In this document: in pieces, positions 1 through 64,000 of the stretch
Numbering within the stretch: position 1 is the first letter of the stretch
Layout: each line of letters starts with the position of its first letter
Position numbers and translations under genes: made by a program
Assembly: GCA_047602655.1 (NCBI GenBank)
Contig: JASGGT010000001.1
Location: 5,453 to 69,452, forward strand
Origin: Desulfovibrio sp.
GTDB taxonomy: Bacteria > Desulfobacterota > Desulfovibrionia > Desulfovibrionales > Desulfovibrionaceae
Direction: 5' to 3'
Length of the DNA stretch: 64,000 nt
Notes under the pieces: generated by a model
Told to the model about the DNA's origin: nothing
The model's input: the letters and a program-made list of their open reading frames with translations, nothing else
The model's database searches: none

Positions 1-1157
1 ACCACGCAGAGCAGCGAGGGGGCTGCCGCATAGGCCGCCACCTGAAACACCAGCGAGAATTCGGGCCTTTTGCCCGTTATGAAGCCATAGGTAAAATGCA
101 TCAGCGCCGTCAGCACGTAGAGCTGCACCACAGAAACACCCGTTTTGATCAGGATGGTCATGGGCAGGCTGAGCTGGGGCGAAAGCAGGATGAGCATTTT
201 TTCCAGCTCTGGATCAGAAGCGGCGCTGGGGGCCATGAGCGAAAGAAAAATGCCCGACCATACTCTTTCAATAACAACCTGGATAACGCTGATGATCAGA
301 TAGAACACCAACGGCCGCACCTGCGAGGATTCCGCCCGCATGTGCGCAAAAAAGTTGTGCGCCCCAAACATGACCCGCATGCAGGTGTGATAAAAGGCGG
401 GTATCCAGCCATCGGGCTCGGGCGCTGCCTCCCAGGGATTGGCTGGCCCGTGCTGCGCGTCGTCAATATTTTCGCGGCCGTTTTCAAACCGCGCGGGTTC
501 ACGCGCGGAGGCTGCGCCGGCATTACGGCTGTCGTCATCATCGTCAGCCTGACCAAGGAACCCTTGCCGCGAACCGCGGTTTTGCTGACGGTCGTCGGAC
601 TGGTCGTCATACGGATCGTCATTGCGCTGGCCCGTGCGCCCATTGCCATCCTTGTCGCCACGCGGGCCAAAAAGATTTTTTCCGCCCAGCAGGCCCCACA
701 GGTTACCGAGATTCTTTTCATCGTCGTTCCCGGCCTGGGCGGCGCGTCTGCCGGACGGCCGCCTTTCCGCGGAGGCGCGGCGGTCGCCCGTCCTGTTGTC
801 AGGGGCGTTGTCCGGCTCGTCGTCAGCCTCATCCCCTGGCGGCGTTTGCCGGGCGGAGCGCCCTGGAACAATGGCCCCTGGGGGCAATGGATCATCCTCG
901 CCCGACTGCCAGGCTCCCCGCCCCTGTTGTTCCGCGCCCAGATTTTCAGGCCGTACAGCGCCAGTTTCTGGATCACCATCGTGCGAAGGATTTTCAACAG
1001 GGTATTCCGGCTCGGACAAAACATCCATGACGCCAACACCGGGGACCAGACGGAACCGGCAGGCGCAGTGCGGGCATGTGGCTATAACTGCCTTGGAGGG
1101 CAGACGATCGGCGGGCAATTCGCGGCTGAAACCGCAACGCGGGCAAGTAATGTTCAC
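1..1157 (-). CDS. MJ0042-type zinc-ribbon / Yip1-like membrane protein (3' end runs off the window)
   Basis: Not in the ORF track because there is no stop inside the window. GTG start at 1157 lies 6 nt after AGGAG. The N-terminus VNITCPRCGFSRELPADRLPSKAVIATCPHCACRF has two CxxC pairs. A roughly 200-aa D/R/G-rich linker follows, then hydrophobic helices (VRPLVFYLIISVIQVVIERVW..., MTILIKTGVSVVQLYVLTALMHF). Confidence 0.6.
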   Translation of the reverse strand, partial: MNITCPRCGFSRELPADRLPSKAVIATCPHCACRFRLVPGVGVMDVLSEPEYPVENPSHDGDPETGAVRPENLGAEQQGRGAWQSGEDDPLPPGAIVPGRSARQTPPGDEADDEPDNAPDNRTGDRRASAERRPSGRRAAQAGNDDEKNLGNLWGLLGGKNLFGPRGDKDGNGRTGQRNDDPYDDQSDDRQQNRGSRQGFLGQADDDDDSRNAGAASAREPARFENGRENIDDAQHGPANPWEAAPEPDGWIPAFYHTCMRVMFGAHNFFAHMRAESSQVRPLVFYLIISVIQVVIERVWSGIFLSLMAPSAASDPELEKMLILLSPQLSLPMTILIKTGVSVVQLYVLTALMHFTYGFITGKRPEFSLVFQVAAYAAAPSLLCV

Positions 1158-1335
1158 AAAAAGCTCCTAGGCTGACCGGCAACACCGGCACATAATTCAC
1201 CGTCACTTTAGCCGCAGGCACCCATACTGGCAAGTGCCGCCTGCCCTCGTGCAACATTGCGGCGCATGGTTCGGGCAGTACGGCCTGTGCCCCGGATTTT
1301 GCACCGCTGCAAGCCGCCGAGCGCCTGGAGCTTTG

Positions 1336-1364
1336 TTGACAGCATGCAGAACAACGTCTATTTT
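1336..1364 (+). promoter_or_regulatory. sigma70-type promoter for the riboswitch leader
   Basis: TTGACA (1336-1341), 17-nt spacer, TATTTT (1359-1364), just upstream of the aptamer. Confidence 0.4.
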
Positions 1365-1367
1365 GAA

Positions 1368-1470
1368 GGTTCAAGGGGAGTAGCTGGGTTCTTGAAACCC
1401 GGGCGACATCAACAGCATGGCCTCATGGCCTGGTGTCGCCGTCGGTACAGCCGATTAGTGAGACCTTGGC
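1368..1470 (+). promoter_or_regulatory. yybP-ykoY (Mn2+) riboswitch aptamer
   Basis: Conserved blocks are GGGGAGUAGC (1375-1384), GACAU (1405-1409) and AUUAGUGAGACC (1454-1465). P1 pairs CAAGG (1372-1376) with CCUUG (1464-1468). A cation transporter gene lies downstream. Confidence 0.8.
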
Positions 1471-1500
1471 GTTACAACGCCAAGGTCTTTTTTTATTTTT
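1462..1500 (+). terminator. rho-independent terminator (riboswitch expression platform)
   Basis: Stem GACCTTGGCG/CGCCAAGGTC (1462-1471/1478-1487), loop TTACAA, then T7 and ATTTTT. The left arm re-uses the 3' strand of aptamer P1. Confidence 0.8.
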
Positions 1501-1512
1501 AAGGAGATCAGC

Positions 1513-2733
1513 ATGACCATTCGCGCACTGCGCCCGTACATCATTGCCGTGGGCATGACCCTGCCCGGCGTTGGGCTGCGTTTTCTGCACCCTGACGTTT
1601 CACCGCTTCTGGTGGCTCTGCTTTCGGGCATGGCCATTCTGGGCGCGTCCTTTCTGCTCACATGGGCGTGCGAAGTCGCCCAGATGGACATTCCGCAGGC
1701 TGTGGCCGTGGCTGTGGTGGCCTTTATCGCCGTGCTGCCCGAATACGCCGTGGACATGTACTTTACCTGGATGGCGGGCCAGCACCCCGAGAGTGCGTAC
1801 TCCCACTACGCCATTGCCAATATGACCGGGGCCAACCGCCTGCTCATCGGCGTGGGCTGGTCAGCCATTGTGCTTGTTTTTGCCAGACGGTTCCATACGG
1901 GCGTTTCCCTGCCGGACGACAAGCGTACGGACGTGCTCTTTCTCGGGCTGGCGACCATTTACGCCCTCTTTATTCCGCTCAAGGGTTCGCTGACCTGGGT
2001 TGACGGCGTAGTGCTGCTGGCCATCTACATCTGGTACATCTGTATTATTGCCCGCAGACCCGTGGAAGAGGAAGAACCCGAAGGCCCCGCGGCCCTGCTG
2101 GCCCACTTTGCCAAAAAGGTGCGCCTGCGCAGCGTTATTCTTATTTTTCTTTTTTCGGCGCTGGTTATTCTGTGCAATGCCGAACCCTTCAGCGAGAGTC
2201 TGGTCGCCAGCGGAAAACTGCTCGGCATCAACGAATTTTTGCTGGTGCAGTGGCTTGCGCCTCTTGCCTCGGAATCACCCGAATTCATCATTGCCCTCAT
2301 GTTTGCCGCACGGGGCAATGCTTCTCTCGCTCTGGGCAGCCTGCTTTCGTCCAAGCTGAACCAGTGGACCCTGCTCGTGGGCATGATCCCCGGTGTCTAC
2401 GCCGCGTCATCCGGCTCGATTTCGCCCTCCATAAACCTTGACACTCACCAGTTTCAGGAAATACTACTGACCGCCGGGCAGTCCCTTTTTGCCGTGGCCC
2501 TGCTGGTGGATCTGCGCCTGCGGGTGCGCGAGGCCCTGTGGCTGTTCATACTGTTTGCAGCCCAGTTGCTCTCGCCGCTTTATGATGTGCAGATTGAGGC
2601 CCTGCTGGGTCTGGCGCACGACCCTCTGCGCCTGCACTATTTCTTTGCGCAGGTGTATCTGGTGCTGGCGGCGGTGCTGCTGCTCAGAAACTGGCGCGGT
2701 CTTCTGCGCCTGCGTGAAGGATTCAAGGTTTAA
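1513..2733 (+). CDS. Ca2+/cation antiporter (CaCA) family membrane protein
   Basis: 406 aa and polytopic. Has a sodium/calcium-exchanger-like alpha-repeat (LAPLASESPEFIIALMFA). AAGGAG RBS lies 7 nt upstream of the ATG. Confidence 0.75.
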   Translation: MTIRALRPYIIAVGMTLPGVGLRFLHPDVSPLLVALLSGMAILGASFLLTWACEVAQMDIPQAVAVAVVAFIAVLPEYAVDMYFTWMAGQHPESAYSHYAIANMTGANRLLIGVGWSAIVLVFARRFHTGVSLPDDKRTDVLFLGLATIYALFIPLKGSLTWVDGVVLLAIYIWYICIIARRPVEEEEPEGPAALLAHFAKKVRLRSVILIFLFSALVILCNAEPFSESLVASGKLLGINEFLLVQWLAPLASESPEFIIALMFAARGNASLALGSLLSSKLNQWTLLVGMIPGVYAASSGSISPSINLDTHQFQEILLTAGQSLFAVALLVDLRLRVREALWLFILFAAQLLSPLYDVQIEALLGLAHDPLRLHYFFAQVYLVLAAVLLLRNWRGLLRLREGFKV

Positions 2734-2830
2734 AGCTATTGTATTTACCGCCCGCATGTGTTCCTGTGCCAGCACATGCGGGCTTTGCCGCAAAACCCCG
2801 TCGGTCAGTCTTTTCTGACCGCTACAATGG

Positions 2831-3898
2831 ATGAATATGCCCCGCTTAGTCTTTTTTCTGCTTCTGCTTTTGCCTCTGCTGGCATGCGCGCAAGCTGCCC
2901 TTGCCGCCCGTCTGCCCGAAGTGCAGGCAGCGGGGTCACTGAAAGCTGAAACTCCGGTTCAGGGCATAAAAAAAATTCCGGCCGGCACGGAAGCCGCCGA
3001 CACGCCTCCCACATTGCTGGCCGCCGCTGATCCGAATGCGGGCGCGGGCCGGCATGGTGTCGCCAGTTCCGATACAGGCCCCGATACAGGCCCCGACACA
3101 GGCCTCGACACGGCGGAGTCCGCAGCGGGGCAAGAACTGGCCGCAAGGCCCGACCTGCCGACTCTGGAACGCTCCGAAGCAGCGCAGGCAAGCCAGGACA
3201 CGGCCGTGCCGGATACAGCGGACAAAACCGACAAAAAAACCGCAGCAGCCATCATTTCCGGTTCTCGCCGCCCTGGCATCATTGAACACCAGATTGTGCG
3301 CACCAACCGGGAAGACAAACCGGATATCAACCTCAGCTATCCTTCCCTGGGCATTCGCACTATAGATGCCAATATCCGCGAATGGGCCACGGGCATAGCC
3401 GATGCCTTTGAAGAAACCTTCAATTCGCCCGGTCTGTACCCGGATGAAAACCGCCCGGTTCCCGAACTGTGGTGTTCCTATTCTGTCAGCCACCCTTCGG
3501 ACAAGGCGCTGAGCATCACCTTTGAAGTCTGGACGTACACGGGTGGCTCACAGGGCAATCTGGACGTCATGACCTTGAACTACAGCCTGCTGACAGGCCA
3601 GCGCCTTGGGCTGGTGGATATTTTTGAAGATCCGGACGCGGCCCTTGCCATCATGTCCGCATGGTCGCGCAGGGAGCTTTTCCAGCGTCTCGGCGGCATG
3701 CGTCAGGAGCAGTACCTGCGCACAGGCCTTAATCCTGTGCCGGAAAACTTCGCCAGCCTGACCCTGACCCCCTCGGGCATACGCATCAACTTTCAGCCCT
3801 ATCAGGTGGCCCCTGGCATGGCTGGCGCGCAGAAGGTGGAAATCCCCATTGAAGAGCTCCAGCCTGCGCACCCCCTGATGCTGCTCTGGGGCAAATAA
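2831..3898 (+). CDS. exported DUF3298/DUF4163 (RsiV/PdaC C-terminal-like) protein
   Basis: Signal peptide MNMPRLVFFLLLLLPLLACAQA, then a low-complexity linker. The C-terminal part (INLSYPSLG...SITFEVWTYTGGSQGNLDVMTLNYSL...LTPSGIRINFQPYQVAP) is typical of DUF3298. Confidence 0.65.
   Translation: MNMPRLVFFLLLLLPLLACAQAALAARLPEVQAAGSLKAETPVQGIKKIPAGTEAADTPPTLLAAADPNAGAGRHGVASSDTGPDTGPDTGLDTAESAAGQELAARPDLPTLERSEAAQASQDTAVPDTADKTDKKTAAAIISGSRRPGIIEHQIVRTNREDKPDINLSYPSLGIRTIDANIREWATGIADAFEETFNSPGLYPDENRPVPELWCSYSVSHPSDKALSITFEVWTYTGGSQGNLDVMTLNYSLLTGQRLGLVDIFEDPDAALAIMSAWSRRELFQRLGGMRQEQYLRTGLNPVPENFASLTLTPSGIRINFQPYQVAPGMAGAQKVEIPIEELQPAHPLMLLWGK
3071..3112 (+). repeat. 12-nt tandem repeat (GATACAGGCCCC x about 3.5) encoding DTGP repeats
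   Basis: Read directly: gatacaggcccc gatacaggcccc gacacaggcctc gacacg, inside the linker of the DUF3298 gene. Confidence 0.7.
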
Positions 3899-3928
3899 CG
3901 CCCCTCGCTGTAGCGATCTCGTATATGC

Positions 3929-3954
3929 AAAAAGCCCCTTTCGGGGCTTTTTTT
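3929..3954. terminator. bidirectional rho-independent terminator
   Basis: AAAAAGCCCC-TTTC-GGGGCTTTTT between the convergent DUF3298 gene (+) and uvrC (-). Confidence 0.8.
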
Positions 3955-3984
3955 GTGAGCAGTCGTCAGTTTGCGCAACGGCCA

Positions 3985-5928
3985 TCAATCCAAACCGCGC
4001 AGCTTTTCGCGCAGCAGAGCGGCCTTGGCGGGGCCGATGCCGGGAATCTTGCACAAATCCTCCACCCCTGCGGCCCGCATGGCCTCAACACTGCCAAAGT
4101 TGTCCCACAACAAACGCGCCGTGGCAGGGCCGATGCCCGGCAGGCGCATCAGCTCGCCAGACAGGGCCGCACCTTGTCGTGCGCGGCGGTGTCGGCCAAT
4201 GGCAAAACGGTGGGTATTGTCGCGCACGTTCTGCAAAAACAGCAGTTCCGGGCCGCCTTCACGCAGGGGCAGCGGATTGGCGCGGTTAGGCACAAAAATT
4301 CTGTCAGCCACATTGCCCGCACGGCGGTCGGCGTGGCCCTCCTCATCCCTGGCCTTGGCAATGGCCGCGAGGGCGAAAAGGTCTTCCTGCCCGGCCTCGC
4401 GCAGGGCGCGCTGCACGGAGCCGAGCTGCCCGCGCCCACCGTCTATGAGCAGCAAATCCGGCCACGGCGGGCCGCTCTCAATTCTACGCGCCACCCAGGC
4501 GTACAGGGTTGCGTAGTCATCTCCGCTGTCGGGCATGGCATAGGCCCGGTACTGCGAGCGTTCGGGCTTGCCGTCCTCAAAAACAACCATGCCCACGCGT
4601 GTCTGTTGCCCGCCGGTGTGGGACACGTCCACGCACTCAATACGCATGGGCGGGCCGGGCAGGTGCAGGGCCTTTGCCAGCCGCTCCAGAATATTCTGAT
4701 CCGGTTTCTGCTCCTGACGGCGGGCTTCCTCACGCGCGTTGGACTGCGCAAGGTCTATGAGCTGATTGTCGCCAGCATTTTGCGGCGGCACAATGCGCAC
4801 GGCCCCACCCCGGCGGTCCGCCAGGGTCTGTTCCAGGGCATCGCGGGTGGACGCGCCGCCTTCTGCCGTCTGCCCGCTTTCGACTGCCAGTCCGTTTTCC
4901 GCTGCCGCGCTGCCCCCCTCCGCCTCCCGCTCTTCTTCCCGACCTTCTTTCTGATCTTCTTCCTGGCCTTCTTCCAGATCGGCGGGAATCCAGGGCAGGA
5001 GCACGCGCGGGGGCGGCGTGGCCTGGCTGTAATACTGCCCCATGAACGACCAGAGCAGTTCCGGCGCGTCTTCAAAGGTCAGGCCCGACCAGTAAAAGGC
5101 CCGCCCGTCCGTCACCGCCCCGTTGCGCACAAAGATAAGCCCCAGCGCCAGCCCCTTGTCCGCAGAGAACAGGCCCACCACGTCCATGTCGCCGCCGCCG
5201 GGCAGTACGGCGGCCTGCCGTTCAACCGTGCTTTCCACAGCGCGTATCTGGTCGCGCAGGCTGGCGGCCCTTTCAAATTCCAGTTCTTCGGAGGCCTGTT
5301 CCATGGCGGCGCGCAGCCCGCCAAGCAGCTCGGCGGAGCGGCCCTGGAGCAGATCCGTCACCTTGCGCACATTCTCGTTGTATTCCTGCGATGTCACCAT
5401 GCCCATGCACGGCGCGGGGCATTGCCCCATAAAGTGATACAGGCAGGGCCGCACACGGTTTTTCATGGCCTTGTCGGTGCAGCGCCGCAGGGCAAAGGCA
5501 CGGTGGATGAGCTTCCACGTTTCGCGTGCCGCCAGAGCGGACGTGAACGGGCCAAAATAACGCGCGCCGTCCCGCCGCGCCTGCCGCACGATTTCCAGCC
5601 GGGGAAAGGGATGCTTGGGATTGATGCGAAAAAGCACGTACTGCTTGTCGTCGCGCAGCACGATATTGTAGTGCGGCCTGTGCTTTTTGATGCAACTGGC
5701 TTCCAGCAGCAGGGCCTCTTTTTCCGTGGTGGTGGTCAGGTACTCGATGCTCTCGGCATGCGAAAGCATGGCCCGCGTTTTGGCGGGCAGCCCTTCTGGC
5801 CGAAAGTAGGAGAGCACCCGGCGGCGCAGCACGCGCGCCTTGCCCACATAGATGATGCGGCCCTTGGCGTCCTTGTACAGGTATACGCCGGGAGTAAGGG
5901 GAATGCTGGATGATTCGGGCTTCTGCAT
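3985..5928 (-). CDS. uvrC: excinuclease ABC subunit C
   Basis: GIY-YIG N-terminus (GVYLYKDAKGRIIYVGKARVLRRRVLSYF), a UVR domain, and a C-terminal (HhH)2 (LMRLPGIGPATARLL...IPGIGPAKAALL). Start moved to the internal ATG at 5928 (MQKPESS). The track ORF extends to 6012. Confidence 0.9.
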   Translation of the reverse strand: MQKPESSSIPLTPGVYLYKDAKGRIIYVGKARVLRRRVLSYFRPEGLPAKTRAMLSHAESIEYLTTTTEKEALLLEASCIKKHRPHYNIVLRDDKQYVLFRINPKHPFPRLEIVRQARRDGARYFGPFTSALAARETWKLIHRAFALRRCTDKAMKNRVRPCLYHFMGQCPAPCMGMVTSQEYNENVRKVTDLLQGRSAELLGGLRAAMEQASEELEFERAASLRDQIRAVESTVERQAAVLPGGGDMDVVGLFSADKGLALGLIFVRNGAVTDGRAFYWSGLTFEDAPELLWSFMGQYYSQATPPPRVLLPWIPADLEEGQEEDQKEGREEEREAEGGSAAAENGLAVESGQTAEGGASTRDALEQTLADRRGGAVRIVPPQNAGDNQLIDLAQSNAREEARRQEQKPDQNILERLAKALHLPGPPMRIECVDVSHTGGQQTRVGMVVFEDGKPERSQYRAYAMPDSGDDYATLYAWVARRIESGPPWPDLLLIDGGRGQLGSVQRALREAGQEDLFALAAIAKARDEEGHADRRAGNVADRIFVPNRANPLPLREGGPELLFLQNVRDNTHRFAIGRHRRARQGAALSGELMRLPGIGPATARLLWDNFGSVEAMRAAGVEDLCKIPGIGPAKAALLREKLRGLD

Positions 5929-6063
5929 GACAAAAGAATGGGGAGTTAAAGAAAAAAAGCAAGTGCGGGGGAAAAAGCCAAAAGGCTTCCATCCCCCGCG
6001 CTCCTCCTGCAAAACTGGCGGGCGCCTGCTCGCGCAGCCGCCAGAGCAATTTTAAGGATTGCC

Positions 6064-7275
6064 CTAAATCAGACCCTTCTGCATCATTTCGGCCACCTGG
6101 GCCACGTCCTTGTCGCCACGGCCAGAGAGGTTCACCAGCAAAATGCCGTCCACAGGCATGGCGGGGGCCATCTTCATGGCGTGGGCCAGCGCGTGGGAAG
6201 ACTCCAGCGCCGGAATGATGCCTTCGTGCCGCGAAAGGGAGAAAAAGGCGTCCAGAGCTTCCCTGTCGGTCACGCTGACGTATTCGGCGCGGCCCATATC
6301 CTTGAGCAGGGCGTGTTCCGGCCCCACAGAGGGATAATCAAGCCCGGCGGAAATGGAGTACACTTCGCCCGCCTCGCCCGCAGGGTCCTTGATCATGTAG
6401 GAATTGAAGCCGTGCATGACACCGGGCTCGCCCAGGCAGAGGGATGCGGCATGCTCGCCGTAGCTGTTGCCGCGTCCGCCGGGTTCCACGCCCAAAAGGC
6501 GCACGTCCGCATCGTCAAGAAAGCCCGCAAACAGGCCGATGGCGTTGGAGCCGCCGCCCACGCAGCCAAGGCAGGCATCGGGCAGACGGCCGGTTTCGGC
6601 CAGCATCTGGGCGCGGGCCTCGCGCCCCACCACTGACTGGAAAACGAGCACCATATATGGATACGGATGCGGCCCCACTGCAGAACCGAGCACATAGAAC
6701 ATTTCCGGATCTTCAATCCACTTGCCCAGGGCTTCGTCCACGGCTTCCTTGAGGGTGCGCTGGCCGCTCTTGGCAGCCACCACGCGCGAACCGAGCATCT
6801 CCATGCGGATAACATTGAGGTGCTGGCGCTCCATATCCACTTCACCCATGCAGATGGTGCATTCCAGCCCCATCAGGGCCGCTGTGGCCGCAGTGGCCAC
6901 ACCATGCTGGCCTGCGCCGGTTTCTGCGATAACGCGCTTCTTGCCCATGCGCTTTGCCAGCAGGCACTGTCCAAGGGTATTGTTGATCTTGTGCGCGCCA
7001 AGATGGTTGAGATCTTCGCGCTTGAGCCATATCTGCGCGCCGCCAAGGTGACGGCTCAGATTGGCGCAGTGGAACACCGGATTGGGCCGCCCCGTGTAGT
7101 GGGAGCAAAGATAATCCAGCTCTTTCTGAAAGGACGGATCCGCCTCGGCGGCCTTCATGGCTTCCGCCACTTCGTCCAGACGGGCCTTGAGAGGCTCGGG
7201 TACGAACTGCCCGCCGTAGGCCCCAAAAAAGCCCTTGCTGTCAGGAATGCCGTAAGGGGCGGAATGCTGGCTCAT
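6064..7275 (-). CDS. trpB: tryptophan synthase beta chain (stand-alone, no trpA nearby)
   Basis: GFFGAYGGQFVPE, LNHLGAHKINN and GGGSNAIG motifs. GAAGGAG RBS. Confidence 0.9.
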   Translation of the reverse strand: MSQHSAPYGIPDSKGFFGAYGGQFVPEPLKARLDEVAEAMKAAEADPSFQKELDYLCSHYTGRPNPVFHCANLSRHLGGAQIWLKREDLNHLGAHKINNTLGQCLLAKRMGKKRVIAETGAGQHGVATAATAALMGLECTICMGEVDMERQHLNVIRMEMLGSRVVAAKSGQRTLKEAVDEALGKWIEDPEMFYVLGSAVGPHPYPYMVLVFQSVVGREARAQMLAETGRLPDACLGCVGGGSNAIGLFAGFLDDADVRLLGVEPGGRGNSYGEHAASLCLGEPGVMHGFNSYMIKDPAGEAGEVYSISAGLDYPSVGPEHALLKDMGRAEYVSVTDREALDAFFSLSRHEGIIPALESSHALAHAMKMAPAMPVDGILLVNLSGRGDKDVAQVAEMMQKGLI

Positions 7276-7480
7276 GCGATCTCCTTCTTCATGCTGTGTT
7301 TCTGCAAATATCTGCGGCCTGCGCGGTTTTCAGCCCATAAAAGGTCATCCGGCGGCGGCATTTCAAAAAACTTTGTCACTCTGGCGTGTTGCCCGCGCCA
7401 TGTCAAGATGCCGCCCAAAATACCCGCACAGGGCGGGACTTTCCGGTTTATCCGCGATTTGCGCGGCATCAGCCGCAACC

Positions 7481-7509
7481 TTGCCCGCAATGGCGCTTTG
7501 CCCTATAGT
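7481..7509 (+). promoter_or_regulatory. sigma70-type promoter for the thyX-like gene
   Basis: TTGCCC (7481-7486), 17 nt, TATAGT (7504-7509), about 45 nt upstream of the ATG at 7553. Confidence 0.4.
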
Positions 7510-7552
7510 CTGCCTCTGTTGTACTGACCCATATTAGATTAGGCGGAGATCC

Positions 7553-8347
7553 ATGCTTGACGAAAAATACACTGGCAACGGCAAGGTTGTGCTGCTGGCA
7601 GGCGGCGGAAAAATCTACACGGATATCGCCGCCCGGTTTGTGCGCAGCGAGCGCGATCTGGAAGAGATTGTGGCCTCGCCCTACTCGCGCCAGATAGTGC
7701 AGAATATCCTCGATTCCGGCCACAGGGCCGCACTTGAGTTCGACTTTTTTCTCTTTGGCGTTGAGGGCTATTCGCGCGTTACCGAGACCCAGCTTGTACG
7801 TAAGCGGCTGGCCTCGTACCTTATCAAATCCGGGCGGGCGGAACTGGGCGGCAAGCGCCGCTATTCCGTGGTGTATCCGCGCAGCGTGGCCGAATTTTCC
7901 GCGCAGGTGACCCTGCCCGACGGGCACACGGCAACCCTCAGTGGGCACGATCTGGCTGACATTTCACGGCAGTGGTATGATGCGGGCCTTGACGCGGGCC
8001 TGCCAGAAGAAGATTTGCGCTACCTGAAGCCACAGGCCACAGAATTCAAGGCCATCATCGGCATGAACGCCCACGCGCTGCTCGACTGGTTTGCCATCCG
8101 CTGCTGCCGCAACGCCCAGCATGAAATACGCCATCTGGCGTGGCAGATGCTGCGCCTCAGCCGCAAGACCGCCCCCGATCTCTTTGCAGGTGCTGGCCCA
8201 AGTTGCGTACAGATGGGCTATTGCCCGGAAAACAAGCGCCAGCACGCCAGCTGCGTGGGCCGCGTGTTCACCAAGGAGCAGGCGCTTGAAGTGCTGCGCT
8301 CGCACGGCGGGCAGCAGACCAGCGCGGAAGACTTTACCGATCAATAA
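7553..8347 (+). CDS. ThyX-family (FAD-dependent thymidylate synthase-like) protein, divergent signature
   Basis: SGHRAALEFDFFLFGVEGYSRVTETQLVRKRLASYLIKSGR matches the ThyX motif R-H-R-x2-S-x4-S-x-R except for His to Lys. The C-terminus carries CVQMGYCPENKRQHASC. Confidence 0.6.
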   Translation: MLDEKYTGNGKVVLLAGGGKIYTDIAARFVRSERDLEEIVASPYSRQIVQNILDSGHRAALEFDFFLFGVEGYSRVTETQLVRKRLASYLIKSGRAELGGKRRYSVVYPRSVAEFSAQVTLPDGHTATLSGHDLADISRQWYDAGLDAGLPEEDLRYLKPQATEFKAIIGMNAHALLDWFAIRCCRNAQHEIRHLAWQMLRLSRKTAPDLFAGAGPSCVQMGYCPENKRQHASCVGRVFTKEQALEVLRSHGGQQTSAEDFTDQ

Positions 8348-8377
8348 GATTTGCCCAAAAGGCTTGCAAAAAAGTTT

Positions 8378-8418
8378 GCGGTTACGCGCTCAATGTGCGC
8401 GTAACCGCATTTTCTTTT
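8378..8418 (+). terminator. rho-independent terminator
   Basis: GCGGTTACGCGC-TCAATGT-GCGCGTAACCGC followed by ATTTTCTTTT. Confidence 0.75.
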
Positions 8419-8434
8419 GCCCTTATGGAGCCCT

Positions 8435-9787
8435 TTAAAAAAATGTTTTGCCCACCGCTGCGGCTTCATCCTGCCGCGCCTGCTCGGCCATATCTTCGGG
8501 GGCGGTGTCCAGACCGTTGACCACAGCCCCGATCATGACCCCAAGGTGGCTCATGGCAAGCCCAAGCCACCAGATGCGGTAAAAGTCATGCCCAAAGATG
8601 CCGTTGACCAGCCAGCCGCCAAAACCGATCCAGAACCAGGCGGTCAAGCGCCAGTAGAGGCTGGGGCTTTTGCTTTCAAGCTCTGCCAGCAGGCGCGGGC
8701 GTATACGCTTGTACCCCCACCAGATGAAGCCCAGCAGAAAAATCATGCCCAGCACAAAGCCAACAATACCATGCGCGTACAGTATATCCAGATAAAGGTT
8801 GTGCGGATGGCTGATGGTGATAACGTCTTTTCCAGGCGCAAGGCCGAGCGCACGGAAGGCCTCGTTATAACGGCCCGCTCCGGCTCCCAGCCAGGGATGC
8901 TCGCAAAACACCTGCCAGGCCAGATGCCACAGGCTCCAGCGGCCATCGTCCTCCACCGCGCCCAGCCCTGCCCGCCCCTGTAGCAGGAGCACAGCCAGCA
9001 GAATGCCCAGCGAGCCAGCGGCAAGCTTGAAGCGTCCACGGCCCCCGCGCAGCAGCACCCACAAACCAAAAGAAACAGCCACCGCCAGCGCGCCGCTACG
9101 GCTGCTTGCGCCAATCAGCAGAAAAAAAGCGGGCCACAGCGTTGCAAACCACAACAGGGCCGAAGCCGCAGGCGAGAGGGCGCGGCGCAGGATAAACCAG
9201 AGAGAAAAGGCAGGAATGAGCGCCAGGGCTATATAGTTGCCCACGGTGTAATCGCCGAGGCTCCCCGTGAGCCTGCCCGCATTAAGGGCGTAGCCCATGA
9301 TGAAATCCGTGCCGGTCAATGCCTGATGCAGGCCGTCCAGCCCTTCCCAGAAGCAGGCCAGCACGCAGGCCCACACAAGGCGGCGCAGGTCTTTTTCGCT
9401 CCGCACGCATTCCATGCCGATGAACGGCAGAATAAAGCCCTTGTTGATGCCAGTGCCCGCGTGGAGCAGCGACGTCCATATGTTTTCGGAAAAAAACACG
9501 CCAATGCCGATCATGGCCCACAGGCAATAAAAAAGCGGGCGTGCATCAAGCCTGTGCAAAACGCTTTCTGCCCAGTTGTAGCGATAATAGAGCAACAGAA
9601 AAATGAAACAGATGACTGGTAAGACTTCACGCGCGCCGTACCCTATGGGAAAGGAGGCCAGCGAAATCCAGAACGACCAGAAAAGACAACGGCTCCACTG
9701 CACATCAGACGGATTGCGTAGTGCGCAAAGCAGGCGCTCCCGCACGTGCAAACCCTGTTTTTTTGCTTCATTAAATATATTAAGCAC
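8435..9787 (-). CDS. O-antigen ligase (Wzy_C)-like polytopic membrane protein
   Basis: 450 aa with about 10-12 hydrophobic helices. The loop region (ITISHPHNLYLDILYAHGIVGF) is typical of the O-antigen ligase/polymerase family. Confidence 0.6.
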   Translation of the reverse strand: MLNIFNEAKKQGLHVRERLLCALRNPSDVQWSRCLFWSFWISLASFPIGYGAREVLPVICFIFLLLYYRYNWAESVLHRLDARPLFYCLWAMIGIGVFFSENIWTSLLHAGTGINKGFILPFIGMECVRSEKDLRRLVWACVLACFWEGLDGLHQALTGTDFIMGYALNAGRLTGSLGDYTVGNYIALALIPAFSLWFILRRALSPAASALLWFATLWPAFFLLIGASSRSGALAVAVSFGLWVLLRGGRGRFKLAAGSLGILLAVLLLQGRAGLGAVEDDGRWSLWHLAWQVFCEHPWLGAGAGRYNEAFRALGLAPGKDVITISHPHNLYLDILYAHGIVGFVLGMIFLLGFIWWGYKRIRPRLLAELESKSPSLYWRLTAWFWIGFGGWLVNGIFGHDFYRIWWLGLAMSHLGVMIGAVVNGLDTAPEDMAEQARQDEAAAVGKTFF

Positions 9788-9934
9788 AGCTCATGCGCCC
9801 TTTGGTTGGATACAGATTATGGCGCAAGATGTATCCGTTGGCGGGCATAAATTCAAGTAGCAGTAAAGTCCTTGCATTAGGGAAACAGGCAAAATATACT
9901 TTTGCGATAAATTATTTCACCATTGAGGTACACT

Positions 9935-10618
9935 ATGGCCAGATTTACCGGTTTTGACGAAGTATTCAGTGCTCTTTACGTTGACTTCGACAATATTTAC
10001 ACCCGCTTTCTTGAAATTGACCCCGAGGCGGCAAGGGCCTTTGGCTCTGTTCCATACCGATGGGTGCGCTGGATTGAAAACCATGCACTGCGCATTCTGT
10101 ACGGTGAAGGCGTACGCCGCCGCATCCTCAAGCGCATGTGCTACCTGAACCCCCAGCGCTATCAAGAATACCGCAATCCCTTCATCCGCAGCGCATTCCA
10201 GGTGGTGGACTGCCCGCCGCTGACCACACGCGGCAAGACCAGCACGGATATCCATCTGGTTATGGACTGCATGGACGACCTCTCCCACTCCACCCACTTT
10301 GACGAATTCGTCATTCTTTCCGGCGATGCGGACTTTACCCCCCTGCTCATCCGCTTGCAGGAACACGCCCGCCGCACACTGGTGCTCTCGGTGGGTTATT
10401 CTTCGCCCGCATACACGGCTGCGGCATCCTGGCGCATCCGCGAAGACTGGTTTTTGCAGCAGGCCCTGCGCGACGAACGCGCCGATGACGTGGACGACCA
10501 GCCCATCCCAGTAGCTCCCACAGCATCCATTGCCCGTACCACGCATGCCGCACCGCCCGCCCCAGAAAAAAATCCTGACGACGAGGACGAAGGCCCCGCG
10601 CCCGGCAATGCGTGGTAA
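9935..10618 (+). CDS. NYN (LabA/DUF88-like, PIN-fold) domain protein
   Basis: ALYVDFDNIY...TSTDIHLVMDCMD...FDEFVILSGDADFTPLLIRLQEHARRTLV are NYN acidic motifs. ATG at 9935 follows GAGG. The track start at 9923 is TTG. Confidence 0.65.
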   Translation: MARFTGFDEVFSALYVDFDNIYTRFLEIDPEAARAFGSVPYRWVRWIENHALRILYGEGVRRRILKRMCYLNPQRYQEYRNPFIRSAFQVVDCPPLTTRGKTSTDIHLVMDCMDDLSHSTHFDEFVILSGDADFTPLLIRLQEHARRTLVLSVGYSSPAYTAAASWRIREDWFLQQALRDERADDVDDQPIPVAPTASIARTTHAAPPAPEKNPDDEDEGPAPGNAW

Positions 10619-10654
10619 ATCCCCGCAATCTGTCAGCCCAACGGCCCGAAGCGC

Positions 10655-10683
10655 TTGACGCCGGGAGCCGCCAACGCTAAAAA
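10655..10683 (+). promoter_or_regulatory. possible sigma70-type promoter for the amino-acid ABC operon
   Basis: TTGACG (10655-10660), 17 nt, TAAAAA (10678-10683). This would leave a leader of about 180 nt. Confidence 0.3.
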
Positions 10684-10866
10684 GTGAGACGCTCTTTTCT
10701 GGTTGGTAGCCCGCCCTGCTGGTGCATCCCGCGCTTACCGGCGAACCACGGACCGCCGCAACCTGCAGCCGTTTTCAGTGATTACGGCCGCATGATTACG
10801 GCGCAGGCGTCCCCCATGACGCATACAGAGGCGGGCCTGAATCATAAAACCTGGTTAGGAGGTCCT

Positions 10867-11610
10867 ATGTTTCGCCGTGTTATTCTTGCCCTGATTACCC
10901 TTGCCCTGCTCTGCGGGCCAGCGGCTGCCGCCGAAAAATTCATTGTGGCCAGCGACTGCACATGGCCCCCCATGGAAATGCTGGACGCCAACAAGCAGCC
11001 TGAGGGCTTCTCCACCGACTACCTCCGCGCCATGGGCAAAGCCGCTGGCTTTGAGGTAGAAGTGCGCAACATCGCGTGGGACGGCATTTTTGGCGGTGTG
11101 GCCACCGGACAGTACGACATCGTGGCTTCCTCGGTGACCATCACCCCCGAGCGTGAAAAGCAGTTTGACTTCTCCGCTCCTTACTATGAAGTGGTTCAGG
11201 CCGTGGTGCTGCCCGCTGGCAAGAGCATCAAGACCCTGGCCGACCTCAAGGGCAAGAAGGTCGGCGGCCAGATCGGCACCACCGGCATCTTTGTCATGCG
11301 CAAGGCCAATGTCGGCGCCGACATCAAGGAATACGACGATGTGGGCCTGGCCATTCAGGACCTCGTGGGCGGCCGTCTTGACGCCGTTATCTGCGACGAT
11401 CCCGTTGCCCTGTACTATGTCAACAAAAAGCCCGACACCGCCGGCAAGCTGAACATCTCGTTCAAGGCCGACGAAAAGGAATACTATGGCTTCACCGTCC
11501 GCAAGGGCCGCAAGGATCTGGTGGAAAAGCTGAACAAGGGCATTGCCGCTGTGAAGGCTTCGGGCGAAGACCGCAAAATTATTGAAAAGTGGCTTGGTAC
11601 ATCCAACTAA
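10867..11610 (+). CDS. amino acid ABC transporter substrate-binding protein (copy 1)
   Basis: AGGAGG RBS, signal peptide MFRRVILALITLALLCGPAAAA, and a family-3 SBP body (IAWDGIFGGVATGQYDIVASSVTITPEREKQFDFS). Confidence 0.85.
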   Translation: MFRRVILALITLALLCGPAAAAEKFIVASDCTWPPMEMLDANKQPEGFSTDYLRAMGKAAGFEVEVRNIAWDGIFGGVATGQYDIVASSVTITPEREKQFDFSAPYYEVVQAVVLPAGKSIKTLADLKGKKVGGQIGTTGIFVMRKANVGADIKEYDDVGLAIQDLVGGRLDAVICDDPVALYYVNKKPDTAGKLNISFKADEKEYYGFTVRKGRKDLVEKLNKGIAAVKASGEDRKIIEKWLGTSN

Positions 11611-11674
11611 CGTTCCGTTTTCGCAGGGCGCTCGGGCTTGTCCCGAGCGCCCCGCCGTATTTCAAGGAGTGGAC

Positions 11675-12418
11675 ATGATTCGTCGTTTGATGCTGGCCCT
11701 GGTTGCCGTTTCCCTTTTGTGCGGTCAGGCTCTGGCCGCTGAAAAATTCATTGTGGCCAGCGACTGCACCTGGCCCCCCATGGAAATGCTGGACGCCAAC
11801 AAGCAGCCCATTGGCTTTGACGTGGACTTCATCACTGCCGTCGGCAAGGCCGCCGGCTTTGAAGTTGATGTGCGCAACATCGCCTGGGACGGCATTTTCG
11901 GCGGTGTGGCCACCGGACAGTACGACATCGTGGCCGCCGCCACCACCATCACTGAAGAACGCCAGAAGCGGTTTGACTTCTCTGATCCTTATTATGAAGT
12001 TGCCCAGGCTGTGGTGCTGCCCGCTGGCAAGAGCATCAAGACCTTGGCTGACCTCAAGGGCAAGAAGGTCGGCGGCCAGATCGGCACCACCGGCGTGTTT
12101 GTTATCCGCAAGGCTGGCGTGACTGTCGACCTCAAGGAATACGACGATGTGGGCCTGGCCATTCAGGACATGCTGGGCGGTCGCCTTGACGCCGTTATCT
12201 GCGATGACCCGGTCGCGCTCTACTACGTCAACAAAAAGGCCGACACCGCTGGCAAGCTGAACATTTCTTTCAAGACCGAAGAAAAGGAATACTACGGCTT
12301 TACCGTGCGCCAGGGCCGCAAGGATCTGGTGGAAAAGCTGAACAAGGGCATCAAGGAAGTGAAAGCCTCCGGCGTGGAAGCCCAGTTGCTCCAGAAGTGG
12401 ATGGGCGTTTCCAAATAG
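11675..12418 (+). CDS. amino acid ABC transporter substrate-binding protein (copy 2, tandem paralog)
   Basis: Same 247-aa length as copy 1 and largely identical in sequence (AAEKFIVASDCTWPPMEMLDANKQP...). AAGGAG RBS. Confidence 0.85.
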   Translation: MIRRLMLALVAVSLLCGQALAAEKFIVASDCTWPPMEMLDANKQPIGFDVDFITAVGKAAGFEVDVRNIAWDGIFGGVATGQYDIVAAATTITEERQKRFDFSDPYYEVAQAVVLPAGKSIKTLADLKGKKVGGQIGTTGVFVIRKAGVTVDLKEYDDVGLAIQDMLGGRLDAVICDDPVALYYVNKKADTAGKLNISFKTEEKEYYGFTVRQGRKDLVEKLNKGIKEVKASGVEAQLLQKWMGVSK

Positions 12419-12591
12419 CTTGCCTTTTTTCGTGATATCTTGGTGGCTTCCGGGCTTTTGTCCGGAAGCCATTGCATAAACCAGGGCAATGCCTTACACC
12501 ACAGGGCCTGCCCGTTGTAACCAGCGGCATCCCGGCACGGCCAAGCCGTTGCCTGCCGCCAGCCTCAAACGCCTTGTCATGAAGGACTGCG

Positions 12592-13392
12592 ATGCACGAT
12601 AAAAAAGATGGAAGCAAAGGCAACATCATTATGGTCACGGATGGCGCGTCCATCCCTGACCCGCGTGAATGGCGCCTGATAAACGCATGGTCTATCGCCC
12701 TGGTGGGCGCGTTCGGCACCCTGTTTACCCTCTGCACGCTCTGGCCCGAGCCATACCTGCGCATTCTGCTTTACCTGCCGGACGGCATACTGATCACATT
12801 CAAGATCACCCTGCTTTCCATCTGCTGTGCGGTGCCGCTTGGCTTGCTCACAGGTCTTGGTCGCATTTCAGACAACCGCTTCATAAATCTTATCGCCTCC
12901 ACCTATGTGGAAGTGATACGCGGCATACCACTGCTGGTGCAGATATTTTACATCTACTACGCCCTCTCGCGCTTTGTGCAGGTGAGCGGCGTCACCTCCG
13001 CCGTGGTCGCCATCAGCTTCTGCTACGGCGCGTACATGGGCGAAGTGTTCCGCGCGGGCATCACGGCCATCAACAAGGGCCAGACCGAAGCGGCGCGCTC
13101 CCTGGGCTTCAACCGCTACCAGACCATGCGCCTTGTGGTGCTGCCCCAGGCCATGCGCACCATCCTGCCCCCCGTTGGCAACGAATGCATCGCCATGCTC
13201 AAGGATACCTCGCTTGTATCCATCATGGCCGTGCCGGACATAATGCAACGCGCGCGCAGCTTTGTGGGCACCACCTATCTGTATTTTGAAACCTACACCA
13301 TGGTGGCAATCATTTACCTCATTATCACCCTTGTGCTCTCCAAGGCTGTGAGCATCATGGAATCCAGGCTGAACTACTATGACGGAAAATAG
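12592..13392 (+). CDS. amino acid ABC transporter permease (His/Glu/Gln/Arg/opine type)
   Basis: Carries the EAA-loop region ([36 protein letters not shown]). Confidence 0.85.
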
Positions 13393-14125
13393 CGCCGCCC
13401 CCATTATCTCCATCAATCACGTCTGGAAGTACTTTGGCTCGCTGCCTGCCTTGCAGGATGTCAGCCTGGATATTGCTCCCGGTGAACGCGTGGTTATTAT
13501 CGGCCCTTCCGGCTCCGGCAAGTCCACCCTGCTGCGCTCCATCAACAGGCTGGAACAGATCGACCAGGGCAGCATCATTGTTCAGGGTCAGGATATCCAG
13601 AGCGACGAAAAAAACATCAATGAGATGCGCCAGAATCTGGGCATGGTTTTCCAGCAGTTCAATCTCTTTCCGCACAAGACGGTACTGGAAAACCTCACCC
13701 TTGCCCCGCGCCACCTGCGCAAGCTCTCGCGCGAGGAGGCTGACGCCCGCGCCCTGACCCTGCTCAAAAAGGTCGGCATCAGCGACAAGGCCAATGTGTA
13801 CCCTGCCATGCTCTCGGGCGGGCAGCAGCAGCGTGTTGCCATTGCGCGCGCCCTGGCCATGCAGCCCTCCATCATGCTCTTTGACGAACCCACCTCAGCC
13901 CTTGACCCCGAAATGGTGGGCGAAGTGCTGGACGTTATGGTGAAGCTGGCGGAAGAAGGCATGACAATGGTTTGCGTAACCCACGAAATGGGCTTTGCGC
14001 GCACGGTTGCCGACCGCCTCATTTTTATGGATCAGGGCCAGATTGTGGAAATGGGCAAACCTGAAATGCTTTTCACTGCCCCCCGCCATCCGCGCCTGCG
14101 GCAGTTCCTGAATCAGATTCTGTAG
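13379..14125 (+). CDS. amino acid ABC transporter ATP-binding protein
   Basis: Walker [10 protein letters not shown], signature [15 protein letters not shown], Walker [13 protein letters not shown]. Overlaps the permease stop by 14 nt. Confidence 0.9.
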
Positions 14126-14264
14126 TACGCTTCTGGCAGGAGGGGCCTTTGTCTGCAAGGGTCCCTTCTGTCATGCCTCTCCTCCTTCTTTCCCGCCATC
14201 CCTTATGTGTTGCGTCAGCGGCTTCGCCCCCCACGGCGACACCAACAAGGGAGTGAACAAAGCC

Positions 14265-15413
14265 ATGAACGCCCCCCATACACATAGCCCCACCGTGGCC
14301 GTTGCCGTGAGCGGCGGCGTCGACAGCCTGTGCGCAGTGGTCATGCTGCACAATGCGGGCTTTCGCGTTTTGGCCCTGCACGGTCTTTTTTTGCCAGACG
14401 GCCCAGCTGACGCCCCCGCAGGGCTGGCGGAAGCCTGCGCCGCGCTTGGGGTTCCCCTGCATGTGGCTGACCTGCGCGAGGCTTTTCAGCGTGAAGTGCT
14501 GACCCCTTTTGCCTCAGCCTATGCCCAGGGACGCACACCCAACCCCTGCGCCTACTGCAACCGGGCCATCAAGTTTGGCGTATTGCTCGACACCGCCCTT
14601 GCTCTCGGTGCGGACAAGCTTGCCACCGGGCATTACGCCCGCCTTGTTCCCGGCCCGGCTGCACCAATAACTGCGGACGAGGGTGAAATCTCCGAATCCT
14701 ATCCCCTGCTTGCCGCCGCTACGGACACAGCCAAGGATCAGAGCTATTTTCTCAGCCTTGTGCCGCGCAAACGGCTGAGTCGCGCCCTGTTTCCGCTTTA
14801 TGGGCAGAACAAGGAGCAAACCCGCGCCATTGTGGCGGCTGCCGGGTTGGCCGTTCCCCTGCCGTCCGAAAGTCAGGACATCTGTTTTGCCCCGCCCCTT
14901 GCGCAGGCGGGCATGTCCGCGGCCGAGGCCTACCGGCCTTTTCTGGAGCGCCACTGGCAGGCGGCCGGCACGGTCGCCCCGGGGCCGGGGCCTGTGCTGC
15001 TGCTCGACGCACAGGGCAACAAGCGTGAGATTGGCCGTCACAGGGGGCTGTGGCGCTATACGGAAGGTCAGCGCAAGGGGCTTGGCATTGCCCATACGGA
15101 GCCGCTTTTTGTGCTGACCAAGGACAGCGCAACCAACACCCTTGTGGTTGGGCCGCGTGCCTTGCTTGGCATACGCACCTGCCTGACAGGGCCAGCAAAT
15201 ATCGCATTGCCGCCGCACCTTTGGCCTGACAGGTTGCTTGTGAGGCTGCGGCATCGGCAGCGCCCCTGCCCCGCGAGTGTGCATGTTGATGATGCGTGCC
15301 TGCGTATCGTGCTGGATGAGCCGCAGTTTCCCACGGCGCCCGGTCAAGTGGCAGCAGTTTATGATGCGGAAGGCCGCGTGCTGGCTGCCGGTGTTGTGGA
15401 AGAGATGGTGTAA
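14265..15413 (+). CDS. mnmA: tRNA 2-thiouridine(34) synthase
   Basis: PP-loop VAVAVSGGVDS, NPCAYCNRAIKF, and DQSYFL. Start set at ATG 14265 after AAGGGAG. Confidence 0.85.
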   Translation: MNAPHTHSPTVAVAVSGGVDSLCAVVMLHNAGFRVLALHGLFLPDGPADAPAGLAEACAALGVPLHVADLREAFQREVLTPFASAYAQGRTPNPCAYCNRAIKFGVLLDTALALGADKLATGHYARLVPGPAAPITADEGEISESYPLLAAATDTAKDQSYFLSLVPRKRLSRALFPLYGQNKEQTRAIVAAAGLAVPLPSESQDICFAPPLAQAGMSAAEAYRPFLERHWQAAGTVAPGPGPVLLLDAQGNKREIGRHRGLWRYTEGQRKGLGIAHTEPLFVLTKDSATNTLVVGPRALLGIRTCLTGPANIALPPHLWPDRLLVRLRHRQRPCPASVHVDDACLRIVLDEPQFPTAPGQVAAVYDAEGRVLAAGVVEEMV

Positions 15414-15419
15414 TTTTTT

Positions 15420-16376
15420 GGGGAGAGTTTCCCTCACGGAGGGTGGGGGTGAGCCTGTCAGGCCCATTTACGCAAAACCGACTTTTTTGGCCTGACTGCG
15501 TCAAAGTCCAGCTTTTAATGCTCACGTACACGAGTACGCTGCGCTCAAAATCCCGGCGCTTCCTTTTCAGGCCGCAAAAAGCGTATTTTGCAAATTCGCC
15601 CAACACCAACCATCGCCTCCGCTCCGCTCCGGCGAGTATAAGGAAGGCGACCCGACGACCCGCTTCTGATGACGGGCCGGGGTGCAAGTTACGCGAAATT
15701 TTTCCGTCAGATCTCGCTGCACTAACCTTGATATTTCCATGAATAATTAGGCTGATGCAACCAATGTTGCTTTTGGTGCAAAGGCACCCACTCGAATTTA
15801 TGCTATCTCGCAACCCCAACCTTACCCTATTACGAGCGACAGAAAACCTATGGGGACATTAACTGGCATCTTCAAGGGACGCTGCGAACCAATTCACCAG
15901 TGATCCTTGGCTGAAGCGAAATCCCATTCAAGGCGAAAGCGGGCTCTGGCATTTACGCGGCGCGGAGGGAGATCGCCTGAACGAGTGCCGCGAGTGAAGG
16001 AAGCTCCCGCAGCTACAGCCGCGTTGCCCTCGCCGTTTTACGGAAGCTGAAAACTCTCTTAGGGGGGATGCAAGGGGGGCCGGAGTGTTGACACCGTCAA
16101 CACGACCGGAAATCAGGAGCAGGTCGCGGCTTTGCCGCGCCGCCAGCGACTGATATCCGTGCCTTTCCGACCGGCGGGCATACCGCCGATGGCGGCCCAA
16201 ACCCGCCGGAGAGGCGCAACCTCGCGCCCACAGGGCCAGAACACGAAAAAATTCGCCACCCCACAATAAAAACGGGCCTCAGCATCAGCCAAGACCCGTA
16301 GTAAAAGTTTTTGCGGGGATGGGGGTTTGGGGAGGGGGGCTTTTTAAAAAAGCCCCCCTTCCCCCAACGGCATTCC
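15420..16376 (+). repeat. non-coding mosaic repeat, copy A (inverted partner at 39600-40244)
   Basis: 15420-15700 matches the reverse complement of about 39975-40244. 15905-16110 matches the reverse complement of about 39760-39960, with weaker similarity out to about 16300/39640. Copy A carries an extra segment of about 200 bp (15700-15905). Confidence 0.8.
16329..16365. terminator. long G/C hairpin with an A/T centre (likely bidirectional terminator)
   Basis: GGGGAGGGGGGCTTTTT/AAAAAGCCCCCCTTCCCC, 13 nt beyond the gcvPB stop. Confidence 0.5.
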
Positions 16377-16377
16377 A

Positions 16378-17826
16378 CTACCCCATATCTTCGGTCAGCA
16401 CCATCTGACGTGCGGCGGCGGTTTCATCCAGACGACGCACGGGCAGGTTGGTGGGCAGTTCCTGAAGGGACTGAGGATCAGCCTTGCCCGTGAGGATGAT
16501 CTCCTGAAGGGCTTCAACGTAACCGTCCAGGGTTTCCTTGCTTTCCGTTTCCGTGGGTTCGGCCATGAGGCACTCGTGCACGATAAGCGGGAAGTAGATG
16601 GTGGGCGCGTGGATGCCGCGTTGCAAAAGAGCTTTGGCGATATCCAGAGCGCGCAGGCCCTGCGGTGCGGACGCCACGAATTCGTGCGCGCAGAAACGAT
16701 CCTTGAAAGGAATTTCCAGCACGTTCTCGAGCTTCTTCTTGAGGTAGTTGGCGTTGAGCACCGCGTATTCAGAGGCGCGGGCGAGGCCTTCGCCGCCGAG
16801 GCGCAGCATGTAGGCCAGAGCTTTGATGACAACGCCAAAGCTGCCATAGAAGGGGCCGATGGGGCCGATGGTCTGCGGCAGGTTGTAATCGAGGAAGAAA
16901 CGCCCGTCAGGATGCTTTGCCACGCGCGGTGCGGGTATAAAGGGCAACAGCCGGTCGGTGACGCCCACGGGGCCAGCGCCGGGGCCGCCGCCGCCGTGCG
17001 GGGTGGCCAGTGTTTTGTGGACGTTGAGGTGCACCACGTCAAAGCCAACGTCGCCCATGCGCATTTTGCCCATGATGGCGTTCATGTTGGCGCCGTCGTA
17101 GTACAGCAGAGCGTCAACCTTGCGCAGCTCGGCAACGATGCGGGGCAGGTGCACTTCCATGAGGCCGAGGGTGTTGGGGCAGGTCATCATGAGGCCCGCC
17201 ACATCTTCGCCGTGTTCGGCAATGGCCGCCACGATGGCTTCAGGATCCACCATGCCGTCGCGCGATTCGATGTTGATGGCGTCAAATCCGGCAAGAGCGG
17301 CGGAGGCAGGGTTGGTGCCGTGGGCCGCATCGGGAATGAGCATTTTTTTACGGTTGCGCCCCTTGGCCTTGTGGTAGGCGGCAATGAGCTTGACGCCGGT
17401 GAACTCGCCGTTGGCCCCGGCCATGGGCTGGAATGTGAAGGCCTTCATGCCCGTGAGTTCGCAGAGCAGATTTTCGGCTTCATGCAGGCATTGCAGCGCG
17501 CCCTGAGCGCAGTCGGCCCCGCCGTCAAGCTGGGCCATCATGGGGTGCAGGTGGGTAAAGCCCGGCAGCGCCGCCACGTATTCCATGAACTTGGGGTTGT
17601 ACTTCATGGTGCAGGAGCCAAGGGGGTAGAAATTGGCGTCCACACTGTAGTTGAGCTGCGAAAGCTGGGTGAAGTGGCGCACCACGTCCAGTTCCGAGCA
17701 TTCGGGCAGACGGGGAGCTTTTTTGCGCAGCAGGTCTGCGGGCAACATGGCCTCAGCCTTGGGGGCATCGCTGTTCAGGCAGTAGGCGGTGCGCCCAGAA
17801 ACGGATTTGGCGAAAATGGTTTTCAC
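16378..17826 (-). CDS. gcvPB: glycine dehydrogenase (decarboxylating) subunit 2
   Basis: 482 aa with a PLP-dependent GcvP C-terminal half. GTG start at 17826 overlaps the gcvPA stop (GTGA). The track ORF starts further upstream. Confidence 0.9.
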   Translation of the reverse strand: MKTIFAKSVSGRTAYCLNSDAPKAEAMLPADLLRKKAPRLPECSELDVVRHFTQLSQLNYSVDANFYPLGSCTMKYNPKFMEYVAALPGFTHLHPMMAQLDGGADCAQGALQCLHEAENLLCELTGMKAFTFQPMAGANGEFTGVKLIAAYHKAKGRNRKKMLIPDAAHGTNPASAALAGFDAINIESRDGMVDPEAIVAAIAEHGEDVAGLMMTCPNTLGLMEVHLPRIVAELRKVDALLYYDGANMNAIMGKMRMGDVGFDVVHLNVHKTLATPHGGGGPGAGPVGVTDRLLPFIPAPRVAKHPDGRFFLDYNLPQTIGPIGPFYGSFGVVIKALAYMLRLGGEGLARASEYAVLNANYLKKKLENVLEIPFKDRFCAHEFVASAPQGLRALDIAKALLQRGIHAPTIYFPLIVHECLMAEPTETESKETLDGYVEALQEIILTGKADPQSLQELPTNLPVRRLDETAAARQMVLTEDMG

Positions 17827-19154
17827 AGCAGACCTCCCATGATTTCGGCCAGCTTGTCTATCTGGGTGCGGTTGTTGGCCTCGGTGCACGAGAGCAGCAG
17901 CACGTTTTCCATGCCGGGATAGTGCTTGCCCAGCGGATAACCGGGCACAACACCCTTGGGTGTCATGGCCTTGACTACTTCGGCGGCGGGCATTGGCAAG
18001 CGCAGGGGCACTTCCGAGCCGTAGGGGGCGCTGTTGAGCAGTTCCACGCCCTTGAGGGCCGTGAGGCGTTCAACGGCGTAGCGGGCAAGGGCCATGTTGT
18101 TTTCAGCCACCCGGGTGAGGCCCTGCGGGCCAAGCAGGCTCATGTGGATGAGCGAGCGCAGGGCGCAGAGAGCCTGGTTGGAGCAGATGTTGGATGTGGC
18201 CTTGGCGCGACGGATATGCTGCTCGCGAGCTTGCAGGGTCAGCACATAGCCGGTTTTGCCGTCCACATCAGTGGTGCGGCCCACGATGCGGCCAGGGAAC
18301 TGGCGGATGTGCTCCTTGCGGCAGGCCATGAGCCCGAGGTAAGGGCCGCCGAACGAGAGGTTCATGCCGAGGCTCTGGCCTTCGGCCACGGCCACATCCG
18401 CGCCCATTTCGCCGGGAGTTTTAAGCACGGACTGCATGACAGGATACACGGAGATGACGCCAAAGGCCTTGTTGGAACGGGCCTTGGCAAACAGGGCCGT
18501 GTAGTCCGCCACCGCGCCAAAGAAGTTCGGATTCTGCACAATAACGGCAGCGCAGGTCGTGTCGGCGGCAGCCATGAGGCCGTCCATATCGCTGCAACCA
18601 TTCTGCTGGGGCACGGTCCTGATTTCCAGATCAAGGCTGGAAACATAGGCCTCCAGCATGGAGCGCCAGATGGGGTTCACGGCTTCGTCCACCACCAGCA
18701 CGCGGCGGCGCGTGGAGCGCACAGCCATCATGGCGGCTTCAAAAATGGCGGTGCCGCCGTCATACACGGAGGCATTGCCGCAATCCATTTCCATCAGACG
18801 GCTGACGGCGGTCTGAAATTCAAAAATGGCCTGCAAGGTGCCCTGCGAGCATTCTGCCTGATAGGGCGTGTAAGCGGTATAAAATTCGCTGCGGCCAGAG
18901 AGCGCGTCCACAGCCTTGGGGATGTCGTGGTTATAAAAGCCAGCGCCGAGAAAGGACACATGACCGGGGCAGTTTTTGGCTGCCAGCTCTTCAAAGTGTC
19001 CGCAGACGGCGGCCTCGCTCTGCCCCTTGGGCAGATCAAAGCTCTGGGGGCGCATGCTGGACGGAATGTCGGAAAAAAGCTCATCCAGACTGCGCACGCC
19101 AACTACGGAGAGCATTTCATGCAACTCTTCCGGCGTATGGGGAATGTATGGCAT
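17823..19154 (-). CDS. gcvPA: glycine dehydrogenase (decarboxylating) subunit 1
   Basis: 443 aa, MPYIPHTPEEL..., FLGAGFYNH, YTPYQAECSQG. AAGGAG RBS. Confidence 0.9.
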   Translation of the reverse strand: MPYIPHTPEELHEMLSVVGVRSLDELFSDIPSSMRPQSFDLPKGQSEAAVCGHFEELAAKNCPGHVSFLGAGFYNHDIPKAVDALSGRSEFYTAYTPYQAECSQGTLQAIFEFQTAVSRLMEMDCGNASVYDGGTAIFEAAMMAVRSTRRRVLVVDEAVNPIWRSMLEAYVSSLDLEIRTVPQQNGCSDMDGLMAAADTTCAAVIVQNPNFFGAVADYTALFAKARSNKAFGVISVYPVMQSVLKTPGEMGADVAVAEGQSLGMNLSFGGPYLGLMACRKEHIRQFPGRIVGRTTDVDGKTGYVLTLQAREQHIRRAKATSNICSNQALCALRSLIHMSLLGPQGLTRVAENNMALARYAVERLTALKGVELLNSAPYGSEVPLRLPMPAAEVVKAMTPKGVVPGYPLGKHYPGMENVLLLSCTEANNRTQIDKLAEIMGGLL

Positions 19155-19598
19155 AGTAGCTCCTTGAACAGCTCACGTTGAAATAGCCGCTTAACGGCGG
19201 GCAAAGCCAGCCTGCGCCTATTTTGCGCAAGGATTTGCAGGCAATCCTTGTCGCGCACTTCAAGCATGAAATGCTCTTGCCGCCGGACACGTTGTACCGC
19301 TTGTGCGACGGCAGCCTCTGTGAAAGGGACTCCGGCTGGAACCCGCCGTTGTACAGCGAGGCTCCAGCCGGTGCGAAAGAAAAAATTTCAGGCTGTTACA
19401 CACTCGGTGCAAAAGTTTGCCAGCGCGCAAGCAGCCCAAAATCATACAAGGGTAACGTGGAGTTGCGGGAATTTTTGTTTCCTGCCAAGGATGGCGCGTT
19501 TGGGCGGCGCGAAGTGTATACGAACATACATGAGCGCCGCACCAAGCAAGCCAGACGCAGGCAGGGGGCAAAAAGGCCGCAAGTCCGCGTTACCCTGT

Positions 19599-19985
19599 CT
19601 AATGCTTTTCGGTGGCGCAATGAGCCTCGTAAGCCGCCGCGTCCAGCAGACCGCCGGGCTTGTGGGCCAGCTTGACGCGCACAATCCAGCCCTCGCCAAA
19701 GGGATCGCTGTTGCAAAGTTCGGGGGTGTTTTCCAGAGCTTCGTTCACGGCCACAACTTCGCCCGTAACGGGAGAAATCAGATCGCTGGCGGCCTTGACC
19801 GATTCCACAGAACCGAATTCCTTGTCTTCAGAAAGCTGATCGCCCACGGGGGGCAGTTCCACGTAGGTGATGTCGCCAAGGGATTCCTGAGCAAAACTGG
19901 TGATGCCGATGACGGCCTCGTCCCCTTCGATGCGGGTCCATTCGTGGCTGGTGCTGTACAGAATATCGGCGGGATTGGTAGCCAT
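19599..19985 (-). CDS. gcvH: glycine cleavage system H protein
   Basis: Lipoyl-lysine motif ([13 protein letters not shown]). ATG at 19985 lies 7 nt after GGAG. Confidence 0.9.
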
Positions 19986-20082
19986 GTGCAAACTCCTGAA
20001 AAATTGGGTTCAATCGTTATAAAAATTACGCTGTTCTGCGGTGTGTGCCGTGCGATGCGGCCCGCGCAGATCAACGACCGTA

Positions 20083-21165
20083 TCAGGCCAGTTTTTTACG
20101 CGCGGTGCCTTCGGTGTAGAACGGCGCTTCAACCCGCGCGGCGGGCAGTTCCGTTCTGGCGGCGCGAACAACAAAATTCTCGGCTCCGGCATGCGCGGCC
20201 TTGACCCAGGCAAAGGCGATCACATAGCCCAGCGAGGGCGCAAACGAACCACTGGTCACATGGCCCACTTCCGTGCCGTCAGTAAGGGCTACCACATCAC
20301 CGTGGCGGGCGGCGCGGCGACCATCAATGCGCAGGGGCACCAGCACTTCGGCGATCTTCTGCGCGCCTTCGCGGCCCACATAGTCGGCGGTGCTGGTCAT
20401 CATGCGGCCCATACCGGCCTCGGCGGGGCTGTGATTCTCGTCCAGATCGTGCCCATACAGGGGCAGGCCAGCCTCAAGACGCAGGGTATCGCGCGCGCCA
20501 AGGCCTATGGGCTTGACGCGTTCGTCAGCCAGCAGGGCGCTCCAGAAAGCCTCGGTCACGGAGCTCTCAATGTACAGTTCGTAGCCCAGCTCGCCAGTAT
20601 AGCCGGTGCGGCTCACCAGCAGGGGCGTGCCCTGCCAGGTGGTTTCACGGAAACCAAAGTAGCCGAGGTCGTGGAAATTCTGGCCCAGCAGCTTTTCGAG
20701 CACGTCCAGGGATTCCGGTCCCTGAAGGTCGATCTTGCCTGTTTCTGCGGAAATGTCGGTCATTTTGACGCTCTGGGGCAGACGGGCGCGCAGCACAGCG
20801 AAGTCGTTGGCGGCGCAGGCGGCGTTGACCACGGCCATGAAGGAATCAGGGCCGAAACGGTAGATGATTCCATCGTCCAGCACGCCGCCCTTTTCGTTGA
20901 GCAAAAAACCATAGCGGCACTTGCCGGGGGCAAGGGTCTGAAGGTTGTGGCTCACGGCCTTGCTCAAGGCTTCGTCCGCGCCGGGGCCTTCAATAAGAAA
21001 CTCGCCCATGTGGCAGATGTCAAAAAGGCCTGCATGCTGGCGGGTGTGCTGATGCTCTACAATAATACCCTCATACTGGATGGGCATGAGCCACCCGGCG
21101 AAGGGGGCCATTTTTGCGCCATGCGCCTCGTGCCAGGCAGTGAGGGGGGTACGCAGATCCGACAT
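20083..21165 (-). CDS. gcvT: aminomethyltransferase (glycine cleavage T protein)
   Basis: 360 aa, TPLTAWHEAHGAKMAPFAGWLMPIQY, typical GcvT. AAGGAG RBS. Confidence 0.9.
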   Translation of the reverse strand: MSDLRTPLTAWHEAHGAKMAPFAGWLMPIQYEGIIVEHQHTRQHAGLFDICHMGEFLIEGPGADEALSKAVSHNLQTLAPGKCRYGFLLNEKGGVLDDGIIYRFGPDSFMAVVNAACAANDFAVLRARLPQSVKMTDISAETGKIDLQGPESLDVLEKLLGQNFHDLGYFGFRETTWQGTPLLVSRTGYTGELGYELYIESSVTEAFWSALLADERVKPIGLGARDTLRLEAGLPLYGHDLDENHSPAEAGMGRMMTSTADYVGREGAQKIAEVLVPLRIDGRRAARHGDVVALTDGTEVGHVTSGSFAPSLGYVIAFAWVKAAHAGAENFVVRAARTELPAARVEAPFYTEGTARKKLA

Positions 21166-21414
21166 GGAATCTCCTTGAAGTTGGGCAAACAGCTTGCGCT
21201 GACGCTATAGAGGACGCGCCGATGCGACCTTGCCGCTGCAATTGCTGCGGCAAGCCGGACAAGGTGCGGGCAACCACTGAAATATCTTTCAAAAACATTA
21301 CCAAGCCACCGTTTCGAGCGGCTTTGGACATGGTATCACTTCTGCCATGCGGACACAAGAACAGACCCTTGCAAGGCCAGTCGCGCAGCTGGGGCTGACG
21401 GGATCAGCAGAGCG

Positions 21415-22248
21415 TTATTCCTGCGCTGGCAGGCCGAAAAACCGGCGGGCATTGTCGCCGCAGGTGCGCCAGAGGTCTTCGGGATTTTCTCCCCGCGCTT
21501 CGGCCATGGCTCGCACGGTAAACACCGTATAGCACGGCTCGTTGCGCTTGCCCCGCCACGGCAGGGGCGCAAGATAGGGGGCGTCGGTTTCCAGCAGCAG
21601 ACGGTCGGCGGGGATAAGGGCCACGGCCTCGCGCAGGGCCACATTGGCCTTGTAGGTGACGGGGCCGGGAATGGATATGTGCCAGCCGTTGCGCAGAATG
21701 CGCCGCGCAATTTCCGGCCCCTGACCAAAGCAGTGCCACAAGAGCGGATACCCGGCAAAGCCCTCGGCCTCCAGCGTCATGAGCGTTTCTTCCTCTGCCT
21801 CGCGGCAGTGAATGACCACCGGACGTTCCACGGCACGGGCCAGAGCAAGCTGATCTCGCAGGGCCTGATACTGGATTTCCCTCGGGCAGTCAGGCCAGTA
21901 AAAATCCAGCCCTATTTCGCCCACGGCCTTGAGCCGGGTGTCAGCGACAAAAGCGGCGCGCATGGCGGCAAGGCGCTCCTGCGTGCACTTCTGCCCATCG
22001 CAGGGGTGTATGCCCAGAAGAAAAAAGACTTCGGGGTGGGCGTCAAAATAAGCACGGCGGGAGTGATACTCTTCCGGCCCCAGAAAAACATTGCCCACCT
22101 GAGCAATACCTGACGCGCGAGCGCGTTCAAGCACGGCATCGCGATCCGCATCAAATTCCTGACCATCAAGGTGCGCGTGGCTGTCCACCCCGGCAAGGGG
22201 CAGGGCCAGAGTCAGGGGATCAATGCGAACGGCTGATTTTTTCGACAT
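21415..22248 (-). CDS. TatD-family metal-dependent hydrolase
   Basis: GVDSHAHLD...EIGLDFYW...VIHCREA...ETDAPYL are TatD metal-ligand motifs. Confidence 0.85.
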   Translation of the reverse strand: MSKKSAVRIDPLTLALPLAGVDSHAHLDGQEFDADRDAVLERARASGIAQVGNVFLGPEEYHSRRAYFDAHPEVFFLLGIHPCDGQKCTQERLAAMRAAFVADTRLKAVGEIGLDFYWPDCPREIQYQALRDQLALARAVERPVVIHCREAEEETLMTLEAEGFAGYPLLWHCFGQGPEIARRILRNGWHISIPGPVTYKANVALREAVALIPADRLLLETDAPYLAPLPWRGKRNEPCYTVFTVRAMAEARGENPEDLWRTCGDNARRFFGLPAQE

Positions 22249-22377
22249 GGTTTACCTCGCGGCCGATACATAGCAACGGGCGCAGGCGAAAGGCAAGGGG
22301 CCAGTCACCGGCAGCAGACATCCCTGCGGGCAGCCGCCATTGCAAAGCCCGGACAATGGGGCTATGCTTTGGAGGAT

Positions 22378-22405
22378 TTGCCAGTTTTTACTGGTTTCCT
22401 ATACT
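22378..22405 (+). promoter_or_regulatory. possible sigma70-type promoter
   Basis: TTGCCA (22378-22383), 16 nt, TATACT (22400-22405). It is very close to the ATG at 22421, so the leader would be very short. Confidence 0.3.
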
Positions 22406-22420
22406 TTTTTTGGGGGAATC

Positions 22421-23377
22421 ATGCATCTCCGCAAACGCATTCTTGTCACCGGCGGTTCCGGCTTTTTGGGTTCGCACCTGTGCGAACGCCTGCTCAACGA
22501 AGGGCACGAAGTGCTCTGCGTGGACAATTTCTTTTCCAGCGCCCGCGCCAACGTGGAAGCGCTCATGGATAACCGCAGGTTTGAGCTTATCCGCCACGAC
22601 GTGACCTTTCCCCTCTATGTAGAGGTGGATGAAATTTACAATCTGGCCTGCCCGGCCTCGCCCATCCATTATCAGCACGACCCGGTGCAGACCATCAAGA
22701 CCTGCGTTCACGGCGCGATCAACATGCTGGGCCTGGCCAAAAGGCTTGGCGCGCGCATTTATCAGGCATCCACCAGTGAAGTGTACGGCGACCCCGAGAT
22801 ACACCCGCAGCAGGAAAGCTACTGGGGGCATGTGAACCCCAACGGCATCCGCTCCTGCTACGATGAAGGCAAGCGCTGCGCCGAAGCCCTGTTCTTTGCC
22901 TACTGGCGTCAGGGCGGCCTGCCCATCAAGGTGGGACGCATCTTCAATACCTACGGGCCCAAGATGCACCCCAACGATGGCCGCGTGGTCTCCAACTTCA
23001 TCATCCAGGCGCTCAAGGGTGAACCCATCACCATTTACGGCGATGGCTCCCAGACCCGCTCCTTCTGCTATGTGGACGACCTTGTGGAATGCATGATCCG
23101 CTTCATGGCCTCGGCCGATGATTTTGTGGGCCCCATGAACATGGGCAACCCCGGCGAATTCACCATCCGCGAACTGGCCGAAAAGGTCGTGGAAATGACC
23201 GGCAGCAAGTCCGTGATTTCTTACGAACCCCTGCCCGGCGACGACCCCAAGCAGCGCAAGCCCGACATCACCCTGGCCCGCGAAAAGCTTGGCTGGGAAC
23301 CCAAGGTAGCCCTTGCGGAAGGCCTGGTAAAAACCATCGCCTACTTTGAAAAGCAGCTGAAAGACGGCCTGGCGTAG
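22421..23377 (+). CDS. UDP-glucuronate decarboxylase (UXS-type NAD-dependent SDR)
   Basis: [14 protein letters not shown] Rossmann motif, YDEGKR catalytic motif, strong UXS-like sequence throughout. Confidence 0.85.
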
Positions 23378-23391
23378 GTATTCCGGCAGTC

Positions 23392-25452
23392 ATGTTCCTT
23401 TTTATCACGGCCATCGGCATATTGGCGGCAACAGCCGTGCTGTGCGCACTTTTGGCCGTGCGCCCGCCCTCAAAGGCAACCGGACGCGCGGCCAATGCGG
23501 CTGGCGTTATCGGGGCCTTTGCGGGCTGTTTTGCTGGTTTGTGCGCCCTTGCTTCCGGCCCATGGGCCGGGCAGGAGAGCCTGCGTCTGCCTCTGGCCTT
23601 GCCCGTGGGTTCCTGCGCCCTGGGCATGGATGCCCTGAGCCGCCTGTTTTTGCTGCCAGTGTTTGGTCTGGGTTTTGTTTGCGCCGCCTCGGGTGGCATT
23701 GCCCTGCGGCATGAAGAACCGGAGCGCCACAATCTTGCGGCGCACTGGTTCTTTTTTCATATGCTGCTGATCGGCCTTGCCCTGGTGATGACCGCGCGCG
23801 ATGCCGTGCTGTTCATGCTGGCCTGGGAAATCATGTCGCTGGCGCCCTTCTTTCTTATTGATTTCAATGACGGCGACAGCAAGGTACGCGACGCCTCATG
23901 GGTATACCTTGTGGCTGCGCATCTGGGCGCTGTGGCCCTGATGGCCTTCTTTACCCTGCTGTGGCAGGTCACGGGCAACACTTCGCTGGATGCCCTCCAG
24001 GGCGGAGCTGTGCTCGCGAGGGTACTCGAACAGGCGCAGGGCTATTATGGCCCCGGCCTGCTCACGGTGCTGTTTGTGCTGGCTCTTGTCGGTTTTGGAG
24101 CCAAAGCGGGGCTTGCGCCCCTGCACGTATGGCTGCCCGAGGCGCACCCTGCCGCGCCAAGCCATGTTTCGGCCCTGCTCTCCGGGGCCATGATCAATGC
24201 TGGATTTTACGGCATGATCCGTAGCGTGGGCATGCTGGCACCTGCGGGCGCGGCACCTGAATGGTGGGGTTGGGCGCTGCTGTTGCTGGGGCTCGCCACC
24301 GGCCTCATGGGAATTTTGAAAGCCACGGCCCAAAGCAACCTCAAAAGGTTGCTCGCCTATTCCAGCGTGGAAAACATGGGCCTGATGGTCATGGGTCTGG
24401 GTGCCGGGCTTATCGGCCAGAGCTGCGGCAATGCGTGGATTGCTGTACTGGGCTTTTCCGGCGCGCTGCTGCACATGCTCAACCACTCTGCATTCAAGGG
24501 GCTGCTGTTCCTGTGCGCAGGCGAAGTGCTGCACGCCACAGGGACCATACGCATGCAGCATCTGGGCGGTCTGCAAAAACGTCTGCCTCTGCTTGGCGCG
24601 GCCTTTGCCATAGGTGCAGCGGCCATTGCCTGCCTGCCGCCTTTTAACGGATTTGCGGGCGAGCTTGTGCTGGGCCTTTCCCTGCTGGACGGCCCCGCGC
24701 TTTTTGGCGTGGAGCGTCAGGTGGGGCTGCTGCTCGCCCTGGCGGGCCTTGCCTGCATCAGCGGCCTTGCGGCGGCCCTGTACGCCAAAGCCTACGGCAT
24801 CGCCTTTCTGGGTGAGCCGCGCTCCGGCTTTGCCGCCAACGTGCGCCCACTTTCGTGGCGCACGCTCTGGCCCCTGGCCCTGCCCGCCGCCGCATGCCTG
24901 GCGGGCGGTCTGGCCGCGCCTCGGGTTTTCGAGCTGGCCGCCGGGGCCGCCCAAAGCGCCCTGCCCTTGCCGCAGGCGCTTCAGCAGGCCGGTCTGGCCG
25001 GCCTGACCCAGGCGCATGCGAGCCTTGCCGCAGTGGCAAAAATCGGCGGCGCTGGCCTTGGGCTGGCCTTGCTGATCCTTTTTGTTCGCCGCTGCCTGCT
25101 TAAAAAACGCGCTGTGGAATCCATGCCCACCTGGGGCTGCGGCTTTCAGGGCGGATCTGCCCGCATTCAATACACGGACGCGGCCTTCTCAGAACCCACG
25201 GCAAAGATATTTGCTCCTGTCATGGGCCTCAAGACACGCCTGCAACTGGATGATGGGCTGTTTCCCAAGGGCGGACAACTGAGCGTCACCGCGCCCGACC
25301 GCCTGCGCAGCGGCCTGTTCACCCCCCTGTTTGCAGCGGTGGAAAGCCTGTGCAATGCCTGCAAGGTTATTCAGCACGGCAAAATCCACCTGTATATTTT
25401 GTACATTCTCGCCACGCTGGTGGCGCTGCTCGTGTGGGGGCTGCACTCATGA
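23392..25452 (+). CDS. HyfB/NuoL-like antiporter-type membrane subunit (EhrA-like)
   Basis: 686 aa, with proton-conducting-membrane-transporter motifs (FGAKAGLAPLHVWLPEAHPAAPSHVSALLSGAMIN; LAYSSVENMG). Confidence 0.85.
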   Translation: MFLFITAIGILAATAVLCALLAVRPPSKATGRAANAAGVIGAFAGCFAGLCALASGPWAGQESLRLPLALPVGSCALGMDALSRLFLLPVFGLGFVCAASGGIALRHEEPERHNLAAHWFFFHMLLIGLALVMTARDAVLFMLAWEIMSLAPFFLIDFNDGDSKVRDASWVYLVAAHLGAVALMAFFTLLWQVTGNTSLDALQGGAVLARVLEQAQGYYGPGLLTVLFVLALVGFGAKAGLAPLHVWLPEAHPAAPSHVSALLSGAMINAGFYGMIRSVGMLAPAGAAPEWWGWALLLLGLATGLMGILKATAQSNLKRLLAYSSVENMGLMVMGLGAGLIGQSCGNAWIAVLGFSGALLHMLNHSAFKGLLFLCAGEVLHATGTIRMQHLGGLQKRLPLLGAAFAIGAAAIACLPPFNGFAGELVLGLSLLDGPALFGVERQVGLLLALAGLACISGLAAALYAKAYGIAFLGEPRSGFAANVRPLSWRTLWPLALPAAACLAGGLAAPRVFELAAGAAQSALPLPQALQQAGLAGLTQAHASLAAVAKIGGAGLGLALLILFVRRCLLKKRAVESMPTWGCGFQGGSARIQYTDAAFSEPTAKIFAPVMGLKTRLQLDDGLFPKGGQLSVTAPDRLRSGLFTPLFAAVESLCNACKVIQHGKIHLYILYILATLVALLVWGLHS

Positions 25453-26396
25453 AAGCCGAGCTTGCGGTCTATCTTACGCAGTTTGCCCTGTCCCTGATTC
25501 TGGCCCCCCTGCTGCCCGGCATCATCAACCGGGTCAAGGCCAAATTTGCCGGACGCCACGGCAAGCCAGTGCTGCAAACCTACTATGATATCGCCAAACT
25601 GCTGCGCAAGGGCGAGGTGATCAGCCGCACATCCACATGGATATTTGCCGCCGCCCCCTCCATATCCCTGGCAGGCGCAATCTGCGCTCTGGCCCTGCTG
25701 CCCCTCGGCGGTGCGGTTTCGCCATTGGCGTTTGCGGGCGACTTTGTGCTGGCCGCCTATCTGCTGGGCATGGGGCGCTTTGCCGTCATGCTTGGCGCAC
25801 TGGATACTGGCTCGGCATTTGAAGGCATGGGCGCAAGCCGCGAGGCCACATTCTCCGCCCTTGCGGAACCCGTATTTTTTCTGGCGCTCATGGTGCTCAC
25901 AAGTCTGTGCCTCGGCCTTGGGCACGGCACAGATACTGCCTTCAGCCTCTCCACCATGTTTGGCGGGCAGACCGCCGGGGCATGGCTGACAGGCAAGGGC
26001 GAGCTGCTGCTTCTGCCCGTGATCTTTTTTGTGCTGCTGCTGGTGGAAAACTGCCGCATCCCGGTGGACGACCCCAATACGCACCTTGAACTGACCATGA
26101 TCCATGAAGTCATGGTGCTTGACCATTCCGGCCCCAATCTGGCCCTGATACTTTACGGCGCCGCCCTCAAACTGTGGTTTTTCGCCGCGCTGATCGCGGG
26201 CCTGATCACCCCTGCGCTGCCCCTGTGGGAGCAACTGGGCATACGCCTTGGCATTGTGCTGCTGCTGGCCGTGGTTGTGGGCATTGTGGAATCCATCATG
26301 GCCCGCCTGCGCATGGAGCGCGTACCCTACCTGCTCGGCGCAGCAGCGGGCATGGGCATGCTCACGCTTATTCTGACCCAGGCGAGGTTGCCATGA
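25449..26396 (+). CDS. HyfC/HycD/NuoH-like membrane subunit (EhrB-like)
   Basis: 315 aa. The ATG overlaps the upstream stop (ATGA). INRVKAKFAGRHGKPVLQTYYDIAKLLRKGE is typical of the HycD/NuoH family. Confidence 0.85.
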   Translation: MKAELAVYLTQFALSLILAPLLPGIINRVKAKFAGRHGKPVLQTYYDIAKLLRKGEVISRTSTWIFAAAPSISLAGAICALALLPLGGAVSPLAFAGDFVLAAYLLGMGRFAVMLGALDTGSAFEGMGASREATFSALAEPVFFLALMVLTSLCLGLGHGTDTAFSLSTMFGGQTAGAWLTGKGELLLLPVIFFVLLLVENCRIPVDDPNTHLELTMIHEVMVLDHSGPNLALILYGAALKLWFFAALIAGLITPALPLWEQLGIRLGIVLLLAVVVGIVESIMARLRMERVPYLLGAAAGMGMLTLILTQARLP

Positions 26397-27016
26397 CCAC
26401 GCTTTTGCAGTCCTGCCTTTTCCTTCTGGTATTGAGCAATTTTCTGCTGCTCGGAACGCGCCGCGTTGCGGGCATGACGCGGTTGACCGCCTTTCAGGGC
26501 GTATTGCTGGCAGCCCTGCTGCTGAGCCTTGACCATGCCCTGCTGGCCGGTGCCGTATTGCTGATCAAGGGCGCACTATTGCCCGGTCTTTTGTGGCGCA
26601 CCCAAAAACGGCTGCCCGCCGACGCCCTGATCTGCCCCGCCCGCCGCGTGGGCTTTGGCGTACTTGCAGGCATGGCCGGTCTGGTATTTTCCATCTGGCT
26701 GGACGGCAAGCTGGTCATGCCGCTGGGTCTTTACCCGCCCTTGCTGCTGCCCACCGGGCTGGCAACGCTGTTTTGCGGATTTATCCTCATTGTAGGGCGC
26801 ATCAAGGCCATCACCCAGGTCATCGGCTATCTGGTGGCGGAAAACGGCATCTTTCTGCTGGGCGTACCGCTCATGACAGGCGGCACGGTGTGGTTTGAAC
26901 TGGCCCTCCTGCTGGACGTTTTTGTGGCCGTGTTTGTTATGGGCATAGCCATCAACCATATCAGCGATTCCTTCGCCTCCATTGACGTGGCGCGGTTCCG
27001 CAGCCTCAGGGATTAG
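26393..27016 (+). CDS. HyfE/NuoK-like small membrane subunit (EhrC-like)
   Basis: 207 aa with about 6 TM helices. ATGA overlap with the upstream gene. The track ORF start at 26174 lies inside the preceding gene. Confidence 0.75.
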   Translation: MTTLLQSCLFLLVLSNFLLLGTRRVAGMTRLTAFQGVLLAALLLSLDHALLAGAVLLIKGALLPGLLWRTQKRLPADALICPARRVGFGVLAGMAGLVFSIWLDGKLVMPLGLYPPLLLPTGLATLFCGFILIVGRIKAITQVIGYLVAENGIFLLGVPLMTGGTVWFELALLLDVFVAVFVMGIAINHISDSFASIDVARFRSLRD

Positions 27017-27025
27017 GACGAGCGC

Positions 27026-28522
27026 ATGCTGACAGCACTTCTTTTCATACCCCTGTGTTCAGGCTGCATCATGCTGCTCTGGGGCCGCGCCGTCGTCTGC
27101 CGCCTCGGCCTGCCGCTCACGGCACTGGCGCACACGACCCTTGCCGCCGCAATTGCCGTCAGGGTCGCGCGCGGAGAAGCCCCCTCGGAGCTTGGCGGCC
27201 TGCTGGCCCCGGACGCTCTGGGCGTGCTGTTTCTGATGCTGGCCAGCCTGCTGTTTCTTGCCGCATCGTTCTATGCCGTGCATTACCTGCGGGAAGAAGA
27301 ACGCATCGGCGAGCACACCAATATTCTGGATCACGGGCGCTTCACCAATGCGCCGGAGCGCCGCTTCACGGCCTGCCTATGCTTTTTTCTCGGGGCCATG
27401 ACACTTGTGACCATCACGCCGCACATGGGCGCGCAGTGGGTGGGCATTGAGGCTACCACGCTTTCCAGCGCCCAGCTCATTTATTTTCACCGTCACAAGA
27501 GCTCACTGGAAGCCACCTGGAAGTACCTGATCATATGCTCCGTGGGCATTGCCCTGGCCCTTCTGGGCAACATACTGCTTTCCGTGTCGTTCCACGGTGC
27601 GGAAGGGGCCAATGGAGCAGCTGACGGCATGGATCAGGTGGGCTGGTTTGTGCGCAACGCGGCACTTGCCGAACCCACGTGGCTCAAGGCGGCCTTTGTT
27701 TTTCTGCTGGTGGGCTACGGCACCAAGATGGGCCTTGCCCCTCTGCACAACTGGCTGCCCGATGCGCACAGTCAGGCCCCTTCGCTGGTTTCGGCCCTGC
27801 TTTCGGGCGCGCTGCTCAACTGCGCCATGCTGGGCATGCTGCGCGGGCACCAGATCATGCTGGCTGCGGGGCTTGGCGGGCTTTCAGGCGGCATGATCAT
27901 GTTTTTCGGTATTCTTTCGCTCATGACAGCCGCCATCTTTATTGTGGGGCAAGGCCACTACAAGCGCATGCTGGCATATTCCAGCGTTGAACACATGGGC
28001 ATTCTGGCTCTGGGCATTGGCGTGGGCGGCGTGGCTGTGCCCGGCGCAATGCTGCATGCGGTCTGCCATTCGCTCACCAAGTGCATGCTCTTTCTGCTTT
28101 CGGGCAACATTCTTGCCCGCTATCACACCTATTCCAGCTACGACGTGCACGGCATGCGCTGGACCATGCCCGCCACCGCGGCCCTGTGGACAGCCGGATT
28201 TCTGGCTGTGGCCGGATCGCCGCCCTTTGGGCTTTTTGTCAGTGAACTACTCATCTTCAAAGGGATGCTGGCAGCAGACCTGCCCTGGCTTTCCGCCGGA
28301 TATCTGGTGCTTCTGGCCATAATATTTGTGGGGCTTTCCGTGTCGGTGCTGCGCATGGTGCAGGGCAACCGCCCTGTGGATCTGCCGCCTGCAAGCTCCG
28401 AGCCTGTGCTGAGCGTCCTGCCGCCTCTGGTGCTGGGGCTGGCCGTGCTGACTCTGGGCCTGTGGATTCCTGACTGGCTGTGGAATTTTCTTAACCGCGC
28501 CGCTGCGCTCATAGGCGCGTAA
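27026..28522 (+). CDS. HyfF/NuoN/NuoM-like antiporter-type membrane subunit (EhrD-like)
   Basis: 498 aa, GTKMGLAPLHNWLPDAHSQAPSLVSALLSGALLN and LAYSSVEHMG. Confidence 0.85.
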   Translation: MLTALLFIPLCSGCIMLLWGRAVVCRLGLPLTALAHTTLAAAIAVRVARGEAPSELGGLLAPDALGVLFLMLASLLFLAASFYAVHYLREEERIGEHTNILDHGRFTNAPERRFTACLCFFLGAMTLVTITPHMGAQWVGIEATTLSSAQLIYFHRHKSSLEATWKYLIICSVGIALALLGNILLSVSFHGAEGANGAADGMDQVGWFVRNAALAEPTWLKAAFVFLLVGYGTKMGLAPLHNWLPDAHSQAPSLVSALLSGALLNCAMLGMLRGHQIMLAAGLGGLSGGMIMFFGILSLMTAAIFIVGQGHYKRMLAYSSVEHMGILALGIGVGGVAVPGAMLHAVCHSLTKCMLFLLSGNILARYHTYSSYDVHGMRWTMPATAALWTAGFLAVAGSPPFGLFVSELLIFKGMLAADLPWLSAGYLVLLAIIFVGLSVSVLRMVQGNRPVDLPPASSEPVLSVLPPLVLGLAVLTLGLWIPDWLWNFLNRAAALIGA

Positions 28523-28535
28523 GCGCCAAAGGCCG

Positions 28536-30131
28536 ATGCCAGACCCCGCTCCGGGTTCAGCACCGCCAACGGTGAGAGGGCCGATGTTATTCGATTACCG
28601 CGATACCGTGCCGCTGTCGGGCATGCCCCCGGTTTCCGTTGAAGAACTGGGAGATTTTCTGCGCCGCTACATTGCCGAAGGCTGGCGTCTGCTGGCACTG
28701 TTCGGCCTGCCGGAATCTTCGGACGAAAACGCACCTGCGGGGTTGTGCTGCGTGCTGGCTCAGGACAGTTCGCACTATCTTGCCACCATGCGCACCGCTC
28801 CCTTGCAGTCCTATGCTTCCATGACGCCCTCCACGCCTCAGGCCCATCTGTTTGAACGCGAAATATTTGAGCAATGGGGCATCCGGCCCGAAGGGCATCC
28901 CTGGCTCAAACCTGTGCGACGCATCCCGGACGCCGCCGAAGCCAATGCCAGAACTCAGGCCGAAGGCGGCTCGCTTGCCGCAGCGCCCGGACAGGCTGCT
29001 CAGCCTTTTCCCTTCTACAGGGTTGAAGGCGAAGAAATCCATGAAGTTGCCGTTGGCCCAGTGCATGCCGGGGTTATTGAGCCGGGGCATTTCCGCTTTC
29101 AGTGCCACGGCGAAAACGTGCTGAACCTTGAGATTGCTCTGGGCTATCAACATCGTGGGCTTGAGCGCATGCTTGTGCGCGGCCCGCTTGCCCGTTGCCT
29201 GCCCCTGCTGGAATGCGCCGCTGGCGATACAACCATTGGGCACGCCACGGCCCATTGCGTAGTGGTCGAACGCCTGTCGGGCTGCGTGGTCGGCCCGCGC
29301 GCTCACCGCCTGCGGCGGGTGGGGCTTGAACTTGAACGCCTTGCCAACCATACGGGCGATCTTGGTGCCATTGCCGGGGATACGGGTTTTCTCCCCACTG
29401 CCTCGTGGAATGGCCGCATACGCGGTGATTTTCTCAATACCACGGCCTGCCTGTGCGGCAACCGTTTTGGCCGGGGGCTGCTGCGTCCCGGCGGCACGGC
29501 CTACGATCTTGACGCGGAAGGCTGCGCAGACATGCTTGCCCGCATCAAGGCGGCAGGACGAGACGTGCGGGGCGCGGTGGATGTGATGCTGCATACCGAG
29601 AGCGTACTTGAGCGCCTCACGGGTACGGGCTACGTCAGCAGGGAAACCGCCCAGAACCTCGGCCTGGTGGGCATGCCCGCACGGGCCTGCGGCCTCAAGG
29701 TCGACGCGCGTTTTCACTATCCCCTTGCCGACCTGCCCATCAGGGACTGCGCGCCGCGTGTTGAAACCACGGGCGACGTTCTGGCCCGCACCCTCGTGCG
29801 CAGCAAGGAGATTGACGATTCCCTGCGCCTGCTCGAGGCGGATCTTTCCACTCTCGCCAACCTGCCACCCCTTGCCGAGCAGCCCGACGCCGAGGCCCTT
29901 GGCAACATGCCGCCCGATACCCTTGCCGTATCGCAGGTTGAGGGCTGGCGCGGCGAAATCTGCCACGTGGCTGTTACCGGACCTGAGGGTAGATTTTTGA
30001 CCTACAAGGCCATCGATCCTTCGTTCCACAACTGGTCCGGCCTTGCCATGGCCCTGCGCGGCAACCAGATTTCCGACTTCCCGCTCTGCAACAAGAGTTT
30101 CAACCTCTCGTACTGCGGACACGATCTGTGA
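28536..30131 (+). CDS. NuoC-NuoD/HycE-like 'large subunit' lacking the [NiFe] cysteine ligands (EhrL-like)
   Basis: GPVHAGVIEPGHFRF and LGYQHRGLE are conserved. The N-terminal ligand motif reads LECAAGDTTIGH and the C-terminus reads KSFNLSYCGHDL. An alternative start is ATG 28584 after GAGAGGG. Confidence 0.85.
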   Translation: MPDPAPGSAPPTVRGPMLFDYRDTVPLSGMPPVSVEELGDFLRRYIAEGWRLLALFGLPESSDENAPAGLCCVLAQDSSHYLATMRTAPLQSYASMTPSTPQAHLFEREIFEQWGIRPEGHPWLKPVRRIPDAAEANARTQAEGGSLAAAPGQAAQPFPFYRVEGEEIHEVAVGPVHAGVIEPGHFRFQCHGENVLNLEIALGYQHRGLERMLVRGPLARCLPLLECAAGDTTIGHATAHCVVVERLSGCVVGPRAHRLRRVGLELERLANHTGDLGAIAGDTGFLPTASWNGRIRGDFLNTTACLCGNRFGRGLLRPGGTAYDLDAEGCADMLARIKAAGRDVRGAVDVMLHTESVLERLTGTGYVSRETAQNLGLVGMPARACGLKVDARFHYPLADLPIRDCAPRVETTGDVLARTLVRSKEIDDSLRLLEADLSTLANLPPLAEQPDAEALGNMPPDTLAVSQVEGWRGEICHVAVTGPEGRFLTYKAIDPSFHNWSGLAMALRGNQISDFPLCNKSFNLSYCGHDL

Positions 30132-30140
30132 GGCTTTGAC

Positions 30141-30896
30141 ATGCTGCGTATTATCAAGGAACGCCTGCACCAGAAATACCGCACGCTGGATTATCCCAAA
30201 CTTCAGCCCTCGCTCTCGCCCAGATATCTGGGCAGGCCAGAGCTTGCGCAGGTTTCCTGCGGATCATGCCGCGCCTGCTACGCGGCCTGCCCTGCTGGAG
30301 CCCTGCTGCCCACCGCTGGCGCGCAAGACGGCACCCCCACGCTGGACATGGGGCGCTGCACCTTTTGCGGCGCATGCCGTGCCGCCTGCCCCAAGGGAGC
30401 CTTTATCTTTACCGGGCAGCACCGCATGGCGTCCTTTACCCGCGAGGGCCTGCTGGTGATCCCCGGTCAGTCTTTCGCAGAGCAGCCCACGCCGTCCCGC
30501 TTTTCCCTGTTCCGCCGCTCGCTCAAGCTGCGGCAGGTCAGCGCCGCAGGCTGCAACGCCTGCGAGGCCGACAGCAATGTGCTCACCACACTGGTGTTTG
30601 ACCTGGGCCGCTTTGGCATTGATTTTGTTGCCTCGCCCCGCCATGCCGACGGCATTGCCGTAACCGGCCCGGTTTCGGAAAACATGCGGCTGGCCCTGCT
30701 TGATACCTTCAAGGCGACTCCCCAGCCGCGCATTGTAATTGCCGTGGGTGCCTGCGCCATTTCCGGCGGGCTGTTCCGCGAGAGTGATCAGTGCAACCGT
30801 GGCGTGAGTGAACTGCTGCCCGTGGACCTGTATATTCCCGGCTGCCCGCCCAACCCGTGGACAATCCTTGACGGTTTGACCTCGCTGCAAAAATGA
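30141..30896 (+). CDS. fused 2x[4Fe-4S] ferredoxin (HycF/NuoI-like) + NuoB/HycG-like small subunit (EhrS-like)
   Basis: CGSCRACYAACP and CTFCGACRAACP, followed by GCNACE...GACAISGG...PGCPPNP. Confidence 0.85.
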   Translation: MLRIIKERLHQKYRTLDYPKLQPSLSPRYLGRPELAQVSCGSCRACYAACPAGALLPTAGAQDGTPTLDMGRCTFCGACRAACPKGAFIFTGQHRMASFTREGLLVIPGQSFAEQPTPSRFSLFRRSLKLRQVSAAGCNACEADSNVLTTLVFDLGRFGIDFVASPRHADGIAVTGPVSENMRLALLDTFKATPQPRIVIAVGACAISGGLFRESDQCNRGVSELLPVDLYIPGCPPNPWTILDGLTSLQK

Positions 30897-31106
30897 CGCC
30901 CCCCAAGCCTCCGGATTTGCTGATTTCAACCCCTCCACCATACTTTTTCGGGCACACCGCTGGGAGCAAAAAACCGCTCCCCCTGCCGCGTTTTACCCAG
31001 ACTTGCCTTAATCTGTATAATGATTATAGTAGATAAGGCTCGTACAGAAAGTACTACCCGGTCAAATCGCCACTTCAGGAGATGACCAACACCGCCCTTA
31101 TGGGAG

Positions 31107-32027
31107 ATGTTCATGCAAATAAAAGCTTTTTTGACGATTCTTGTACTGCTTTGCTGTTCGCTCATGTTCACCTTGTCTGATGACGCACTTGCAGCTCGTC
31201 TTGGCGGCGGCAGTTCTTTTGGCAGCAAGCCCTTTATGAGCACGCCTGCGCCCCGTCCCCAGACCACGTTCCAGAACAAGCCCAGCGCCGCGCAGCCTCA
31301 GGCGCAGGCGGCTCCAGCCGCGCGTCCTGGTGGCATGTTCGGCGGCATGGGCGGCCTCATGGGCGGCCTGCTTGCCGGTACGCTCATAGGTTCGCTCTTG
31401 GGCGGTCATGGTTTTGCTGGCGGCGGCTTTATGGATATCCTGCTCATCGGACTGATGGTTTTCCTCGGCCTCAAGCTTTTTGCGGCCTTTCGCGGTTCGC
31501 AGAGGCCAGCGCAAGCATCCGCAGGTGCGCAAGGAGCGCAGGCCGAGCAGCCCCAGCCGGGCATGATGCGTAACGACAGTGCGAGTAATGGATGGGATGC
31601 CCTGCGTGGTCAGGGCGGCGCTGGCGAGGCTGAAGCCCCCGGCCCGCAGATTCCCATGCCTCCCGGTTTTGATGCCGATGAATTTCTGCGCGGGGCCAAA
31701 ATGGCCTACACCCGTTTGCAGACTGCCTGGGACAAGCGCGACATGAACGACATCTCGCAGTTCACCACCGAAGCCGTGCAGAAATCGGTGCGCGAACAGA
31801 TGGAAGCCGACCCCAAGCCGAGCACCACAGAAATCCTGCTGGTCAATGCCCAGCTGCTCGGTGTGACCGATGAAGGTCAGGAGCAGTATGCCCAGGTGTT
31901 CTTTGACGTGCTCCTGCGTGAAAGCCCTGACCAGCAGACTCCGTCCTCCGCACGCGAAGTGTGGCACTTCATGCGGCCCGTGACGGGCGGCAACTGGAAG
32001 CTGGACGGCATCCAGCAGGTAGATTAA
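31107..32027 (+). CDS. Tim44-like domain protein with an N-terminal signal/anchor
   Basis: Hydrophobic N-terminus, a G/M-rich segment and a TM helix. C-terminal part FDADEFLRGAKMAYTRLQTAWDKRDMNDI...WKLDGIQQ. A TATAAT box sits at 31016-31021. Confidence 0.7.
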   Translation: MFMQIKAFLTILVLLCCSLMFTLSDDALAARLGGGSSFGSKPFMSTPAPRPQTTFQNKPSAAQPQAQAAPAARPGGMFGGMGGLMGGLLAGTLIGSLLGGHGFAGGGFMDILLIGLMVFLGLKLFAAFRGSQRPAQASAGAQGAQAEQPQPGMMRNDSASNGWDALRGQGGAGEAEAPGPQIPMPPGFDADEFLRGAKMAYTRLQTAWDKRDMNDISQFTTEAVQKSVREQMEADPKPSTTEILLVNAQLLGVTDEGQEQYAQVFFDVLLRESPDQQTPSSAREVWHFMRPVTGGNWKLDGIQQVD

Positions 32028-32054
32028 ACCATATCAGCAATTGTTTGATGTAAC

Positions 32055-32091
32055 ACGGGCTGAAAGCCAAGGCCTTCAGCCCGTTCTTTTT
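32055..32091 (+). terminator. rho-independent terminator
   Basis: ACGGGCTGAA...TTCAGCCCGT followed by TCTTTTT. Confidence 0.75.
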
Positions 32092-32232
32092 CACAAGAGC
32101 AAATCAACCTTGAGAAGCTGCATTCTCAAGGTTTTTTAAACGCCAACTCTGGCGCTGCGGTGCGGCAACAAGGCATGCGCCTTGAGGCAAAGCCAACTCA
32201 CGCAACCGCAAGAGCAAGGGGTACGTGTGGAG

Positions 32233-32634
32233 ATGGAAATGAAAAACTACGTGGAAAAACACGACAAGCTGGTGCGCTATCTGGATATGACCATTGAAAG
32301 CGCCACGCCGGAATACGCCAAGGTAACCATGCCTATCACCGAAAACCACAAAAACGGCATGGGTATGGCCCACGGCGGGGCCATTTTTGCCCTGGCCGAT
32401 GTGGCCTTTGGCTCTGCCGCCAACGCAGGCAAGGATTACGGCGTGGTAAGCCTGAACACCACCATTGAGTATCTGCGCCCCGGCAAAGTTTCGCCCCTCA
32501 CGGCGGAGGCCTTTGTGGTGCGCAACGGCAAGCATATCCTGAACTATGACGTAAAAATTTACGATGGTTCAGGCGATCTCATTGCCAAATGCGTTGCCGC
32601 CGGTTTTCAGACCGACGTGCTGCTGCCGGATTAA
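32233..32634 (+). CDS. PaaI-family hotdog-fold thioesterase
   Basis: MGMAHGGAIFALADVAFGSAAN and the typical length. The start is uncertain between 32233 and 32239. Confidence 0.75.
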   Translation: MEMKNYVEKHDKLVRYLDMTIESATPEYAKVTMPITENHKNGMGMAHGGAIFALADVAFGSAANAGKDYGVVSLNTTIEYLRPGKVSPLTAEAFVVRNGKHILNYDVKIYDGSGDLIAKCVAAGFQTDVLLPD

Positions 32635-32708
32635 TTTTTTCTTGATCACGCAAGGTCCTGCCCCACTTTCCTGACGGGCAAGGACAATGCGCACAACGAT
32701 ATCAACAC

Positions 32709-32752
32709 AAAGCCCCTGTCGCAGGTTTTTCCTCCGCCAGGGGCTTTGTTTG
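32709..32752 (+). terminator. hairpin terminator downstream of the thioesterase gene
   Basis: AAAGCCCCTG (32709-32718) pairs with CAGGGGCTTT (32738-32747), then GTTTG. The loop is large, so confidence is moderate. Confidence 0.45.
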
Positions 32753-32761
32753 CCCTATGAT

Positions 32762-32798
32762 AAAAAAATTGCCCCTTGCCGAACCCTTGGCAAGGGGC
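32762..32798 (-). terminator. rho-independent terminator for the minus-strand REC-HK gene
   Basis: GCCCCTTGCC/GGCAAGGGGC stem (32771-32798) followed on the minus strand by a T-rich run (AATTTTTTT, plus-strand 32762-32770). Confidence 0.7.
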
Positions 32799-32956
32799 TT
32801 CCACCGTAAACGCTTGGGGCGCATGGAGGTGATGAGTGGCGCAACGTCAGCCATAGAGCACTTTCATGTTGAAACTGCTCTGGCGACTGCGAGAGCAGGC
32901 GCCGGCCGTGAAGGCTCGCAGCCGGTTGCGCTCTTCAGCGCCGGAATCAGTGTATT

Positions 32957-32986
32957 GAACCTTGAAAATAGCCATTTTCAAGGTTC
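32957..32986. repeat. perfect 13-bp inverted repeat (GAACCTTGAAAAT-AGCC-ATTTTCAAGGTTC)
   Basis: Read directly. It lies between the REC-HK stop and its terminator, in AT-rich sequence that is unusual for this genome. Confidence 0.7.
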
Positions 32987-33033
32987 ATCTGCTCCAGAAG
33001 CTTGCGCACAATATGCAAAAATATCTCAGACCG

Positions 33034-34246
33034 CTACGATGCAGCCCCGGAAGCGGGCCGCTCGTCCAGGGCTTCGGCCAGCGGCAGGCTGAGGCAGAAT
33101 TCCGCCCCTCCATCGGCCGCATTGGCTGCTGTCAGCTCCCCGCCACGGGCGTGAGCCAGGGAGCGGGCCACCGCAAGCCCCAGCCCCACGTAGCGGCCAA
33201 GCGTCTTGCCGCCGGACGCATGCGCGGCAACCGGGCTTTGCAGCGCGCGCGTGCAAAAAAGGCTCAAATATGTGCGGCATGATGTCGGGCGCGATGCCTG
33301 GGCCGTTGTCGCGCACCACAAGGTCGTACCAATCCTGCCCTTGCGCATCGCGTCTGGTGCTGGCGGTCAGGGTAATCAGACCGCCGGGGCGCTCTGCCGA
33401 TCCTGATGCAGGCTCCGTATCACTGAGGGCATCCAGCGCGTTTTCCAGCAGGTGCAGGCATATCTGCTGCAGTTCCGGGGCGGACCCCAAGGGGCGGGGC
33501 GCGCCCTCGCCCTGCGGCACCGCGATATCGCAGCGCACGTGGGAGCTTTCCATGCGCTCGTGCAGCAGGCGCAGCACCTGGGCCACATCCGCAGCCACAT
33601 CAAGCGCGCCCACGCGCGGGTCAAGCCCGTGCCCCACCATGAGCAGCTTGCGCGTTATCTCGCGCACTCGCAGGCTCTGCGTCCTGATGGTGTCCACAGC
33701 TTCCCGCACTTCGCCGATATCCGGCAAGGCTTCGGCTTCCGGCACTTCCAGACAGTCACGGATCAGACCAGCGGCCTGCACCATGATATTCAGCGGATTA
33801 TTGACCTCATGGGCCACGCCTTCCGCCACCCGGCCAAGGCTGCGCCAGCGGGCGGCCTCTGCCAGACGGGCGGCTTCGTGCCGTGCGCCTGCTCGCTCCG
33901 CCGCCTTGCGGCATTCTGCAAGGATGCCGTCCATGCCCACGGGCTTTGAAAGCCAGTTCAGCGCGCCGCGCCGCATGGCCTGCACGGCCTTGCTCATGTC
34001 CCCTGCGCCGGAAAGCATCACCACATCGGTCTGCGGGTAGTGCTCGCGCAGAATTTTCAGCAGGTCAACGCCGTCCATACCCGGCAGCCCCACATCAAGA
34101 AATATGAGGTCGCGGGGGCCGCGCGCCAGTTCGGCCAGGGCCGTATCGGCATCCTGCGCGGTTGCGGTTTCGTAGCCGCGCAATGCCAGACGTTCGGCCA
34201 GAGGCTCCGAAAAGGCAGGTTCGTCATCCACAACAAGCACACGCAT
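33034..34246 (-). pseudogene. hybrid REC + HisKA + HATPase histidine kinase interrupted by a frameshift at a homopolymer
   Basis: The 406-aa frame carries REC (VLVVDDEP...FLDVGLPGMDG), an H-box (AHEVNNPLN) and DNGPGI...IFEPF. The G2 box and C-terminus (GRYVGLGLAVARSLAHARGGEL...) continue in the +1 frame (track ORF 33034..33348). The switch is at the A6 run at 33255-33260. Confidence 0.7.
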
Positions 34247-34470
34247 GGCGAACTCCTATGGCGAACCGCTGCCGCCCAGGCAGTTTCATAAAACCGCCCC
34301 AGGGCAATTAACGCATGGCCCAGCCGCCTTGCGGCGGGCAAGACCAGCCAACGCCAGTTCTATGGCAGGGTTTGGGGGTAAACCCCGGCAAGAGCGTTTC
34401 GTGCAGAAACCCCCTTGCCACAGGCCGGATGCGCTCCATCCGGCCCTCCCGGCCAAAGTTGCACCAGCAC

Positions 34471-34944
34471 TTATTTACCGTGCTCTTCCAGGACGTCCTT
34501 TTCGTTCAGAACATCGCGTGCCGAATCAAAGTCCCCGCCTTCGGCCAGAGAAACAGCAACCATGGCGTTCTCAAGCTTGTCGCGGTAGGCCATGCGAATG
34601 CTGTTGAGCAATTCGTCAATGTCCATGGGCTTTCTGAGGAAGTTGTACGCGCCCATGCGATAGGCGGTCTGTTCTTCAGCATCGCCGCCGTGGCCTGTAA
34701 GAATGATGACCTGAACCTGCGGATTGCTCTTTTTGACATTGCGCAGCACTTCAAAGCCGTCCATGCCGGGCATGCGCAGGTCAAGCACGATAACGTCGGT
34801 GGGCTGCTCCACAGCCTTGAGGGCCTCGGGGCCGTCATAGGCCACCCGCGCTTCAAAGCCGCGCATGGCAAGGCGCTCCGACAGCGTGTCCACAAACTGC
34901 TTTTCGTCGTCCACCAGCAGGATTTTGATGTCTTCCTTGGTCAT
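34471..34944 (-). CDS. single-domain response regulator (REC + short tail)
   Basis: ILLVDDEKQF...VLDLRMPGMDG...ILTGHG...LRKP. No output domain. Confidence 0.85.
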   Translation of the reverse strand: MTKEDIKILLVDDEKQFVDTLSERLAMRGFEARVAYDGPEALKAVEQPTDVIVLDLRMPGMDGFEVLRNVKKSNPQVQVIILTGHGGDAEEQTAYRMGAYNFLRKPMDIDELLNSIRMAYRDKLENAMVAVSLAEGGDFDSARDVLNEKDVLEEHGK

Positions 34945-34983
34945 GGAATACTCCTTGAAGGCCCGGCAACATGCCGGCGCCGG

Positions 34984-35649
34984 TTATTCGCCTTCGCTAT
35001 CGCAGGCCGAAATGGAAAGGAAAAATCTTGGCCCCGCATCCCGCCAGGGCATAAGCACGGCGCGCCAACCGGGGCGCATGCCGTCCAGCATGGGGCTGCC
35101 CGTCATGGCCGCCAGGGCCATCTCGCGGTTGGCCCCTTCCAGTGCCTCTACAATAATGCCTTCTTCCTTCTGCCGCCGTCCGGCAGTGAGGCGCAGGTTC
35201 ACCTGCCCGCCCACCGAGGCGCAGAGGTCAAACACTTCAAGCAGCGACCGCAGCACAGCCAAGGGCGGCACATTGGCCCACACTGGCTCATCAGTTTCGC
35301 CGCTGGTCAGTTGTATCTGCGCCGCGCGCGCCTGACGTGCCGCCAGCAGGCAGAAACTGCGGCTTACCCGCGCAAGGTCGCAGGGCCCTGCGTTGCCGGG
35401 CTCCATGCCTCCAGCCTGCGCCATGAAATCCATGGCTTCAGAAAGGGCCGCCCCCTGAATGATGGAACGCTGCACTTCGCTCAATGCCGATGAAAGCCGC
35501 TCTGCGCCCGGCGCGGCGACAGTTTTGCCGCCAGCCAGCGTTGCCAGATCCTGCGCCAGCCCGGCAGATTCACGAATCACGGCCAGCACGTTGCGCATGT
35601 CGTGAACTGCGGAAGCCAGCAAGCGGGCCATGCACTGACTCTCATTCAT
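34984..35649 (-). CDS. DHp-containing histidine phosphotransfer / degenerate kinase-like protein
   Basis: 221 aa with H-box-like ASAVHDMRNVLAVI. The C-terminal half has no recognisable N, G1 or G2 ATP-binding boxes. The ATG overlaps the upstream REC gene stop (ATGA). Confidence 0.55.
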   Translation of the reverse strand: MNESQCMARLLASAVHDMRNVLAVIRESAGLAQDLATLAGGKTVAAPGAERLSSALSEVQRSIIQGAALSEAMDFMAQAGGMEPGNAGPCDLARVSRSFCLLAARQARAAQIQLTSGETDEPVWANVPPLAVLRSLLEVFDLCASVGGQVNLRLTAGRRQKEEGIIVEALEGANREMALAAMTGSPMLDGMRPGWRAVLMPWRDAGPRFFLSISACDSEGE

Positions 35650-36041
35650 GACTTGCCTCCGTTGGCTGCGCATTCCTTGCCTTCACGCACGGCAGCTTGC
35701 AGCGTTTCCAGAAAAACGTTGAAACTCAGCGGCTTGGTGAGGCAGGCAAAGGCCTGCGCCACAGGATTTGTGCCATTATCGTCCACAGCCTCGTGCCCAG
35801 TGAGCAGGATAACCGGCAAATCGGGGTACAAAACCTTGAGGCGGCGCAGCACTTCATCGCCCGACAAACCGGGCATGAAGAGATCAAGCACCACAACATC
35901 AGGTTTTTCCGGCGTGGCGGCCTGGAGGGCGCTGATGCCGTCATAAACCACATAGGGCGCAAATCCGCGAAGCGAAAGACGCTCTGCAAGGGTATCGACA
36001 AATTCCTTTTCATCGTCAGCCAGAAGGATGCGTAATGACAT
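35646..36041 (-). CDS. single-domain response regulator (REC only)
   Basis: ILLADDEKEF...VLDLFMPGLSG...LLTGH...LTKP. The ATG at 36041 is 1 nt after the HK stop. Confidence 0.85.
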   Translation of the reverse strand: MSLRILLADDEKEFVDTLAERLSLRGFAPYVVYDGISALQAATPEKPDVVVLDLFMPGLSGDEVLRRLKVLYPDLPVILLTGHEAVDDNGTNPVAQAFACLTKPLSFNVFLETLQAAVREGKECAANGGKS

Positions 36042-36042
36042 T

Positions 36043-37803
36043 CTACACCTCCACCGCGACATCTGGCGGAGTAAGCGGCAGGGTGATGCTTATGGTGCTG
36101 CCCCGCCCTTCTTCGCTTTGCACGTGAATTTCGCCGCCAAGCTTGCGCACGATGCCGTAGGTGATGAACATGCCGAGCCCGGTTCCCTTGTCTTTTTTGG
36201 TGGAGTAAAACGGCTCAAAAATATGCCGGAGCACTTCGGGCGACATGCCCTTGCCGTTGTCCTGCACACTCACCAGCATCTGTCCGTTCTGGCTTTGACA
36301 GCGTATTTTAACAAAACGCTCTTCGCCCTGCGGGGTCTGCGTGCTCCCTTCGCCACCGGCCAGCGCGTCCAGCGCATTACCCACGATATTGAGGAACACC
36401 TGCTGCAACTGCCCCCTGTCCGACACAATTTCCGGCAGGTTGGGCGGCAGCTCCGCTTCAAGTTTGACGCCCCGGTTCTTGGCTTCGCGCTCAAGAAAAC
36501 CAAGGGTTTCTGAAATAACTTCTTCTATGTGCAGGGCCTGACGGTTGGCTTCCATGCGGCGGGCAAAGCCCAGCAATCTGTGGGTAATGCCGCGCGCGCG
36601 TTCCACTGTGCTTTCAATGCCTTCCAGCAGTGCGCAGAGCCTTTCCTTGTCCTTGCCATCGCCGCACACCTTGCCCATGCTCAGAAGATCCTGGGCAAGC
36701 CCCGCCTTTTCGTAAATGACGGCCAGCGGATTATTGACCTCATGGGCCACACCAGCAGCCAGCCGACCGATGGACGAAAGCTTCTGGTTGTGCTCCATCT
36801 GGGCAAAAACAGCGACCCGGCGTTCATCGCTGGCCTGCAACCGGTTGATAAGCTGCTGCATGAGCAGATTCGACACCATAAATATCAGGGCAATGCCGCC
36901 GCACAAGACCAGCAGCAATTCCGTACGCAGGGCCAGCCAGGGACGGATGGCGTCTTCCGTGGGCTTGACGGCCATCAGCATGAAATCCGTGCCCGCCAGT
37001 GTGCACGAGGCCACCATGAGCTGCCTGCCCTTGGGGTCTGTGATGCGGCGCACCACTGTTTCGTGCGAGGCAGGGGGCAGATCCATGGGCAGTTTTTCGA
37101 GCGCTTTGCCGAAAAGGTTGGAATCCGTTTGCAGCACGCCTTCCGTGTCCACAAGAAACACGTCAGTATCATGCTCCGGCCCGACGGTGGACACAACCTG
37201 CTGGATGCGCAGGGTATCTGTGGCCACGCGCAACGTCCACGAGACTCCGTTTTCTTCAAGCCTGTGCACTGCCACAACAAGGTGCGGATACCCGCGATAC
37301 CCCAGAATCGCGTTGCTGAGGTAGCGTCCCTTTATCTCGGTATCGCGCAGCCAGGGCTTGCCCGCGTAATCCACGCCCTTGAGCTTGTAAGGCCCCACAT
37401 AGCCAACTTGCTGGCCGTCCGCGTCCACCAGGCCCATATCCACAAAGCCCTGATATTCGCTCTTGAGGGCCAGAAACACTCGGTTGAGAGTTCGCTCGTC
37501 CAGCAAATCCTTGAAAGTGTAAGCGTGGGCCAGAAAACTCACCGTGGAAACACGCTCGCCAAGGTACAGTTCCAGCGCCGCCTGCGACTTGCGGGCCAGG
37601 GCGTACACCGGGCTTTCCAGTTCGCGCTCAAGGGTACGCATGTACTGCACATGGCTGATGGCCGAGAGCAGCAGCAGCGGCGTAACCGAAACGGCCACCA
37701 TGAGCACTGTCATCAGCCGCCGCAACGAGCGGTACCGAGCCGGAGACACTGCCTCCGGAACTTCCAGCAGATGCGCGAGATAGTTTTTTATCTTGGCAAA
37801 CAT
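36043..37803 (-). CDS. sensor histidine kinase with a periplasmic Cache-type domain
   Basis: Two TM helices bracket a periplasmic region of about 270 aa. H-box AAGVAHEVNNPLAVI, N-box FLNIVGNALDA, G-boxes DNGKGM and GTGLGM. Start set at ATG 37803 after GGAGGG. Confidence 0.85.
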   Translation of the reverse strand: MFAKIKNYLAHLLEVPEAVSPARYRSLRRLMTVLMVAVSVTPLLLLSAISHVQYMRTLERELESPVYALARKSQAALELYLGERVSTVSFLAHAYTFKDLLDERTLNRVFLALKSEYQGFVDMGLVDADGQQVGYVGPYKLKGVDYAGKPWLRDTEIKGRYLSNAILGYRGYPHLVVAVHRLEENGVSWTLRVATDTLRIQQVVSTVGPEHDTDVFLVDTEGVLQTDSNLFGKALEKLPMDLPPASHETVVRRITDPKGRQLMVASCTLAGTDFMLMAVKPTEDAIRPWLALRTELLLVLCGGIALIFMVSNLLMQQLINRLQASDERRVAVFAQMEHNQKLSSIGRLAAGVAHEVNNPLAVIYEKAGLAQDLLSMGKVCGDGKDKERLCALLEGIESTVERARGITHRLLGFARRMEANRQALHIEEVISETLGFLEREAKNRGVKLEAELPPNLPEIVSDRGQLQQVFLNIVGNALDALAGGEGSTQTPQGEERFVKIRCQSQNGQMLVSVQDNGKGMSPEVLRHIFEPFYSTKKDKGTGLGMFITYGIVRKLGGEIHVQSEEGRGSTISITLPLTPPDVAVEV

Positions 37804-37895
37804 GCGCCCTCCAAGGTCTGCGCCGCAGCCAGGCCCGCTGGTGCGGTTCAGCTCCACGGCGGCACGTTCCCCGGCCCCGTAAGGCAAAACCCCGA

Positions 37896-38324
37896 CTAAT
37901 GGCCGCCAGCCACCAGAACGCCCGAAGCCGCAAGGCTGAGCACCAACACTTCAAGCACGGCAATAATCGTCATAATCCACTGCTTCTGGCGCACAAGACT
38001 GATCGCAAGCTGCACAAAGCAGATGATGGTGAGCGCCGCAAGAAAAGCGATACCAATGAAATTGCATATATCGCCCTAGCCCACAAGGGCAAGCCAGCCC
38101 CACCCTTGAGGAATATTGCCCGCTGCGCGATAGGCGGCGGCATTCTGGCTCCACAGGCGCGGCATTTCGTCCAGCGGAACCTGCGGCGTCAGCACGCCGA
38201 AGACGTAGAGCGCGTAGGTAACAAGCATTGCCACAAAACCCAGCAGCGCGCCGTAGAACAGGGTGTCTGCATAGCGCAGTTGCGCGGGGGAGGCCTTTAT
38301 GTCGTTCTTCAGATCAGTGGTCAT
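37896..38324 (-). pseudogene. small 3-TM membrane protein (DUF1634-like by size and context) with an in-frame TAG
   Basis: An 82-codon ORF ends at TAG (38076-38078). The same frame stays open for 59 more codons that encode two further TM helices (ICNFIGIAFLAALTIICFVQLAI; IMTIIAVLEVLVLSLAASGVLVA) before TAG at 37896. Confidence 0.5.
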
Positions 38325-38361
38325 TGTTTTCTCCCTTCAGTTCAAGCGTATCCGGTGCGGA

Positions 38362-39492
38362 TTACCAGCCGAGGCCCTTCATGAGGGCTTTGGCCCCGGA
38401 GAAGAAGAGCACGCCAATAACCATGTAGCGGATGAACTTGGGCTTGGCCTTGGCAAGCAGCCGCACACCCACCACAGAACCCAGCATGAGGCCAACGATG
38501 GAAGGAACGGCCATGAGCGGGATAACGCAGCCCTGGTTCAGATACACCCAGGCGGCAGACGTGTCAGTAATGGAAAGCAGGAATTTGGAGGTACCCACGG
38601 CCACCTTGAGGGGCGCGCCCATGAGCAGGTTGAGCACAGGCACGTTGGCCCAGCCAGCGCCAAGGCCGAACATGCCCGCCATGATGCCGATGGCGATGAA
38701 CAGCAGCAGGCCTGCCAGGGTGCGGTGGGTTTTCCACTCCACCACTTCACCGGTGCTGGGTTCAAGGAAAACGCCGTTCATGCCGAGCGCAAGACCTATG
38801 GCGTCCTGCTTGGTCACTACCGGGCGCACGGAATTTTTGGAAAGCAGCAGCAGCACGGCAATGCCAAGGATGGTCGCGCCAAGGCAGGTCTGAATGACGT
38901 TGGTCGGCAGTGCCAGGCCGAGCATTGCGCCAACGATGGCGCAGGCCGAGGCGATCAGCGCCACAGGCAGGGCCAGGCGCAGGTTGGCGAAGTTACGCCG
39001 CAACAGACCGGGGCCAGCGGCCAGCGCGCCTGCAAGGGCCACCAGCAGGCCAGCACCTCGCACAAAGTCGAGGTGAAAGGGGAAAAACCCGCTCACCAGC
39101 GGCACAAACAGAACGCCGCCGCCCACACCGGCCATAACGGCGATCACGCCGAGGATAAAACAGAAAAACAGCAGAGCCAGCGGCCAGTACCACCAAGGAT
39201 GGTTGTCTACAGCCACCGCTTCAGGCGCTTGCGAAGCAGCGGGAGCGGCTTCGGCGGGAGCGGCCTGCACCGAAGTATCGGCGGCAGCCACAGCCACAAA
39301 AGACTGGGTCTGGGTTTGAGCGGCATTTTCAGCCTGCGCCGTTACGGCGGCCTGAGCAGCCGGAAGGGCCTCAGCGGCCTGCGCCGACACCGGACAGGCA
39401 AGCCACAGGCACAATGCCACGGGCAGCAGAATGAACTTCACCACAAAATTCTCAGCCCCGCTCTTCAGGGTTCTTTGGAAATCAAAAGCCAT
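38362..39492 (-). CDS. TauE/SafE (TSUP) family anion permease with an N-terminal signal peptide and an A/Q-rich extension
   Basis: Start ATG 39492 after AGGGGGA. Signal peptide FILLPVALCLWLACPVSAQA, about 70 aa of low-complexity sequence, then a TSUP core (GVIAVMAGVGGGVLFVPL...GSVVGVRLLAK). Confidence 0.8.
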   Translation of the reverse strand: MAFDFQRTLKSGAENFVVKFILLPVALCLWLACPVSAQAAEALPAAQAAVTAQAENAAQTQTQSFVAVAAADTSVQAAPAEAAPAASQAPEAVAVDNHPWWYWPLALLFFCFILGVIAVMAGVGGGVLFVPLVSGFFPFHLDFVRGAGLLVALAGALAAGPGLLRRNFANLRLALPVALIASACAIVGAMLGLALPTNVIQTCLGATILGIAVLLLLSKNSVRPVVTKQDAIGLALGMNGVFLEPSTGEVVEWKTHRTLAGLLLFIAIGIMAGMFGLGAGWANVPVLNLLMGAPLKVAVGTSKFLLSITDTSAAWVYLNQGCVIPLMAVPSIVGLMLGSVVGVRLLAKAKPKFIRYMVIGVLFFSGAKALMKGLGW

Positions 39493-39599
39493 TGTTTCCC
39501 CCTTGCGGCCTTTTGCCGACGCAAGTTTATTTACGGTCAGCCCAAGGTAGGTTGGAAAGGGGGTGGGCGCTATCAGGAGAATCCTGATTTGTGAAATAA

Positions 39600-40244
39600 T
39601 GACTAAGGGATTTCCCCAGAGGGGTAAGGGGAAAGGGATTTCGCCTCCCCGGCGGGGATTATTATTTTTTCCCTTCGGCACGCATTCCGCCTCCTGGCGG
39701 AGTTTGGGACGCCTGCGCGGCGTGCGGCAAGGTGGGGCCGGTTATGGGGCTCCGCCCCCTCCGCGGCCCCCCTGCATCCCCCGAACACCCCTGAGGTTTT
39801 CAACTTCCATTGCGTGGCGAGGGCACGCGTCTCCTGCTGCGGGAGCTTCCCTCCCTCGCTTCGCTCGCTCAGGCGATCTCCCTCCGCGACGCGTAAATGC
39901 CATACACCACTCTCGCCTTGGATGGAACTCCGCTTCAGCCCACTATCACAGCTATAGCTGATAATTGAAAATCTCGGCGTAACTTGAACTCCGGGCCGCC
40001 ATCAGAAGCGGGTCGTGGCGTCGCCTTCCTTATACTCGCCGGAGCGGATGCGAAGGCGATGGCTGGTGTCGGGCAAATTTGCAAAATACGTATTTTGTGG
40101 CCTGAAAAGGAAGCGCCGGGATTTTGAGCGCAGCGTACTCAAGTACGTGAGCATCAAAATCCCGGCGCTGACGCATTCAGGCGCAAAAGTCGGGTTTGCG
40201 TAAATGGGGCTGACAGGCTCACCCACCCCCATCAGACTCTCCCC
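39600..40244 (-). repeat. non-coding mosaic repeat, copy B (inverted partner of 15420-16376)
   Basis: Reverse-complement match to copy A, for example GGGGAGAG...GGTGGGGGTGAGCCTGTCAG and GCATTTACGCG.CGCGGAGGGAGATCGCCTGA. Contains a 15-bp perfect stem GCGCCGGGATTTTGA/TCAAAATCCCGGCGC. Confidence 0.8.
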
Positions 40245-40312
40245 TGCTTTTCTGCCTTCTCTGCCTTTTCTGCCTTTTCTGTCTGTGCCTTTCCAGCCTT
40301 GCAGCCCGGCAC

Positions 40313-40999
40313 CTACACCTTCACTAGCCCGTGCCGGATGGCGATTTTAACCAGATCGCCCACAGACCCGGCCTGCAGCTTGGTAAGCAGATTGTACTTG
40401 TGGGTTTCCACAGTCTTGGGGCTGATATACAACTCAGCGGCAATGCTCTTGACGCTCTTGCCGTCGGCCAGCAAGCGAAAAATCTCTTTCTCGCGTGGCG
40501 AAAGCGCGCTCAGGTCAGCCCCGGCATTCGCCGTATCGGCAGCCTCGCGCCTCTGACGCAGCATGGCTGCCACGCGCCCGCCCGGATCAGGAAAACTCAG
40601 ATAAATCTCGCCCGCGCGCACACTTTCAATAGCGCGCAGCAGCACACCTGGCGATTCAGACTTGCGCACATGCCCCATGATGCCCAGATCAATCAACTCC
40701 GGCAGCCAGCGCTGGTCCTCATGCCCGGTATAGACCAGAATTCGCGTCTGGGGCCGCACCTCAAGCACGGCGCGCCCTGTTTCAAGACCGTTCATGCCAG
40801 GCATGCCAAGGTCAAGCACCAGCAAATGCGGTTGCAGGGATGCCGCCAGCGCCACAGCCTCGCCCCCGTTCTGGGCCATGCCCACAACGCGCAGATGCCC
40901 GTAAGGCGCGAGCAGGCTGCGCACGCCCTCCATAAGCAGCTTGTGATCGTCCACCAGCAAAATGCGGCAGACCTCGCCCGGAATATCACCCATTGGCAC
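40313..40999 (-). CDS. NarL/FixJ-family response regulator (REC + LuxR HTH)
   Basis: ILLVDDHKLL...VLDLGMPGMNG...LSPREKEIFRLLADGKSVKSIAAELYISPKTVETHKYNLLTKL. Confidence 0.9.
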   Translation of the reverse strand: MPMGDIPGEVCRILLVDDHKLLMEGVRSLLAPYGHLRVVGMAQNGGEAVALAASLQPHLLVLDLGMPGMNGLETGRAVLEVRPQTRILVYTGHEDQRWLPELIDLGIMGHVRKSESPGVLLRAIESVRAGEIYLSFPDPGGRVAAMLRQRREAADTANAGADLSALSPREKEIFRLLADGKSVKSIAAELYISPKTVETHKYNLLTKLQAGSVGDLVKIAIRHGLVKV

Positions 41000-41034
41000 G
41001 GCTTTGCGGCTCTCGCAGCTGATGTTTCGGCCAA

Positions 41035-41184
41035 CTAGGGCCTGTTAACACTATGAGAAATTTTGTTCTCTGCCATGGAAGGAATCCTTTTTATGAAGGG
41101 AGTATACGCTTCGGTATTCGACCGGAATAAAAGGATTCCTGACGCAGGCAGGGGGAAAAAGAGCCATGGTGTTAACAGGCCCTA
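41035..41184 (-). mobile_element. MITE-like hairpin element, copy 1 (TA-flanked, 14-bp perfect TIRs)
   Basis: TA-GGGCCTGTTAACAC...GTGTTAACAGGCCC-TA. Inner inverted repeat GGAATCCTTTTTAT/ATAAAAGGATTCC. Homologous to 52490-52628 and 54781-54927. Confidence 0.7.
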
Positions 41185-41241
41185 ATGCAGCAGGAGCCGC
41201 AGGGACATACTCACCCAAACGCCCCAAGGGTGACAAATTTT

Positions 41242-42693
41242 TTATAAAATGAACAGAGAGGCCATGCCCAAAAAGATAAAAAAGCCTGCGCCGTCGGTGA
41301 TGGTGGTGAGAAAAATGCTTGAAGCCTGCGCGGGGTCACGCCCCAGCGCCCGAAAAATAAGCGGAATGGAACCGCCAGCCACAGCGCCCAAAAGCATGTC
41401 GCACATGAGCGCTCCGCCCATGACGCCACCCACCATGGGCAGGCCCGTGAACCACCATGCAGCGAAAAAGGCCACCACGGCCATGGCCATGCCGGTGACA
41501 ATGCCGATCTTGCCCTCGCGCACCACGGCCATCCATGCTTTTTTCTGGTCAAAACGGTCTGTGGCCAACTGGCGGATCATCACCGCCAGAGCCTGCTGCC
41601 CCGTATTGCCCGCCTGGTTTGCCACCATGGGCATGAGCACGGCCAGCACGGCCATCTGGGCGATGGAGCCCTCGAACATGTAGACCACCGAGGCCGACAG
41701 GGCGGAATTTATCATGTTCACAAACAGCCAGGGCAGGCGCTTGCGCACACTCTCAAGCCAGGGGGTATCCACGCTTTCTTCCGGGTCGGCACCCACCATG
41801 CCCAGCATGTCGGCGCTGGCTTCTTCGTGCATGATGTCCATGATATCGTCATAGGTGACCACGCCGAGAATATGTCCCTCGTTGTCCACAACGGGCATGG
41901 CCATAAAATTGTAGTGCGAGAGCAGGCTTGCCACTTCGCGCTCGTCCGTATCATAGGTGACGCTGACAACGCTCTGGCCCGAAACCGCGTCGCCCACGAT
42001 GGTGCCGGGCCGCGCCAGCATGAGGTCGCGCAGCGAAAGCACGCCCACAAGCACCTGATGCTCGTCCACCACGTAGGCGTAGTAGGGGCTTTCCTTGTCT
42101 TCCATTTCGCTGCGGATATGGGCGATAGCTTCATCTGCCGTAAAATTTCTTTCCAGCAGGATAAGCTCGGTGTTCATGACACCGCCCGCAGAATCCGGGT
42201 CAAAATTGAGCAGGTTGCGCAATTCTTCCGAATCTTCGCGGTCAAGCTTTTCCAGCAGGGCGTCGCGGTGATCCTCGTCCAGTTCGTCCAGCACGTCGGC
42301 GGCGTCGTCGGGCGACATCTCGGCAATAATCTGGGCGGCTACGTCGTCGTCCAGATTTTCCAGCACGTCCACGGCCATGTTCTCGTCCAGTTCGGCCAAC
42401 GCCTCGGCGGCGTCTTCCTTGGACATGCGGCTCAGGGTGCTGACCTGCTTTTCGAGACTCAGATTCTCAAGATGGTCGGCCATGTCAGCCGGATGCACAA
42501 ACTCTGCATCGGCGTATTCAGCGGCAAAGTCTTCATCATGGGCGTCTGGCCGCTCCGCAGCCGACAGAGGGGTCGCACTTGTGGGCAGGGTGTCTTTTTC
42601 AGACAAAAGATGGGGAAGTACTACAGGGGGCTGCGCGCTGCCGGGCTGTTCCGCAGGATCGGTACGGAATTTGTCGTTGTGCTGATCTGCCAT
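41242..42693 (-). CDS. mgtE: magnesium transporter
   Basis: 483 aa with an MgtE N-domain, tandem CBS domains and a C-terminal TM domain (PMVANQAGNTGQQAL; TITDGAGFFIFLG). Confidence 0.9.
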   Translation of the reverse strand: MADQHNDKFRTDPAEQPGSAQPPVVLPHLLSEKDTLPTSATPLSAAERPDAHDEDFAAEYADAEFVHPADMADHLENLSLEKQVSTLSRMSKEDAAEALAELDENMAVDVLENLDDDVAAQIIAEMSPDDAADVLDELDEDHRDALLEKLDREDSEELRNLLNFDPDSAGGVMNTELILLERNFTADEAIAHIRSEMEDKESPYYAYVVDEHQVLVGVLSLRDLMLARPGTIVGDAVSGQSVVSVTYDTDEREVASLLSHYNFMAMPVVDNEGHILGVVTYDDIMDIMHEEASADMLGMVGADPEESVDTPWLESVRKRLPWLFVNMINSALSASVVYMFEGSIAQMAVLAVLMPMVANQAGNTGQQALAVMIRQLATDRFDQKKAWMAVVREGKIGIVTGMAMAVVAFFAAWWFTGLPMVGGVMGGALMCDMLLGAVAGGSIPLIFRALGRDPAQASSIFLTTITDGAGFFIFLGMASLFIL

Positions 42694-42954
42694 GGCGCGC
42701 CTTTAATCCAGTCTGTAGCCGAAGTGGAACGGTCGCGCCAAGGCGCAACCCTGCAACAAGGAGCGGCAAAGCCCCGCCATGGCAACAGCCGATGGCAGCC
42801 CCCAAACCCGCACACAGTAGGCGGCACGATAATCCGGGGGACTTTTTGCCTACCCCGGCAGCCAGCCGCAAAACACTGCCGACTGTTAAGCAAAAAACGC
42901 GTGATTGTCATCAGCACGCCATGCTTGTGAAAAAACTCATGAAGTCCCGGCAGC

Positions 42955-42983
42955 TTGACGCGAAACACGGGGCATTCTATCTA
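42955..42983 (+). promoter_or_regulatory. possible sigma70-type promoter for nadC
   Basis: TTGACG (42955-42960), 17 nt, TATCTA (42978-42983). Confidence 0.3.
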
Positions 42984-43108
42984 TTACACCACACCCGTAT
43001 TGGGCAACCGCCGCAATCGGGCCATATTTACAGTCTTGCAGCGTGTGCAACGCGCGCCCTGACGGGCGAGTTTCCACTTAGCACGTGCAAGAAATGGGGA
43101 CAAGCGCA

Positions 43109-43981
43109 ATGTTCACGCCCTGGGCCGCATTTTTCTCTCCCGAAGGTCAGCGGCTACTCCAAAAATCCATCGATCTCGCTCTTGAGGAAGACGGCCCTGA
43201 AATGACCGCTCTGGGGCTTTTCGCTCCAGGATCCTCCATGAACGCCGTTATCCGCGCCAAGGAAGATACCCTGGTTGTGGGCCTGCCCGTTATCGGCGCT
43301 GTTTTCAAAAGCCTTGGCGCGCCGTTCACATGGCGCGCTCTGGTCAGGGAAGCCGCCCCAGTGCCCTCCATGACGGAGGTTGCGCACATCACGGCCCCTG
43401 CCACGGCCATGCTCAAGGCCGAACGCGTCATTCTGAACTTCATCACCCATCTTTCAGGCATTGCCAACCTCACCGCCCGCTATGTACGCGAGCTGGAAGG
43501 CACTGGCGTGCGTCTGCTCGATACCCGCAAGACCACTCCCGGTCTGCGCTGGGTCGAAAAATACGCGGTTCAGGCGGGCGGCGGGCACAACCACCGCAAA
43601 AACCTGACCGAAATGCTCATGCTCAAAGACAACCACATCGATGCCGCTGGCTCCATCACGGCGGCGGTTGCCAAACTGCGGGCGCATTACGCACACTGCC
43701 CGCCCATCGAGGTGGAGTGCCGCACCCTTGACCACGTGCGCGAAGCCGTGGCCGCCAAGGCTGACCGCATCATGATGGACAACATGGACGGCCAGCGCCT
43801 TTCCGAGGCTCTCGCCCTTGTGCCCCGCTCCATTGAAACGGAAGTGAGCGGCGGCGTGCGGCTGGATACAATCCGCGCCCTTGCGCTCACCGAGCCACGC
43901 AGGCCCGATTTCATTTCTGTGGGGCGTCTGACCCATTCCGCAGTGTCGGCTGATTTCAGCATGACCCTGCTGGCAGTGTAA
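43109..43981 (+). CDS. nadC: nicotinate-nucleotide diphosphorylase (carboxylating)
   Basis: LALEEDGPEMT, TRKTTPGLR, MLKDNHI and IMMDNM motifs. ATG at 43109 follows GGGGA. Confidence 0.9.
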   Translation: MFTPWAAFFSPEGQRLLQKSIDLALEEDGPEMTALGLFAPGSSMNAVIRAKEDTLVVGLPVIGAVFKSLGAPFTWRALVREAAPVPSMTEVAHITAPATAMLKAERVILNFITHLSGIANLTARYVRELEGTGVRLLDTRKTTPGLRWVEKYAVQAGGGHNHRKNLTEMLMLKDNHIDAAGSITAAVAKLRAHYAHCPPIEVECRTLDHVREAVAAKADRIMMDNMDGQRLSEALALVPRSIETEVSGGVRLDTIRALALTEPRRPDFISVGRLTHSAVSADFSMTLLAV

Positions 43982-44169
43982 CCGCAGCAACAGCCATGCC
44001 TGCGATCCGCTGCCATACTTCCGCACACCGCAAACTGCCAGCCGCGGAAACAGCACGCTGACCCACGGCGACAACCATACGGCGACATTGCGACAACACA
44101 GTGACATCACCGGAACAAAATTCCGCATTTGCCACTTCTTTTTTCTTACTGCCTGCTGAGGAACCTGAC

Positions 44170-45216
44170 ATGCAAGACACAAGCGCTGCAATCGCATCCC
44201 TGAAAAAACAGCTTGGCGCGAATCTGTGTATAATGGGGCACCACTACCAGAACGACAACGTGGTGCGCCACTGCGACATCACCGGCGATTCGCTGGAGCT
44301 TGCCCGCCGCGTTCCCGGCATTGACGCGGCCCACATTGTTTTTTGCGGCGTCTATTTTATGGGTGAATCTGCCGCTCTGCTGGCAAAACCCGGCCAGAGC
44401 GTGCACCTGCCCAGCCTGGACGCGGACTGCCTCATGTCGCGCATGACGCCGGCCCCCCTGGCCCGCAAGGTGCTGGAGCAGCTTGCTGCCACAGGCCGCA
44501 AGATCATTCCGCTGGCATACGTCAACACCGATCTGGCCCTCAAGGCCGTGGTGGGCGAATTCGGCGGCGCGGTCTGCACTTCCGCCAATGCCAAAACCAT
44601 GCTGCGCTGGGCGCTGGATCAGGGCGACGGCGTGCTCTTTCTGCCCGACAGGCATCTGGGCAACAATACCGCCGAAACTTTGGGTATCAGCCAGGATGAC
44701 CGCCATGTGCTGCGTGTAGGCGCTGCGGGGCTGGTACAGCCAGAAACCCAGCCCCTTGACCGCACGCTGCTGCTCTGGCCCGGCTGTTGCGCCATCCACG
44801 CACGCTTTGAACCCGATGATGTGGAGGCCATCCGCGCCGAATACCCCGGCTGCCGCGTCATCGCCCACCCCGAATGCAGGCAGGAAGTCATTGAAGCCTG
44901 CGACGGCGCGGGTTCCACGTCATATCTCATCAAGGAGGCGGCCCGCGTAGCCGCCGAAGAACCGGGCACGACCCTTATTGTCGGCACGGAAAATAACCTT
45001 GTGCACCGTCTGGCCGAGCGCCACGCGGGCCAGTGCCGCATCCTGCCGCTGGGCCATGCCATTTGCGGCAACATGGCCAAGGTTACGGAAAAGAAGCTTC
45101 TGGCCACGCTGCAAAACATCGCCGCCGGAGCAGCGTCGCCTCTGCATATTGAGGAGAACCTCTGCCCCCCCGCCCGTCTCTCCCTAACCCGCATGCTTGA
45201 AGCCTGCGGTAACTGA
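44170..45216 (+). CDS. nadA: quinolinate synthase
   Basis: MGHHYQ, FCGVYFMGESA, VNT and HPEC motifs. Start set at ATG 44170 after GAGGA. Confidence 0.9.
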   Translation: MQDTSAAIASLKKQLGANLCIMGHHYQNDNVVRHCDITGDSLELARRVPGIDAAHIVFCGVYFMGESAALLAKPGQSVHLPSLDADCLMSRMTPAPLARKVLEQLAATGRKIIPLAYVNTDLALKAVVGEFGGAVCTSANAKTMLRWALDQGDGVLFLPDRHLGNNTAETLGISQDDRHVLRVGAAGLVQPETQPLDRTLLLWPGCCAIHARFEPDDVEAIRAEYPGCRVIAHPECRQEVIEACDGAGSTSYLIKEAARVAAEEPGTTLIVGTENNLVHRLAERHAGQCRILPLGHAICGNMAKVTEKKLLATLQNIAAGAASPLHIEENLCPPARLSLTRMLEACGN

Positions 45217-45226
45217 GGTTTGCGCC

Positions 45227-46825
45227 GTGAATTCTATTCGCCGTCATGTGCCCGTGCTGATCATCGGCTCGGGCGTTGCCGGATGTACCGCTGCACTTAC
45301 CCTTGCCGACTCCGGCTGCGACGTTCTCCTGCTCAACGCGGGAGACAGGCTGGCTGACGGCAACTCCGAACTCGCCCAGGGCGGCATCATCTATCAGGCA
45401 AACCCCACGCCAGAACATCCCTCGGACGCGCCAGCGCTGGAAAAGGATATTCTGGTTGCAGGGCACAACTATAATTACAACAAGGCTGTCAGTTTTCTGT
45501 GCGCGCAAGGCCCGCTGTGCGTGGATGAGGTGCTCATCAAACGCGCCCAGGTACCCTTTGACCGCAATGAGGACGGCACGTTCAACCTCACGCGCGAGGG
45601 CGGGCATTTCACCCAGCGTATTCTGCACTGCGCCGACTTTTCGGGCAGGGCAATCATGGAGGGCCTCACCGCCCAGGTGCTGGCCCATCCGCGCATCACA
45701 CGGCTGCACCGCCGCGCCGCCATCGACCTTCTGACCAGCCACCACCACGCCAAGGCCTCGCAGTACCGTTACGAAGTGCGCAACCGCTGCCTTGGCGCGT
45801 ACGTGCTCAATGAAGAAACCGGCGAGACGGAGACCATCCTCGCGGACTGGACAGTGCTTGCCACCGGCGGCGTGGGGCAGGTCTTTCTGCACTCCACAAA
45901 CGCGCCCGGCTGCGTGGGTACTGGCATGTCCATGGCCTTTCGTGCGGGCGTTGACCTTGCCAACCTCGAGTTCATGCAGTTCCACCCAACCGCGCTGTAC
46001 GAAGAACGCAGCAACCGCCGCTCGCTCATTACCGAGGCCATGCGCGGCGAGGGCGCGCGTCTGCTTGACAGCAAGGGCCGCGCCTTCATGCTCGACCACG
46101 ACCCCAGAGGCGATCTGGCCCCGCGTGACGTGGTGGCCCAGGCCATGATGGACGAAATGCTGCACACCGGCGCGCCCTGCCTGTATCTGGATGTGAGCGG
46201 CGTGGAACAGGACGTGCCCACGCGCTTTCCTACCGTATACGAAAAGTGCCGCGAGGCCGGCATCGACATTCTCAAGGAACCCATCCCCGTGGTGCCAGCC
46301 GCCCACTATTTCTGCGGCGGCGTGCTCACAGACGTGCATGGCCGCACCTCGCTGCACGGGCTCTACGCCATCGGCGAATGCGCCTGCACCGGCCTGCACG
46401 GGGCCAACCGTCTTGCCAGCACCTCCCTGCTTGAGGCATTGGTATGGGGCGTGAGCAGCGGCAAGGATCTGGCCCACCGCGTTGTGGCCGAAAGCGGCCT
46501 GCCCAAGGCTCTTGCCGCCGCCATCCCCGACTGGAAACACGAGGGAGATGAACGCAGGGACGACCCGGCCCTTGTGGCCCAGGACTGGGCAAACATCCGC
46601 AATACCATGTGGAACTATGTGGGCATTGCCCGCACAGAGGCGCGCCTGCGCCGCGCCTTTGAAGACATGCGCGACCTTGTGCGGCATATCCACGACTTTT
46701 ACAAGCGCACGCGTATATCGCGGCGGCTGGTGGATCTTTTCCACGGCTCGCAGACCTCGTACATCATTACGCAGGCCGCGTTGCGCAACAAGGTAAGTAT
46801 TGGCTGCCACCACCGGGTAGATTAA
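45227..46825 (+). CDS. nadB: L-aspartate oxidase
   Basis: VLIIGSGVAGCTAAL FAD fold, AQGGI, RGEGA and HYFCGGV. Probable GTG start at 45227, 8 nt after GAGG. The track start at 45197 is TTG and overlaps nadA. Confidence 0.88.
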   Translation: MNSIRRHVPVLIIGSGVAGCTAALTLADSGCDVLLLNAGDRLADGNSELAQGGIIYQANPTPEHPSDAPALEKDILVAGHNYNYNKAVSFLCAQGPLCVDEVLIKRAQVPFDRNEDGTFNLTREGGHFTQRILHCADFSGRAIMEGLTAQVLAHPRITRLHRRAAIDLLTSHHHAKASQYRYEVRNRCLGAYVLNEETGETETILADWTVLATGGVGQVFLHSTNAPGCVGTGMSMAFRAGVDLANLEFMQFHPTALYEERSNRRSLITEAMRGEGARLLDSKGRAFMLDHDPRGDLAPRDVVAQAMMDEMLHTGAPCLYLDVSGVEQDVPTRFPTVYEKCREAGIDILKEPIPVVPAAHYFCGGVLTDVHGRTSLHGLYAIGECACTGLHGANRLASTSLLEALVWGVSSGKDLAHRVVAESGLPKALAAAIPDWKHEGDERRDDPALVAQDWANIRNTMWNYVGIARTEARLRRAFEDMRDLVRHIHDFYKRTRISRRLVDLFHGSQTSYIITQAALRNKVSIGCHHRVD

Positions 46826-46948
46826 AGTGCATGTCGGCACGGCCCCTGACTGAACACGTTTTAGCAAAATCGGCTGGATACCTGCGGTGCGCGGCGCATG
46901 CCCGCACTGCGGTCTGGTCGCTGAAGTTTTGAAGCTGGAGAAACCTGA

Positions 46949-48499
46949 ATGAAAAAAGCATATTTGCCAGCCGCCGTGGTTATTCTGATCGCGGCGGGTT
47001 TTCTGGGTCTGTTTTTCGGCCTGAGTCCCCTGGTGGAGGGGCAGGTGCAGAGGGGCATCCAGAGCATCGGCATCTCCGGCGACGGCATATCCACGCAGGC
47101 TGCGGTGGACAGGGTGGAATTTTCTCCCCTGTCGCGCACCCTGACCCTGTATGGCCTGCGCCTGCGCGGTGAAACGCCCCAGGGGCCACTTGCGTATGAA
47201 GTGGCGGAGGTTTCGCTGCGTATTCCCCTGCGTATGCTGCTGGCCTATACCCCCTTGCGGCCCATAGTGCTGAAAGATGTGGGCATGATGCCCGTGGCCG
47301 AAAACATCGTGGTGCGCAATCTGGCCCTGCGCACGCCCGAGGCCCGAGGCTCGGTGCAGCGCGAAGAAATTGACGAACTGCGCAGCCAGAGCGAGCTTGT
47401 GGCCCGTTTTCTTGACGGCGCCCCCATTGACGCGCTGGCCGCCACGTACCTCATGAGCGCAGACAAGGCGCACAGCTTTTTCCTGAGCGTCAGTCTTCCC
47501 GGCAAGGAAGGCCTGACTCAGCTGACCATTAAAGAATCACTGATCCGGGGTTGGGACGGCGCTTCCGTCGAGCATATGCGCATTGAAGACATGCAGAGCC
47601 GCCTTGATGGGCACGAGAGCATGCGCATGGCGAGCTTTGAAGCCAACGGCCTCACCCTGCCGGAGCTGGGCCTGCTGCACCGCCTTATGGACGCAGCCGC
47701 CATGAGCGAAAGCGATATGGATGCAGCCGTTAAGGCCCTTGGCCCAGTTGTGGAAGAAATCCTTGCTGCCGACCCGCCCCTTGTGCGGCAGGTGCGTGCC
47801 TCGGGCATGACCTTTGCCGTGGAAAACGGCAGCGTGACTGTCGGCAACGTGGGTTTTGACTGGCTTTCCAACTCGCCGCGCCACACAACCAGCTTTATTC
47901 GCGATCTTGCGGCCTCCAAAAGCCTGCTTGAAGAGGCATCCGGCCTTGCCATGCCCGCGCTCAAGGCCAACATGACCTTTGAAAGCCTTGCCCTGAGCAC
48001 CGCCTCGCACAGAAAAACCATGTCCATCAAGGCCGAAGGCCTCGCTGACGTGGACTGTTCGTTCACCCTCTACGATGCCGGAATCATCAGCACAAGCGAA
48101 CAGGCCCTGCTGCTGCAAAGCTTCAGCGATCTGCGCCTTGCCGTGAAAGATCATGGGGCTCTGGCCTGGGTTGGCCTCAACCTTTCCCACGACGGACGTG
48201 CAGCGGCCACGGCCTTGCACCAGACCCTGGACAAGGGGCTGGATCTCGCCCCCACCCAGCAGAACAACGCCATCCGTCAGGCCCTGCTGACCTTTGTGCA
48301 GCGCCCCGGCCAGCTTGAAGCCACCAGCGCCAAAGGCCAGCGCATAGGCATTCTGCAAATGCTGGCCGCCCTGAACGACCCCGGATCGCTGTTTACCTGC
48401 ACCGCAGTTCCCGGCCAGAAAACGCTGGAAGAGCAGATCAACGCCCTTGCGGCGCAAACCGCCAAAACATCCGCACCCGCCGAAGCAGCGGGAAAGTAG
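46949..48499 (+). CDS. membrane-anchored protein of unknown function
   Basis: 516 aa with an N-terminal anchor (MKKAYLPAAVVILIAAGFLGLFFGL) and coding-like third-position GC. I recognise no motif. Confidence 0.6.
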   Translation: MKKAYLPAAVVILIAAGFLGLFFGLSPLVEGQVQRGIQSIGISGDGISTQAAVDRVEFSPLSRTLTLYGLRLRGETPQGPLAYEVAEVSLRIPLRMLLAYTPLRPIVLKDVGMMPVAENIVVRNLALRTPEARGSVQREEIDELRSQSELVARFLDGAPIDALAATYLMSADKAHSFFLSVSLPGKEGLTQLTIKESLIRGWDGASVEHMRIEDMQSRLDGHESMRMASFEANGLTLPELGLLHRLMDAAAMSESDMDAAVKALGPVVEEILAADPPLVRQVRASGMTFAVENGSVTVGNVGFDWLSNSPRHTTSFIRDLAASKSLLEEASGLAMPALKANMTFESLALSTASHRKTMSIKAEGLADVDCSFTLYDAGIISTSEQALLLQSFSDLRLAVKDHGALAWVGLNLSHDGRAAATALHQTLDKGLDLAPTQQNNAIRQALLTFVQRPGQLEATSAKGQRIGILQMLAALNDPGSLFTCTAVPGQKTLEEQINALAAQTAKTSAPAEAAGK

Positions 48500-48502
48500 C
48501 AT

Positions 48503-49684
48503 ATGCGCAAACTCTGTCTCAAAAAAAATGAAGATCGGCGTCTGCGCGCCGGGCACCTCTGGATTTTTGCCAATGAGGTGGACGTAAAACAAAGCCCTCT
48601 CACCGACTTTGCCCCCGGCGAAGCCGCAACCCTGTGCGACTGGCGCGGCGCGCCCCTTGGCAGCGTGTGCGTCAATCCGGCTTCGCTTATCTGCGCCCGC
48701 CTGCACAGCCGCAAACCTGATGTGGAGCTGGACGAAGCCCTGCTGGCCCAAAGGCTGGAATCGGCACTGGCCCTGCGCCAACGCCTCTACCCCGGCCCAT
48801 GGTACCGCCTTTGCCACGGCGAGGGCGACTTTTTGCCCGGTCTGGTCATTGACCGCTATGGCGACCACCTGACCGTGCAGGTCACCACTGCGGGCATGGA
48901 GCAAAGGCGCGAGGCGCTCACAGCCGCCCTGCACACGCTGCTGCATCCCACGTCCATTCTCTGGGCCAACGATCTTGCCGCGCGCGGGCTTGAAAACCTC
49001 TCCCGCGAGCAGCAGAGCGAAGGCCAGTTGCCCGAAAGGCTGGAAGTGCCGGAAAACGGCTGCCGCTTTTTCACGCCCTGCGCCACAGGCCAGAAAACGG
49101 GCTGGTTTTACGACCAGCGCCCCAACAGGGCGGAACTGGCGCGCTACGCCAAGGATGCCGACGTGCTGGATATTTTCAGTTATGTTGGCGGGTTCGGCGT
49201 TACCGCAGCGGCTGCGGGCGCGCGCTCCGTCACCTTTGTGGACGCCTCGGCCCAGGCGCTCGCCTTTGCGGAAGAAAACGCCAGGGCCAACGCCCCCGGC
49301 TGTGAAGCCCAGACCCTGTGCGGCGACGCCTTTGACCTGCTGCGCCAGATGCGCGACGAGGGCCGCCGTTTTCAGGCCATCAGCCTTGATCCCCCGGCCT
49401 TCATCAAGCGCCGCAAGGACGCGGCCCTCGGGCTGGCGGCGTACCGTCAGGCCAATGATCTGGCGGTGCAGCTGCTGGCGCCGGGGGGCATACTTGCCAC
49501 CTCGTCCTGTTCGCACCATCTTGAAACGCAGTCTCTGCGCGCCTGCTTGACGCAGGCCGCCGCCAAGCGCAAACTGCATGCCCGTATTCTTTTTGCCGGG
49601 GGCCAGGGGCCGGATCATCCCATCCACGCCGCCATGCCCGAAACGGCCTATCTTAAGTGCTTTATCGCCCAAGTGGGCGCGTAA
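48503..49684 (+). CDS. class I SAM-dependent rRNA methyltransferase with an N-terminal PUA-like domain (RlmI/YwbD-like)
   Basis: RRLRAGHLWIFANEV N-terminus, TGWFYDQR, and SAM motif VLDIFSYVGGFG...DPPAF. Confidence 0.75.
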   Translation: MRKLCLKKNEDRRLRAGHLWIFANEVDVKQSPLTDFAPGEAATLCDWRGAPLGSVCVNPASLICARLHSRKPDVELDEALLAQRLESALALRQRLYPGPWYRLCHGEGDFLPGLVIDRYGDHLTVQVTTAGMEQRREALTAALHTLLHPTSILWANDLAARGLENLSREQQSEGQLPERLEVPENGCRFFTPCATGQKTGWFYDQRPNRAELARYAKDADVLDIFSYVGGFGVTAAAAGARSVTFVDASAQALAFAEENARANAPGCEAQTLCGDAFDLLRQMRDEGRRFQAISLDPPAFIKRRKDAALGLAAYRQANDLAVQLLAPGGILATSSCSHHLETQSLRACLTQAAAKRKLHARILFAGGQGPDHPIHAAMPETAYLKCFIAQVGA

Positions 49685-49699
49685 CTAGAAGGATTTGAC

Positions 49700-50884
49700 A
49701 TGCTGAACAAAGTCCGCCTGCTCACCCCTGGCCCCACGCCTCTGCCGGAGCGCGTACGTCTTGTGCTTGCCAAAGACATGATCCACCACCGCAAAAGCGA
49801 ATTCAAGGCCGTGATGGGCCGGGTTCAGGAGCGCCTGCGCGTGCTGTTCGGCACGGGCGATGTGGTGCTGCCCTTGTCCTGTTCCGGTACGGGCGCCATG
49901 ACGGCGGCGGTGTACAGTCTGTTTACCCCCGGTCAGCGCGTGCTGGTGGTTGAGGGCGGCAAGTTTGGCCAGCGCTGGCGCGAGATCGCTGTTTCGCGCG
50001 GGCTTGAAGTCACCACTCTTGAAGTGCCGTGGGGCGAAGCCGTTGACCCGCAGGCTGTAGCGACGGCCCTCAAGGCCGACCCGGGCATCGCGGCGGTGCT
50101 TATCCAGCACTCCGAAACCTCCACCGGCGTCCTGCACCCTGTGGAAGAAGTGGCCCGCATCACCCGCGATACCGACACCCTGCTGCTGGTGGACGGCATC
50201 TCAGCCGTGAGCCTCGCGCCCTGCCCCATGGACGAGTGGGGTATCGACTGCCTTGTCACCGGTTCGCAAAAAGGCCTCATGCTGCCCCCCGGCCTTGCGC
50301 TGCTGGCGCTCTCGCCCCGCGCATGGAAAAGGGCCGAAAGCGTCACGCCCGGCTGCTTCTATTTCAACCTGCCCAAGGAACGGGCCAAGATCGCTCAGGG
50401 GCAGACCCTGTTCACCTCTGCGGTGAACCTTGTGGTGGGCCTGGACGAAAGCCTTGAAATGCTGCTGGAAAACGGACTTGAAGCCATTTACGCCAAGCAG
50501 TGGGCGCTGACCATGCTGGCCCGCACAGGTGTTGCCGCCATGGGCCTTGAGCTTTACGCCAAAACCCACTTTGCCTGGGGCATCACCAGCGTCATGCTGC
50601 CTGCTGGCGTTGACGGCACCGAGGTGCTGCGCATCGCCATGGACAAATACGGTGTGTGCATGGCTGGCGGGCAGGATCACATGAAGGGCCGCATGGTGCG
50701 CATAGGCCATATGGGCTGGGTGGACTGGGCCGATCTGGTGGCCGGGCTGCACGCCCTGAACCGGGGCATCATTGAGGCGGGTGGACACTGCGGCGCGCGT
50801 GATTATCTTGAAGAAGCGCTGGCGGCCTACCGCACCGCCCTGGCCGGCAAGCCGGGCGAACCGCTGCCCCTGATCCACAGCTAG
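49700..50884 (+). CDS. class V aminotransferase (serine-pyruvate / alanine-glyoxylate type)
   Basis: LLTPGPTPLPERV..., GSQKGLMLPPGLA (PLP-lysine region), 394 aa. Confidence 0.8.
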   Translation: MLNKVRLLTPGPTPLPERVRLVLAKDMIHHRKSEFKAVMGRVQERLRVLFGTGDVVLPLSCSGTGAMTAAVYSLFTPGQRVLVVEGGKFGQRWREIAVSRGLEVTTLEVPWGEAVDPQAVATALKADPGIAAVLIQHSETSTGVLHPVEEVARITRDTDTLLLVDGISAVSLAPCPMDEWGIDCLVTGSQKGLMLPPGLALLALSPRAWKRAESVTPGCFYFNLPKERAKIAQGQTLFTSAVNLVVGLDESLEMLLENGLEAIYAKQWALTMLARTGVAAMGLELYAKTHFAWGITSVMLPAGVDGTEVLRIAMDKYGVCMAGGQDHMKGRMVRIGHMGWVDWADLVAGLHALNRGIIEAGGHCGARDYLEEALAAYRTALAGKPGEPLPLIHS

Positions 50885-51027
50885 GCAGCCGCCCTTGCCC
50901 CTGCCATGAGGGGCCGCGCGCGCAACGGGCGCAAGGCCTTGCGCTGGCGGTGAAAGCTTGTATGTTGGACGCAGGCATTTGGCGCAAACTGCTGTTACCG
51001 TAACCGTTTACGTGCCACGAGGTCGCC

Positions 51028-51342
51028 ATGAGTGACAATAACTGCGGCTGCAAGGCCGATGGCCCCATGCCGGAAGTGACGTTTTCGACCTTTATCATTT
51101 CGCTGGCGTCATCGGCTCTGGTGCATCTGGGCGAAGTGCCCAATCCCGAAACCGGCGGTACGGAAACAAGCCTGCCGCTGGCAAAGCACAGCATTGACGT
51201 GCTGGAAATGCTGCGCGCCAAGACCGAAAACGGGCTGGAAGAACAGGAGCGAAAGCTGCTGGAAAGCATCCTCTACGAGCTGCGCATGAAGTTCGTCATG
51301 AAGTGCGGCCCGGACTGCGCCTGTCAGTCAAAAAAAGCCTAA
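51028..51342 (+). CDS. DUF1844 domain protein
   Basis: FSTFIISLASSALVHLGEVPNPETG...LPLAKHSIDVLEMLRAKTENGL is typical of DUF1844. Confidence 0.7.
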   Translation: MSDNNCGCKADGPMPEVTFSTFIISLASSALVHLGEVPNPETGGTETSLPLAKHSIDVLEMLRAKTENGLEEQERKLLESILYELRMKFVMKCGPDCACQSKKA

Positions 51343-51436
51343 GGCACTGCAGTGCGGCACAAGCAGCGACAATCTGCCGTCTGCGAGACGCGGCCCCGTC
51401 ACTACCATTGACCATAGTTTCCAAAGGATCGGCGGC

Positions 51437-52492
51437 ATGAAGACAATCAATGTGGGTCTGGTGGGCATTACCGGCTACGCGGGCATGGAGCTGACGCGGC
51501 TTCTCGTGAGCCATCCTTCCATGCAGCTTACCATGGCCTGTTCGCGGGCGGAATCCGGCAAGCGGCTGGGGGATTTCTATCCTTTTCTGAACCACATGCC
51601 CGGCGCGGATGTGGTCATCAGCGTTTTTGACCCGCAGGAAGCCGCCCGCCAGTGCGATGTGGTCTTTCTTGCCGTGCCCGCAGGCACAGCCATGGACATG
51701 GCTGAAATGCTGCTGCGCGCCGGGGTGAAGGTTGTTGACCTCTCGGCGGATTTCCGCCTGCGCGACCCCGAAACCTATGCCACATGGTACAAGCGCGAGC
51801 ACGTGTGCACCGATCTGCTGCACAAGGCCGTGTACGGCCTGCCCGAGCTGTATGCCGCTGAAATCGCGGGGGCCAAGCTTATCGCCAACCCCGGCTGTTA
51901 CCCCACCTCGGTGATTCTGGGCCTGTACGCCGCCATCAGGAATGATCTCGTCCATACCGACGACATCGTGGTGGACGCCAAATCCGGGGCCACCGGCGCT
52001 GGCCGCAAGGCAGCCGTGCCTACGCTGTTCTGCGAAGTTTCCGACAATTTCCGCGCCTACGGCCTGCCCACGCACCGCCACACGCCGGAAATCGAGCAGG
52101 AGCTCAGCCTGCTGGCGGGCCACGACATGCGGATTTCGTTCAACACGCATATCCTGCCCACCAACAGGGGCATTCTTTCCACCATTTACACCAAGCTCAA
52201 AAATCCCGGCATCAGCCTGGACGAAGTGCGCGAGGTCTTTACCCGCACGTGGGAACACAGCCCGTGGGTTCGCATTTTGCCCAAGGGGGCTCTGCCCGAA
52301 ACCCGTTTTGTGCGCGGCAGCATGTTCTGCGATCTTGGTCTTGTGGTAGACCCCCGTACAGGACGCCTCATCATCATTTCCGCCATCGACAATCTGTGCA
52401 GGGGCGCATCCGGTCAGGCCATGGCCAACGCCAACCTCATGTGCGGGCTGCCGGTAGAAACGGGCCTCAATACTTTGGCCCCGCTGGCCTAG
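51437..52492 (+). CDS. argC: N-acetyl-gamma-glutamyl-phosphate reductase
   Basis: VGITGYAGMEL, NPGCYPTS active-site Cys, ISAIDNLCRGASGQA. Confidence 0.92.
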   Translation: MKTINVGLVGITGYAGMELTRLLVSHPSMQLTMACSRAESGKRLGDFYPFLNHMPGADVVISVFDPQEAARQCDVVFLAVPAGTAMDMAEMLLRAGVKVVDLSADFRLRDPETYATWYKREHVCTDLLHKAVYGLPELYAAEIAGAKLIANPGCYPTSVILGLYAAIRNDLVHTDDIVVDAKSGATGAGRKAAVPTLFCEVSDNFRAYGLPTHRHTPEIEQELSLLAGHDMRISFNTHILPTNRGILSTIYTKLKNPGISLDEVREVFTRTWEHSPWVRILPKGALPETRFVRGSMFCDLGLVVDPRTGRLIIISAIDNLCRGASGQAMANANLMCGLPVETGLNTLAPLA

Positions 52493-52628
52493 GGCCTGTT
52501 GACGCATACTATTATTCAGGGCCCGGCAGAAAGGCTTTTTATTCCTGCTGCATGCGGCACGTGCGCGGCATCGGTAAAAAGCCTTTCTCCTTGCCGGAAC
52601 CGCCGGTCATGGCCGAACACCTGCCCCG
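52490..52628 (+). mobile_element. MITE-like element, copy 3 (degenerate)
   Basis: Starts with TAGGGCCTGTTGACGC, and its TAG is the argC stop. Shares CAGAAAGGCTTTTTATTCC...AAAAAGCCTTTCTCCTTGCC with copies 1 and 2. The right end is decayed. Confidence 0.55.
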
Positions 52629-52687
52629 GAGAATGCCGCCAGAGTTTTGCCCGCCGGTCACACGCGGGCCGCAAAAAAGGAATGCCC

Positions 52688-53779
52688 ATGCAACTGGAAA
52701 CCGCCTTTCAGAAACCGCAACTGTGCCACAGCCTTCTTGATCGCCTCAACCGCGCCCTTGATGGTCGCACAATGCGCTTCATGGAGGTGTGCGGCACCCA
52801 TACAGTTGCCATCTTCCAGAGCGGCCTGCGCTCGCTCCTGCCCAAGTCGGTAACGCACCTTTCCGGTCCCGGCTGCCCCGTCTGCGTCACGCACGATGCG
52901 GAAGTAGCGGCCTTTCTTGAGCTTGCGGGCCGAGACCGCGTCATCATAGCCACCTTTGGCGACCTTTTGCGCGTGCCCGGCCCCGGCGGCCTCAGCCTTA
53001 AACACGCCCAGGCTCAAGGCGCGCGGGTTGAGATTGTCTATTCCCCGCTGGACGCCCTGACCCTTGCGACGGCCAACCCCGGCGATACGGTGGTCTTTCT
53101 GGGCATCGGCTTTGAAACCACCGCCCCCACCGTGGCAGCCACACTGCTCACAGCACAGCAGCGCGGGTTGAACAACTTCTGCGTGCTCTCCCTGCACAAG
53201 CTTGTGCCCCCCGCCCTGCGCATCCTGCTTGAAGACAGCCAGTGCGGCGTGGAAGCCTTTTTGCTGCCGGGGCACGTTTCCACCATTCTTGGGCTGGAAC
53301 CCTACGCCTTTCTGGCGCGTGATTTTCATGTGCCCGGCATCGTGGGCGGCTTCCAGCCCGCCGACATTCTGCTGGCCCTCTGCCTCATGGCCGAACAGAT
53401 GCGCGATGACAAGCCCGATGTGGTCAATGCCTACCCCCGCGCCGTGGACGACACGGGCAACCCCCGCGCCCGCGCCCTGCTGGAACAGTTTTTCCAACCG
53501 GCGGACGCCCTGTGGCGCGGCATAGGCCGCATACCCCAGAGCGGCCTGACCCTGCGCCCGGAATATGAGAGCATGGACGCCATGAAGCGCCTTGACCTCA
53601 CCCTGCCGGACGTTCCCCCCCTGCCCGGCTGTCGCTGCGGCGATGTGCTCAAGGGGCGCATTACCCCGCCGGACTGCCCGCTTTTCGGCAAGCGCTGCAC
53701 CCCCGCCAATCCTGTTGGCCCCTGTATGGTTTCCACCGAGGGCAGCTGCGCGGCCTACTTTAAATATTCGGAGCGATAA
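52688..53779 (+). CDS. hypD: hydrogenase maturation protein HypD
   Basis: FMEVCGTHT, GPGCPVCV and GFETTAP motifs. Start at ATG 52688 after AAGGA, giving 363 aa. The track ORF begins at 52499 inside the MITE. Confidence 0.9.
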   Translation: MQLETAFQKPQLCHSLLDRLNRALDGRTMRFMEVCGTHTVAIFQSGLRSLLPKSVTHLSGPGCPVCVTHDAEVAAFLELAGRDRVIIATFGDLLRVPGPGGLSLKHAQAQGARVEIVYSPLDALTLATANPGDTVVFLGIGFETTAPTVAATLLTAQQRGLNNFCVLSLHKLVPPALRILLEDSQCGVEAFLLPGHVSTILGLEPYAFLARDFHVPGIVGGFQPADILLALCLMAEQMRDDKPDVVNAYPRAVDDTGNPRARALLEQFFQPADALWRGIGRIPQSGLTLRPEYESMDAMKRLDLTLPDVPPLPGCRCGDVLKGRITPPDCPLFGKRCTPANPVGPCMVSTEGSCAAYFKYSER

Positions 53780-54783
53780 TGGACGATTGCCTTCTTCTTG
53801 ATGCTGGCAGCGGCGGCAGAGCCTCGCAGCGCCTTATTGCCCAGTGTTTCATGCGTCATTTTGCCAATCCCCTGCTGGAGCGCATGGACGATGCGGCTCT
53901 TTTGACCGATATTTCTGGCCCGCTGGCCATGAGCACCGATTCCTACACGGTGACGCCCCTGTTTTTCGCAGGCGGCAGCATTGGCAGTCTGGCAGTGCAT
54001 GGTACCGTCAACGATGTCGCCATGCTGGGGGCACGGCCCCGCTACCTGAGCTGCGGATTCATCCTTGAAGAAGGCCTGCCCCTCGAAACCCTCGAGCGCG
54101 TCGTGGCCGACATGGGCGCAGCAGCCCGCGAGGCAGGGGTGAGCATTGTGACGGGCGACACCAAGGTTGTGCCGCGCGGTGCTTGCGACAAGATTTTCAT
54201 CAATACCACTGGCATCGGGCAGGTATTTGCCTCGCCCTCGCCCTCGGGCCACAATGCCCGGCCCGGCGATGTGGTGCTGGTCAGCGGAGCCATGGGCGAC
54301 CACGGCCTCACTGTCATGGGCAGTCGCGAAGGCTTGTCCTTCCTTACGGACGTGGCCTCGGACTCCGCCCCGCTGAACCACATGATTGAAGACATCATCA
54401 ACACGGTGGGCGAGGTGCACGTGCTGCGCGACCCCACGCGCGGCGGGCTTGCCACAACGCTCAATGAAATCGCCGAGCAGTCGCAGGTGTCCATCCTGCT
54501 TGAGGAGGCCAGCGTTCCCGTTCACGAGGCCGTGCGCAACGGCTGTTCCTTCCTCGGCATGGATCCGCTGTACCTTGCTAACGAGGGCAAGTGCATTTGT
54601 ATTGTGCCCGAAAGCAGCGCCGAAGCAGCCCTTGAGGCCATGCGCCGCTCGCCCTACGGCAAGGAAGCGGCCCGCATCGGCACAGTAACGGAAGGCAAGG
54701 CGCAGGTGGCGCTGCAAACCCGCATAGGGGGCCGCCGCCTGCTGGGTATGCTGGAGGGCGCGCAGTTGCCCCGCATCTGTTAG
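53779..54783 (+). CDS. hypE: hydrogenase maturation carbamoyl dehydratase HypE
   Basis: AIR-synthase-like fold (DDAALL...TTDSYTV, GDTKVV) and the conserved C-terminal PRIC. TAATG overlap with hypD. Confidence 0.9.
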   Translation: MDDCLLLDAGSGGRASQRLIAQCFMRHFANPLLERMDDAALLTDISGPLAMSTDSYTVTPLFFAGGSIGSLAVHGTVNDVAMLGARPRYLSCGFILEEGLPLETLERVVADMGAAAREAGVSIVTGDTKVVPRGACDKIFINTTGIGQVFASPSPSGHNARPGDVVLVSGAMGDHGLTVMGSREGLSFLTDVASDSAPLNHMIEDIINTVGEVHVLRDPTRGGLATTLNEIAEQSQVSILLEEASVPVHEAVRNGCSFLGMDPLYLANEGKCICIVPESSAEAALEAMRRSPYGKEAARIGTVTEGKAQVALQTRIGGRRLLGMLEGAQLPRIC

Positions 54784-54927
54784 GGCGTGCCACTACGGTT
54801 CTTTTGCCCCCTCCCCACGTCAGAAAGACTTTTTATTCCGGTCGAGTAGCATCCGCGCTACACGCCCCTTATAAAAACGCTTTCTTCCTTGGCAGGAGAC
54901 AAAACACCTCGTAGTGCAACAACCCTG
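54781..54927 (+). mobile_element. MITE-like element, copy 2
   Basis: Starts with TAGGGCGTGCCACTACGG, and its TAG is the hypE stop. Ends with CCTCGTAGTGCAACAACCCTG. The core GTCAGAAAGACTTTTTATTCCGGTCGA...ATAAAAACGCTTTCTTCCTTGGCAGGAGA aligns with copy 1. Confidence 0.65.
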
Positions 54928-55050
54928 GAATAACTTGCCCCGATAATTTTCCAAAGCAATCCGAAAGCAGAGATAGTTACGGAGAGTCCCCTGAAACTGT
55001 TGTCTTTGTTTCAACCGAATGCAGGAGTCTCCTGCCTGAAAGGAAATAGT

Positions 55051-55242
55051 ATGGATTCCACCTATCAGCGCGCCATGAACGCCAATGTGACCCCGCAGAT
55101 TTTTTCCACCATGGTGAGCAATGCGCAAAAGGTGGCCGAAGCCTTTGCCGGTTCCGGCTCCACCACTGTGGATGCAGAGAGCATTGCCGCCGTGTTCAGC
55201 CGCATGGTGGTTGCCCAGATCGAAATGTTTGAAAAAAAATAG
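55051..55242 (+). CDS. small protein of unknown function (63 aa)
   Basis: AAGGA RBS 7 nt upstream and GC-rich third positions. MDSTYQRAMNANVTPQIFSTMVSNAQKVAEAF... No recognisable motif. Confidence 0.45.
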   Translation: MDSTYQRAMNANVTPQIFSTMVSNAQKVAEAFAGSGSTTVDAESIAAVFSRMVVAQIEMFEKK

Positions 55243-55296
55243 CCTTCCGTTCACAGGAGGCGAGGGAAGGGTGAACAACCTCCTGGAACATTACAT

Positions 55297-56085
55297 CTAA
55301 TTCACCCAGGGCGACATGTCCGCCCCCTTGCGCAGGGCCTCGCGCACTTCAGACCAATGCCTTTCCATATCTTCCAGCCGGGCCAGCAGTACATCCTCCG
55401 CCGGGGTGCGCGCCAGCACTGCGGCCACGGCCCCCTGCTCGAACACCAGCCGCCTGTCTGCCGCCAAGGCCAGCACAGGATCGTGCGTTGCCATGACAAT
55501 AATCTTGTCCGAGGCCAGCAGCAGATCAAGGGCCTTGCGCTTGTCCACTCCGGCATTTTCAATTTCGTCAATGAGCAGCACGGGCGACCAGCTGAGCAGG
55601 GCTGTATCCGCAATCATCAGGGCGCGCGACTGCCCGCCGGAAAGCTGGGTCAACTGCGTATACCCGTCAAAGGATTCACCAGCCAGTTCGTTGGCGGCGG
55701 CAAAAACCCTGGCCGCAGCGGTTTCGGGGTCTGCCACCTCGCGGCTCAGGGCGTGGGTGCGCAAAAAATCCATCACGCCCATGTCCAGCACAAAATTCAT
55801 GTTCTGGGTCAGCTGGGCCACCAACCTCCCCTGTAGATCAAAGCGCGTGTCTTCATCGGGTTCCGCGCCGTTGAGCAGCACGGTGCGGCCCGTTGGCGTA
55901 TCGCCTGCGGCCAGTGACTCAATATCGCTCAAAAAGCGGCTCTTGCCTGCACCTGTTGGCCCCAGCAGGGCCGTAATTTCACCGGGGCGGAAGTGAATAT
56001 CCATTTTTTCCGGCTGGCCTGTCTTGGCGCGCCCAGGGGTCAGGCTCAGGCTGCGCAGGGCCAGTTCCATGTTTTCACGCTCCAT
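55297..56085 (-). CDS. ABC-type ATPase with no cognate permease
   Basis: Walker A GPTGAGKS, signature LSGGQSRAL, Walker B VLLIDEIE, H-loop MATHD. ATG at 56085 lies 6 nt after GGAG and overlaps the upstream GTPase gene end by 11 nt. Confidence 0.8.
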   Translation of the reverse strand: MERENMELALRSLSLTPGRAKTGQPEKMDIHFRPGEITALLGPTGAGKSRFLSDIESLAAGDTPTGRTVLLNGAEPDEDTRFDLQGRLVAQLTQNMNFVLDMGVMDFLRTHALSREVADPETAAARVFAAANELAGESFDGYTQLTQLSGGQSRALMIADTALLSWSPVLLIDEIENAGVDKRKALDLLLASDKIIVMATHDPVLALAADRRLVFEQGAVAAVLARTPAEDVLLARLEDMERHWSEVREALRKGADMSPWVN

Positions 56086-56776
56086 GGCCTTCTCCAAATT
56101 CCGCCTTTTTGACGTTGCCCTTCTGGTAGCGCGCGCCGATGCGCATTTCGCTCAGGCAATAGGAGCAGATGGCCGCGGGCATGGCAAAGCGCAGCCGCAT
56201 GTCGGTTACGGAGGCAATGTCCGGGGCAACAGCCATGATGGCGGCAAGCTCCGCGCAGCCCTGCCCGGTCAGGCCGTTCACGTGGCGGATAACGGCCCGC
56301 TGGTTCATCTGCCGGATGCGGTAGCGGTAGACCTCGCGCTCTGCCTGCGACACAAGATCGCCCTTGGTCACGGCCACCACATCGGCCAGCCGCAGCATGG
56401 GGCCGATTTTTTCCGGCGCGTCTATGCCCATGAGGTTGTCGATGACGCACAGGGCCAAGGCCCCGCGCAGATGGGGCGAACAGCGGTTGCACAGGCCTGC
56501 AGTTTCAATAATGCAGATGTCGGCCCCGGTTTCCGCGGCCCAGGCAAAGGCTTCTTCCAGATTGGTGGCAAAGAAATGGTCGGGGCAGAGCCCGCCGGAA
56601 AGCGCGACGGAAACGGGAATATCCGCCGCCGCGTAGAGTTCGTCATCGCGGGTCTGCAGGCAGTCAAACTTGATGACGGCGCAGGTTGCGCCCCGCGCCC
56701 TCAGAGCCGCGCCAGCCCTGACCACAAGCGATGTTTTGCCGCACGCGGGCGGCCCCGCCACGGTTATGAGACGCAT
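56075..56776 (-). CDS. G3E-family (CobW/HypB/UreG-like) P-loop GTPase
   Basis: 233 aa with Walker A GPPACGKTS, ICIIETAG, and G4 motif TKGD. Cys/His-rich motifs GGLCPDH, GLCNRCSPH and the C-terminal CSYC. The start overlaps the upstream gene by 13 nt. Confidence 0.7.
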   Translation of the reverse strand: MRLITVAGPPACGKTSLVVRAGAALRARGATCAVIKFDCLQTRDDELYAAADIPVSVALSGGLCPDHFFATNLEEAFAWAAETGADICIIETAGLCNRCSPHLRGALALCVIDNLMGIDAPEKIGPMLRLADVVAVTKGDLVSQAEREVYRYRIRQMNQRAVIRHVNGLTGQGCAELAAIMAVAPDIASVTDMRLRFAMPAAICSYCLSEMRIGARYQKGNVKKAEFGEGHGA

Positions 56777-57780
56777 GCCGTGCCCGCCTGCAACCGCCGG
56801 AACTTCAAGGCTAGGATATCGCGCAGGCTGTTCACGTCGTTGCTTTCCACAAAATCCCAGCCCACCCATTTGAGCTTTGCCCCTGCGGGCAACTGCGAGG
56901 GGCGCGAACCGTCCACGGGGATGAACCAGGCGGCGCTGTCTATACCGCCAAAGCCATTGGCAAAAAAGTCCAGCACCGGTGCCAGACGCTCTTTTTCTGA
57001 TTTTTTTGCCAGCAGATAGAGGGGGCTTGCGGCTGCGCCGTCCTCGGGCCAGACAATTTCCACATGCTCCGGCAGTTTGGTGCTTTCGGCAAAAAACAGG
57101 GGAATGATAAAGATGCCCCCGGCATCGGGAGCGGCGGTGCCGCAGACCTTTGCCATGCGCGAGGAATGCATGAAGCTTTTGATGTTGGCGGCAAGCCCGG
57201 TAACGCCCGGTTCGCCAAAATCCTTGTACTGGTTGAGCAGCACGGCATCGGCCATGTCGTCGCCATCGCCGCACATGACAATCTGCCCGCGATAGCGTGG
57301 GTTCATGAGGTCTGCCCAGTTTTTCGGGGCTGGCAGACCGTCCAGCTTTTTGTGATCCACCAGAAAAATGTATGGGGTCACGCCGTAGATGGTATAGGCC
57401 CCGGCAGGGTCAATCAGCCCGGCATCGGCATACAGGGGATTCAGCACACGGGGCTGCACACTTTCAAAAAAACCCGTGCTGACAAAACGCCGCACAAATT
57501 CGCCGCGCCAGAAGTCGCCGTAGCCAATGGACGCTATAACGGCTGGCAGTTTGTTTGCGTCCGATTCCATATACAGCGGATCATAAGGATCAACTGAAGT
57601 GCAGCCCATGGGGATATGCGCCGTCAGGGGCGGGTTTGCCGCTGTGGCAATGGCCTCGATGCGCTCCTTGACCACAAGCTTTACCGGGCAGGGGGCATAG
57701 AGCAGCAGGTCTGTTTTGCCTATGACGGGGATGTCGTCCTGTTGCTGCAATGACTGCATGAGATGTTCAAGCCTTTTCAT
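56764..57780 (-). CDS. periplasmic-binding-protein-fold (ABC SBP-like) protein without a signal peptide
   Basis: 338 aa from ATG 57780 (AAGAGG RBS). Body resembles Fe3+/thiamine/polyamine-type SBPs (YGVTPYIFLVDHKKL...NWADLMNPRYRGQIVM...). The longer track ORF adds an AT-rich, non-coding-looking N-terminus. Confidence 0.6.
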   Translation of the reverse strand: MKRLEHLMQSLQQQDDIPVIGKTDLLLYAPCPVKLVVKERIEAIATAANPPLTAHIPMGCTSVDPYDPLYMESDANKLPAVIASIGYGDFWRGEFVRRFVSTGFFESVQPRVLNPLYADAGLIDPAGAYTIYGVTPYIFLVDHKKLDGLPAPKNWADLMNPRYRGQIVMCGDGDDMADAVLLNQYKDFGEPGVTGLAANIKSFMHSSRMAKVCGTAAPDAGGIFIIPLFFAESTKLPEHVEIVWPEDGAAASPLYLLAKKSEKERLAPVLDFFANGFGGIDSAAWFIPVDGSRPSQLPAGAKLKWVGWDFVESNDVNSLRDILALKFRRLQAGTACVS

Positions 57781-57822
57781 GGCGCCTCTTTCCGCAAAAA
57801 GTTTGGGAACCACTCTGGGTAG

Positions 57823-57838
57823 AGCAAGGAGCATGCCG
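57823..57838 (-). promoter_or_regulatory. sigma54 (-24/-12) promoter
   Basis: The minus strand reads CGGCAT-GCTCC-TTGCT, with GG and GC at the correct spacing (consensus TGGCAC-N5-TTGCW). It lies about 45 nt upstream of the ATG at 57780. Confidence 0.55.
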
Positions 57839-57902
57839 GTCATCAAGGATGTACAACACACGGAGATATAACATAATTTACTTTTCATTCACTAGAATCC
57901 GG

Positions 57903-57941
57903 ACAATATTGTATCGCCGCCTTACCGCGATACAATATTGT
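57903..57941. promoter_or_regulatory. palindromic upstream activator-type site (two ACAATATTGT boxes)
   Basis: ACAATATTGTATCGC-N9-GCGATACAATATTGT, a perfect 15-bp inverted repeat centred about 95 bp upstream of the -12 element. Each arm contains the self-palindrome ACAATATTGT. Confidence 0.5.
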
Positions 57942-57984
57942 ACGCATTCAGATAGAGCCTCGATCTGCTGCCAGAGCGTCCCCA

Positions 57985-58383
57985 GGGCTGTCTCTAAATA
58001 AATGATTTTGCGCCAAGGGCAAGAAAAAGGCTTTTTTACGAAAGGAATGTACTTGCTTCAGCCGTTGCTTAAGGCGTTGCGACACAGGCTTAAAGCGTTG
58101 TGACGCAGGAAACTACGCTTGAAGACAGCAGGTGTAACGACACAGTTACATCGTTGCAATCGCTGTCGCCATCCGTACGCCCTGCGGGCAACGGCTGCCG
58201 CGAAGCTACGCCTGAAGACAGCATGCGTAACGACACAGTCCGTTCCATGCAATCGCTGTCGCCATCCGTAAGGCCTTCGGCCAACGGCTGCCGCGAAGAC
58301 AGCAGCGCTGAAGGTACATGACTGGAGTAAAAAATGGCCTTTTGACGCAGCCAGTTGGACAAAGAATTATTTAGAGACAGCCC
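57985..58383. mobile_element. 399-bp non-coding element with 17-bp perfect terminal inverted repeats
   Basis: GGGCTGTCTCTAAATAA (57985-58001) and TTATTTAGAGACAGCCC (58367-58383). The end next to mntH reads TAGGGGCTGT on the minus strand, resembling the TIR start of the 150-bp family. Confidence 0.6.
58121..58309 (+). repeat. about 93-bp tandem repeat, 2 copies, inside the 399-bp element
   Basis: GAAGACAGCAGGTGTAACGACACAG...CAATCGCTGTCGCCATCCGTA...AACGGCTGCCGCGAAG occurs twice (58121-58213 and 58214 to about 58309). Each copy holds a short GC hairpin (GCCC-TGC-GGGC or GGCC-TTC-GGCC). Confidence 0.75.
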
Positions 58384-59649
58384 CTAATCCAGAGCGCTGA
58401 CAAGCAGCATTATGTTCAGCACGGTCACGATGCCGGTCAGGGTGTAGAGCAGCAGCTTTGTGCCCCTGCCGTTGGCGTATTTGCCCATGACCTTGGGGGA
58501 CGACGTCAGCGCCACCAGAGAAACCATGGTAATGGGCAACTGCACGGAAAGGGCCATCTGCGAGAGCAGCAGCCCCTTGAAGGGATCGCTGGTCAGCCAG
58601 ATAAGCACAAGGCCGCAGCCCAGCGAGCCAACAATGCCCATGACGCTGTGCTTGTCCCTGGTATTGTAGGGTTCCCCCGCCATGCCCGAGGTCATGATGC
58701 CTCCCGCCATGCCCGAGGTGACGGACGAGGCCACCCCGGCGAACAGCAGAGCTACGGCAAAAATCACCGAGGCGTTTTCGCCCAGTAGGGGTTTGAGCAG
58801 ATCGCGCGCCTGTTCCAGTTCCGTCACATGTTCCCCGGCTGTCCAGAACACCGCAGCAGCCAGAATGATCATGGCGCTGTTGATGGCCCAGCCAACCAGC
58901 ATGGCAAAAAGCGTGTCGAAAAATTCATAGTCGAGCCGTTTTTTGATAAAGGCATCGCCCTCAAGATTCCACTGGCGGCTCTGAATAATTTCGGAATGCA
59001 AAAAAAGATTGTGCGGCATGACCACCGCGCCAAGCACGCTCATGATCACCAGCATGGAACCTTCGGGAAAGGCTGGCATCACCCAGCCCACGGCAGCCTG
59101 CGGGAGCCATCCGGCGGGCACCAGCCAAAGCTCGTACAAAAAGGCGATGCCGATCAGCGACACAAAACCGATGATCCATTTTTCAACCTTGTTGTACGAA
59201 TTGAACAGCAAAAGGCCGCCAGCGAGCAGGGCTGTGAGGGTAGCGCCGATAGGCAGAGGAATGGAAAAAAGCATGCGCAGGGCAATGGCCCCGCCCAGGA
59301 TTTCTGCCATGCTGGTCATGACCGAAGCACCAAAGGCGCTAAACAGCACAAGACGGCCAATGGTGCAGGGAAAGTACTCCGTTATGGCCTCGGCCATGCA
59401 CTTGCCCGTCACAATGCCAAGGTGCGCCGCATTGTGCTGCAAAACGATGAGCATAAAGGTAGAAAGGCTCACCATCCACAGCAGGGAATAACCGTATTCC
59501 GCTCCGGCGGCCAGATTGGCGGCCCAGTTGCCAGGGTCGATAAATCCAACTGTCACCAGTAGCCCGGGCCCCACAAATTTGAGGAACTCTTCACCCTTGT
59601 GCGCAATGCCCGACACATTGCATTTGCTCCAAAAGCTTGTCGCGTTCAT
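58384..59649 (-). CDS. mntH: Nramp-family divalent metal (Mn2+/Fe2+) transporter
   Basis: FVGPGLLVTVGFIDPGNWAANL and VMPHNLFLHSE are Nramp signature regions. 421 aa. Confidence 0.9.
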   Translation of the reverse strand: MNATSFWSKCNVSGIAHKGEEFLKFVGPGLLVTVGFIDPGNWAANLAAGAEYGYSLLWMVSLSTFMLIVLQHNAAHLGIVTGKCMAEAITEYFPCTIGRLVLFSAFGASVMTSMAEILGGAIALRMLFSIPLPIGATLTALLAGGLLLFNSYNKVEKWIIGFVSLIGIAFLYELWLVPAGWLPQAAVGWVMPAFPEGSMLVIMSVLGAVVMPHNLFLHSEIIQSRQWNLEGDAFIKKRLDYEFFDTLFAMLVGWAINSAMIILAAAVFWTAGEHVTELEQARDLLKPLLGENASVIFAVALLFAGVASSVTSGMAGGIMTSGMAGEPYNTRDKHSVMGIVGSLGCGLVLIWLTSDPFKGLLLSQMALSVQLPITMVSLVALTSSPKVMGKYANGRGTKLLLYTLTGIVTVLNIMLLVSALD

Positions 59650-59951
59650 GCAAAACCTTCCCGATCTTTAATTTGATTAACCGGCGGCACGCAGCCTGAC
59701 CGCGCAGCAACACCGGATGCAGACGTATTGCAACCTGACGGTATACGCACTCATGGGCAGCAGGCAAGCGCGACCTGCCCCACTTGCGCGCACGGGGGAT
59801 AATGCGTATGTGTCGCCATCCCCCATCGCCTTTTTCATGTTACATTTGCATTTCAGATATTAAGCTTCTGGAAAACAAACCGATAGCTTAGTATGCGTCA
59901 GATCCGCCAGGCTGGACGCACGTCCATTTCAGATTGAGCAGGAGCCTTGCT

Positions 59952-62042
59952 ATGACTATCAGACTGCGCGTTATCCTGGGATTCCTTTTTACAATTATTG
60001 TGATGGCAGCAGGCACCCTGCCCTTCATGGTCATGACCATGCGCAACAATGCAGAGGAAAGCTATATTTCCAGCTCCTCAACCCAGTTGCGCCTCATGAA
60101 CAACTATGTGGAAACATTCATCAGCGGGGCAGAACGCGACGTTGCCCTGCTGGCGCAGGAACCCTACATTGCTGAAGCTGTGGGGCTTTTTCCAAACTTC
60201 TCCAACAATAAAGAAGCGGACGTTTTTCTTCGCGCCGATCTCTCGGTAGACGCCTTCAAAACCGTTCAGCCTCTGGTGCGGCTTGACGAAGGCTCCGAAG
60301 ATTACGTGGAAGCCTACGCGGGCTACACTGACGGCAGCTACGCCACCTCTGCCGACAATGCCAAGGTGCCCGCTGGCTACAACACCAGCAAACGCCCCTG
60401 GTACACGCAGCGCGCGGCTTCGGCGCAAAAGGTGGGTCTGGCCGACAGCTACCTTTCCATCACTGGCGAACTTGTGGTGGCCATCACGCACAAAATGTTT
60501 TCGCGCCGGGGCGACTTTACAGGCGTTCTGGGCATTGACGTTTCGCTCAACGGCCTGTCGCAGCGTTTTGCCGAACTCAATTTCGGCAAGACCGGCTACT
60601 TCATGCTGCTTGAGAACACGGGGCGCATCCTCTGCGACCCGCGCGACAAGGATATGACGGGCAAGATCATCGGCAAGGATGTGCAGGACGCCGGCCTTGT
60701 GAAGCTCTTCCAAACCAAGGACGGCTCTCTGCAAACCGTTGTGAACGGGCAGGAAGTGCGCGCCAGTGTGCTCACCACGCCGCACGGCTGGAAAATTCTC
60801 ATGCTCCAGTCCGAAGAAGAAATTTTTGCGGCCACCAACACCGCAGTGCGCGCCAGCGTAATCATTACCCTCAGCGTGGCCCTGATCATGCTTCTGATCG
60901 CCTGGACCATAGCGAGATCAATCAATCGGCCCCTGAGCCTTATTGTTAAAGAGGCCGACAAGGTCGCCACCGGCGATCTCAACGTGAACCTTGACGCCCG
61001 GCAGTTCTACGGTGAACTGGCAGAACTGCACGCTGCCCTGCTGAACATGGTGAGCAATCTGCAGGAAATGATCACCACCGCCCGCCAGAAGGGCGAGGAG
61101 GCCGAACAGCAGACAGCCCTTGCAAAAGCCGCCACAGAGCAGGCCGAAGAAGCCCGCAAAGAGGCGGAAAACGCCCGCCGCGAGGGCATGCTCTCTGCCG
61201 CCGTGCAGCTGGAAGAAGTGGTGAAGGTCATATCCTCGGCGTCAAACGAGCTTGAAGCCCACATCGGCCAGGCCAACCACCTTTCGAGCGAATCGGCCCT
61301 GCGCCTCGGCGATGCGGCCACAGCCATGAACCAGATGAACGCAACCGTGCGCGAAGTGGCGAGCAACGCCTCGTCCGCTTCAGACATGTCTGACCAGACC
61401 AGAGCCAATGCCGAAAACGGCGAAAAAATCGTGCAGCAGGCCCTGCAAAGCATTGACCGCGTGCACTCGGTTTCCATGGCGCTCAAGGATGACATGGGCA
61501 CGCTCAACGAGCATGCCCAGGCCATCAGCCGCATCATGAACGTTATTTCAGACATAGCCGACCAGACCAACCTGCTGGCCCTCAACGCCGCCATTGAAGC
61601 CGCCCGCGCTGGCGAGGCCGGGCGGGGATTTGCCGTGGTGGCCGATGAAGTGCGCAAACTGGCGGAAAAGACCATGGCTTCCACCAACGATGTGGGCAAC
61701 GCCATTGCGGCCATCCAGCAAAGCACATCCAAGAGCGTGCAAAGCATGGACAACGCCCTTGAACAGGTGCAGACCGCCACAACGTTCGCCAACAAATCGG
61801 GCGAAGCCCTGCGCGAGATCGTCAACAACGCGCTTTCCACAGCCGATCAGGTGCGCGCCATCGCAACTGCCAGCGAGGAACAGTCCGCAAGCAGCGAAGA
61901 GATCAACAAGTCCATTCTTGAGGTCAACGAGCGCTCCGAGCAGACGGCCCACGCCATGAACGCCGCTTCCGGCTCTGTGGCGGATCTGGCAACTCAGGCG
62001 AGTACCCTGAGCAAGCTGGTGGCCGACATGAAGCGCGGCTAA
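59952..62042 (+). CDS. methyl-accepting chemotaxis protein with a dCache-type sensor, HAMP and MA domains
   Basis: TM helix, a periplasmic region of about 270 aa (KRPWYTQ...), a second TM helix, HAMP, then the signalling hairpin ([39 protein letters not shown]). ATG at 59952 follows AGGAG. Confidence 0.9.
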
Positions 62043-62070
62043 CGCGCCCAATACCTTGCAACACCCATCG

Positions 62071-62105
62071 GGGCGTCCACCATGCAAAGGCGGACGCCCT
62101 TTTTA
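62071..62105 (+). terminator. rho-independent terminator
   Basis: GGGCGTCC...GGACGCCC followed by TTTTTAT. Confidence 0.75.
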
Positions 62106-62256
62106 TTGGTGTGCGCCAAATGCGGCAGAGCTTTGCCCGGCGCATGTGCAACTACAGGCTTGCGCCACGCAATTGTAACAAATCCATCATACATAACAGT
62201 CGTAAGCGCGGGTAGTTATTGCCCAGATGTTTACGCCAATGCCACGGGAGCACACG

Positions 62257-64000
62257 ATGAAACCTTCGGCTGTTATGAACAACAGGGAGCTAAGCTGGCT
62301 CAGCTTTAACGAACGGATATTGCAGGAAGCCCGCGACCATTCCACGCCGCTTATGCAGCGACTGCGCTTTCTGGGTATTTTTTCCAGCAATCAGGACGAA
62401 TTCATCAAGGTTCGCGTGGCATCCCTTGTGCGCCTTACCCGCTCCAAGAGCAAAATAAAACCGCTGCTCATGGGCGGATTAACCCCGGATGAAGCCTTGC
62501 AGCGTGTCAACGACAAGGCCGCCACCGCGCAAACGGCCTTTCGCGAAACCTACGAGGAAGTGCTGGACGCAATGGAGCACGAGGGCATACGCGTGCGTGA
62601 CGAAACCGAACTCAGCGAAGGCCAGGATGCCTTTTGCCGGAATTATTTCGGCAATGTGGTCTACCCGCAGCTGGTGCCGCTTATTCTGAACAAATCCGCC
62701 CGGCTGCCCTTTCTGCAAGACAGCCAGATATACCATGCCGTCAAGATGGAGTCGGATGCTGCCCCCGGCAAATGCCGCTATGCTGTATTGCGCATCCCCG
62801 TCAACGCGGCCTGCCCGCGCTTTATAGAAATGCCCTCGTCACCCGGCTGCCACGATATCATCTTTGTGGACGACATCATCAGGCTGTGCCTGAACAATAT
62901 TTTCTTCATGTTCAACTACGACCGCATTTCCGCATATACCTTCAAGGTAATGCGCGATGCGGAACTGAGCCTTGACGACGACGTGTCCAAAAGCCTCATT
63001 GAAAAAATGGAAGAGGGGCTGGAACACCGCCTGCGGGGGCGCCCCGTGCGCCTTATCTACGACAGCGCCATGCCCGAAGACCTGCTTTTTCTGCTGGCCT
63101 CAAAGCTCAACCTCAAAAAAAGCGAGCTAGACCCCGGCGCGCGCTACCATATGATGCGCAGCCTCATGAACTTTCCGCGTGTGCGGCCAGACCTGGAAAA
63201 CGCCGTCATGCCCGCCCTCACCCATCCGGACATCAAACCCTTTTCCAGCATTCTCAAGGTGGTGCGCAACAAGGATATTCTGTTGCACTTTCCCTACCAT
63301 ACTTTCAATCATGTGGTGGAATTTCTGTGCGAGGCGGCCATCGACCCCAAGGTGACGGATATCTCCATCACCCTGTACCGCACGGCTGACCATTCACGGA
63401 TCATCAACGCCCTTATCAACGCGGCGCAGAACGGCAAAAGGGTCACGGCCTGCGTGGAGCTCATGGCCCGCTTTGACGAAGAGCGCAACGTCAAGAGCAT
63501 CGACATGCTGCATCAAGGCGGGGTGCGCGTCATCCACGGCCTCAAGGACCTCAAGGTGCACAGCAAGGTCATTCTTGTGGAACGCGCCGAGGGCGGCAAA
63601 AAAACAGGCTTTGTCTACATAGGCACCGGAAACTTCAACGAAGACACGGCGCGCCTCTACAGCGATATGGGCCTTCTGTCCGCCAATCCCGGCTTTGCGG
63701 AAGACGCGCGAACCATATTCAATTTTCTCAACGCCTCGCACAAGCCGGTCTCGTGCCGGGAGCTGGTGGCGGCCCCCCAGTGCATGCGCGCCTTTTTCAC
63801 CAACGCCATCGAGCGCGAAATCCGCAATGCCAAGGCCGGAAAAAAGGCCTATATCCACGTAAAACTCAACAGCCTCACCGATGAATCCATGATCCGGCTG
63901 CTTTACCGCGCCAGCAAGGCCGGGGTGGAAATACGCCTTATTGTGCGCAGCGCCTGCTGCCTCAAACCGCAGATTCAGGATCTGAGCGAAAACATCCAGG
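62257..64000 (+). CDS. ppk1: polyphosphate kinase 1 (5' part, continues past the window end)
   Basis: Not in the track because there is no stop in the window. N-terminus NRELSWLSFNERILQEA...PLMQRLRFLGIFSSNQDEFIKVRV, later FPYHTF...ITLYR, CVELMARFDEE, and KVHSK (PLD-like). ATG at 62257 follows GGGAG. Confidence 0.88.
   Translation, partial: MKPSAVMNNRELSWLSFNERILQEARDHSTPLMQRLRFLGIFSSNQDEFIKVRVASLVRLTRSKSKIKPLLMGGLTPDEALQRVNDKAATAQTAFRETYEEVLDAMEHEGIRVRDETELSEGQDAFCRNYFGNVVYPQLVPLILNKSARLPFLQDSQIYHAVKMESDAAPGKCRYAVLRIPVNAACPRFIEMPSSPGCHDIIFVDDIIRLCLNNIFFMFNYDRISAYTFKVMRDAELSLDDDVSKSLIEKMEEGLEHRLRGRPVRLIYDSAMPEDLLFLLASKLNLKKSELDPGARYHMMRSLMNFPRVRPDLENAVMPALTHPDIKPFSSILKVVRNKDILLHFPYHTFNHVVEFLCEAAIDPKVTDISITLYRTADHSRIINALINAAQNGKRVTACVELMARFDEERNVKSIDMLHQGGVRVIHGLKDLKVHSKVILVERAEGGKKTGFVYIGTGNFNEDTARLYSDMGLLSANPGFAEDARTIFNFLNASHKPVSCRELVAAPQCMRAFFTNAIEREIRNAKAGKKAYIHVKLNSLTDESMIRLLYRASKAGVEIRLIVRSACCLKPQIQDLSENIQ

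What the first reader, a model, noticed from the sequence alone, without database searches (positions are those of the whole stretch)
23392..30896. Six-gene Hyf/complex-I-like membrane module of the Ehr type, with unknown substrate
The gene order is as follows:
- HyfB/NuoL-like (686 aa)
- HyfC/NuoH-like (315 aa)
- HyfE/NuoK-like (207 aa)
- HyfF/NuoN-like (498 aa)
- NuoC-NuoD/HycE-like (531 aa)
- a HycF-HycG fusion (251 aa)

The genes are translationally coupled, with ATGA overlaps at 25449 and 26393 and gaps of 9-13 nt elsewhere. No formate dehydrogenase, HycI-type protease, HyfA/HyfR or electron-donor gene is attached. The 'large subunit' has none of the Ni-Fe cysteines (see the next finding). 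This matches the class named Ehr (energy-converting hydrogenase related) in comparative-genomic work on complex I and group-4 hydrogenase evolution. To my knowledge no substrate, partner or physiological role has been demonstrated for that class. It is the strongest candidate in this window for an uncharacterised energy-coupling system.
Basis: partly seen in the sequence, partly recalled or inferred. Interest (0 to 1): 0.78.

Follow-up and report, generated by a model that had tools for sequence, protein, structure and literature searches.

The report
Hydrogenase-like membrane complex without nickel site
This Desulfovibrio gene cluster encodes a six-protein membrane complex built like an energy-converting hydrogenase but without the nickel-iron site; it belongs to the widespread, already named "Ehr" family, whose substrate is still unknown.

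Summary
Six co-oriented, translationally coupled genes (23392-30896) encode HyfB-, HyfC/NuoH-, HyfE- and HyfF-like membrane subunits, a NuoC-NuoD/HycE-like large subunit, and a HycF::HycG fused iron-sulfur subunit.

The large subunit has A, T, S and G at the four NiFe cysteine positions. It ends where mature HycE ends.

The same six-gene order recurs in more than 60 loci from at least 10 phyla. No donor module is conserved next to it. The three [4Fe-4S] cysteine sets and the ion-channel residues of both antiporter-like subunits are conserved.

All three sequence signatures of quinone-reducing relatives are absent: the NuoD Tyr, the NuoD His and the NuoB tandem Cys.

The cluster fits the Ehr family. 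Papers up to 2025 still call the function of that family unknown.

One point needs correcting. A sister clade, Azorhizobium hyqRBCEFGI, has published genetic H2-related phenotypes. It shares the signature motifs IEPGHFRF, G-D-T/S-T/S and a C-terminal DFPLxNKSF..Y.G.DL.

Best reading: a ferredoxin-fed, ion-translocating oxidoreductase that is not a NiFe hydrogenase, with an unresolved acceptor.

This is a new member of a known orphan kind, of moderate interest.

The parts
22378..22405 (+). Sigma-70-like promoter match (TTGCCA-16-TATACT) upstream of the epimerase gene. It is the only promoter-like site upstream of the cluster on this strand.
   Evidence: This is a consensus match only (4 found against 2.9 expected in the region), so it is weak evidence.
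22421..23377 (+). NAD-dependent sugar-nucleotide epimerase/dehydratase gene. It is context, probably co-transcribed, and not a subunit of the complex.
   Evidence: PF16363 and PF01370 hits. The probable start is the ATG at 22421, and the gene ends 14 nt before the next gene. It sits next to the cluster only in the close Desulfovibrio loci L001-L012. NCBIfam gives only sub-cutoff dehydratase hits.
23392..25452 (+). EhrB: HyfB/HycC/NuoL-like antiporter-like subunit, 686 aa.
   Evidence: PF00361 4.9e-51. HycC 7z0s_C 1.9e-53. TM5 Glu146, TM7 Lys238, TM11 Lys369 and TM12 Glu424 are invariant in 50 homologues, and TM11 His365 is in 49 of 50. The TM8 position is Asn here; the family has Lys in 29, Asn in 20 and Ser in 1.
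25449..26396 (+). EhrC: HyfC/HycD/NuoH-like subunit, 315 aa. Its start overlaps the EhrB stop (ATGA).
   Evidence: PF00146 1.7e-29. The family has near-invariant DTGSAFEGMGASRE and RIPVDDPNTHLELTMIHEVMVLDHSG segments. Overlap shown.
26393..27016 (+). EhrE: HyfE-like small membrane subunit, 207 aa. It also has an ATGA overlap with the preceding gene.
   Evidence: NCBIfam HyfE 6e-11, below cutoff. The family profile matches Azospirillum HyfE at 1.5e-28 and Rhizobium HyqE at 2.5e-37, but NuoK and NuoJ only at E of about 1. No PDB sequence match.
27026..28522 (+). EhrF: HyfF/NuoM/N-like antiporter-like subunit, 498 aa.
   Evidence: PF00361 2.5e-45. It aligns without net gaps to E. coli NuoM 227-416. 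Conservation in 61 homologues: Glu142 58, Lys234 61, Lys352 61, Glu407 52. The TM8 Lys is replaced by Asn in 56 of 61.
28584..30131 (+). EhrL: NuoC-NuoD/HycE-like large subunit without NiFe ligands. It is 515 aa from the ATG at 28584; the longest ORF starts at 28536 and gives 531 aa.
   Evidence: PF00329 + PF00346. HycE 7z0s_E 6e-43. AF2 model pLDDT 82.8; Foldseek top hit HycE with TM 0.77, then fused NuoCD. Ligand positions are A213, T216, S509 and G512, and there is no C-terminal extension. Invariant IEPGHFRF, G214-D215 and DFPLCNKSFNLSYCGHDL-COOH.
30141..30896 (+). EhrS: fusion of a HycF/NuoI-like 2x[4Fe-4S] domain with a HycG/NuoB-like proximal-cluster domain, 251 aa.
   Evidence: PF12838 and PF01058. 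MbhJ 3e-28, HycG 1e-27, HycF 4e-11. The 12 cluster cysteines are kept in 39 to 46 of 46 homologues; among the four proximal-cluster ligands C138, C141 and C205 are in 46 of 46 and C235 in 45 of 46. The proximal motif is hydrogenase-type C-N-A-C-E, not the NuoB tandem CC.

Best explanation
The six genes encode an Ehr-type complex. It is a compact relative of the Hyf/Ech/Mbh hydrogenases and of complex I that has lost the NiFe centre but kept its electron wire and its ion-translocating membrane arm.

**Proposed mechanism**
1. (Inferred) A low-potential soluble carrier docks on the HycF-like N-terminal domain of EhrS. In Desulfovibrio this is most probably reduced ferredoxin from pyruvate:ferredoxin oxidoreductase.
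2. (Cluster ligands shown; electron path inferred by homology) Electrons pass through two [4Fe-4S] clusters to the hydrogenase-type proximal [4Fe-4S] cluster in the NuoB-like domain.
3. (Pocket residues shown conserved; their role inferred) The electrons are handed to an acceptor in a remodelled polar pocket of EhrL at the EhrL/EhrS/EhrC interface. The pocket is formed by the beta1-beta2 loop (IEPGHFRF), the G-D-T-T helix start and the C-terminal DFPLCNKSFNLSYCGHDL.
4. (Channel residues shown conserved; pumping inferred) Charge and protonation changes at the pocket are relayed through EhrC and EhrE to the two antiporter-like subunits EhrF and EhrB, which move H+ or Na+ across the membrane. The reaction is probably reversible.

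**The acceptor** cannot be read from the sequence. My rough split:
- menaquinone bound in a non-complex-I manner: about 0.3;
- another ubiquitous small oxidant: about 0.35;
- protons at a non-canonical site: about 0.1.

It is not a conventional [NiFe] hydrogenase.
For: **Composition and coupling**
- Domain composition and translational coupling.
- NiFe ligand positions are A, T, S and G, and the protein ends at the HycE cleavage position. Genuine Hyf proteins keep RxCGxC and DPCxxC, carry a 32-aa extension, and have hycI and hyp genes next to them.

**Conservation of the working parts**
- Twelve Fe-S cysteines are conserved across 46 homologues.
- The HycF-like and HycG-like halves are recognisable against solved FHL and MBH subunits.
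- TM5 Glu, TM7 Lys, TM11 His/Lys and TM12 Glu are conserved in both antiporter-like subunits.
- The NuoH-like loop motifs are near-invariant.

**A self-contained unit**
- The six-gene order is kept in more than 60 loci from Desulfovibrionaceae to Planctomycetota, Acidobacteriota, Omnitrophota, Verrucomicrobiota and Nitrospirota, at 50% or more large-subunit identity.
- Flanks are otherwise unrelated: 174 Pfam families in 131 flanking ORFs, none in more than 3. This implies ubiquitous substrates and no dedicated donor enzyme.

**Structure model**
- In the monomer AF2 model, the most conserved segments (154-169 and 500-515) are exactly the low-confidence ones. That is expected for segments that order only at a subunit interface or around a ligand.

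**Literature**
- Ehr lacks NiFe ligands and its function is unknown (PMC12342949, PMC10284858).
- The M. tuberculosis Ehr exists without hyp genes (PMC6728331).
Against: - No experiment on this clade exists.
- No ferredoxin gene or other donor is linked, so the donor is inferred only from the HycF-like domain.
- The three sequence signatures shared by known quinone or phenazine reducers are all absent. E. coli NuoCD Tyr273 aligns with Gly214, His228 aligns with Ile165, and the NuoB tandem Cys-Cys is replaced by CxxC. This weakens the menaquinone option.
- The TM8 lysine of the proton path is Asn in EhrF (56 of 61) and in this organism's EhrB, so pumping stoichiometry or ion specificity may differ.
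- In vivo H2 phenotypes are published for the sister clade Hyq (PMC2650096, PMC3357923). If taken at face value, they argue that the superfamily can handle H2.
- hypD and hypE are present in this window, so the 'no maturation genes' argument does not apply to this organism.
Confidence: 0.55

Rival explanations
1. It is a ferredoxin:menaquinone oxidoreductase, a minimal six-subunit complex-I analogue. It feeds ferredoxin electrons into the menaquinone pool (Qmo/Dsr route) while pumping ions. In reverse, it would use the ion gradient to make reduced ferredoxin from menaquinol.
For: - The architecture is the Q and P modules of complex I.
- Two antiporter-like modules plus a NuoH-like channel suit a large driving force. 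Ferredoxin to menaquinone is about 375 mV; that figure is from established redox potentials, not computed here.
- The Hyq authors infer quinone coupling (PMC3357923).
- Nuo complexes without NuoEFG in Desulfovibrio are thought to use ferredoxin (PMC4287179).
- The reverse mode would explain the nif-regulon membership of Hyq (PMC2650096) and the occurrence in Nitrospirota. That aerobic autotrophs such as Nitrospira need reduced ferredoxin is my own knowledge, not tested here.
Against: - The NuoD Tyr and His quinone ligands and the NuoB tandem Cys are all missing, and the pocket is polar and hydrogenase-like.
- No NuoA, NuoJ or NuoK homologues are detectable.
- Ehr complexes are reported in lineages where no quinone biosynthesis was found (PMC6349859). 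It was not verified that those belong to this clade.
Confidence: 0.3
2. It is a genuine but non-canonical hydrogenase. As claimed for Hyq, it would evolve or oxidise H2 at a site not built from the four classical cysteines.
For: - Hyq deletion changes in vivo H2 uptake and evolution in A. caulinodans (PMC2650096, PMC3357923).
- Hyq shares the IEPGHFRF, G-D-S/T-T and DFPLCNKSF..SY.G.DL motifs with this protein.
- The hydrogenase proton-relay Glu (E166) and the L1 His (H220) are retained, and the proximal cluster is hydrogenase-type.
- Protons are the only acceptor available to every host.
Against: - All four NiFe ligands are absent.
- M. tuberculosis has an Ehr but no hyp genes (PMC6728331).
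- Nitrospira Ehr is not induced by H2 (PMC12342949).
- The Hyq data are whole-cell and could be indirect, for example through electron supply to nitrogenase. That reinterpretation is my inference.
- The extra cysteines are not conserved across the superfamily: C502 is Thr or Ile in the Rhodococcus and Paraburkholderia proteins.
Confidence: 0.1
3. It reduces a sulfur-based or disulfide substrate, such as polysulfide, persulfide or a thiol-disulfide. It would do so next to the proximal cluster using the clade-specific cysteines C502 and C511, by analogy with the Pyrococcus MBS sulfane reductase.
For: - C502 and C511 are invariant or near-invariant in this clade: 64 of 64 and 62 of 64, and invariant in 55 further sequences.
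- They sit in the segment that replaces DPCxxC.
- The host is a sulfur-metabolising gut bacterium.
- MBS is a precedent for a NiFe-less relative (6u8y_L matched). The MBS chemistry is from my own knowledge.
Against: - The MBS large subunit is a weaker match (5e-15) than HycE, MbhL or Nqo4.
- MBS has 13 subunits with an Mrp module.
- The cysteines are missing in other superfamily members.
- Hosts include nitrifiers and aerobic soil bacteria.
- No sulfur genes recur in the flanks.
Confidence: 0.1
4. It is no longer a redox enzyme. It would be a cation/proton antiporter or ion-homeostasis device in which the peripheral arm is only structural or regulatory.
For: - The antiporter-like subunits resemble Mrp subunits.
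- In 29 of 80 related loci the cassette is preceded by a regulator with a PtsN-like EIIA domain. That PtsN proteins are linked to K+ homeostasis in other bacteria is my own knowledge.
Against: - All 12 Fe-S cysteines and the pocket motifs are under strong purifying selection across phyla.
- A fused ferredoxin-like input domain has no role in a pure antiporter.
Confidence: 0.05

Closest known systems
Ehr (energy-converting / Ech-hydrogenase-related) complexes, named in Geobacter sulfurreducens (GSU0739-45) and reported in Nitrospira, ammonia-oxidising archaea, Margulisbacteria and others
   Same: - A subunit set of NuoL-like, NuoH-like, HyfE-like, second antiporter-like, large and small subunits.
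- A large subunit without NiFe cysteines.
- No assigned function (PMC7894505, PMC3569383, PMC12342949).
- Nitrospirota loci carry the same cassette at 51-55% identity.
   Different: - Nothing that excludes membership was found.
- The Geobacter sequence itself could not be fetched for a direct comparison.
- Some proteins filed under Ehr, such as D. ruminis EhrL, keep the four cysteines (PMC3569383), so the label is heterogeneous.
Hyq 'endo-hydrogenase' of Azorhizobium caulinodans (hyqRBCEFGI) and its Rhizobium/Paraburkholderia orthologues
   Same: - Same B-C-E-F-large-small order with a regulator gene in front.
- The large subunit lacks both CxxC motifs.
- It shares IEPGHFRF, G-D-S/T-T and the C-terminal DFPLCNKSF..SY.G.DL, including the Cys equivalent to HyqG Cys-491 (PMC3357923).
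   Different: - Only 32-35% large-subunit identity, and a separate clade.
- The Hyq small subunit is NuoB-only, about 177 aa, without the 2x[4Fe-4S] domain.
- HyqR is an unrelated XRE-type HTH.
- Hyq is NifA/sigma-54 controlled; no such site is present here.
- The second Cys sits 3 residues earlier, and C174 and C291 are absent.
E. coli hydrogenase-4 (Hyf) and formate hydrogenlyase (Hyc; PDB 7z0s)
   Same: - Best solved-structure matches for the large subunit (HycE 6e-43, TM 0.77) and the first membrane subunit (HycC 1.9e-53); HycG is second after MbhJ for the small subunit (1e-27 against 3e-28).
- CxxC-type proximal cluster.
- HyfE and HyfF homologues.
   Different: - No NiFe ligands and no C-terminal extension.
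- No HycI, HycH, hyp or FDH genes attached, and no HyfA, HyfD or HyfR.
- The HycF and HycG homologues are fused.
- About 28% identity.
Respiratory complex I / NDH-1 (NuoB, CD, H, L, M, N)
   Same: - Same fold of the large subunit, with a fused NuoC-NuoD arrangement as in E. coli and Aquifex.
- A NuoH-like subunit and two antiporter-like subunits with the canonical Glu/Lys set.
   Different: - Tyr273, His228 and the NuoB tandem Cys are absent.
- No NuoA, NuoJ or NuoK detectable.
- No NuoEFG.
- Two rather than three antiporter-like subunits.
Mycobacterium tuberculosis Rv0082-Rv0087 ('EHR', DosR/Rv0081-regulated), represented here by a Rhodococcus plasmid cluster
   Same: - Same superfamily motifs: IEPGHFRF, G-D-T-T, DFPLTNKSFNLSYAGNDL-COOH.
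- Six genes.
- Regarded as not a hydrogenase, because hyp genes are missing (PMC6728331).
   Different: - The small subunit comes first and is NuoB-only, about 180 aa.
- No cysteines in the C-terminal motif.
- 35% identity.
Pyrococcus furiosus MBS/MBX (PDB 6u8y)
   Same: A NiFe-less descendant of a group-4 hydrogenase that still conserves energy. This is a precedent for a changed acceptor.
   Different: - A weak match (5e-15).
- It has 13 subunits with an Mrp module, from my own knowledge.
- No shared signature motifs were tested.

Membership tests
Ehr complexes (energy-converting hydrogenase-related) | A co-encoded set of group-4-hydrogenase/complex-I-like subunits: antiporter-like, NuoH-like, large and small. 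| tested here: met
Ehr complexes (energy-converting hydrogenase-related) | The large subunit lacks the cysteines that bind the NiFe centre. | tested here: met
   A213, T216, S509 and G512 stand at the four ligand positions.
Ehr complexes (energy-converting hydrogenase-related) | Sequence relatedness to named members (Geobacter GSU0739-45, Nitrospira Ehr). | tested here: inconclusive
   Nitrospirota and Nitrospiraceae loci L071 and L036 carry the cassette at 51-55% identity. Geobacter was not among the listed hits, and the founding papers are not held.
[NiFe] hydrogenase group 4a (Hyf/Hyc) | The L1 motif RxCGxCxxxH and the L2 motif DPCxxCxx(H/R). | tested here: not met
   The sequence reads ECAAGDTTIGH and NLSYCGHDL. 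E. coli and Azospirillum HyfG keep both motifs in the same alignment.
[NiFe] hydrogenase group 4a (Hyf/Hyc) | A C-terminal extension removed by a HycI-type protease, with hycI, hyp and FDH genes in the locus. | tested here: not met
   There is no extension. No hycI or FDH gene is in the window. hypD and hypE exist but lie 21.6 kb away. The contrast is Azospirillum B510.
Complex I / NDH-1-type quinone reductases | NuoD quinone-headgroup ligands Tyr (E. coli Y273) and His (H228). | tested here: not met
   They align with G214 and I165.
Complex I / NDH-1-type quinone reductases | Tandem Cys-Cys ligation of cluster N2 in NuoB. | tested here: not met
   The motif is G-C-N-A-C-E (CxxC), as in Hyf and Hyq; E. 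coli NuoB has S-C-C.
Complex I / NDH-1-type quinone reductases | NuoA, NuoJ and NuoK small membrane subunits. | tested here: not met
   The only small membrane subunit is HyfE-like. Its profile against NuoA, NuoK and NuoJ gives E of about 1.
Hyq endo-hydrogenase (hyqRBCEFGI) | B-C-E-F-G-I gene order, and a HyqG-type large subunit: no CxxC motifs and a conserved Cys in DFPLCNKS. | tested here: met
   PMC3357923.
Hyq endo-hydrogenase (hyqRBCEFGI) | A small subunit that is a plain NuoB homologue with a single cluster. | tested here: not met
   It is a 251-aa fusion with a 2x[4Fe-4S] domain, against 175-180 aa in Hyq-type clusters.
Hyq endo-hydrogenase (hyqRBCEFGI) | A HyqR regulator and NifA/sigma-54 control. 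| tested here: not met
   No HyqR-like or HTH-EIIA gene is in the window, and no sigma-54-like site lies upstream.
Hyq endo-hydrogenase (hyqRBCEFGI) | In vivo H2 uptake or evolution that depends on the cluster. | not testable with these tools
   This needs genetics and gas measurements.
MBS/MBX sulfane reductase | A 13-subunit complex with an Mrp-type module and close similarity of the large subunit to MbsL. | tested here: not met
   There are six genes only. 6u8y_L matches at 5e-15, weaker than HycE, MbhL and Nqo4.

The most novel reading that the evidence does not exclude
The Ehr/Hyq superfamily has rebuilt the former NiFe pocket into a new, Hyp-independent catalytic site. The site would comprise Glu166, His169, Arg171, Asp215, Thr216, Asn503, Lys504, Ser505 and Tyr510, plus Cys502 and Cys511 in this clade, next to a hydrogenase-type proximal cluster. 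It would turn over a ubiquitous small molecule while driving ion translocation. That molecule could be protons, which would make this a third route to H2 and fit the Azorhizobium Hyq phenotypes.
Probability: 0.1. Interest if true: 0.9.

Novelty: new member of a known kind. Interest (0 to 1): 0.5.

Why it matters
Ehr complexes are among the most widespread members of the complex-I/hydrogenase superfamily that still have no assigned reaction. Here, 470 of the 505 candidate stretches found in the scan of 185,579 species-representative genomes were confirmed as relatives. Papers up to 2025 call the function unknown. These complexes sit at the evolutionary junction between proton-reducing hydrogenases and quinone-reducing complex I.

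A copy in a cultivable Desulfovibrio desulfuricans relative (94% nucleotide identity to strain SFAD67) offers an experimental handle. That Desulfovibrio is genetically tractable is my own knowledge.

This analysis adds four points to the literature found here:
- an explicit signature for the superfamily;
- the split into a clade with a fused ferredoxin-like input domain and a NuoB-only clade (Hyq, mycobacterial type);
- the absence of all three quinone-type signatures;
- a conserved HTH-EIIA regulator in other phyla.

If the acceptor were identified, it would fill a gap in the energy budgets of sulfate reducers, nitrifiers, rhizobia and mycobacteria.

Tried and rejected
**Literature searches that failed**
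- A paper search on 'Ehr' was swamped by electronic-health-record and Ehrlichia papers.
- Marreiros 2013, Coppi 2005 and Pereira 2011 are not held.
- A D. piger transposon-screen search found nothing.

**Sequence retrieval**
- A second protein search from a Smithella member, meant to pull out the Geobacter EhrL by name, listed only unnamed or generic hits.

**Partner genes**
- All-vs-all clustering of 1,077 ORFs from 80 loci, plus a Pfam census of 131 flanking ORFs, gave only the HTH-EIIA regulator and nothing else.
- A first census attempt exceeded the size limit.

**Regulators**
- HyqR against the HTH-EIIA regulator showed no similarity.
- Neither regulator is in the window, and no sigma-54 site was found.

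**EhrE**
- EhrE against solved structures gave no hit.

**Extra Fe-S cluster idea**
- I considered that four clade-invariant cysteines (C174, C291, C502, C511) bind an extra Fe-S cluster, and set the idea aside.
- In the model's secondary structure, C291 lies at the far end of a 20-residue helix that starts near the pocket, and C174 lies several residues down the beta2 strand.
- None of the four is conserved across the whole superfamily.
- Distances could not be measured because coordinates are not returned.

**Not attempted**
- Multimer modelling is not available.
- I did not use the representative-library search. Its fixed E-value bins would not separate Ehr from other group-4 hydrogenases and NuoD.

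Full report
**1. Observation**

The + strand between 23392 and 30896 carries six consecutive ORFs. Profile searches give the following:
- 23392-25452: a 686-aa HyfB/NuoL-type antiporter-like protein.
- 25449-26396: a 315-aa NuoH/HyfC-type protein.
- 26393-27016: a 207-aa protein with only a weak HyfE match.
- 27026-28522: a 498-aa HyfF-type antiporter-like protein.
- 28536-30131: a 531-aa NuoC + NuoD/HycE-type protein.
- 30141-30896: a 251-aa protein. Its first 105 residues are HycF/NuoI-like with two CxxCxxCxxxCP motifs. Its last 130 residues are HycG/NuoB-like.

Every NCBIfam match is far below the curated cutoff, so none of the proteins is an ordinary Hyf, Hyc or Nuo subunit.

- Homologues of the large subunit are about 515 aa and cover 97% of the ORF. 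The start is therefore probably the ATG at 28584, which has a better Shine-Dalgarno-like sequence.
- The 207-aa protein is HyfE-like: its family profile matches a genuine HyfE at 1.5e-28. It shows no detectable similarity to NuoK or NuoJ.
- An epimerase/dehydratase gene ends 14 nt upstream of the first gene. There is no terminator between them, and the only promoter-like site lies in front of the epimerase gene.

**2. The large subunit has no NiFe site**

In the HMMER alignment to E. coli HycE (7z0s_E, 6e-43), the motif RVCGICGFAH aligns with CAAGDTTIGH, and DPCYSCTDR aligns with NLSYCGHDL. In an alignment with E. coli and Azospirillum HyfG, the four ligand positions are A213, T216, S509 and G512. 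The protein stops exactly where mature HycE/HyfG ends, whereas the genuine hydrogenases carry a 32-residue extension.

The Azospirillum hyf locus shows what a real group-4a locus looks like: hyfA-like, D, H, hycH, hycI, focA, fdhD, hypA and hypC. None of these is near the cluster here. hypD and hypE do occur in the window, 21.6 kb downstream and separated by unrelated genes.

**3. Organism and distribution**

The region is 94% identical in nucleotides, and fully syntenic, to Desulfovibrio desulfuricans SFAD67 and to two MAGs.

A scan of one genome per species confirmed 470 relatives among 505 candidate stretches. Of the 80 best loci, those long enough to hold the whole cassette keep the order B-C-E-F-L-S. 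They come from Desulfovibrionaceae, Planctomycetota, Acidobacteriota, Omnitrophota, Verrucomicrobiota, Nitrospirota, Hydrogenedentes, Riflebacteria, Fibrobacteria, Bipolaricaulota and others. The large subunit is still 50-55% identical across these phyla.

**4. Neighbourhood**

Clustering all ORFs of the 80 loci gave only one extra recurrent gene. It is a protein of about 236 aa that sits directly upstream on the same strand in 29 loci, all outside the Desulfovibrio clade. It consists of an HTH_17 DNA-binding domain and a PTS EIIA-2 (PtsN-like) domain with the GIAIPH histidine.

A Pfam census of 131 ORFs flanking the cassette in 45 diverse loci found 174 families, none in more than three loci. 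There was no formate dehydrogenase, CODH, NuoEFG, ferredoxin, hyp or quinone-biosynthesis gene among the recurrent ones. The cassette is therefore self-contained and must work with substrates that every host has.

In the window the neighbours are conserved only in close Desulfovibrio relatives:
- the glycine-cleavage genes and tatD on the other strand;
- the epimerase gene;
- a Tim44-like gene;
- a hotdog thioesterase gene.

**5. What is conserved**

- *Electron wire.* In the small subunit, the eight cysteines of the two ferredoxin-type motifs are kept in 39 to 46 of 46 homologues. Of the four proximal-cluster cysteines, C138, C141 and C205 are kept in 46 of 46 and C235 in 45 of 46.
- *Membrane arm.* In both antiporter-like subunits, the TM5 Glu, TM7 Lys, TM11 His/Lys and TM12 Glu of the complex-I/Mrp proton path are invariant or nearly so. 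The central TM8 Lys is replaced by Asn in EhrF (56 of 61). In EhrB it is Asn in 20 of 50 homologues, including this one.
- *NuoH-like subunit.* It has long near-invariant loop motifs.
- *Large subunit.* The most conserved stretches are the beta1-beta2 loop GPVHAGVIEPGHFRFQCHGE, the A-G-D-T-T-x-G-H segment that replaces the L1 motif, and the C-terminal DFPLCNKSFNLSYCGHDL.
- *Structure model.* An AlphaFold2 model built from 55 sequences is confident overall (pLDDT 82.8, pTM 0.85) and is most similar to HycE and to fused NuoCD. Its low-confidence parts are the inter-domain linker, the beta1-beta2 loop (154-169) and the last 16 residues. In the solved relatives these are the elements that form the active site at the interface with the small and NuoH-like subunits.

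**6. Quinone signatures**

Aligned with E. coli NuoCD, the quinone-ligand His228 corresponds to Ile165 and Tyr273 to Gly214. Aligned with E. coli NuoB, the tandem Cys-Cys of cluster N2 is replaced by the CxxC of hydrogenases. The pocket keeps hydrogenase-type residues, namely the Glu of EPGHFR and the His of the L1 motif, and it is polar. These results do not exclude a different quinone-binding mode, but they remove the usual evidence for one.

**7. Relation to known systems**

The literature defines Ehr complexes as relatives of Ech hydrogenases and complex I that mostly lack the NiFe cysteines. They were first seen in Geobacter and are present in many organisms (PMC3569383).

What is reported about their function:
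- The function is stated to be unknown in 2019, 2023 and 2025 (PMC6349859, PMC10284858, PMC10432482, PMC12342949).
- In Geobacter the Ehr proteins are more abundant on formate, but the role was never tested (PMC7894505).
- In Nitrospira the genes do not respond to H2 (PMC12342949).
- In M. tuberculosis the homologous Rv0082-87 cluster exists without hyp genes (PMC6728331).

- It has the same gene order.
- HyqG lacks both CxxC motifs and has three conserved cysteines.
- The operon is NifA-dependent.
- Its deletion slows diazotrophic growth and alters in vivo H2 uptake and evolution.
- The authors infer an H2:ubiquinone oxidoreductase, yet call a NiFe site 'uncertain, if not unlikely' (PMC2650096, PMC3357923).

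I fetched Hyq-type clusters from Rhizobium and Paraburkholderia plasmids, a mycobacterial-type cluster from a Rhodococcus plasmid, and a window-type cluster from a Variovorax plasmid. All share IEPGHFRF, G-D-[TS]-[TS] and DFPLxNKSFxLxYxGxDL-COOH.

They split into two clades:
- *The window's clade, with Variovorax as its outlier.* It has the fused small subunit of about 250 aa and the cysteines C174, C291, C502 and C511.
- *The Hyq/Rhodococcus clade.* It has a NuoB-only small subunit of 175-180 aa. It is 32-35% identical to the window's large subunit and keeps at most the C502-equivalent cysteine.

The regulators also differ: HyqR is an XRE-type HTH unrelated to the HTH-EIIA protein.

**8. Interpretation**

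*Shown:*
- the composition of the cluster;
- the loss of the NiFe ligands;
- the intact Fe-S ligands and ion-path residues;
- the conserved remodelled pocket;
- the absence of quinone signatures;
- the absence of a dedicated partner gene.

*Inferred:* The complex assembles like FHL or MBH. It takes electrons from a soluble low-potential carrier at the HycF-like domain; in Desulfovibrio this is most plausibly ferredoxin. It passes them through three clusters to an acceptor in the pocket, and it couples this to H+ or Na+ translocation.

The acceptor is open. Arguments bearing on each candidate:
- *Menaquinone.* It is attractive energetically and fits the Hyq authors' view, but it lacks every usual signature.
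- *Protons.* They would fit the Hyq phenotypes, but they conflict with the missing ligands, with the hyp-less M. tuberculosis and with the Nitrospira expression data.
- *A sulfur or disulfide substrate.* This would use the clade-specific cysteines, but it does not generalise to the superfamily or to its hosts.

The whole-cell Hyq data could also arise indirectly, if Hyq supplied reductant to nitrogenase. This is my inference and is untested.

**9. Verdict**

It is a further member of a recognised, very common orphan family, in an already sequenced species. It is therefore not a new kind of system.

Its value is as a tractable entry point to an open question. It also gives a sharper description of the family: signature motifs, two clades that differ in the electron-input domain, no quinone signatures, and an EIIA-type regulator in other phyla.

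Noticed in passing
L028:3881-4591, L056:4194-4901 and 27 further loci (not in the window): A gene of about 236 aa encoding an HTH_17 DNA-binding domain fused to a PTS EIIA-2 (PtsN-like) domain with the GIAIPH histidine. It sits directly upstream of the six-gene cassette, on the same strand, in 29 of 80 loci from many phyla. It suggests control by a nitrogen-PTS-type phosphorelay. It is absent from the Desulfovibrio clade and unrelated to HyqR.
   Followed up: partly
L045:4161-20419; L047:12946-14514: An Omnitrophota contig carries two complete tandem copies of the seven-gene unit (regulator plus six genes). Another MAG has a second copy of only the large and small subunit genes after the first cassette.
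   Followed up: no
L082:3914-11198 and 14610-19437 (Variovorax plasmid): One plasmid carries a window-type cluster (249-aa fused small subunit) and, 3.4 kb further on, what looks like a Hyq-type cluster from its annotation (it starts with hyfB; the locus ends before its large and small subunit genes). The two types would thus coexist in one replicon. In both Variovorax and Paraburkholderia, a 'fused MFS/spermidine synthase' gene precedes the cluster that starts with hyfB.
   Followed up: no
window 24196-24198 (EhrB Asn269) and 27818-27820 (EhrF Asn265): The central TM8 lysine of the antiporter-like proton path (NuoM Lys265 position) is Asn in both subunits here. This is family-wide in EhrF (56 of 61). 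In EhrB it holds for 20 of 50 homologues (Lys in 29); which lineages carry Asn was not examined.
   Followed up: partly
window 52499-54783: hypD and hypE ([NiFe] maturation genes) lie 21.6 kb downstream of the cluster, after an aspartate-semialdehyde-dehydrogenase-like gene. They are presumably for the organism's other hydrogenases.
   Followed up: no
window 22340-23377: An NAD-dependent sugar-nucleotide dehydratase/epimerase gene ends 14 nt before the first Ehr gene. It is 90-98% identical in the related Desulfovibrio loci, more conserved than the Ehr subunits. The longest ORF starts at a TTG, but the Rossmann motif and a promoter-like site point to the ATG at 22421.
   Followed up: partly
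window 31107-32634: Downstream there is a Tim44-like-domain gene with its own promoter-like site. It is followed by a hotdog-fold thioesterase gene with a weak, sub-cutoff resemblance to the menaquinone-pathway DHNA-CoA hydrolase MenI (35 bits against a cutoff of 185). Both are linked to the cluster only in close relatives.
   Followed up: no
window 16378-21165 (- strand): Upstream, a glycine-cleavage gene set (gcvPB, gcvPA, gcvT) lies on the opposite strand, with room for a gcvH gene between gcvPA and gcvT that was not scanned. It is followed by tatD (21415-22248, also - strand).
   Followed up: no
window 34315-35493 and 46949-48499: Two sizeable ORFs (392 aa and 516 aa) have no Pfam hit; the first was also scanned against NCBIfam without a hit. 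The second overlaps a 711-aa antisense ORF, so the true coding strand is unclear.
   Followed up: no
window 28584-30131 (EhrL residues 154-169 and 500-515): In the AlphaFold2 monomer model, the two most conserved motifs of the protein are the least confident regions (pLDDT below 50), while the rest of the fold is above 90.
   Followed up: partly

Follow-up and report, generated by a model that had tools for sequence, protein, structure and literature searches.

What kind of enzyme is built around a hydrogenase-type large subunit when the cysteines that should hold its nickel-iron centre appear to be missing? The question is raised by one gene in a 64,000-nucleotide stretch of Desulfovibrio sp. 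DNA (contig JASGGT010000001.1), referred to here as the window. It was addressed through the identity of the protein (EhrL), the state of its former metal site, the operon that encodes it, and the published systems to which it can be compared. All coordinates are given in Table 1.

The ORF occupies exactly 28536-30131 and encodes 531 aa. Pfam resolved the product as a NuoC/NuoD fusion: an N-terminal, NuoC-like domain (PF00329, Complex1_30kDa) followed by a C-terminal domain of the NuoD/hydrogenase large-subunit type (PF00346, Complex1_49kDa). All NCBIfam equivalog scores fell under the cut-offs. The best-matching solved structures in phmmer searches were HycE of E. coli (7z0s_E, 6e-43), MbhL (6cfw_L, 2e-33) and Nqo4 of Thermus (2e-25). 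An AlphaFold2 monomer model (54 sequences) reached a pLDDT of 83.4 and a pTM of 0.85 and confirmed the fold. Confidence was low at 147-184 and over the final ~20 positions, the parts that build the interface and the pocket (the pocket from 158-184 and the C-terminal end). Foldseek searches with this model returned HycE first (7z0s_E, E 3.9e-24, TM 0.74), followed by fused NuoCD chains. The assignment of a sequence-only reading, which had called the protein a HycE/NuoD-like subunit, was borne out by the domain fusion and by HycE as the closest solved relative. Translation may start at the ATG at 28584 in place of 28536, since homologues are 515 aa long and the better Shine-Dalgarno match is found at 28584.

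Table 1. Position of the six subunit genes and of the elements of EhrL discussed in the text (window coordinates)
Feature	Position	Strand	Description	Basis or remark
EhrA	23392..25452	+	HyfB/NuoL-like antiporter-type membrane subunit, 686 aa	Pfam Proton_antipo_M 4.9e-51
EhrB	25449..26396	+	NuoH/HyfC-like membrane subunit (likely start)	Pfam NADHdh 1.7e-29 on ORF 25350-26396
EhrC	26393..27016	+	HyfE-like small membrane subunit (likely start)	NCBIfam 'hydrogenase 4 membrane subunit' 1.6e-10
EhrD	27026..28522	+	HyfF/NuoM-like antiporter-type membrane subunit, 498 aa	Pfam Proton_antipo_M 2.5e-45
EhrL	28536..30131	+	fused NuoC/NuoD-type large subunit without [NiFe] cysteines	Pfam, phmmer, AlphaFold2, Foldseek
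EhrL, beta1-beta2 loop	29055..29099	+	residues 174-188, GPVHAGVIEPGHFRF	alignment and conservation profile
EhrL, former L1 motif	29211..29243	+	residues 226-236, E-C-A-A-G-D-T-T-I-G-H	ligand positions A229, T232
EhrL, former L2 motif and C-terminus	30066..30128	+	residues 511-531, QISDFPLCNKSFNLSYCGHDL	ligand positions S525, G528; end at L531
EhrS	30141..30896	+	small subunit, 251 aa	Pfam Oxidored_q6 and Fer4 families; MbhJ/HycG alignments

In the phmmer alignment with 7z0s_E, the HycE motif R-V-C-G-I-C-G-F-A-H was paired with C227-A-A229-G-D231-T232-T-I-G-H236 of EhrL, and HycE D-P-C-Y with N523-L-S525-Y526. An all-against-library search also recovered seven relatives from the same family that bear the cysteines (ERxCGVCxxSH ... 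DFPLINKSFELCY[SA]CxDR, also written ERxCGVCxxSH ... NKSFELCY[SA]CxDR). These match EhrL column for column, gap-free through both motifs, and the fourth ligand position is therefore G528. Aligned with HycE and the Cys-bearing relatives, EhrL had no cysteine in any ligand column: A229, T232, S525 and G528 stand there, exactly the loss of all four ligands, and the replacement by Ala, Thr, Ser and Gly, that had been read from the sequence. Misalignment masking the cysteines was rejected, because the Cys-bearing relatives run gap-free through both motifs. C527, one residue ahead of the fourth ligand position, was rejected as a shifted ligand, at least as a general feature, with Cys in just 52/94 of the Cys-less representatives. 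EhrL thus has neither the L1 CGxC nor the L2 CxxC of the four-cysteine group-4 [NiFe] hydrogenases, and the absence of both CxxC motifs is a trait described for Ehr.

The scaffold around the site, which had been called intact, is indeed so: the beta1-beta2 loop is present, as is LGYQHRGLE at residues 202-210. Also as proposed, there is no C-terminal extension; EhrL stops at D530-L531, matching the end of mature HycE at its cleavage site. The Cys-bearing relatives have no extension either, so its absence predates the loss of the ligands and is not linked to it. Those relatives share the scaffold (GPxHAGIIEPGHFRF, DFPLxNKSF) and the extension-free C-terminus, which shows descent from a true hydrogenase. 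In a rough neighbour-joining tree without support values, the EhrL family stood apart from HycE and MbhL, with the Cys-bearing members basal and interleaved with basal Cys-less ones, and EhrL in the crown group.

Conservation of the replaced site was assessed in two sets: 121 close homologues (54-95% identity to EhrL) and 101 diverse full-length sequences, of which 94 were without the cysteines and 7 were Cys-bearing. E226, G230 and D231 were invariant in the close set, as were residues 513-522, 524-528 and 530-531 (the last 19 residues essentially so), and all 121 proteins stop at L531. Among the 94 diverse Cys-less representatives, position 229 was Ala in 49 and Ser in 34, position 230 Gly in 88, position 231 Asp in 91, and position 232 Thr in 46 and Ser in 38; towards the C-terminus, Ser was found at 525 in 91, Tyr at 526 in all 94, Gly at 528 in 93, Asp at 530 in all 94 and Leu at 531 in 86. 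D231, S525, Y526, G528 and D530 were thus 96-100% conserved. In 21-residue windows over the Cys-less family, the beta1-beta2 loop (173-193) scored highest (mean 0.84; whole-protein mean 0.44), and the C-terminal window (511-531) was among the top ones, averaging 0.82 over 79 diverse sequences without the cysteines.

Across the 121 close and 94 diverse sequences, the positions of both motifs were clearly not neutral, and strong purifying selection on the site argues against simple decay, in agreement with the first reading. The former metal site has been rebuilt as a conserved polar/acidic pocket, [A/S]229-G-D231-[T/S]232 plus S525-Y-x-G528-x-D530-L-COOH. Purifying selection acts on this pocket, on the beta1-beta2 loop, on the three Fe-S cluster sites of the small subunit and on the antiporter-like subunits. 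The proposal that polar residues were kept holds only for D231, T/S232 and S525, which combine conservation with restriction to this family; T233 and H529 are variable, and H236 is the ordinary histidine of CxxCxxxH. The interpretation as a whole is supported in part: the further suggestion of a different ligand or cofactor pocket goes beyond the results, none of which identifies a bound metal or cofactor. NuoD has an equally conserved remodelled pocket that binds a substrate (quinone) and no cofactor. Nothing here points to one specific new cofactor.

The EhrL gene is the fifth of six in a tightly packed operon (23392-30896), in which neighbouring genes lie 10-14 nt apart or overlap as ATGA; all six reading frames are intact, and their translation is coupled. 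EhrB likely starts at ATG 25449, overlapping the EhrA stop codon (ATGA), and EhrC likely at ATG 26393, overlapping the EhrB stop codon. EhrA matched NCBIfam hydrogenase 4 subunit B (2e-148, under its cut-off) and was syntenic in every locus holding that part. The NCBIfam match of EhrC covers residues 74-279 of ORF 26174-27016; no Pfam match was obtained for this protein. EhrD matched NCBIfam hydrogenase 4 subunit F (6.6e-102). In a gap-free alignment with residues 227-416 of E. coli NuoM, EhrD keeps K234 and E407 and has N265 in place of K265. K265 is the central TM8 lysine of NuoM, so the pumping competence of EhrD is not certain.

EhrS consists of an N-terminal 2x[4Fe-4S] ferredoxin domain (NuoI/HycF-like), carrying CGSCRACYAACP and CTFCGACRAACP (two CxxCxxCxxxCP motifs), fused to a NuoB/HycG-like domain with the proximal cluster. 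C138, C141, C204 and C234 are in register with MbhJ and HycG, the alignment by which EhrS has the proximal [4Fe-4S] cluster of a group-4 small subunit. With 12/12 Fe-S cysteines present, the statement that the small subunit keeps its FeS ligands proved correct. Counterparts of EhrS, as matches of ~720-750 nt, were found in nearly all loci reaching that far. The operon as a whole holds the subunit set described for Ehr (antiporter-like, NuoH-like, HyfE-like and Fe-S small subunit).

A scan of a genome collection found relatives in 470 species-level genomes, and 80 loci (80 species) were kept for synteny analysis. These came from Desulfovibrionaceae, Acidobacteriota, Planctomycetota, Verrucomicrobiota, Omnitrophota, Nitrospirota and others, and the six-gene order was the same wherever the contig permitted. 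The six genes travel together through many phyla as a self-contained cassette. The closest genome was that of Desulfovibrio desulfuricans (94% amino-acid identity); Nitrospiraceae/Nitrospirota genomes (loci L037 and L075) carry the same cassette at 51-55% identity, and a Variovorax plasmid carries the fused-small-subunit and Hyq cassette types side by side. That the complex is a decaying relic or a dead scaffold without redox role, its membrane arm serving for example as a plain Mrp-type cation/proton antiporter, is highly improbable: the loss of all four catalytic ligands and the kinship of the antiporter-like subunits with Mrp would fit, but strong conservation across ~35-95% overall identity is seen in the pocket residues, the beta1-beta2 loop and all 12 Fe-S cysteines, the ORFs are intact and coupled, and the relatives have been retained in so many genomes. 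The conservation data in particular speak against decay.

The operon is flanked by housekeeping genes. Upstream of it lie gcvT/H/PA/PB, tatD and, as the adjoining gene, a NAD-dependent epimerase; downstream are genes for a Tim44-like protein, a thioesterase and two-component proteins. HypD and HypE are encoded 22 kb downstream, unlinked to the operon. No hyp or formate dehydrogenase genes adjoined the cassette in the window flanks or in 58 loci, and no nif genes were found around the operon in the window flanks. No gene outside the cassette was conserved: clustering of 1358 flanking ORFs from the 58 loci gave generic response regulators, HTH regulators and antisense artefacts as the sole recurrent groups, with no formate dehydrogenase, hyp or quinone genes. 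In a promoter/terminator scan of 21900-31400, counts were not above those of shuffles.

On sequence and gene order, EhrL and its operon are a member of the known, widespread Ehr family and no new kind of system. The feature had been treated as a novelty, which it is not: the missing cysteines are the published defining trait of Ehr and HyqG (PMC3569383, PMC3357923, PMC10284858, PMC12342949). Ehr complexes have been defined as group-4-related, without the NiFe cysteines (PMC3569383, PMC6349859, PMC10284858), and described as 'close to group 4f ... lack the typical CxxC motifs' (PMC10284858). Ehr (energy-converting / Ech-hydrogenase-related) was first named in Geobacter, with EhrA-D, EhrL and EhrS; EhrA/C/L/S of Geobacter were listed and found to be more abundant on formate (PMC7894505). 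The family has since been reported in Nitrospira, Margulisbacteria, AOA, CPR and others (for Nitrospira/Nitrospirota: PMC10284858, PMC12342949), two Cys-less subtypes, ehr and hyq, have been named (PMC4758237), and one EhrL with all four Cys is mentioned, which fits the Cys-bearing relatives found here. The literature up to 2025 contains no established Ehr function.

The comparison with Ehr is close: a group-4-related large subunit (PF00346 + PF00329; HycE 6e-43, MbhL 2e-33, Foldseek TM 0.74 to HycE), both CxxC motifs absent, and the set of NuoL-like, NuoH-like, HyfE-like, NuoM/N-like, large and small subunits. Nothing essential differs, the Geobacter founder being compared by description; the cassettes at L037 and L075, from lineages with reported Ehr, lend indirect support to a grouping with Geobacter EhrL. 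The fusion of ferredoxin and NuoB domains in the small subunit is a feature that the Ehr papers cited here do not stress. Database names of ten representative clusters did not include the label 'Ehr' and were generic, e.g. 'NADH-quinone oxidoreductase subunit C' or 'Ni,Fe-hydrogenase III large subunit'.

The Hyq system of Azorhizobium caulinodans (hyqRBCEFGI) and other alphaproteobacterial diazotrophs, known as 'endo-hydrogenase', matches the present operon in its six structural genes and in their order (B-C-E-F-G-I), and HyqG is a Cys-less NuoC::D fusion. The HyqG orthologue of R. leguminosarum (operon at L081; 504 aa, like HyqG; 35% identity to EhrL) reads TSGDSTVAY ... DFPLCNKSFNCSYSGHDL (also given as TSGDSTVAY ... 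ADFPLCNKSFNCSYSGHDL) and so shares with EhrL the signature composed of [S]-G-D-[S] and NKSFNxSYxGHDL-COOH. The published Cys491 and Cys497 of HyqG (PMC3357923) map to PLC-NKSFN-C in this orthologue. Three differences were noted: HyqI is a NuoB homologue of 177 aa without further domains and holds a single cluster, whereas the 251-aa EhrS carries two extra [4Fe-4S] clusters; Hyq has an adjacent regulator, hyqR, and belongs with the nif regulon, neither of which occurs in the context of the present operon; and Hyq falls in the basal part of the rough family tree, whereas EhrL is in the crown.

Hyq also bears on whether the complex is still a hydrogenase, with a cysteine-free site that would couple H2 to quinone or ferredoxin through a metal with Asp, Glu, His, Ser or the C-terminal carboxylate as its ligands. 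Hyq of A. caulinodans is the one Cys-less relative studied by experiment; its hyqBCEFGI mutants lose H2 recycling, and H2 evolution has been ascribed to Hyq (PMC2650096, PMC3357923). The R. leguminosarum orthologue shares the signature, the conserved residues D231, E226, H236, S525, Y526 and D530 could serve as ligands or relay protons, and HypD and HypE are present in the window. However, the evidence for H2 in Hyq consists of genetics and in vivo gas measurements alone (PMC2650096, PMC3357923), its authors call the Ni,Fe site 'uncertain, if not unlikely' (PMC3357923), and a hydrogenase role for Ehr has been deemed unlikely, the Ehr genes of Nitrospira moscoviensis not being H2-induced (PMC12342949). 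The complex described here differs from Hyq by the ferredoxin-domain fusion; its hyp genes are distant and needed anyway for the ordinary hydrogenases of the organism, and none was linked to the cassette in the 58 loci. Moreover, no thiolate ligands are left in EhrL, and a Ni-Fe site without Cys ligation is not known. An H2-converting site is unlikely on this balance.

The Hyc/Hyf complexes (HycE/HycG/HycF, PDB 7Z0S) gave the best match to EhrL in both sequence and fold and share the NuoC/NuoD fusion, the EPGHFR loop and membrane partners of the HyfB/C/E/F type. HycE differs in that it retains the four Cys, has a C-terminal extension that is cleaved off and is wired to formate dehydrogenase via HycB; the present operon has no HycB/HyfA or FdhF partner, and its HycF- and HycG-like parts are fused. 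The MBH (6CFW) and MBS/Mbx (6U8Y) complexes of Pyrococcus are ferredoxin-driven, three-cluster, ion-translocating relatives. MbhL keeps its Cys ligands, unlike EhrL, and MBS, with its 13-14-subunit architecture, is far more distant from EhrL (5e-15, against 6e-43 for HycE). MBS is nonetheless a precedent for a hydrogenase-derived complex with a changed substrate.

NuoD/Nqo4 of complex I likewise descends from a hydrogenase large subunit, has lost the Ni-Fe cysteines and has turned the site into a substrate pocket; by alignment, the pocket of EhrL lies where hydrogenases would hold Ni-Fe and complex I would hold quinone. The complex could accordingly be a minimal complex-I-like ferredoxin:menaquinone oxidoreductase, with the remodelled pocket as quinone head-group site. 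The operon encodes counterparts of all three elements (NuoH, NuoB, NuoD) from which the quinone cavity of complex I is formed, and D282 of EhrL, the equivalent of Nqo4 Asp139, shows 90% conservation in the Cys-less family. The three-cluster input chain resembles the logic of ferredoxin-dependent NDH-1 and Fpo. Quinone coupling was proposed for Hyq by Sprecher et al. (PMC3357923). In the gap-free phmmer alignment, however, the quinone-binding Tyr87 and His38 of Nqo4 correspond to G230 (Gly in 94%) and I181 (Ile in 97% of the Cys-less family), and EhrL keeps a hydrogenase-type beta1-beta2 loop. The six-subunit complex also has no NuoEFG, equivalents of NuoA, NuoJ and NuoK are largely missing and its flanks are unrelated, whereas Nuo operons encode 11-14 subunits. 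Ehr occurs, besides, in lineages without recognisable quinone synthesis: Riflemargulisbacteria, reported to lack quinone biosynthesis (PMC6349859), and CPR bacteria (PMC7304191). Taken together, a quinone reductase of this kind is rather doubtful.

Probably, then, the protein is the EhrL of a six-subunit membrane complex of the Ehr type in a D. desulfuricans-like bacterium, with a remodelled pocket and ferredoxin-linked, ion-coupled electron transfer. The most likely function would be that of a ferredoxin-linked, ion-translocating oxidoreductase without a [NiFe] site. Judged from its conserved residues, the complex is intact and under selection, with a three-cluster wire, the remodelled pocket and a largely intact antiporter-type membrane arm. 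Electrons would enter from a soluble low-potential carrier, probably ferredoxin, via the ferredoxin-like domain of EhrS, and would pass through the proximal cluster to an acceptor in or beside the remodelled pocket, at the interface of the large, small and NuoH-like subunits. EhrA, EhrB and EhrD would couple this redox reaction to the translocation of H+ or Na+, and the whole process may be reversible. The leading candidate acceptor in this organism is, tentatively, menaquinone, an idea weakened by the missing Tyr87 and His38 equivalents and by the occurrence of Ehr in lineages reported to be without quinone synthesis.

The Asp/Ser/Tyr/Glu pocket, capped by an invariant free C-terminus, might also be a new catalytic or cofactor site, or a site for a new acceptor, which we consider improbable. 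If true, this could take two forms: a cysteine-free metal centre activating H2 or converting another small molecule, as the Hyq genetics would imply, or an acceptor site that would make Ehr a respiratory coupling enzyme of a type so far overlooked, common among anaerobes and nitrifiers.

The Ehr/Hyq complexes stand evolutionarily between hydrogenases and complex I and are widespread, and spotting the missing cysteines alone does not advance the question of their role. The present analysis adds a residue-level signature, two hot-spots of conservation and a contrast in the small subunit, fused in one type and plain in the other; it also places a typical Ehr member in a Desulfovibrio that can be cultivated and is accessible to genetics. 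Mutagenesis and structure determination can be aimed at D231, S525, Y526, G528, D530, the exact C-terminus, the beta1-beta2 loop and the small-subunit contrast with Hyq.

The small subunits encoded in the window, in the R. leguminosarum Hyq-type locus (L081) and in the Variovorax plasmid locus (L082) were compared, and two architectures were distinguished: a ferredoxin-NuoB fusion and a plain NuoB (see table). The rhizobial Hyq cassette carries the plain form, whereas EhrS of the window and its L082 counterpart are fusions. For a one-cluster complex of the plain NuoB type, there is no obvious wire for electron entry. On plasmid 3 of Variovorax sp. PBL-E5 (L082), two six-gene cassettes are separated by 3.4 kb. 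The first resembles that of the window and has the fusion-type small subunit; the second is annotated as hyfB / formate hydrogenlyase type.

The membrane subunit EhrD was aligned without gaps to residues 227-416 of E. coli NuoM, with K234 and E407 retained. NuoM, MbhH, NdhD and the MBS subunit all carry the central TM8 lysine, but in the window sequence the residue at this position of EhrD (265) is Asn.

The start of the large subunit EhrL is ambiguous (28536 or 28584 in the window). Its homologues are 515 aa long, and their N-terminus corresponds to the second Met (MLFDYRD). The sequence GAGAGGG stands ahead of this codon, compared with no more than a weak AAAGG ahead of the first ATG.

The HypD/HypE-like gene pair follows the Ehr operon at a distance of 22 kb; thus, the window contains [NiFe] maturation genes, unlinked to the cysteine-less complex.

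Coordinates of the features in the window and in the compared loci
Feature	Locus	Coordinates	Strand	Description
gcvT, gcvH, gcvPA, gcvPB	window	16378-21165	-	complete glycine cleavage gene set
Epimerase/dehydratase gene	window	22340-23377	+	NAD-dependent, sugar
EhrD	window	27026-28522	+	
Small subunit EhrS	window	30141-30896	+	2x[4Fe-4S] ferredoxin domain fused to NuoB, about 250 aa
Signalling cluster	window	33026-37887	-	hybrid response-regulator/HATPase protein, two stand-alone receiver proteins, dCache histidine kinase
LuxR-type response regulator	window	40313-40999	-	farther along, grouped with the signalling cluster
HypD + HypE-like AIR-synthase-family gene	window	52499-54783	+	HypD by PF01924, 2.3e-140
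Small subunit	L081	9411-9944		plain NuoB, 177 aa
Small subunit	L082	9449-10198		2x[4Fe-4S] ferredoxin domain fused to NuoB, about 250 aa
Cassettes	L082	2914-10198 and 13610-17437		paralogous pair

In other loci from Desulfovibrio, two-component genes again follow the cassette on its downstream side, a recurrence that probably reflects a generic domain match. Only 15 nt separate the end of the epimerase/dehydratase gene from EhrA, and the gene may be co-transcribed with the Ehr operon; this upstream position is kept only in the Desulfovibrio loci (L001-L012). The glycine cleavage set immediately precedes tatD and the Ehr operon on the upstream side.

Follow-up and report, generated by a model that had tools for sequence, protein, structure and literature searches.

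A permease-less gene cassette of Desulfovibrio and other strict anaerobes encoding a leaderless binding-protein-fold protein, a G3E-class GTPase and an ABC ATPase, possibly a novel type of machine with two motors for handling a metal or cofactor

Results

Gene organization and conservation of the cassette

The DNA analysed here is a 64,000-nucleotide stretch of a Desulfovibrio sp. contig (GenBank assembly GCA_047602655.1, contig JASGGT010000001.1, positions 5,453 to 69,452), called the window below. Three genes on its minus strand overlap one another. Gene 1 (56764..57780) encodes a leaderless 338 aa protein with a periplasmic-binding-protein (PBP) fold, assigned by Pfam to SBP_bac_6; gene 2 (56075..56776, ATG at 56776 and stop at 56075) encodes a 233 aa G3E-class P-loop GTPase (PF02492) of an apparently new clade; and gene 3 (55297..56085, ATG at 56085 and stop at 55297) encodes a 262 aa single-cassette ABC ATPase (ABC_tran), with GGAGAAGG just before its ATG. 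The SBP and GTPase genes overlap by 13 nt and the GTPase and ABC ATPase genes by 11 nt, and these coordinates agree with those of the initial annotation. Hundreds to thousands of homologues with 55-99% identity were found, indicating that the three are real genes, and inspection of the sequences showed all nucleotide-binding motifs to be intact. The initial annotation had also claimed that no membrane component lies in or next to the operon. No permease was found there and no membrane segment was detected in the trio, the top 19-residue Kyte-Doolittle mean being below 1.6 in each protein.

The order SBP-GTPase-ABC was kept in 56 of 60 related sulfate-reducer loci, and the remaining four are contig ends, so that all 56 informative loci keep it; the overlapping junctions are also retained among the loci of about 60 Thermodesulfobacteriota species. 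No conserved permease was found within ±10 kb in the roughly 60 sulfate-reducer loci, nor any conserved neighbour besides the trio itself. The three genes thus travel together, as the initial annotation had suggested checking, and do so with no conserved metalloenzyme partner. These observations support a self-contained, permease-less cassette in sulfate reducers. TOBE and FmdE genes were considered as conserved partners and rejected, each occurring in 3 of about 60 loci. The metal-themed neighbourhood (mntH, hypDE) to which the annotation had pointed did not hold up: these neighbours are restricted to the D. desulfuricans clade and therefore carry no evidential weight. Median identity across the sulfate-reducer loci was about 79% for the GTPase, about 70% for the ABC ATPase and 57% for the SBP, a pattern that would fit a conserved engine (GTPase and ABC ATPase) with a more adaptable carrier (SBP). 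When the set was compared with the PADLOC profiles for anti-phage defence, the SBP and the GTPase gave no match and the ABC protein gave generic ATPase-domain matches only; membership of a defence system was rejected, as no specific profile matched the gene set.

The SBP-fold protein

The open reading frame of gene 1 spans 56764-57888, and the ATG at 57780, with AGAGG 6-7 nt upstream, gives the 338 aa product. This product matched SBP_bac_6 (PF13343) with E = 1.2e-58, and its AlphaFold2 model (pLDDT 86) matched SBPs in Foldseek more than 1000 times (E ≤ 0.001); together, Pfam, AlphaFold2 and Foldseek predict the two-lobe fold of a class II PBP. The closest folds were those of the ferric-binding proteins FutA/IdiA/FbpA and of P5PA and AfuA (TM about 0.6, E about 1e-12, 12-16% identity).

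Homologues are 338-345 aa long and share the start MKxLxxLMxS, and at least 21 related loci have no in-frame start between the conserved Met and the nearest upstream stop codon, indicating that the protein has no signal peptide family-wide. The hydrophobic N-terminus of an exported or lipid-anchored importer SBP is absent at this start. Only in the window strain is a longer product possible, of 374 aa and with a hydrophobic N-terminus (KD19 = 1.90), and its start was rejected because it is missing in the closest relatives and lies upstream of a conserved sigma-54 element. The leaderless 338 aa protein of the initial annotation is therefore upheld, and the functional signal peptide that the annotation had named as grounds for abandoning its reading is lacking at the conserved start.

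Within the sulfate-reducer family, C31, C60, C170, H205 and CGDGDDMADA are invariant; in the wider family, P30-C31 and H205 are. Gene 1 has its fold and the SBP_bac_6 family in common with the class II importer SBPs FbpA/FutA/IdiA and AfuA/P5PA, but the low identity, the missing signal peptide and the lack of a cognate permease set it apart from them. A further difference is the conserved Cys and His residues of gene 1; the iron ligands of FbpA, known from the literature, are Tyr, His and Glu.

The G3E GTPase

Gene 2 matched the Pfam cobW/HypB/UreG domain (PF02492) with 43.3 bits against a cut-off of 20.7. Its motifs are those of a G3E protein, with Walker A as GPPACGKT at residue 8, Walker B/G3 with its Glu as IIETAG at 89, and the G4 motif (N/T)KxD as TKGD at 137. 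The best Foldseek matches were HypB 4lps (E = 3e-8) and UreG 4hi0/5xkt, with 2hf8 also found, so a HypB/UreG-like fold is predicted from a model whose pLDDT was only 71. The Cys/His motifs GGLCPDH, GLCNRCSPH and CSYC are also present, and the claim of a G3E GTPase with such motifs proved sound. GGLCPDH, located between Walker A and Walker B, is invariant in the family. In a profile alignment it aligned with GGCPH of Klebsiella pneumoniae UreG, and C64-P-D-H67 fell on the UreG nickel motif Cys-Pro-His, which supports a placement of the Cys/His residues at the UreG/HypB metal site, as a putative metal-binding site of gene 2. Cysteines 12, 39, 64, 96, 99, 110, 174, 204 and 207 are invariant, and C64, C96, C99, C204 and C207 are kept even in relatives at 35-45% identity. 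The C-terminal tail (198-233) is likewise invariant and was modelled with low confidence.

The protein stayed below the cut-offs of the characterised groups, with 35.6 bits against 121.2 for the HypB equivalog TIGR00073 (50.6 bits for the Methanosarcina acetivorans relative), 21.7 against 204 for UreG (TIGR00101) and 18.2 against 240 for MeaB (TIGR00750). The CobW_C domain expected of COG0523/CobW gave no Pfam match in the GTPase, and visual inspection found no GCxCC motif, GLCNRC being in its place. A full-library HMMER search with the GTPase returned only 504 cluster representatives at E ≤ 1e-3, indicating that the clade is well separated. As placed by its profile scores and motifs, the GTPase is a clade apart from HypB, UreG, MeaB and CobW, marked by invariant CPDH, ETAGLCxRCxP and a C-terminal CxxC. 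Membership of an already characterised orthologous group, which the initial annotation would have taken as a refutation, was thus not found at any group cut-off.

With HypB (which acts with HypA/SlyD) and UreG (with UreDFE) the window GTPase shares the P-loop, ExxG, (N/T)KxD and the fold, and with HypB also a Cys after the Walker B strand. It differs from both by adding the invariant CxRC and the C-terminal CxxC tail, and in place of HypA or UreE/F/D it is partnered by an ABC ATPase and either a PBP-fold protein or an Fe-S protein; linkage to hydrogenase or urease genes is, unlike in HypB and UreG, absent outside one clade. COG0523/CobW/ZNG1 proteins are likewise PF02492 G3E proteins, and both they and the window GTPase are presumed metal delivery proteins, but the latter has only 233 aa and lacks CobW_C and GCxCC. 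Some COG0523 genes adjoin metal ABC importers.

The ABC ATPase

Gene 3 matched ABC_tran (PF00005) with E = 1.8e-13 and has no Cys residues. It carries GPTGAGKS (Walker A), LSGGQ, VLLIDE (Walker B and catalytic Glu) and THD (H-loop), the full motif set of an ABC transporter NBD, in line with its description as a single-cassette ABC ATPase. The protein is very divergent: its best PDB match had E = 1e-11, and it reached no NCBIfam family cut-off. A complete ABC importer would have a permease encoded with, or always near, the ATPase, and in about 60 loci none lies in the cassette or is conserved within ±10 kb.

SufC and PhnK/PhnL are soluble ABC ATPases that drive enzyme complexes. Like gene 3, SufC (of SufBC2D) and PhnK/PhnL (of C-P lyase) are soluble single cassettes with full motifs, encoded with soluble partners and without a membrane domain. 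In contrast, no homology to SufB/D or the Phn core subunits was detected, and the gene 3 type is coupled to a G3E GTPase, to which it is fused in two database proteins. The HMM and Foldseek classification that the initial annotation had proposed gave SBP_bac_6, the cobW/HypB/UreG domain and ABC_tran for the three products, with FbpA-like and HypB/UreG-like folds.

Candidate promoter and operator

A candidate sigma-54 type -24/-12 promoter element, CGGCATGCTCCTTGC, lies at 57824..57838 on the minus strand; it has the GG-N10-GC spacing and begins 58 nt upstream of the SBP ATG. It was found by regular expression and has 2 mismatches to the consensus, the window giving no match to the consensus at 1 mismatch. 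Among 59 non-redundant upstream regions of the family, 29 contained TGGCAC-N5-TTGC with ≤1 mismatch, compared with 19 of 1160 control segments.

Further upstream, a candidate operator (57895..57949, no strand assigned) contains two 10-12 bp palindromes (G/T)ACAATATTGTA at 57902-57913 and 57931-57942, both within an inverted repeat of 23 nt whose arms are separated by 9 nt. The window holds three palindrome matches against 0.3 expected, and 24 of 59 relatives had ACA-W4-TGT units ahead of the trio, compared with 1.1% of control segments. ACA-N4-TGT units are found both direct and inverted with a spacing of 18-29 bp, which favours protein-binding DNA sites; the reading of the paired sites as an RNA hairpin was rejected because the units also occur as direct repeats. 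Expression of the trio appears to involve a sigma-54 promoter and a second regulator acting on paired ACA-N4-TGT sites.

The candidate regulators NifA (whose site is TGT-N10-ACA), NrdR, ModE, Fur/Zur/NikR and Crp/HcpR, compared through their motifs, were rejected since none fits the variable spacing (18-29 bp) of two ACA-N4-TGT units. An adjacent sigma-54 activator was also rejected: about 9 of 55 loci have such a gene within 10 kb, its position varying and its frequency being that expected by chance in these genomes, and none was found in the window. No riboswitch or other known RNA was detected upstream in the window or in 8 related loci, and a paper on the sigma-54 regulome of D. vulgaris does not mention the system.

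The wider family

Members of the GTPase clade were also found in Methanosarcina, Fusobacterium, Treponema and Sporomusa. The wider-family loci come from archaea and from several phyla of bacteria, and in 80 of 85 of them the GTPase gene adjoins an ABC ATPase gene of the gene 3 type; in Treponema pedis no ABC gene adjoins it. Two proteins, P0285 and P0287, are single polypeptides with both cobW and ABC_tran domains. Judged by gene order and fusion, the GTPase and the ABC ATPase form an evolutionarily inseparable pair. The metagenomic loci were picked by the peptide pattern ETAGLCxRC, so the conservation of that pattern is partly built in.

The third partner varies. Either it has the SBP fold, in many cases with a DUF1858 domain at its N-terminus, or it is a PF04060 Fe-S protein, which is cytoplasmic and replaces the SBP as the third gene in 14 loci (type D). 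In type C relatives, the module adjoins complete ABC importers of the NMT1 or FecCD/Peripla_BP_2 type; the short SBP-like partners of this type lack the conserved Cys, and the short SBP-like partner also matches SBP_bac_11. The third partner is predicted to be ligand-holding in either form, as a PBP fold whose cleft has conserved Cys/His residues or as an Fe-S protein. P0285 and P0287 are metagenome gene calls and could in principle be frameshift artefacts.

Discussion

Our best explanation, which we hold at about even odds, is that the trio forms a soluble complex in the cytoplasm whose cargo is a thiophilic metal ion or else a small cofactor containing a metal, and which relies on two different nucleotide switches. 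The cargo would sit in the cleft of the PBP fold, held by Cys31 and His205. On binding ATP, the ABC cassettes would dimerise and deliver a mechanical stroke that opens or docks the carrier; NBDs normally act on permeases by such a stroke. The GTP-loaded GTPase dimer would receive the metal at a site in its interface and, on GTP hydrolysis, might hand it to one or more client proteins. All three proteins are predicted to lack export signals and membrane segments. The soluble metal or cofactor machine proposed by the initial annotation thus gains from the permease-less cassette, the leaderless SBP, the G3E metal site, the fusions and the Fe-S partner, while the metal or cofactor, the clients and the physical complex are what we infer. 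The adjacency of type C modules to complete importers speaks against this explanation and makes a functional link to uptake possible, perhaps a role at its cytoplasmic face.

The ABC protein could instead belong to a split importer, energising a permease encoded elsewhere while the GTPase and the SBP-like protein take the substrate at the inner face. The complete transport-NBD motif set and the contiguity of type C modules with importer genes, including permeases and exported SBPs, would fit this, as would a PstS-like SBP and two permeases with no adjacent ATPase just upstream in L066 and a FecCD importer just upstream in L068. We nevertheless consider it unlikely: across about 60 sulfate-reducer genomes the cassette has no conserved permease, either inside it or nearby, the neighbouring importers in L079, L126, L108, L121 and L139 have their own ATPase genes, and the NBD is far from the transporter NBD families in both PDB and NCBIfam comparisons. 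Moreover, fusion of the ABC domain to the GTPase, not to a membrane domain, and replacement of the SBP by an Fe-S protein in type D make a classical importer hard to reconcile with the data.

Other readings keep a soluble module and change its cargo or its task. Molybdate, tungstate or a Mo/W cofactor, handled or selected for molybdo- or tungsto-enzymes or nitrogenase, is suggested by single-domain TOBE (molbindin) genes adjoining or near the cassette in L001, L003, L015 and L073, by FmdE genes in L003, L019 and L062, by nif genes in L003 and L067, by a DmsA-family molybdoenzyme in L079 and by the SBP_bac_11 match of the short partner. In L066, a modCAB-like set, a ModA gene and a regulator of the TunR type (Phage_integrase and TOBE) are also found 2-6 kb away from the trio. 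Such links are modestly enriched over chance, with only about 8-10% of loci showing them, and TOBE genes were found in none of 80 metagenomic loci. Sites rich in Cys and His, together with the HypB/UreG-type motif, fit thiophilic cations and not oxyanions; the nearest folds are those of Fe3+-binding proteins and not of ModA; and the window and the 8 related loci gave no Moco riboswitch. All of this leaves such a cargo decidedly improbable. A tetrapyrrole-type or chelated metal cofactor (corrinoid, haem or nickel tetrapyrrole), moved or loaded in MeaB-like fashion after uptake or synthesis, seems less probable again. Around type C relatives there are multiple Peripla_BP_2/FecCD importers, class I methyltransferases weakly similar to the corrinoid-protein-associated CpaM, a radical-SAM-Peripla_BP_2 fusion and nitrogenase-like genes close to CfbC (352 bits); the FecCD importer of L068 lies directly upstream, and the hosts, which are methanogens, acetogens, sulfate reducers and Fusobacterium, rely heavily on corrinoids. 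However, this context is missing from the sulfate-reducer type of the window, the PBP fold is class II (FbpA-like) rather than class III, the fold that binds corrinoids or haem, the score for MeaB falls far short of its cut-off, and no cobalamin riboswitch was detected upstream in the window or the 8 related loci. It is very improbable that the trio is a signalling or regulatory module, with the cytoplasmic PBP-fold protein as metabolite sensor and the two NTPases as switches of another process. PBP folds are common as sensor domains, partners in the wider family carry DUF1858 domains, and sensor kinases or Crp/Fnr regulators are frequent neighbours, but an output domain is absent, regulators are not conserved beside the sulfate-reducer type, and a conserved Cys/His set at a known metal-transfer site points elsewhere.

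The soluble metal- or cofactor-handling complex also bears on how G3E proteins are classified. These GTPases are the paradigm of nucleotide-gated metal insertion, serving hydrogenase, urease, B12 enzymes and zinc enzymes. The reviews that we found recognise only four G3E families. The initial annotation had not recognised the trio as a characterised system, and this is borne out in that no description was found in curated family libraries or the searchable literature, including what was found there on Desulfovibrio/CobW/SBP, G3E subfamilies, DUF1858 and Methanosarcina/CobW. We tentatively propose, at somewhat less than even odds, that the cassette represents a fifth G3E metallochaperone branch, in which an obligate pair of GTPase and soluble ABC ATPase forms a machine driven by GTP and ATP that loads or extracts a metal or cofactor from interchangeable PBP-fold or Fe-S carriers, and that this branch is ancient and widespread in strict anaerobes. 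A separate, highly conserved G3E clade whose members are always accompanied by a soluble ABC ATPase would extend the known mechanisms by one in which the ABC power stroke is applied to a soluble carrier rather than a permease, and would point to an unassigned step of metallocentre maturation or metal allocation. The hosts are relevant to methane and sulfide production, corrosion, the human gut (Desulfovibrio) and oral disease (Fusobacterium, Treponema). Since M. acetivorans (AE010299, at about 1,519-1,522 kb) and Desulfovibrio species, which are among the hosts open to genetic manipulation, have homologues, direct testing is feasible. The range of the proposed branch takes in Methanosarcina, Fusobacterium, Treponema, acetogens and sulfate reducers.

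Gene Organization and Products

Three overlapping genes on the minus strand of the window (55297-57780) encode an SBP-fold protein, a GTPase and an ABC ATPase, an arrangement borne out by the ORF coordinates and Pfam assignments. The first gene (ORF 56764-57888; ATG at 57780, preceded by AGAGG) specifies a 338 aa protein matching SBP_bac_6 (E = 1.2e-58), the second (ATG at 56776) a 233 aa protein with the cobW/HypB/UreG nucleotide-binding domain (43.3 bits; cut-off 20.7), and the third (ATG at 56085, preceded by GGAGAAGG) a 262 aa protein with an ABC_tran domain (E = 1.8e-13). The GTPase gene starts 13 nt before the stop of the SBP-fold gene, and the ABC ATPase gene starts 11 nt before the stop of the GTPase gene. 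All GTPase motifs quoted in the initial annotation (GPPACGKT, IIETAG, TKGD, GGLCPDH, GLCNRCSPH, and CSYC) were found, as were those of the single ABC cassette described there (GPTGAGKS, LSGGQ, VLLIDE, and THD). No membrane-spanning hydrophobic stretch was detected in the three proteins (maximum 19-residue Kyte-Doolittle mean below 1.6).

Directly 3' of the cassette lies a small convergent ORF (55000-55242, plus strand) that had no Pfam match; it encodes 80 aa, or fewer should it start at an internal Met. The hypD ORF (52499-53779, plus strand) was listed with a TTG start that adds about 60 aa at the N-terminus; an internal Met (MQLETAF...) is probably where the conserved HypD sequence starts. 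It is followed by hypE (53779-54783), the start of which overlaps the end of the hypD ORF.

Conservation of the Cassette in Sulfate Reducers

Scanning one genome per GTDB species yielded 60 loci, all from Thermodesulfobacteriota except two MAGs labelled Acidobacteriota. Their arrangement is SBP-GTPase-ABC (the sulfate-reducer type, type A). The window itself was 98% identical to Desulfovibrio desulfuricans. The gene order was kept at every locus with enough contig, the four exceptions being contig ends, and typical identities to the window proteins were about 79% for the GTPase, 70% for the ABC ATPase, and 57% for the SBP. When the ORFs within ±10 kb of the 60 loci, called by a simple greedy method, were clustered, no permease was found and no other neighbouring family occurred in more than 11 loci; the Pfam-annotated contexts agreed. 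The permease-less operon described initially was thus upheld as a unit. The proposal of a metal-themed neighbourhood did not hold: hypD/hypE and mntH, like the chemoreceptor gene of the window, were restricted to the D. desulfuricans clade, and the neighbourhood is therefore uninformative.

Upstream Control Region

An element of the sigma-54 -24/-12 type, defined as at most one mismatch to TGGCAC-N5-TTGC, was present in 29 of the 59 non-redundant upstream regions of sulfate reducers compared with 19 of 1160 control segments. The window copy (CGGCATGCTCCTTGC, 57838-57824, minus strand) has two mismatches to the consensus. ACA-W4-TGT units, usually paired at 18-29 bp, were found in 24 of the 59 regions (1.1% of controls), and many genera have related pairs ahead of the cassette. 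The candidate operator in the window (57895-57949) contains two (G/T)ACAATATTGTA palindromes (57902-57913 and 57931-57942) within a 23-nt inverted repeat whose arms are 91% complementary and separated by 9 nt. In the D. desulfuricans clade such units precede the promoter; in most other genera they are located between it and the ATG. An RNA hairpin was considered and rejected: pairs occur in direct as well as inverted orientation, which favours DNA sites. No known RNA element was found upstream of the trio in the window or in eight related loci.

A MITE-like insert (57985-58383) separates the mntH stop codon from this control region. It is bounded by perfect 17-nt terminal inverted repeats (GGGCTGTCTCTAAATAA; 57985-58001 and 58367-58383), present in only these two copies in the window, and encloses two tandem 93-nt repeats (58109-58201 and 58202-58294) that are 85% identical.

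The SBP-Fold Protein

The SBP-fold protein had been described as leaderless, and comparative evidence supports a predicted product without a leader. Nearly all homologues are 338-345 aa long with the common N-terminus MKxLxxLMxS, and close relatives are annotated at 338 aa by NCBI too. At least 21 related loci have an in-frame stop upstream of the conserved Met without an intervening start codon; in about nine more, extension by up to eight codons is possible. An alternative 374 aa product with a hydrophobic N-terminus was rejected, as its start is absent from 89%-identical relatives and would lie upstream of the conserved promoter element.

The AlphaFold2 model, like that of the GTPase a monomer built from a 12-sequence alignment, showed a class II periplasmic-binding-protein fold (pLDDT 86). 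Its nearest folds were the ferric-binding FutA/IdiA/FbpA proteins, along with P5PA and AfuA (TM about 0.6, 12-16% identity); by sequence, the relation to solved SBPs was marginal (E ≥ 0.0025). C31 (PCPVKL), C60 (MGCT), C170 (MCGDGDDMADA), and H205 (MHSS) were invariant in the sulfate-reducer family. When type A was compared with type B, the related arrangement described below, P30-C31 and H205 were the sole putative cleft residues that remained invariant.

The GTPase and Its Pairing with the ABC ATPase

HypB and UreG were the nearest folds to the GTPase model (pLDDT 71), and in the family profile GGLCPDH aligned with the Cys-Pro-His nickel motif of UreG. Scores against the curated hypB, ureG, and MeaB families were nevertheless far under the cut-offs and, unlike CobW, the protein had no CobW_C domain in a Pfam search; by these comparisons the G3E-type GTPase of the initial annotation falls in no characterised orthologous group. 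A HMMER search with the GTPase profile gave only 504 matches (E ≤ 1e-3) among 1.84 billion cluster representatives; the clade thus stands well apart from the HypB/UreG/CobW families, which are very large. Nine Cys are invariant (C12, C39, C64, C96, C99, C110, C174, C204, and C207), and relatives of 35-45% identity retain C64-P-D-(H), E-x-x-G-L-C96-x-R-C99-x-P, and the C-terminal C204-x-x-C207. The last 35 residues are near-invariant but modelled with low confidence, a pattern typical of a segment that may fold on a partner or a metal.

The ABC ATPase has all catalytic motifs and no cysteine. It is unusually divergent: its best solved relative matched at E = 1e-11, and no cut-off of a curated family was reached. 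A cassette-type ABC ATPase gene adjoined the GTPase gene in 80 of 85 loci, comprising five reference loci and 80 metagenomic loci that were selected by the motif [IVL]E[TS]AGLCxRC and are in part redundant. The exceptions were the Treponema pedis locus (L072), which has SBP and GTPase genes and no adjacent ABC gene; L084, L098, and L133, where the remaining contig is too short for an ABC gene; and L140, with about 2 kb between the two genes according to tblastn matches. Of the 85 loci, 59 have an SBP-like gene. Two of the 504 cluster representatives, both metagenome-derived (P0285, 509 aa; P0287, 613 aa), carry cobW and ABC_tran domains in single polypeptides and appear to be natural GTPase-ABC ATPase fusions. 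Together, these comparisons show a GTPase and an ABC ATPase that are evolutionarily inseparable and form the core of the wider family.

Architectures of the Wider Family

Beyond sulfate reducers, the family extends to named organisms such as Methanosarcina acetivorans, Methanolobus, Fusobacterium necrophorum, T. pedis, Sporomusa, and other Spirochaetota. Four architectures were distinguished, of which type A, with the 338 aa SBP, is that of the window. Type B (DUF1858-SBP of about 400 aa, GTPase, and ABC ATPase, the last often with an N-terminal extension) occurs in Methanosarcina, Fusobacterium, Sporomusa, and others. The three genes are adjacent in M. acetivorans (L069; AE010299, about 1,519-1,522 kb), F. 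necrophorum (L071), and Sporomusa (L073), and in all three the SBP-fold protein carries an N-terminal DUF1858. About 90 aa are added at the N-terminus of the ABC protein in M. acetivorans and Sporomusa but not in F. necrophorum. By hhalign (probability 67%, E = 5e-5) this added segment looks similar to DUF1858, which suggests a docking domain shared by the two partners.

In type C the order is GTPase-ABC-short SBP-like protein (about 300 aa, without the Cys). Complete importers that have ATPases of their own lie beside this module, as do Crp/Fnr regulators, class I methyltransferases, a radical-SAM-Peripla_BP_2 fusion, and, at some loci only, nitrogenase-like genes. Type D (ABC-GTPase followed by a 217-236 aa protein) was found at 14 loci (L080, L081, L086-L088, L090, L097, L106, L110, L112, L115, L118, L124, and L153), most of them apparently archaeal and close to comA, cofE, and ribosomal protein genes. 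Its third protein begins with a PF04060 Fe-S domain (LPGxNCGxCGYxxC) at the N-terminus and contains several more conserved Cys.

Proposed Mechanism and Cargo

The comparison shows a system predicted to be cytoplasmic, an evolutionarily inseparable GTPase-ABC pair with two apparent fusions, and an exchangeable third partner, either a PBP-fold protein or an Fe-S protein. Such a pattern fits two soluble NTPases working as an engine on a carrier protein better than it does a transporter. Soluble ABC ATPases drive enzyme complexes such as SufBC2D (SufC) and C-P lyase (PhnK/PhnL), which provide a precedent for that of the trio. The Cys/His residues at the HypB/UreG site and the two CxxC motifs point to a thiophilic metal or metal cluster as the putative cargo. 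The PBP-fold protein would hold this cargo via Cys31 and His205, ATP-driven closure of an ABC dimer would manipulate or dock the carrier, and a GTPase dimer would take the metal and let it go on GTP hydrolysis.

Neighbouring genes hint faintly at two narrower cargoes. A Mo/W-related cargo would agree with TOBE molbindins at four loci (L001, L003, L015, and L073), the mod/TunR island of Fundidesulfovibrio magnetotacticus (L066), FmdE genes in three loci, nif genes at L003 and L067, and a DmsA-family enzyme at L079, whereas a chelate or tetrapyrrole-type cargo would agree with the Peripla_BP_2/FecCD importers, CpaM-like methyltransferases, and CfbC-like nitrogenase-like genes beside type C modules. 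Each theme is confined to about 10% of loci or fewer, and neither decides the matter; both are retained as competing sub-hypotheses.

The trio had not been recognised as a characterised system, and our searches agree: neither the SBP-like protein nor the three-gene set is covered by a curated family in NCBIfam, Pfam architectures, or PADLOC, no description was found in the full text of open-access papers, and the source annotations use generic names ("ABC transporter substrate-binding protein", "GTP-binding protein"). We rate the trio as a putative G3E metallochaperone system in which the clade and the partners are new and a second motor, of the ABC type, is present; the chance that its mechanism makes it a new kind of machine is substantial.

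Gene Sets at Individual Loci

At L066 the cassette lies between gene sets at 4144-6792 and 12645-17029. The upstream set encodes two permeases and a PstS/TupA-like SBP, and no ATPase gene adjoins it; the downstream Mo/W island combines a TunR-type regulator (Phage_integrase+TOBE) with an ABC ATPase, SBP_bac_11, a permease, and a ModA-like SBP. At L126 a nitrogenase-like set (901-7389; also cluster C47, in 5 loci) adjoins the type C module. It comprises two Oxidored_nitro proteins and a NifH-like protein that matches CfbC at 352 bits, and its genes alternate with those of a Peripla_BP_2/FecCD/ATPase importer. A 592 aa fusion of an AmmeMemoRadiSam-like radical SAM enzyme and a Peripla_BP_2-like domain (L135, 3069-4847; L147, 1239-3017; L085, 1672-3456) recurs beside the module among several Peripla_BP_2 lipoproteins and class I methyltransferases.
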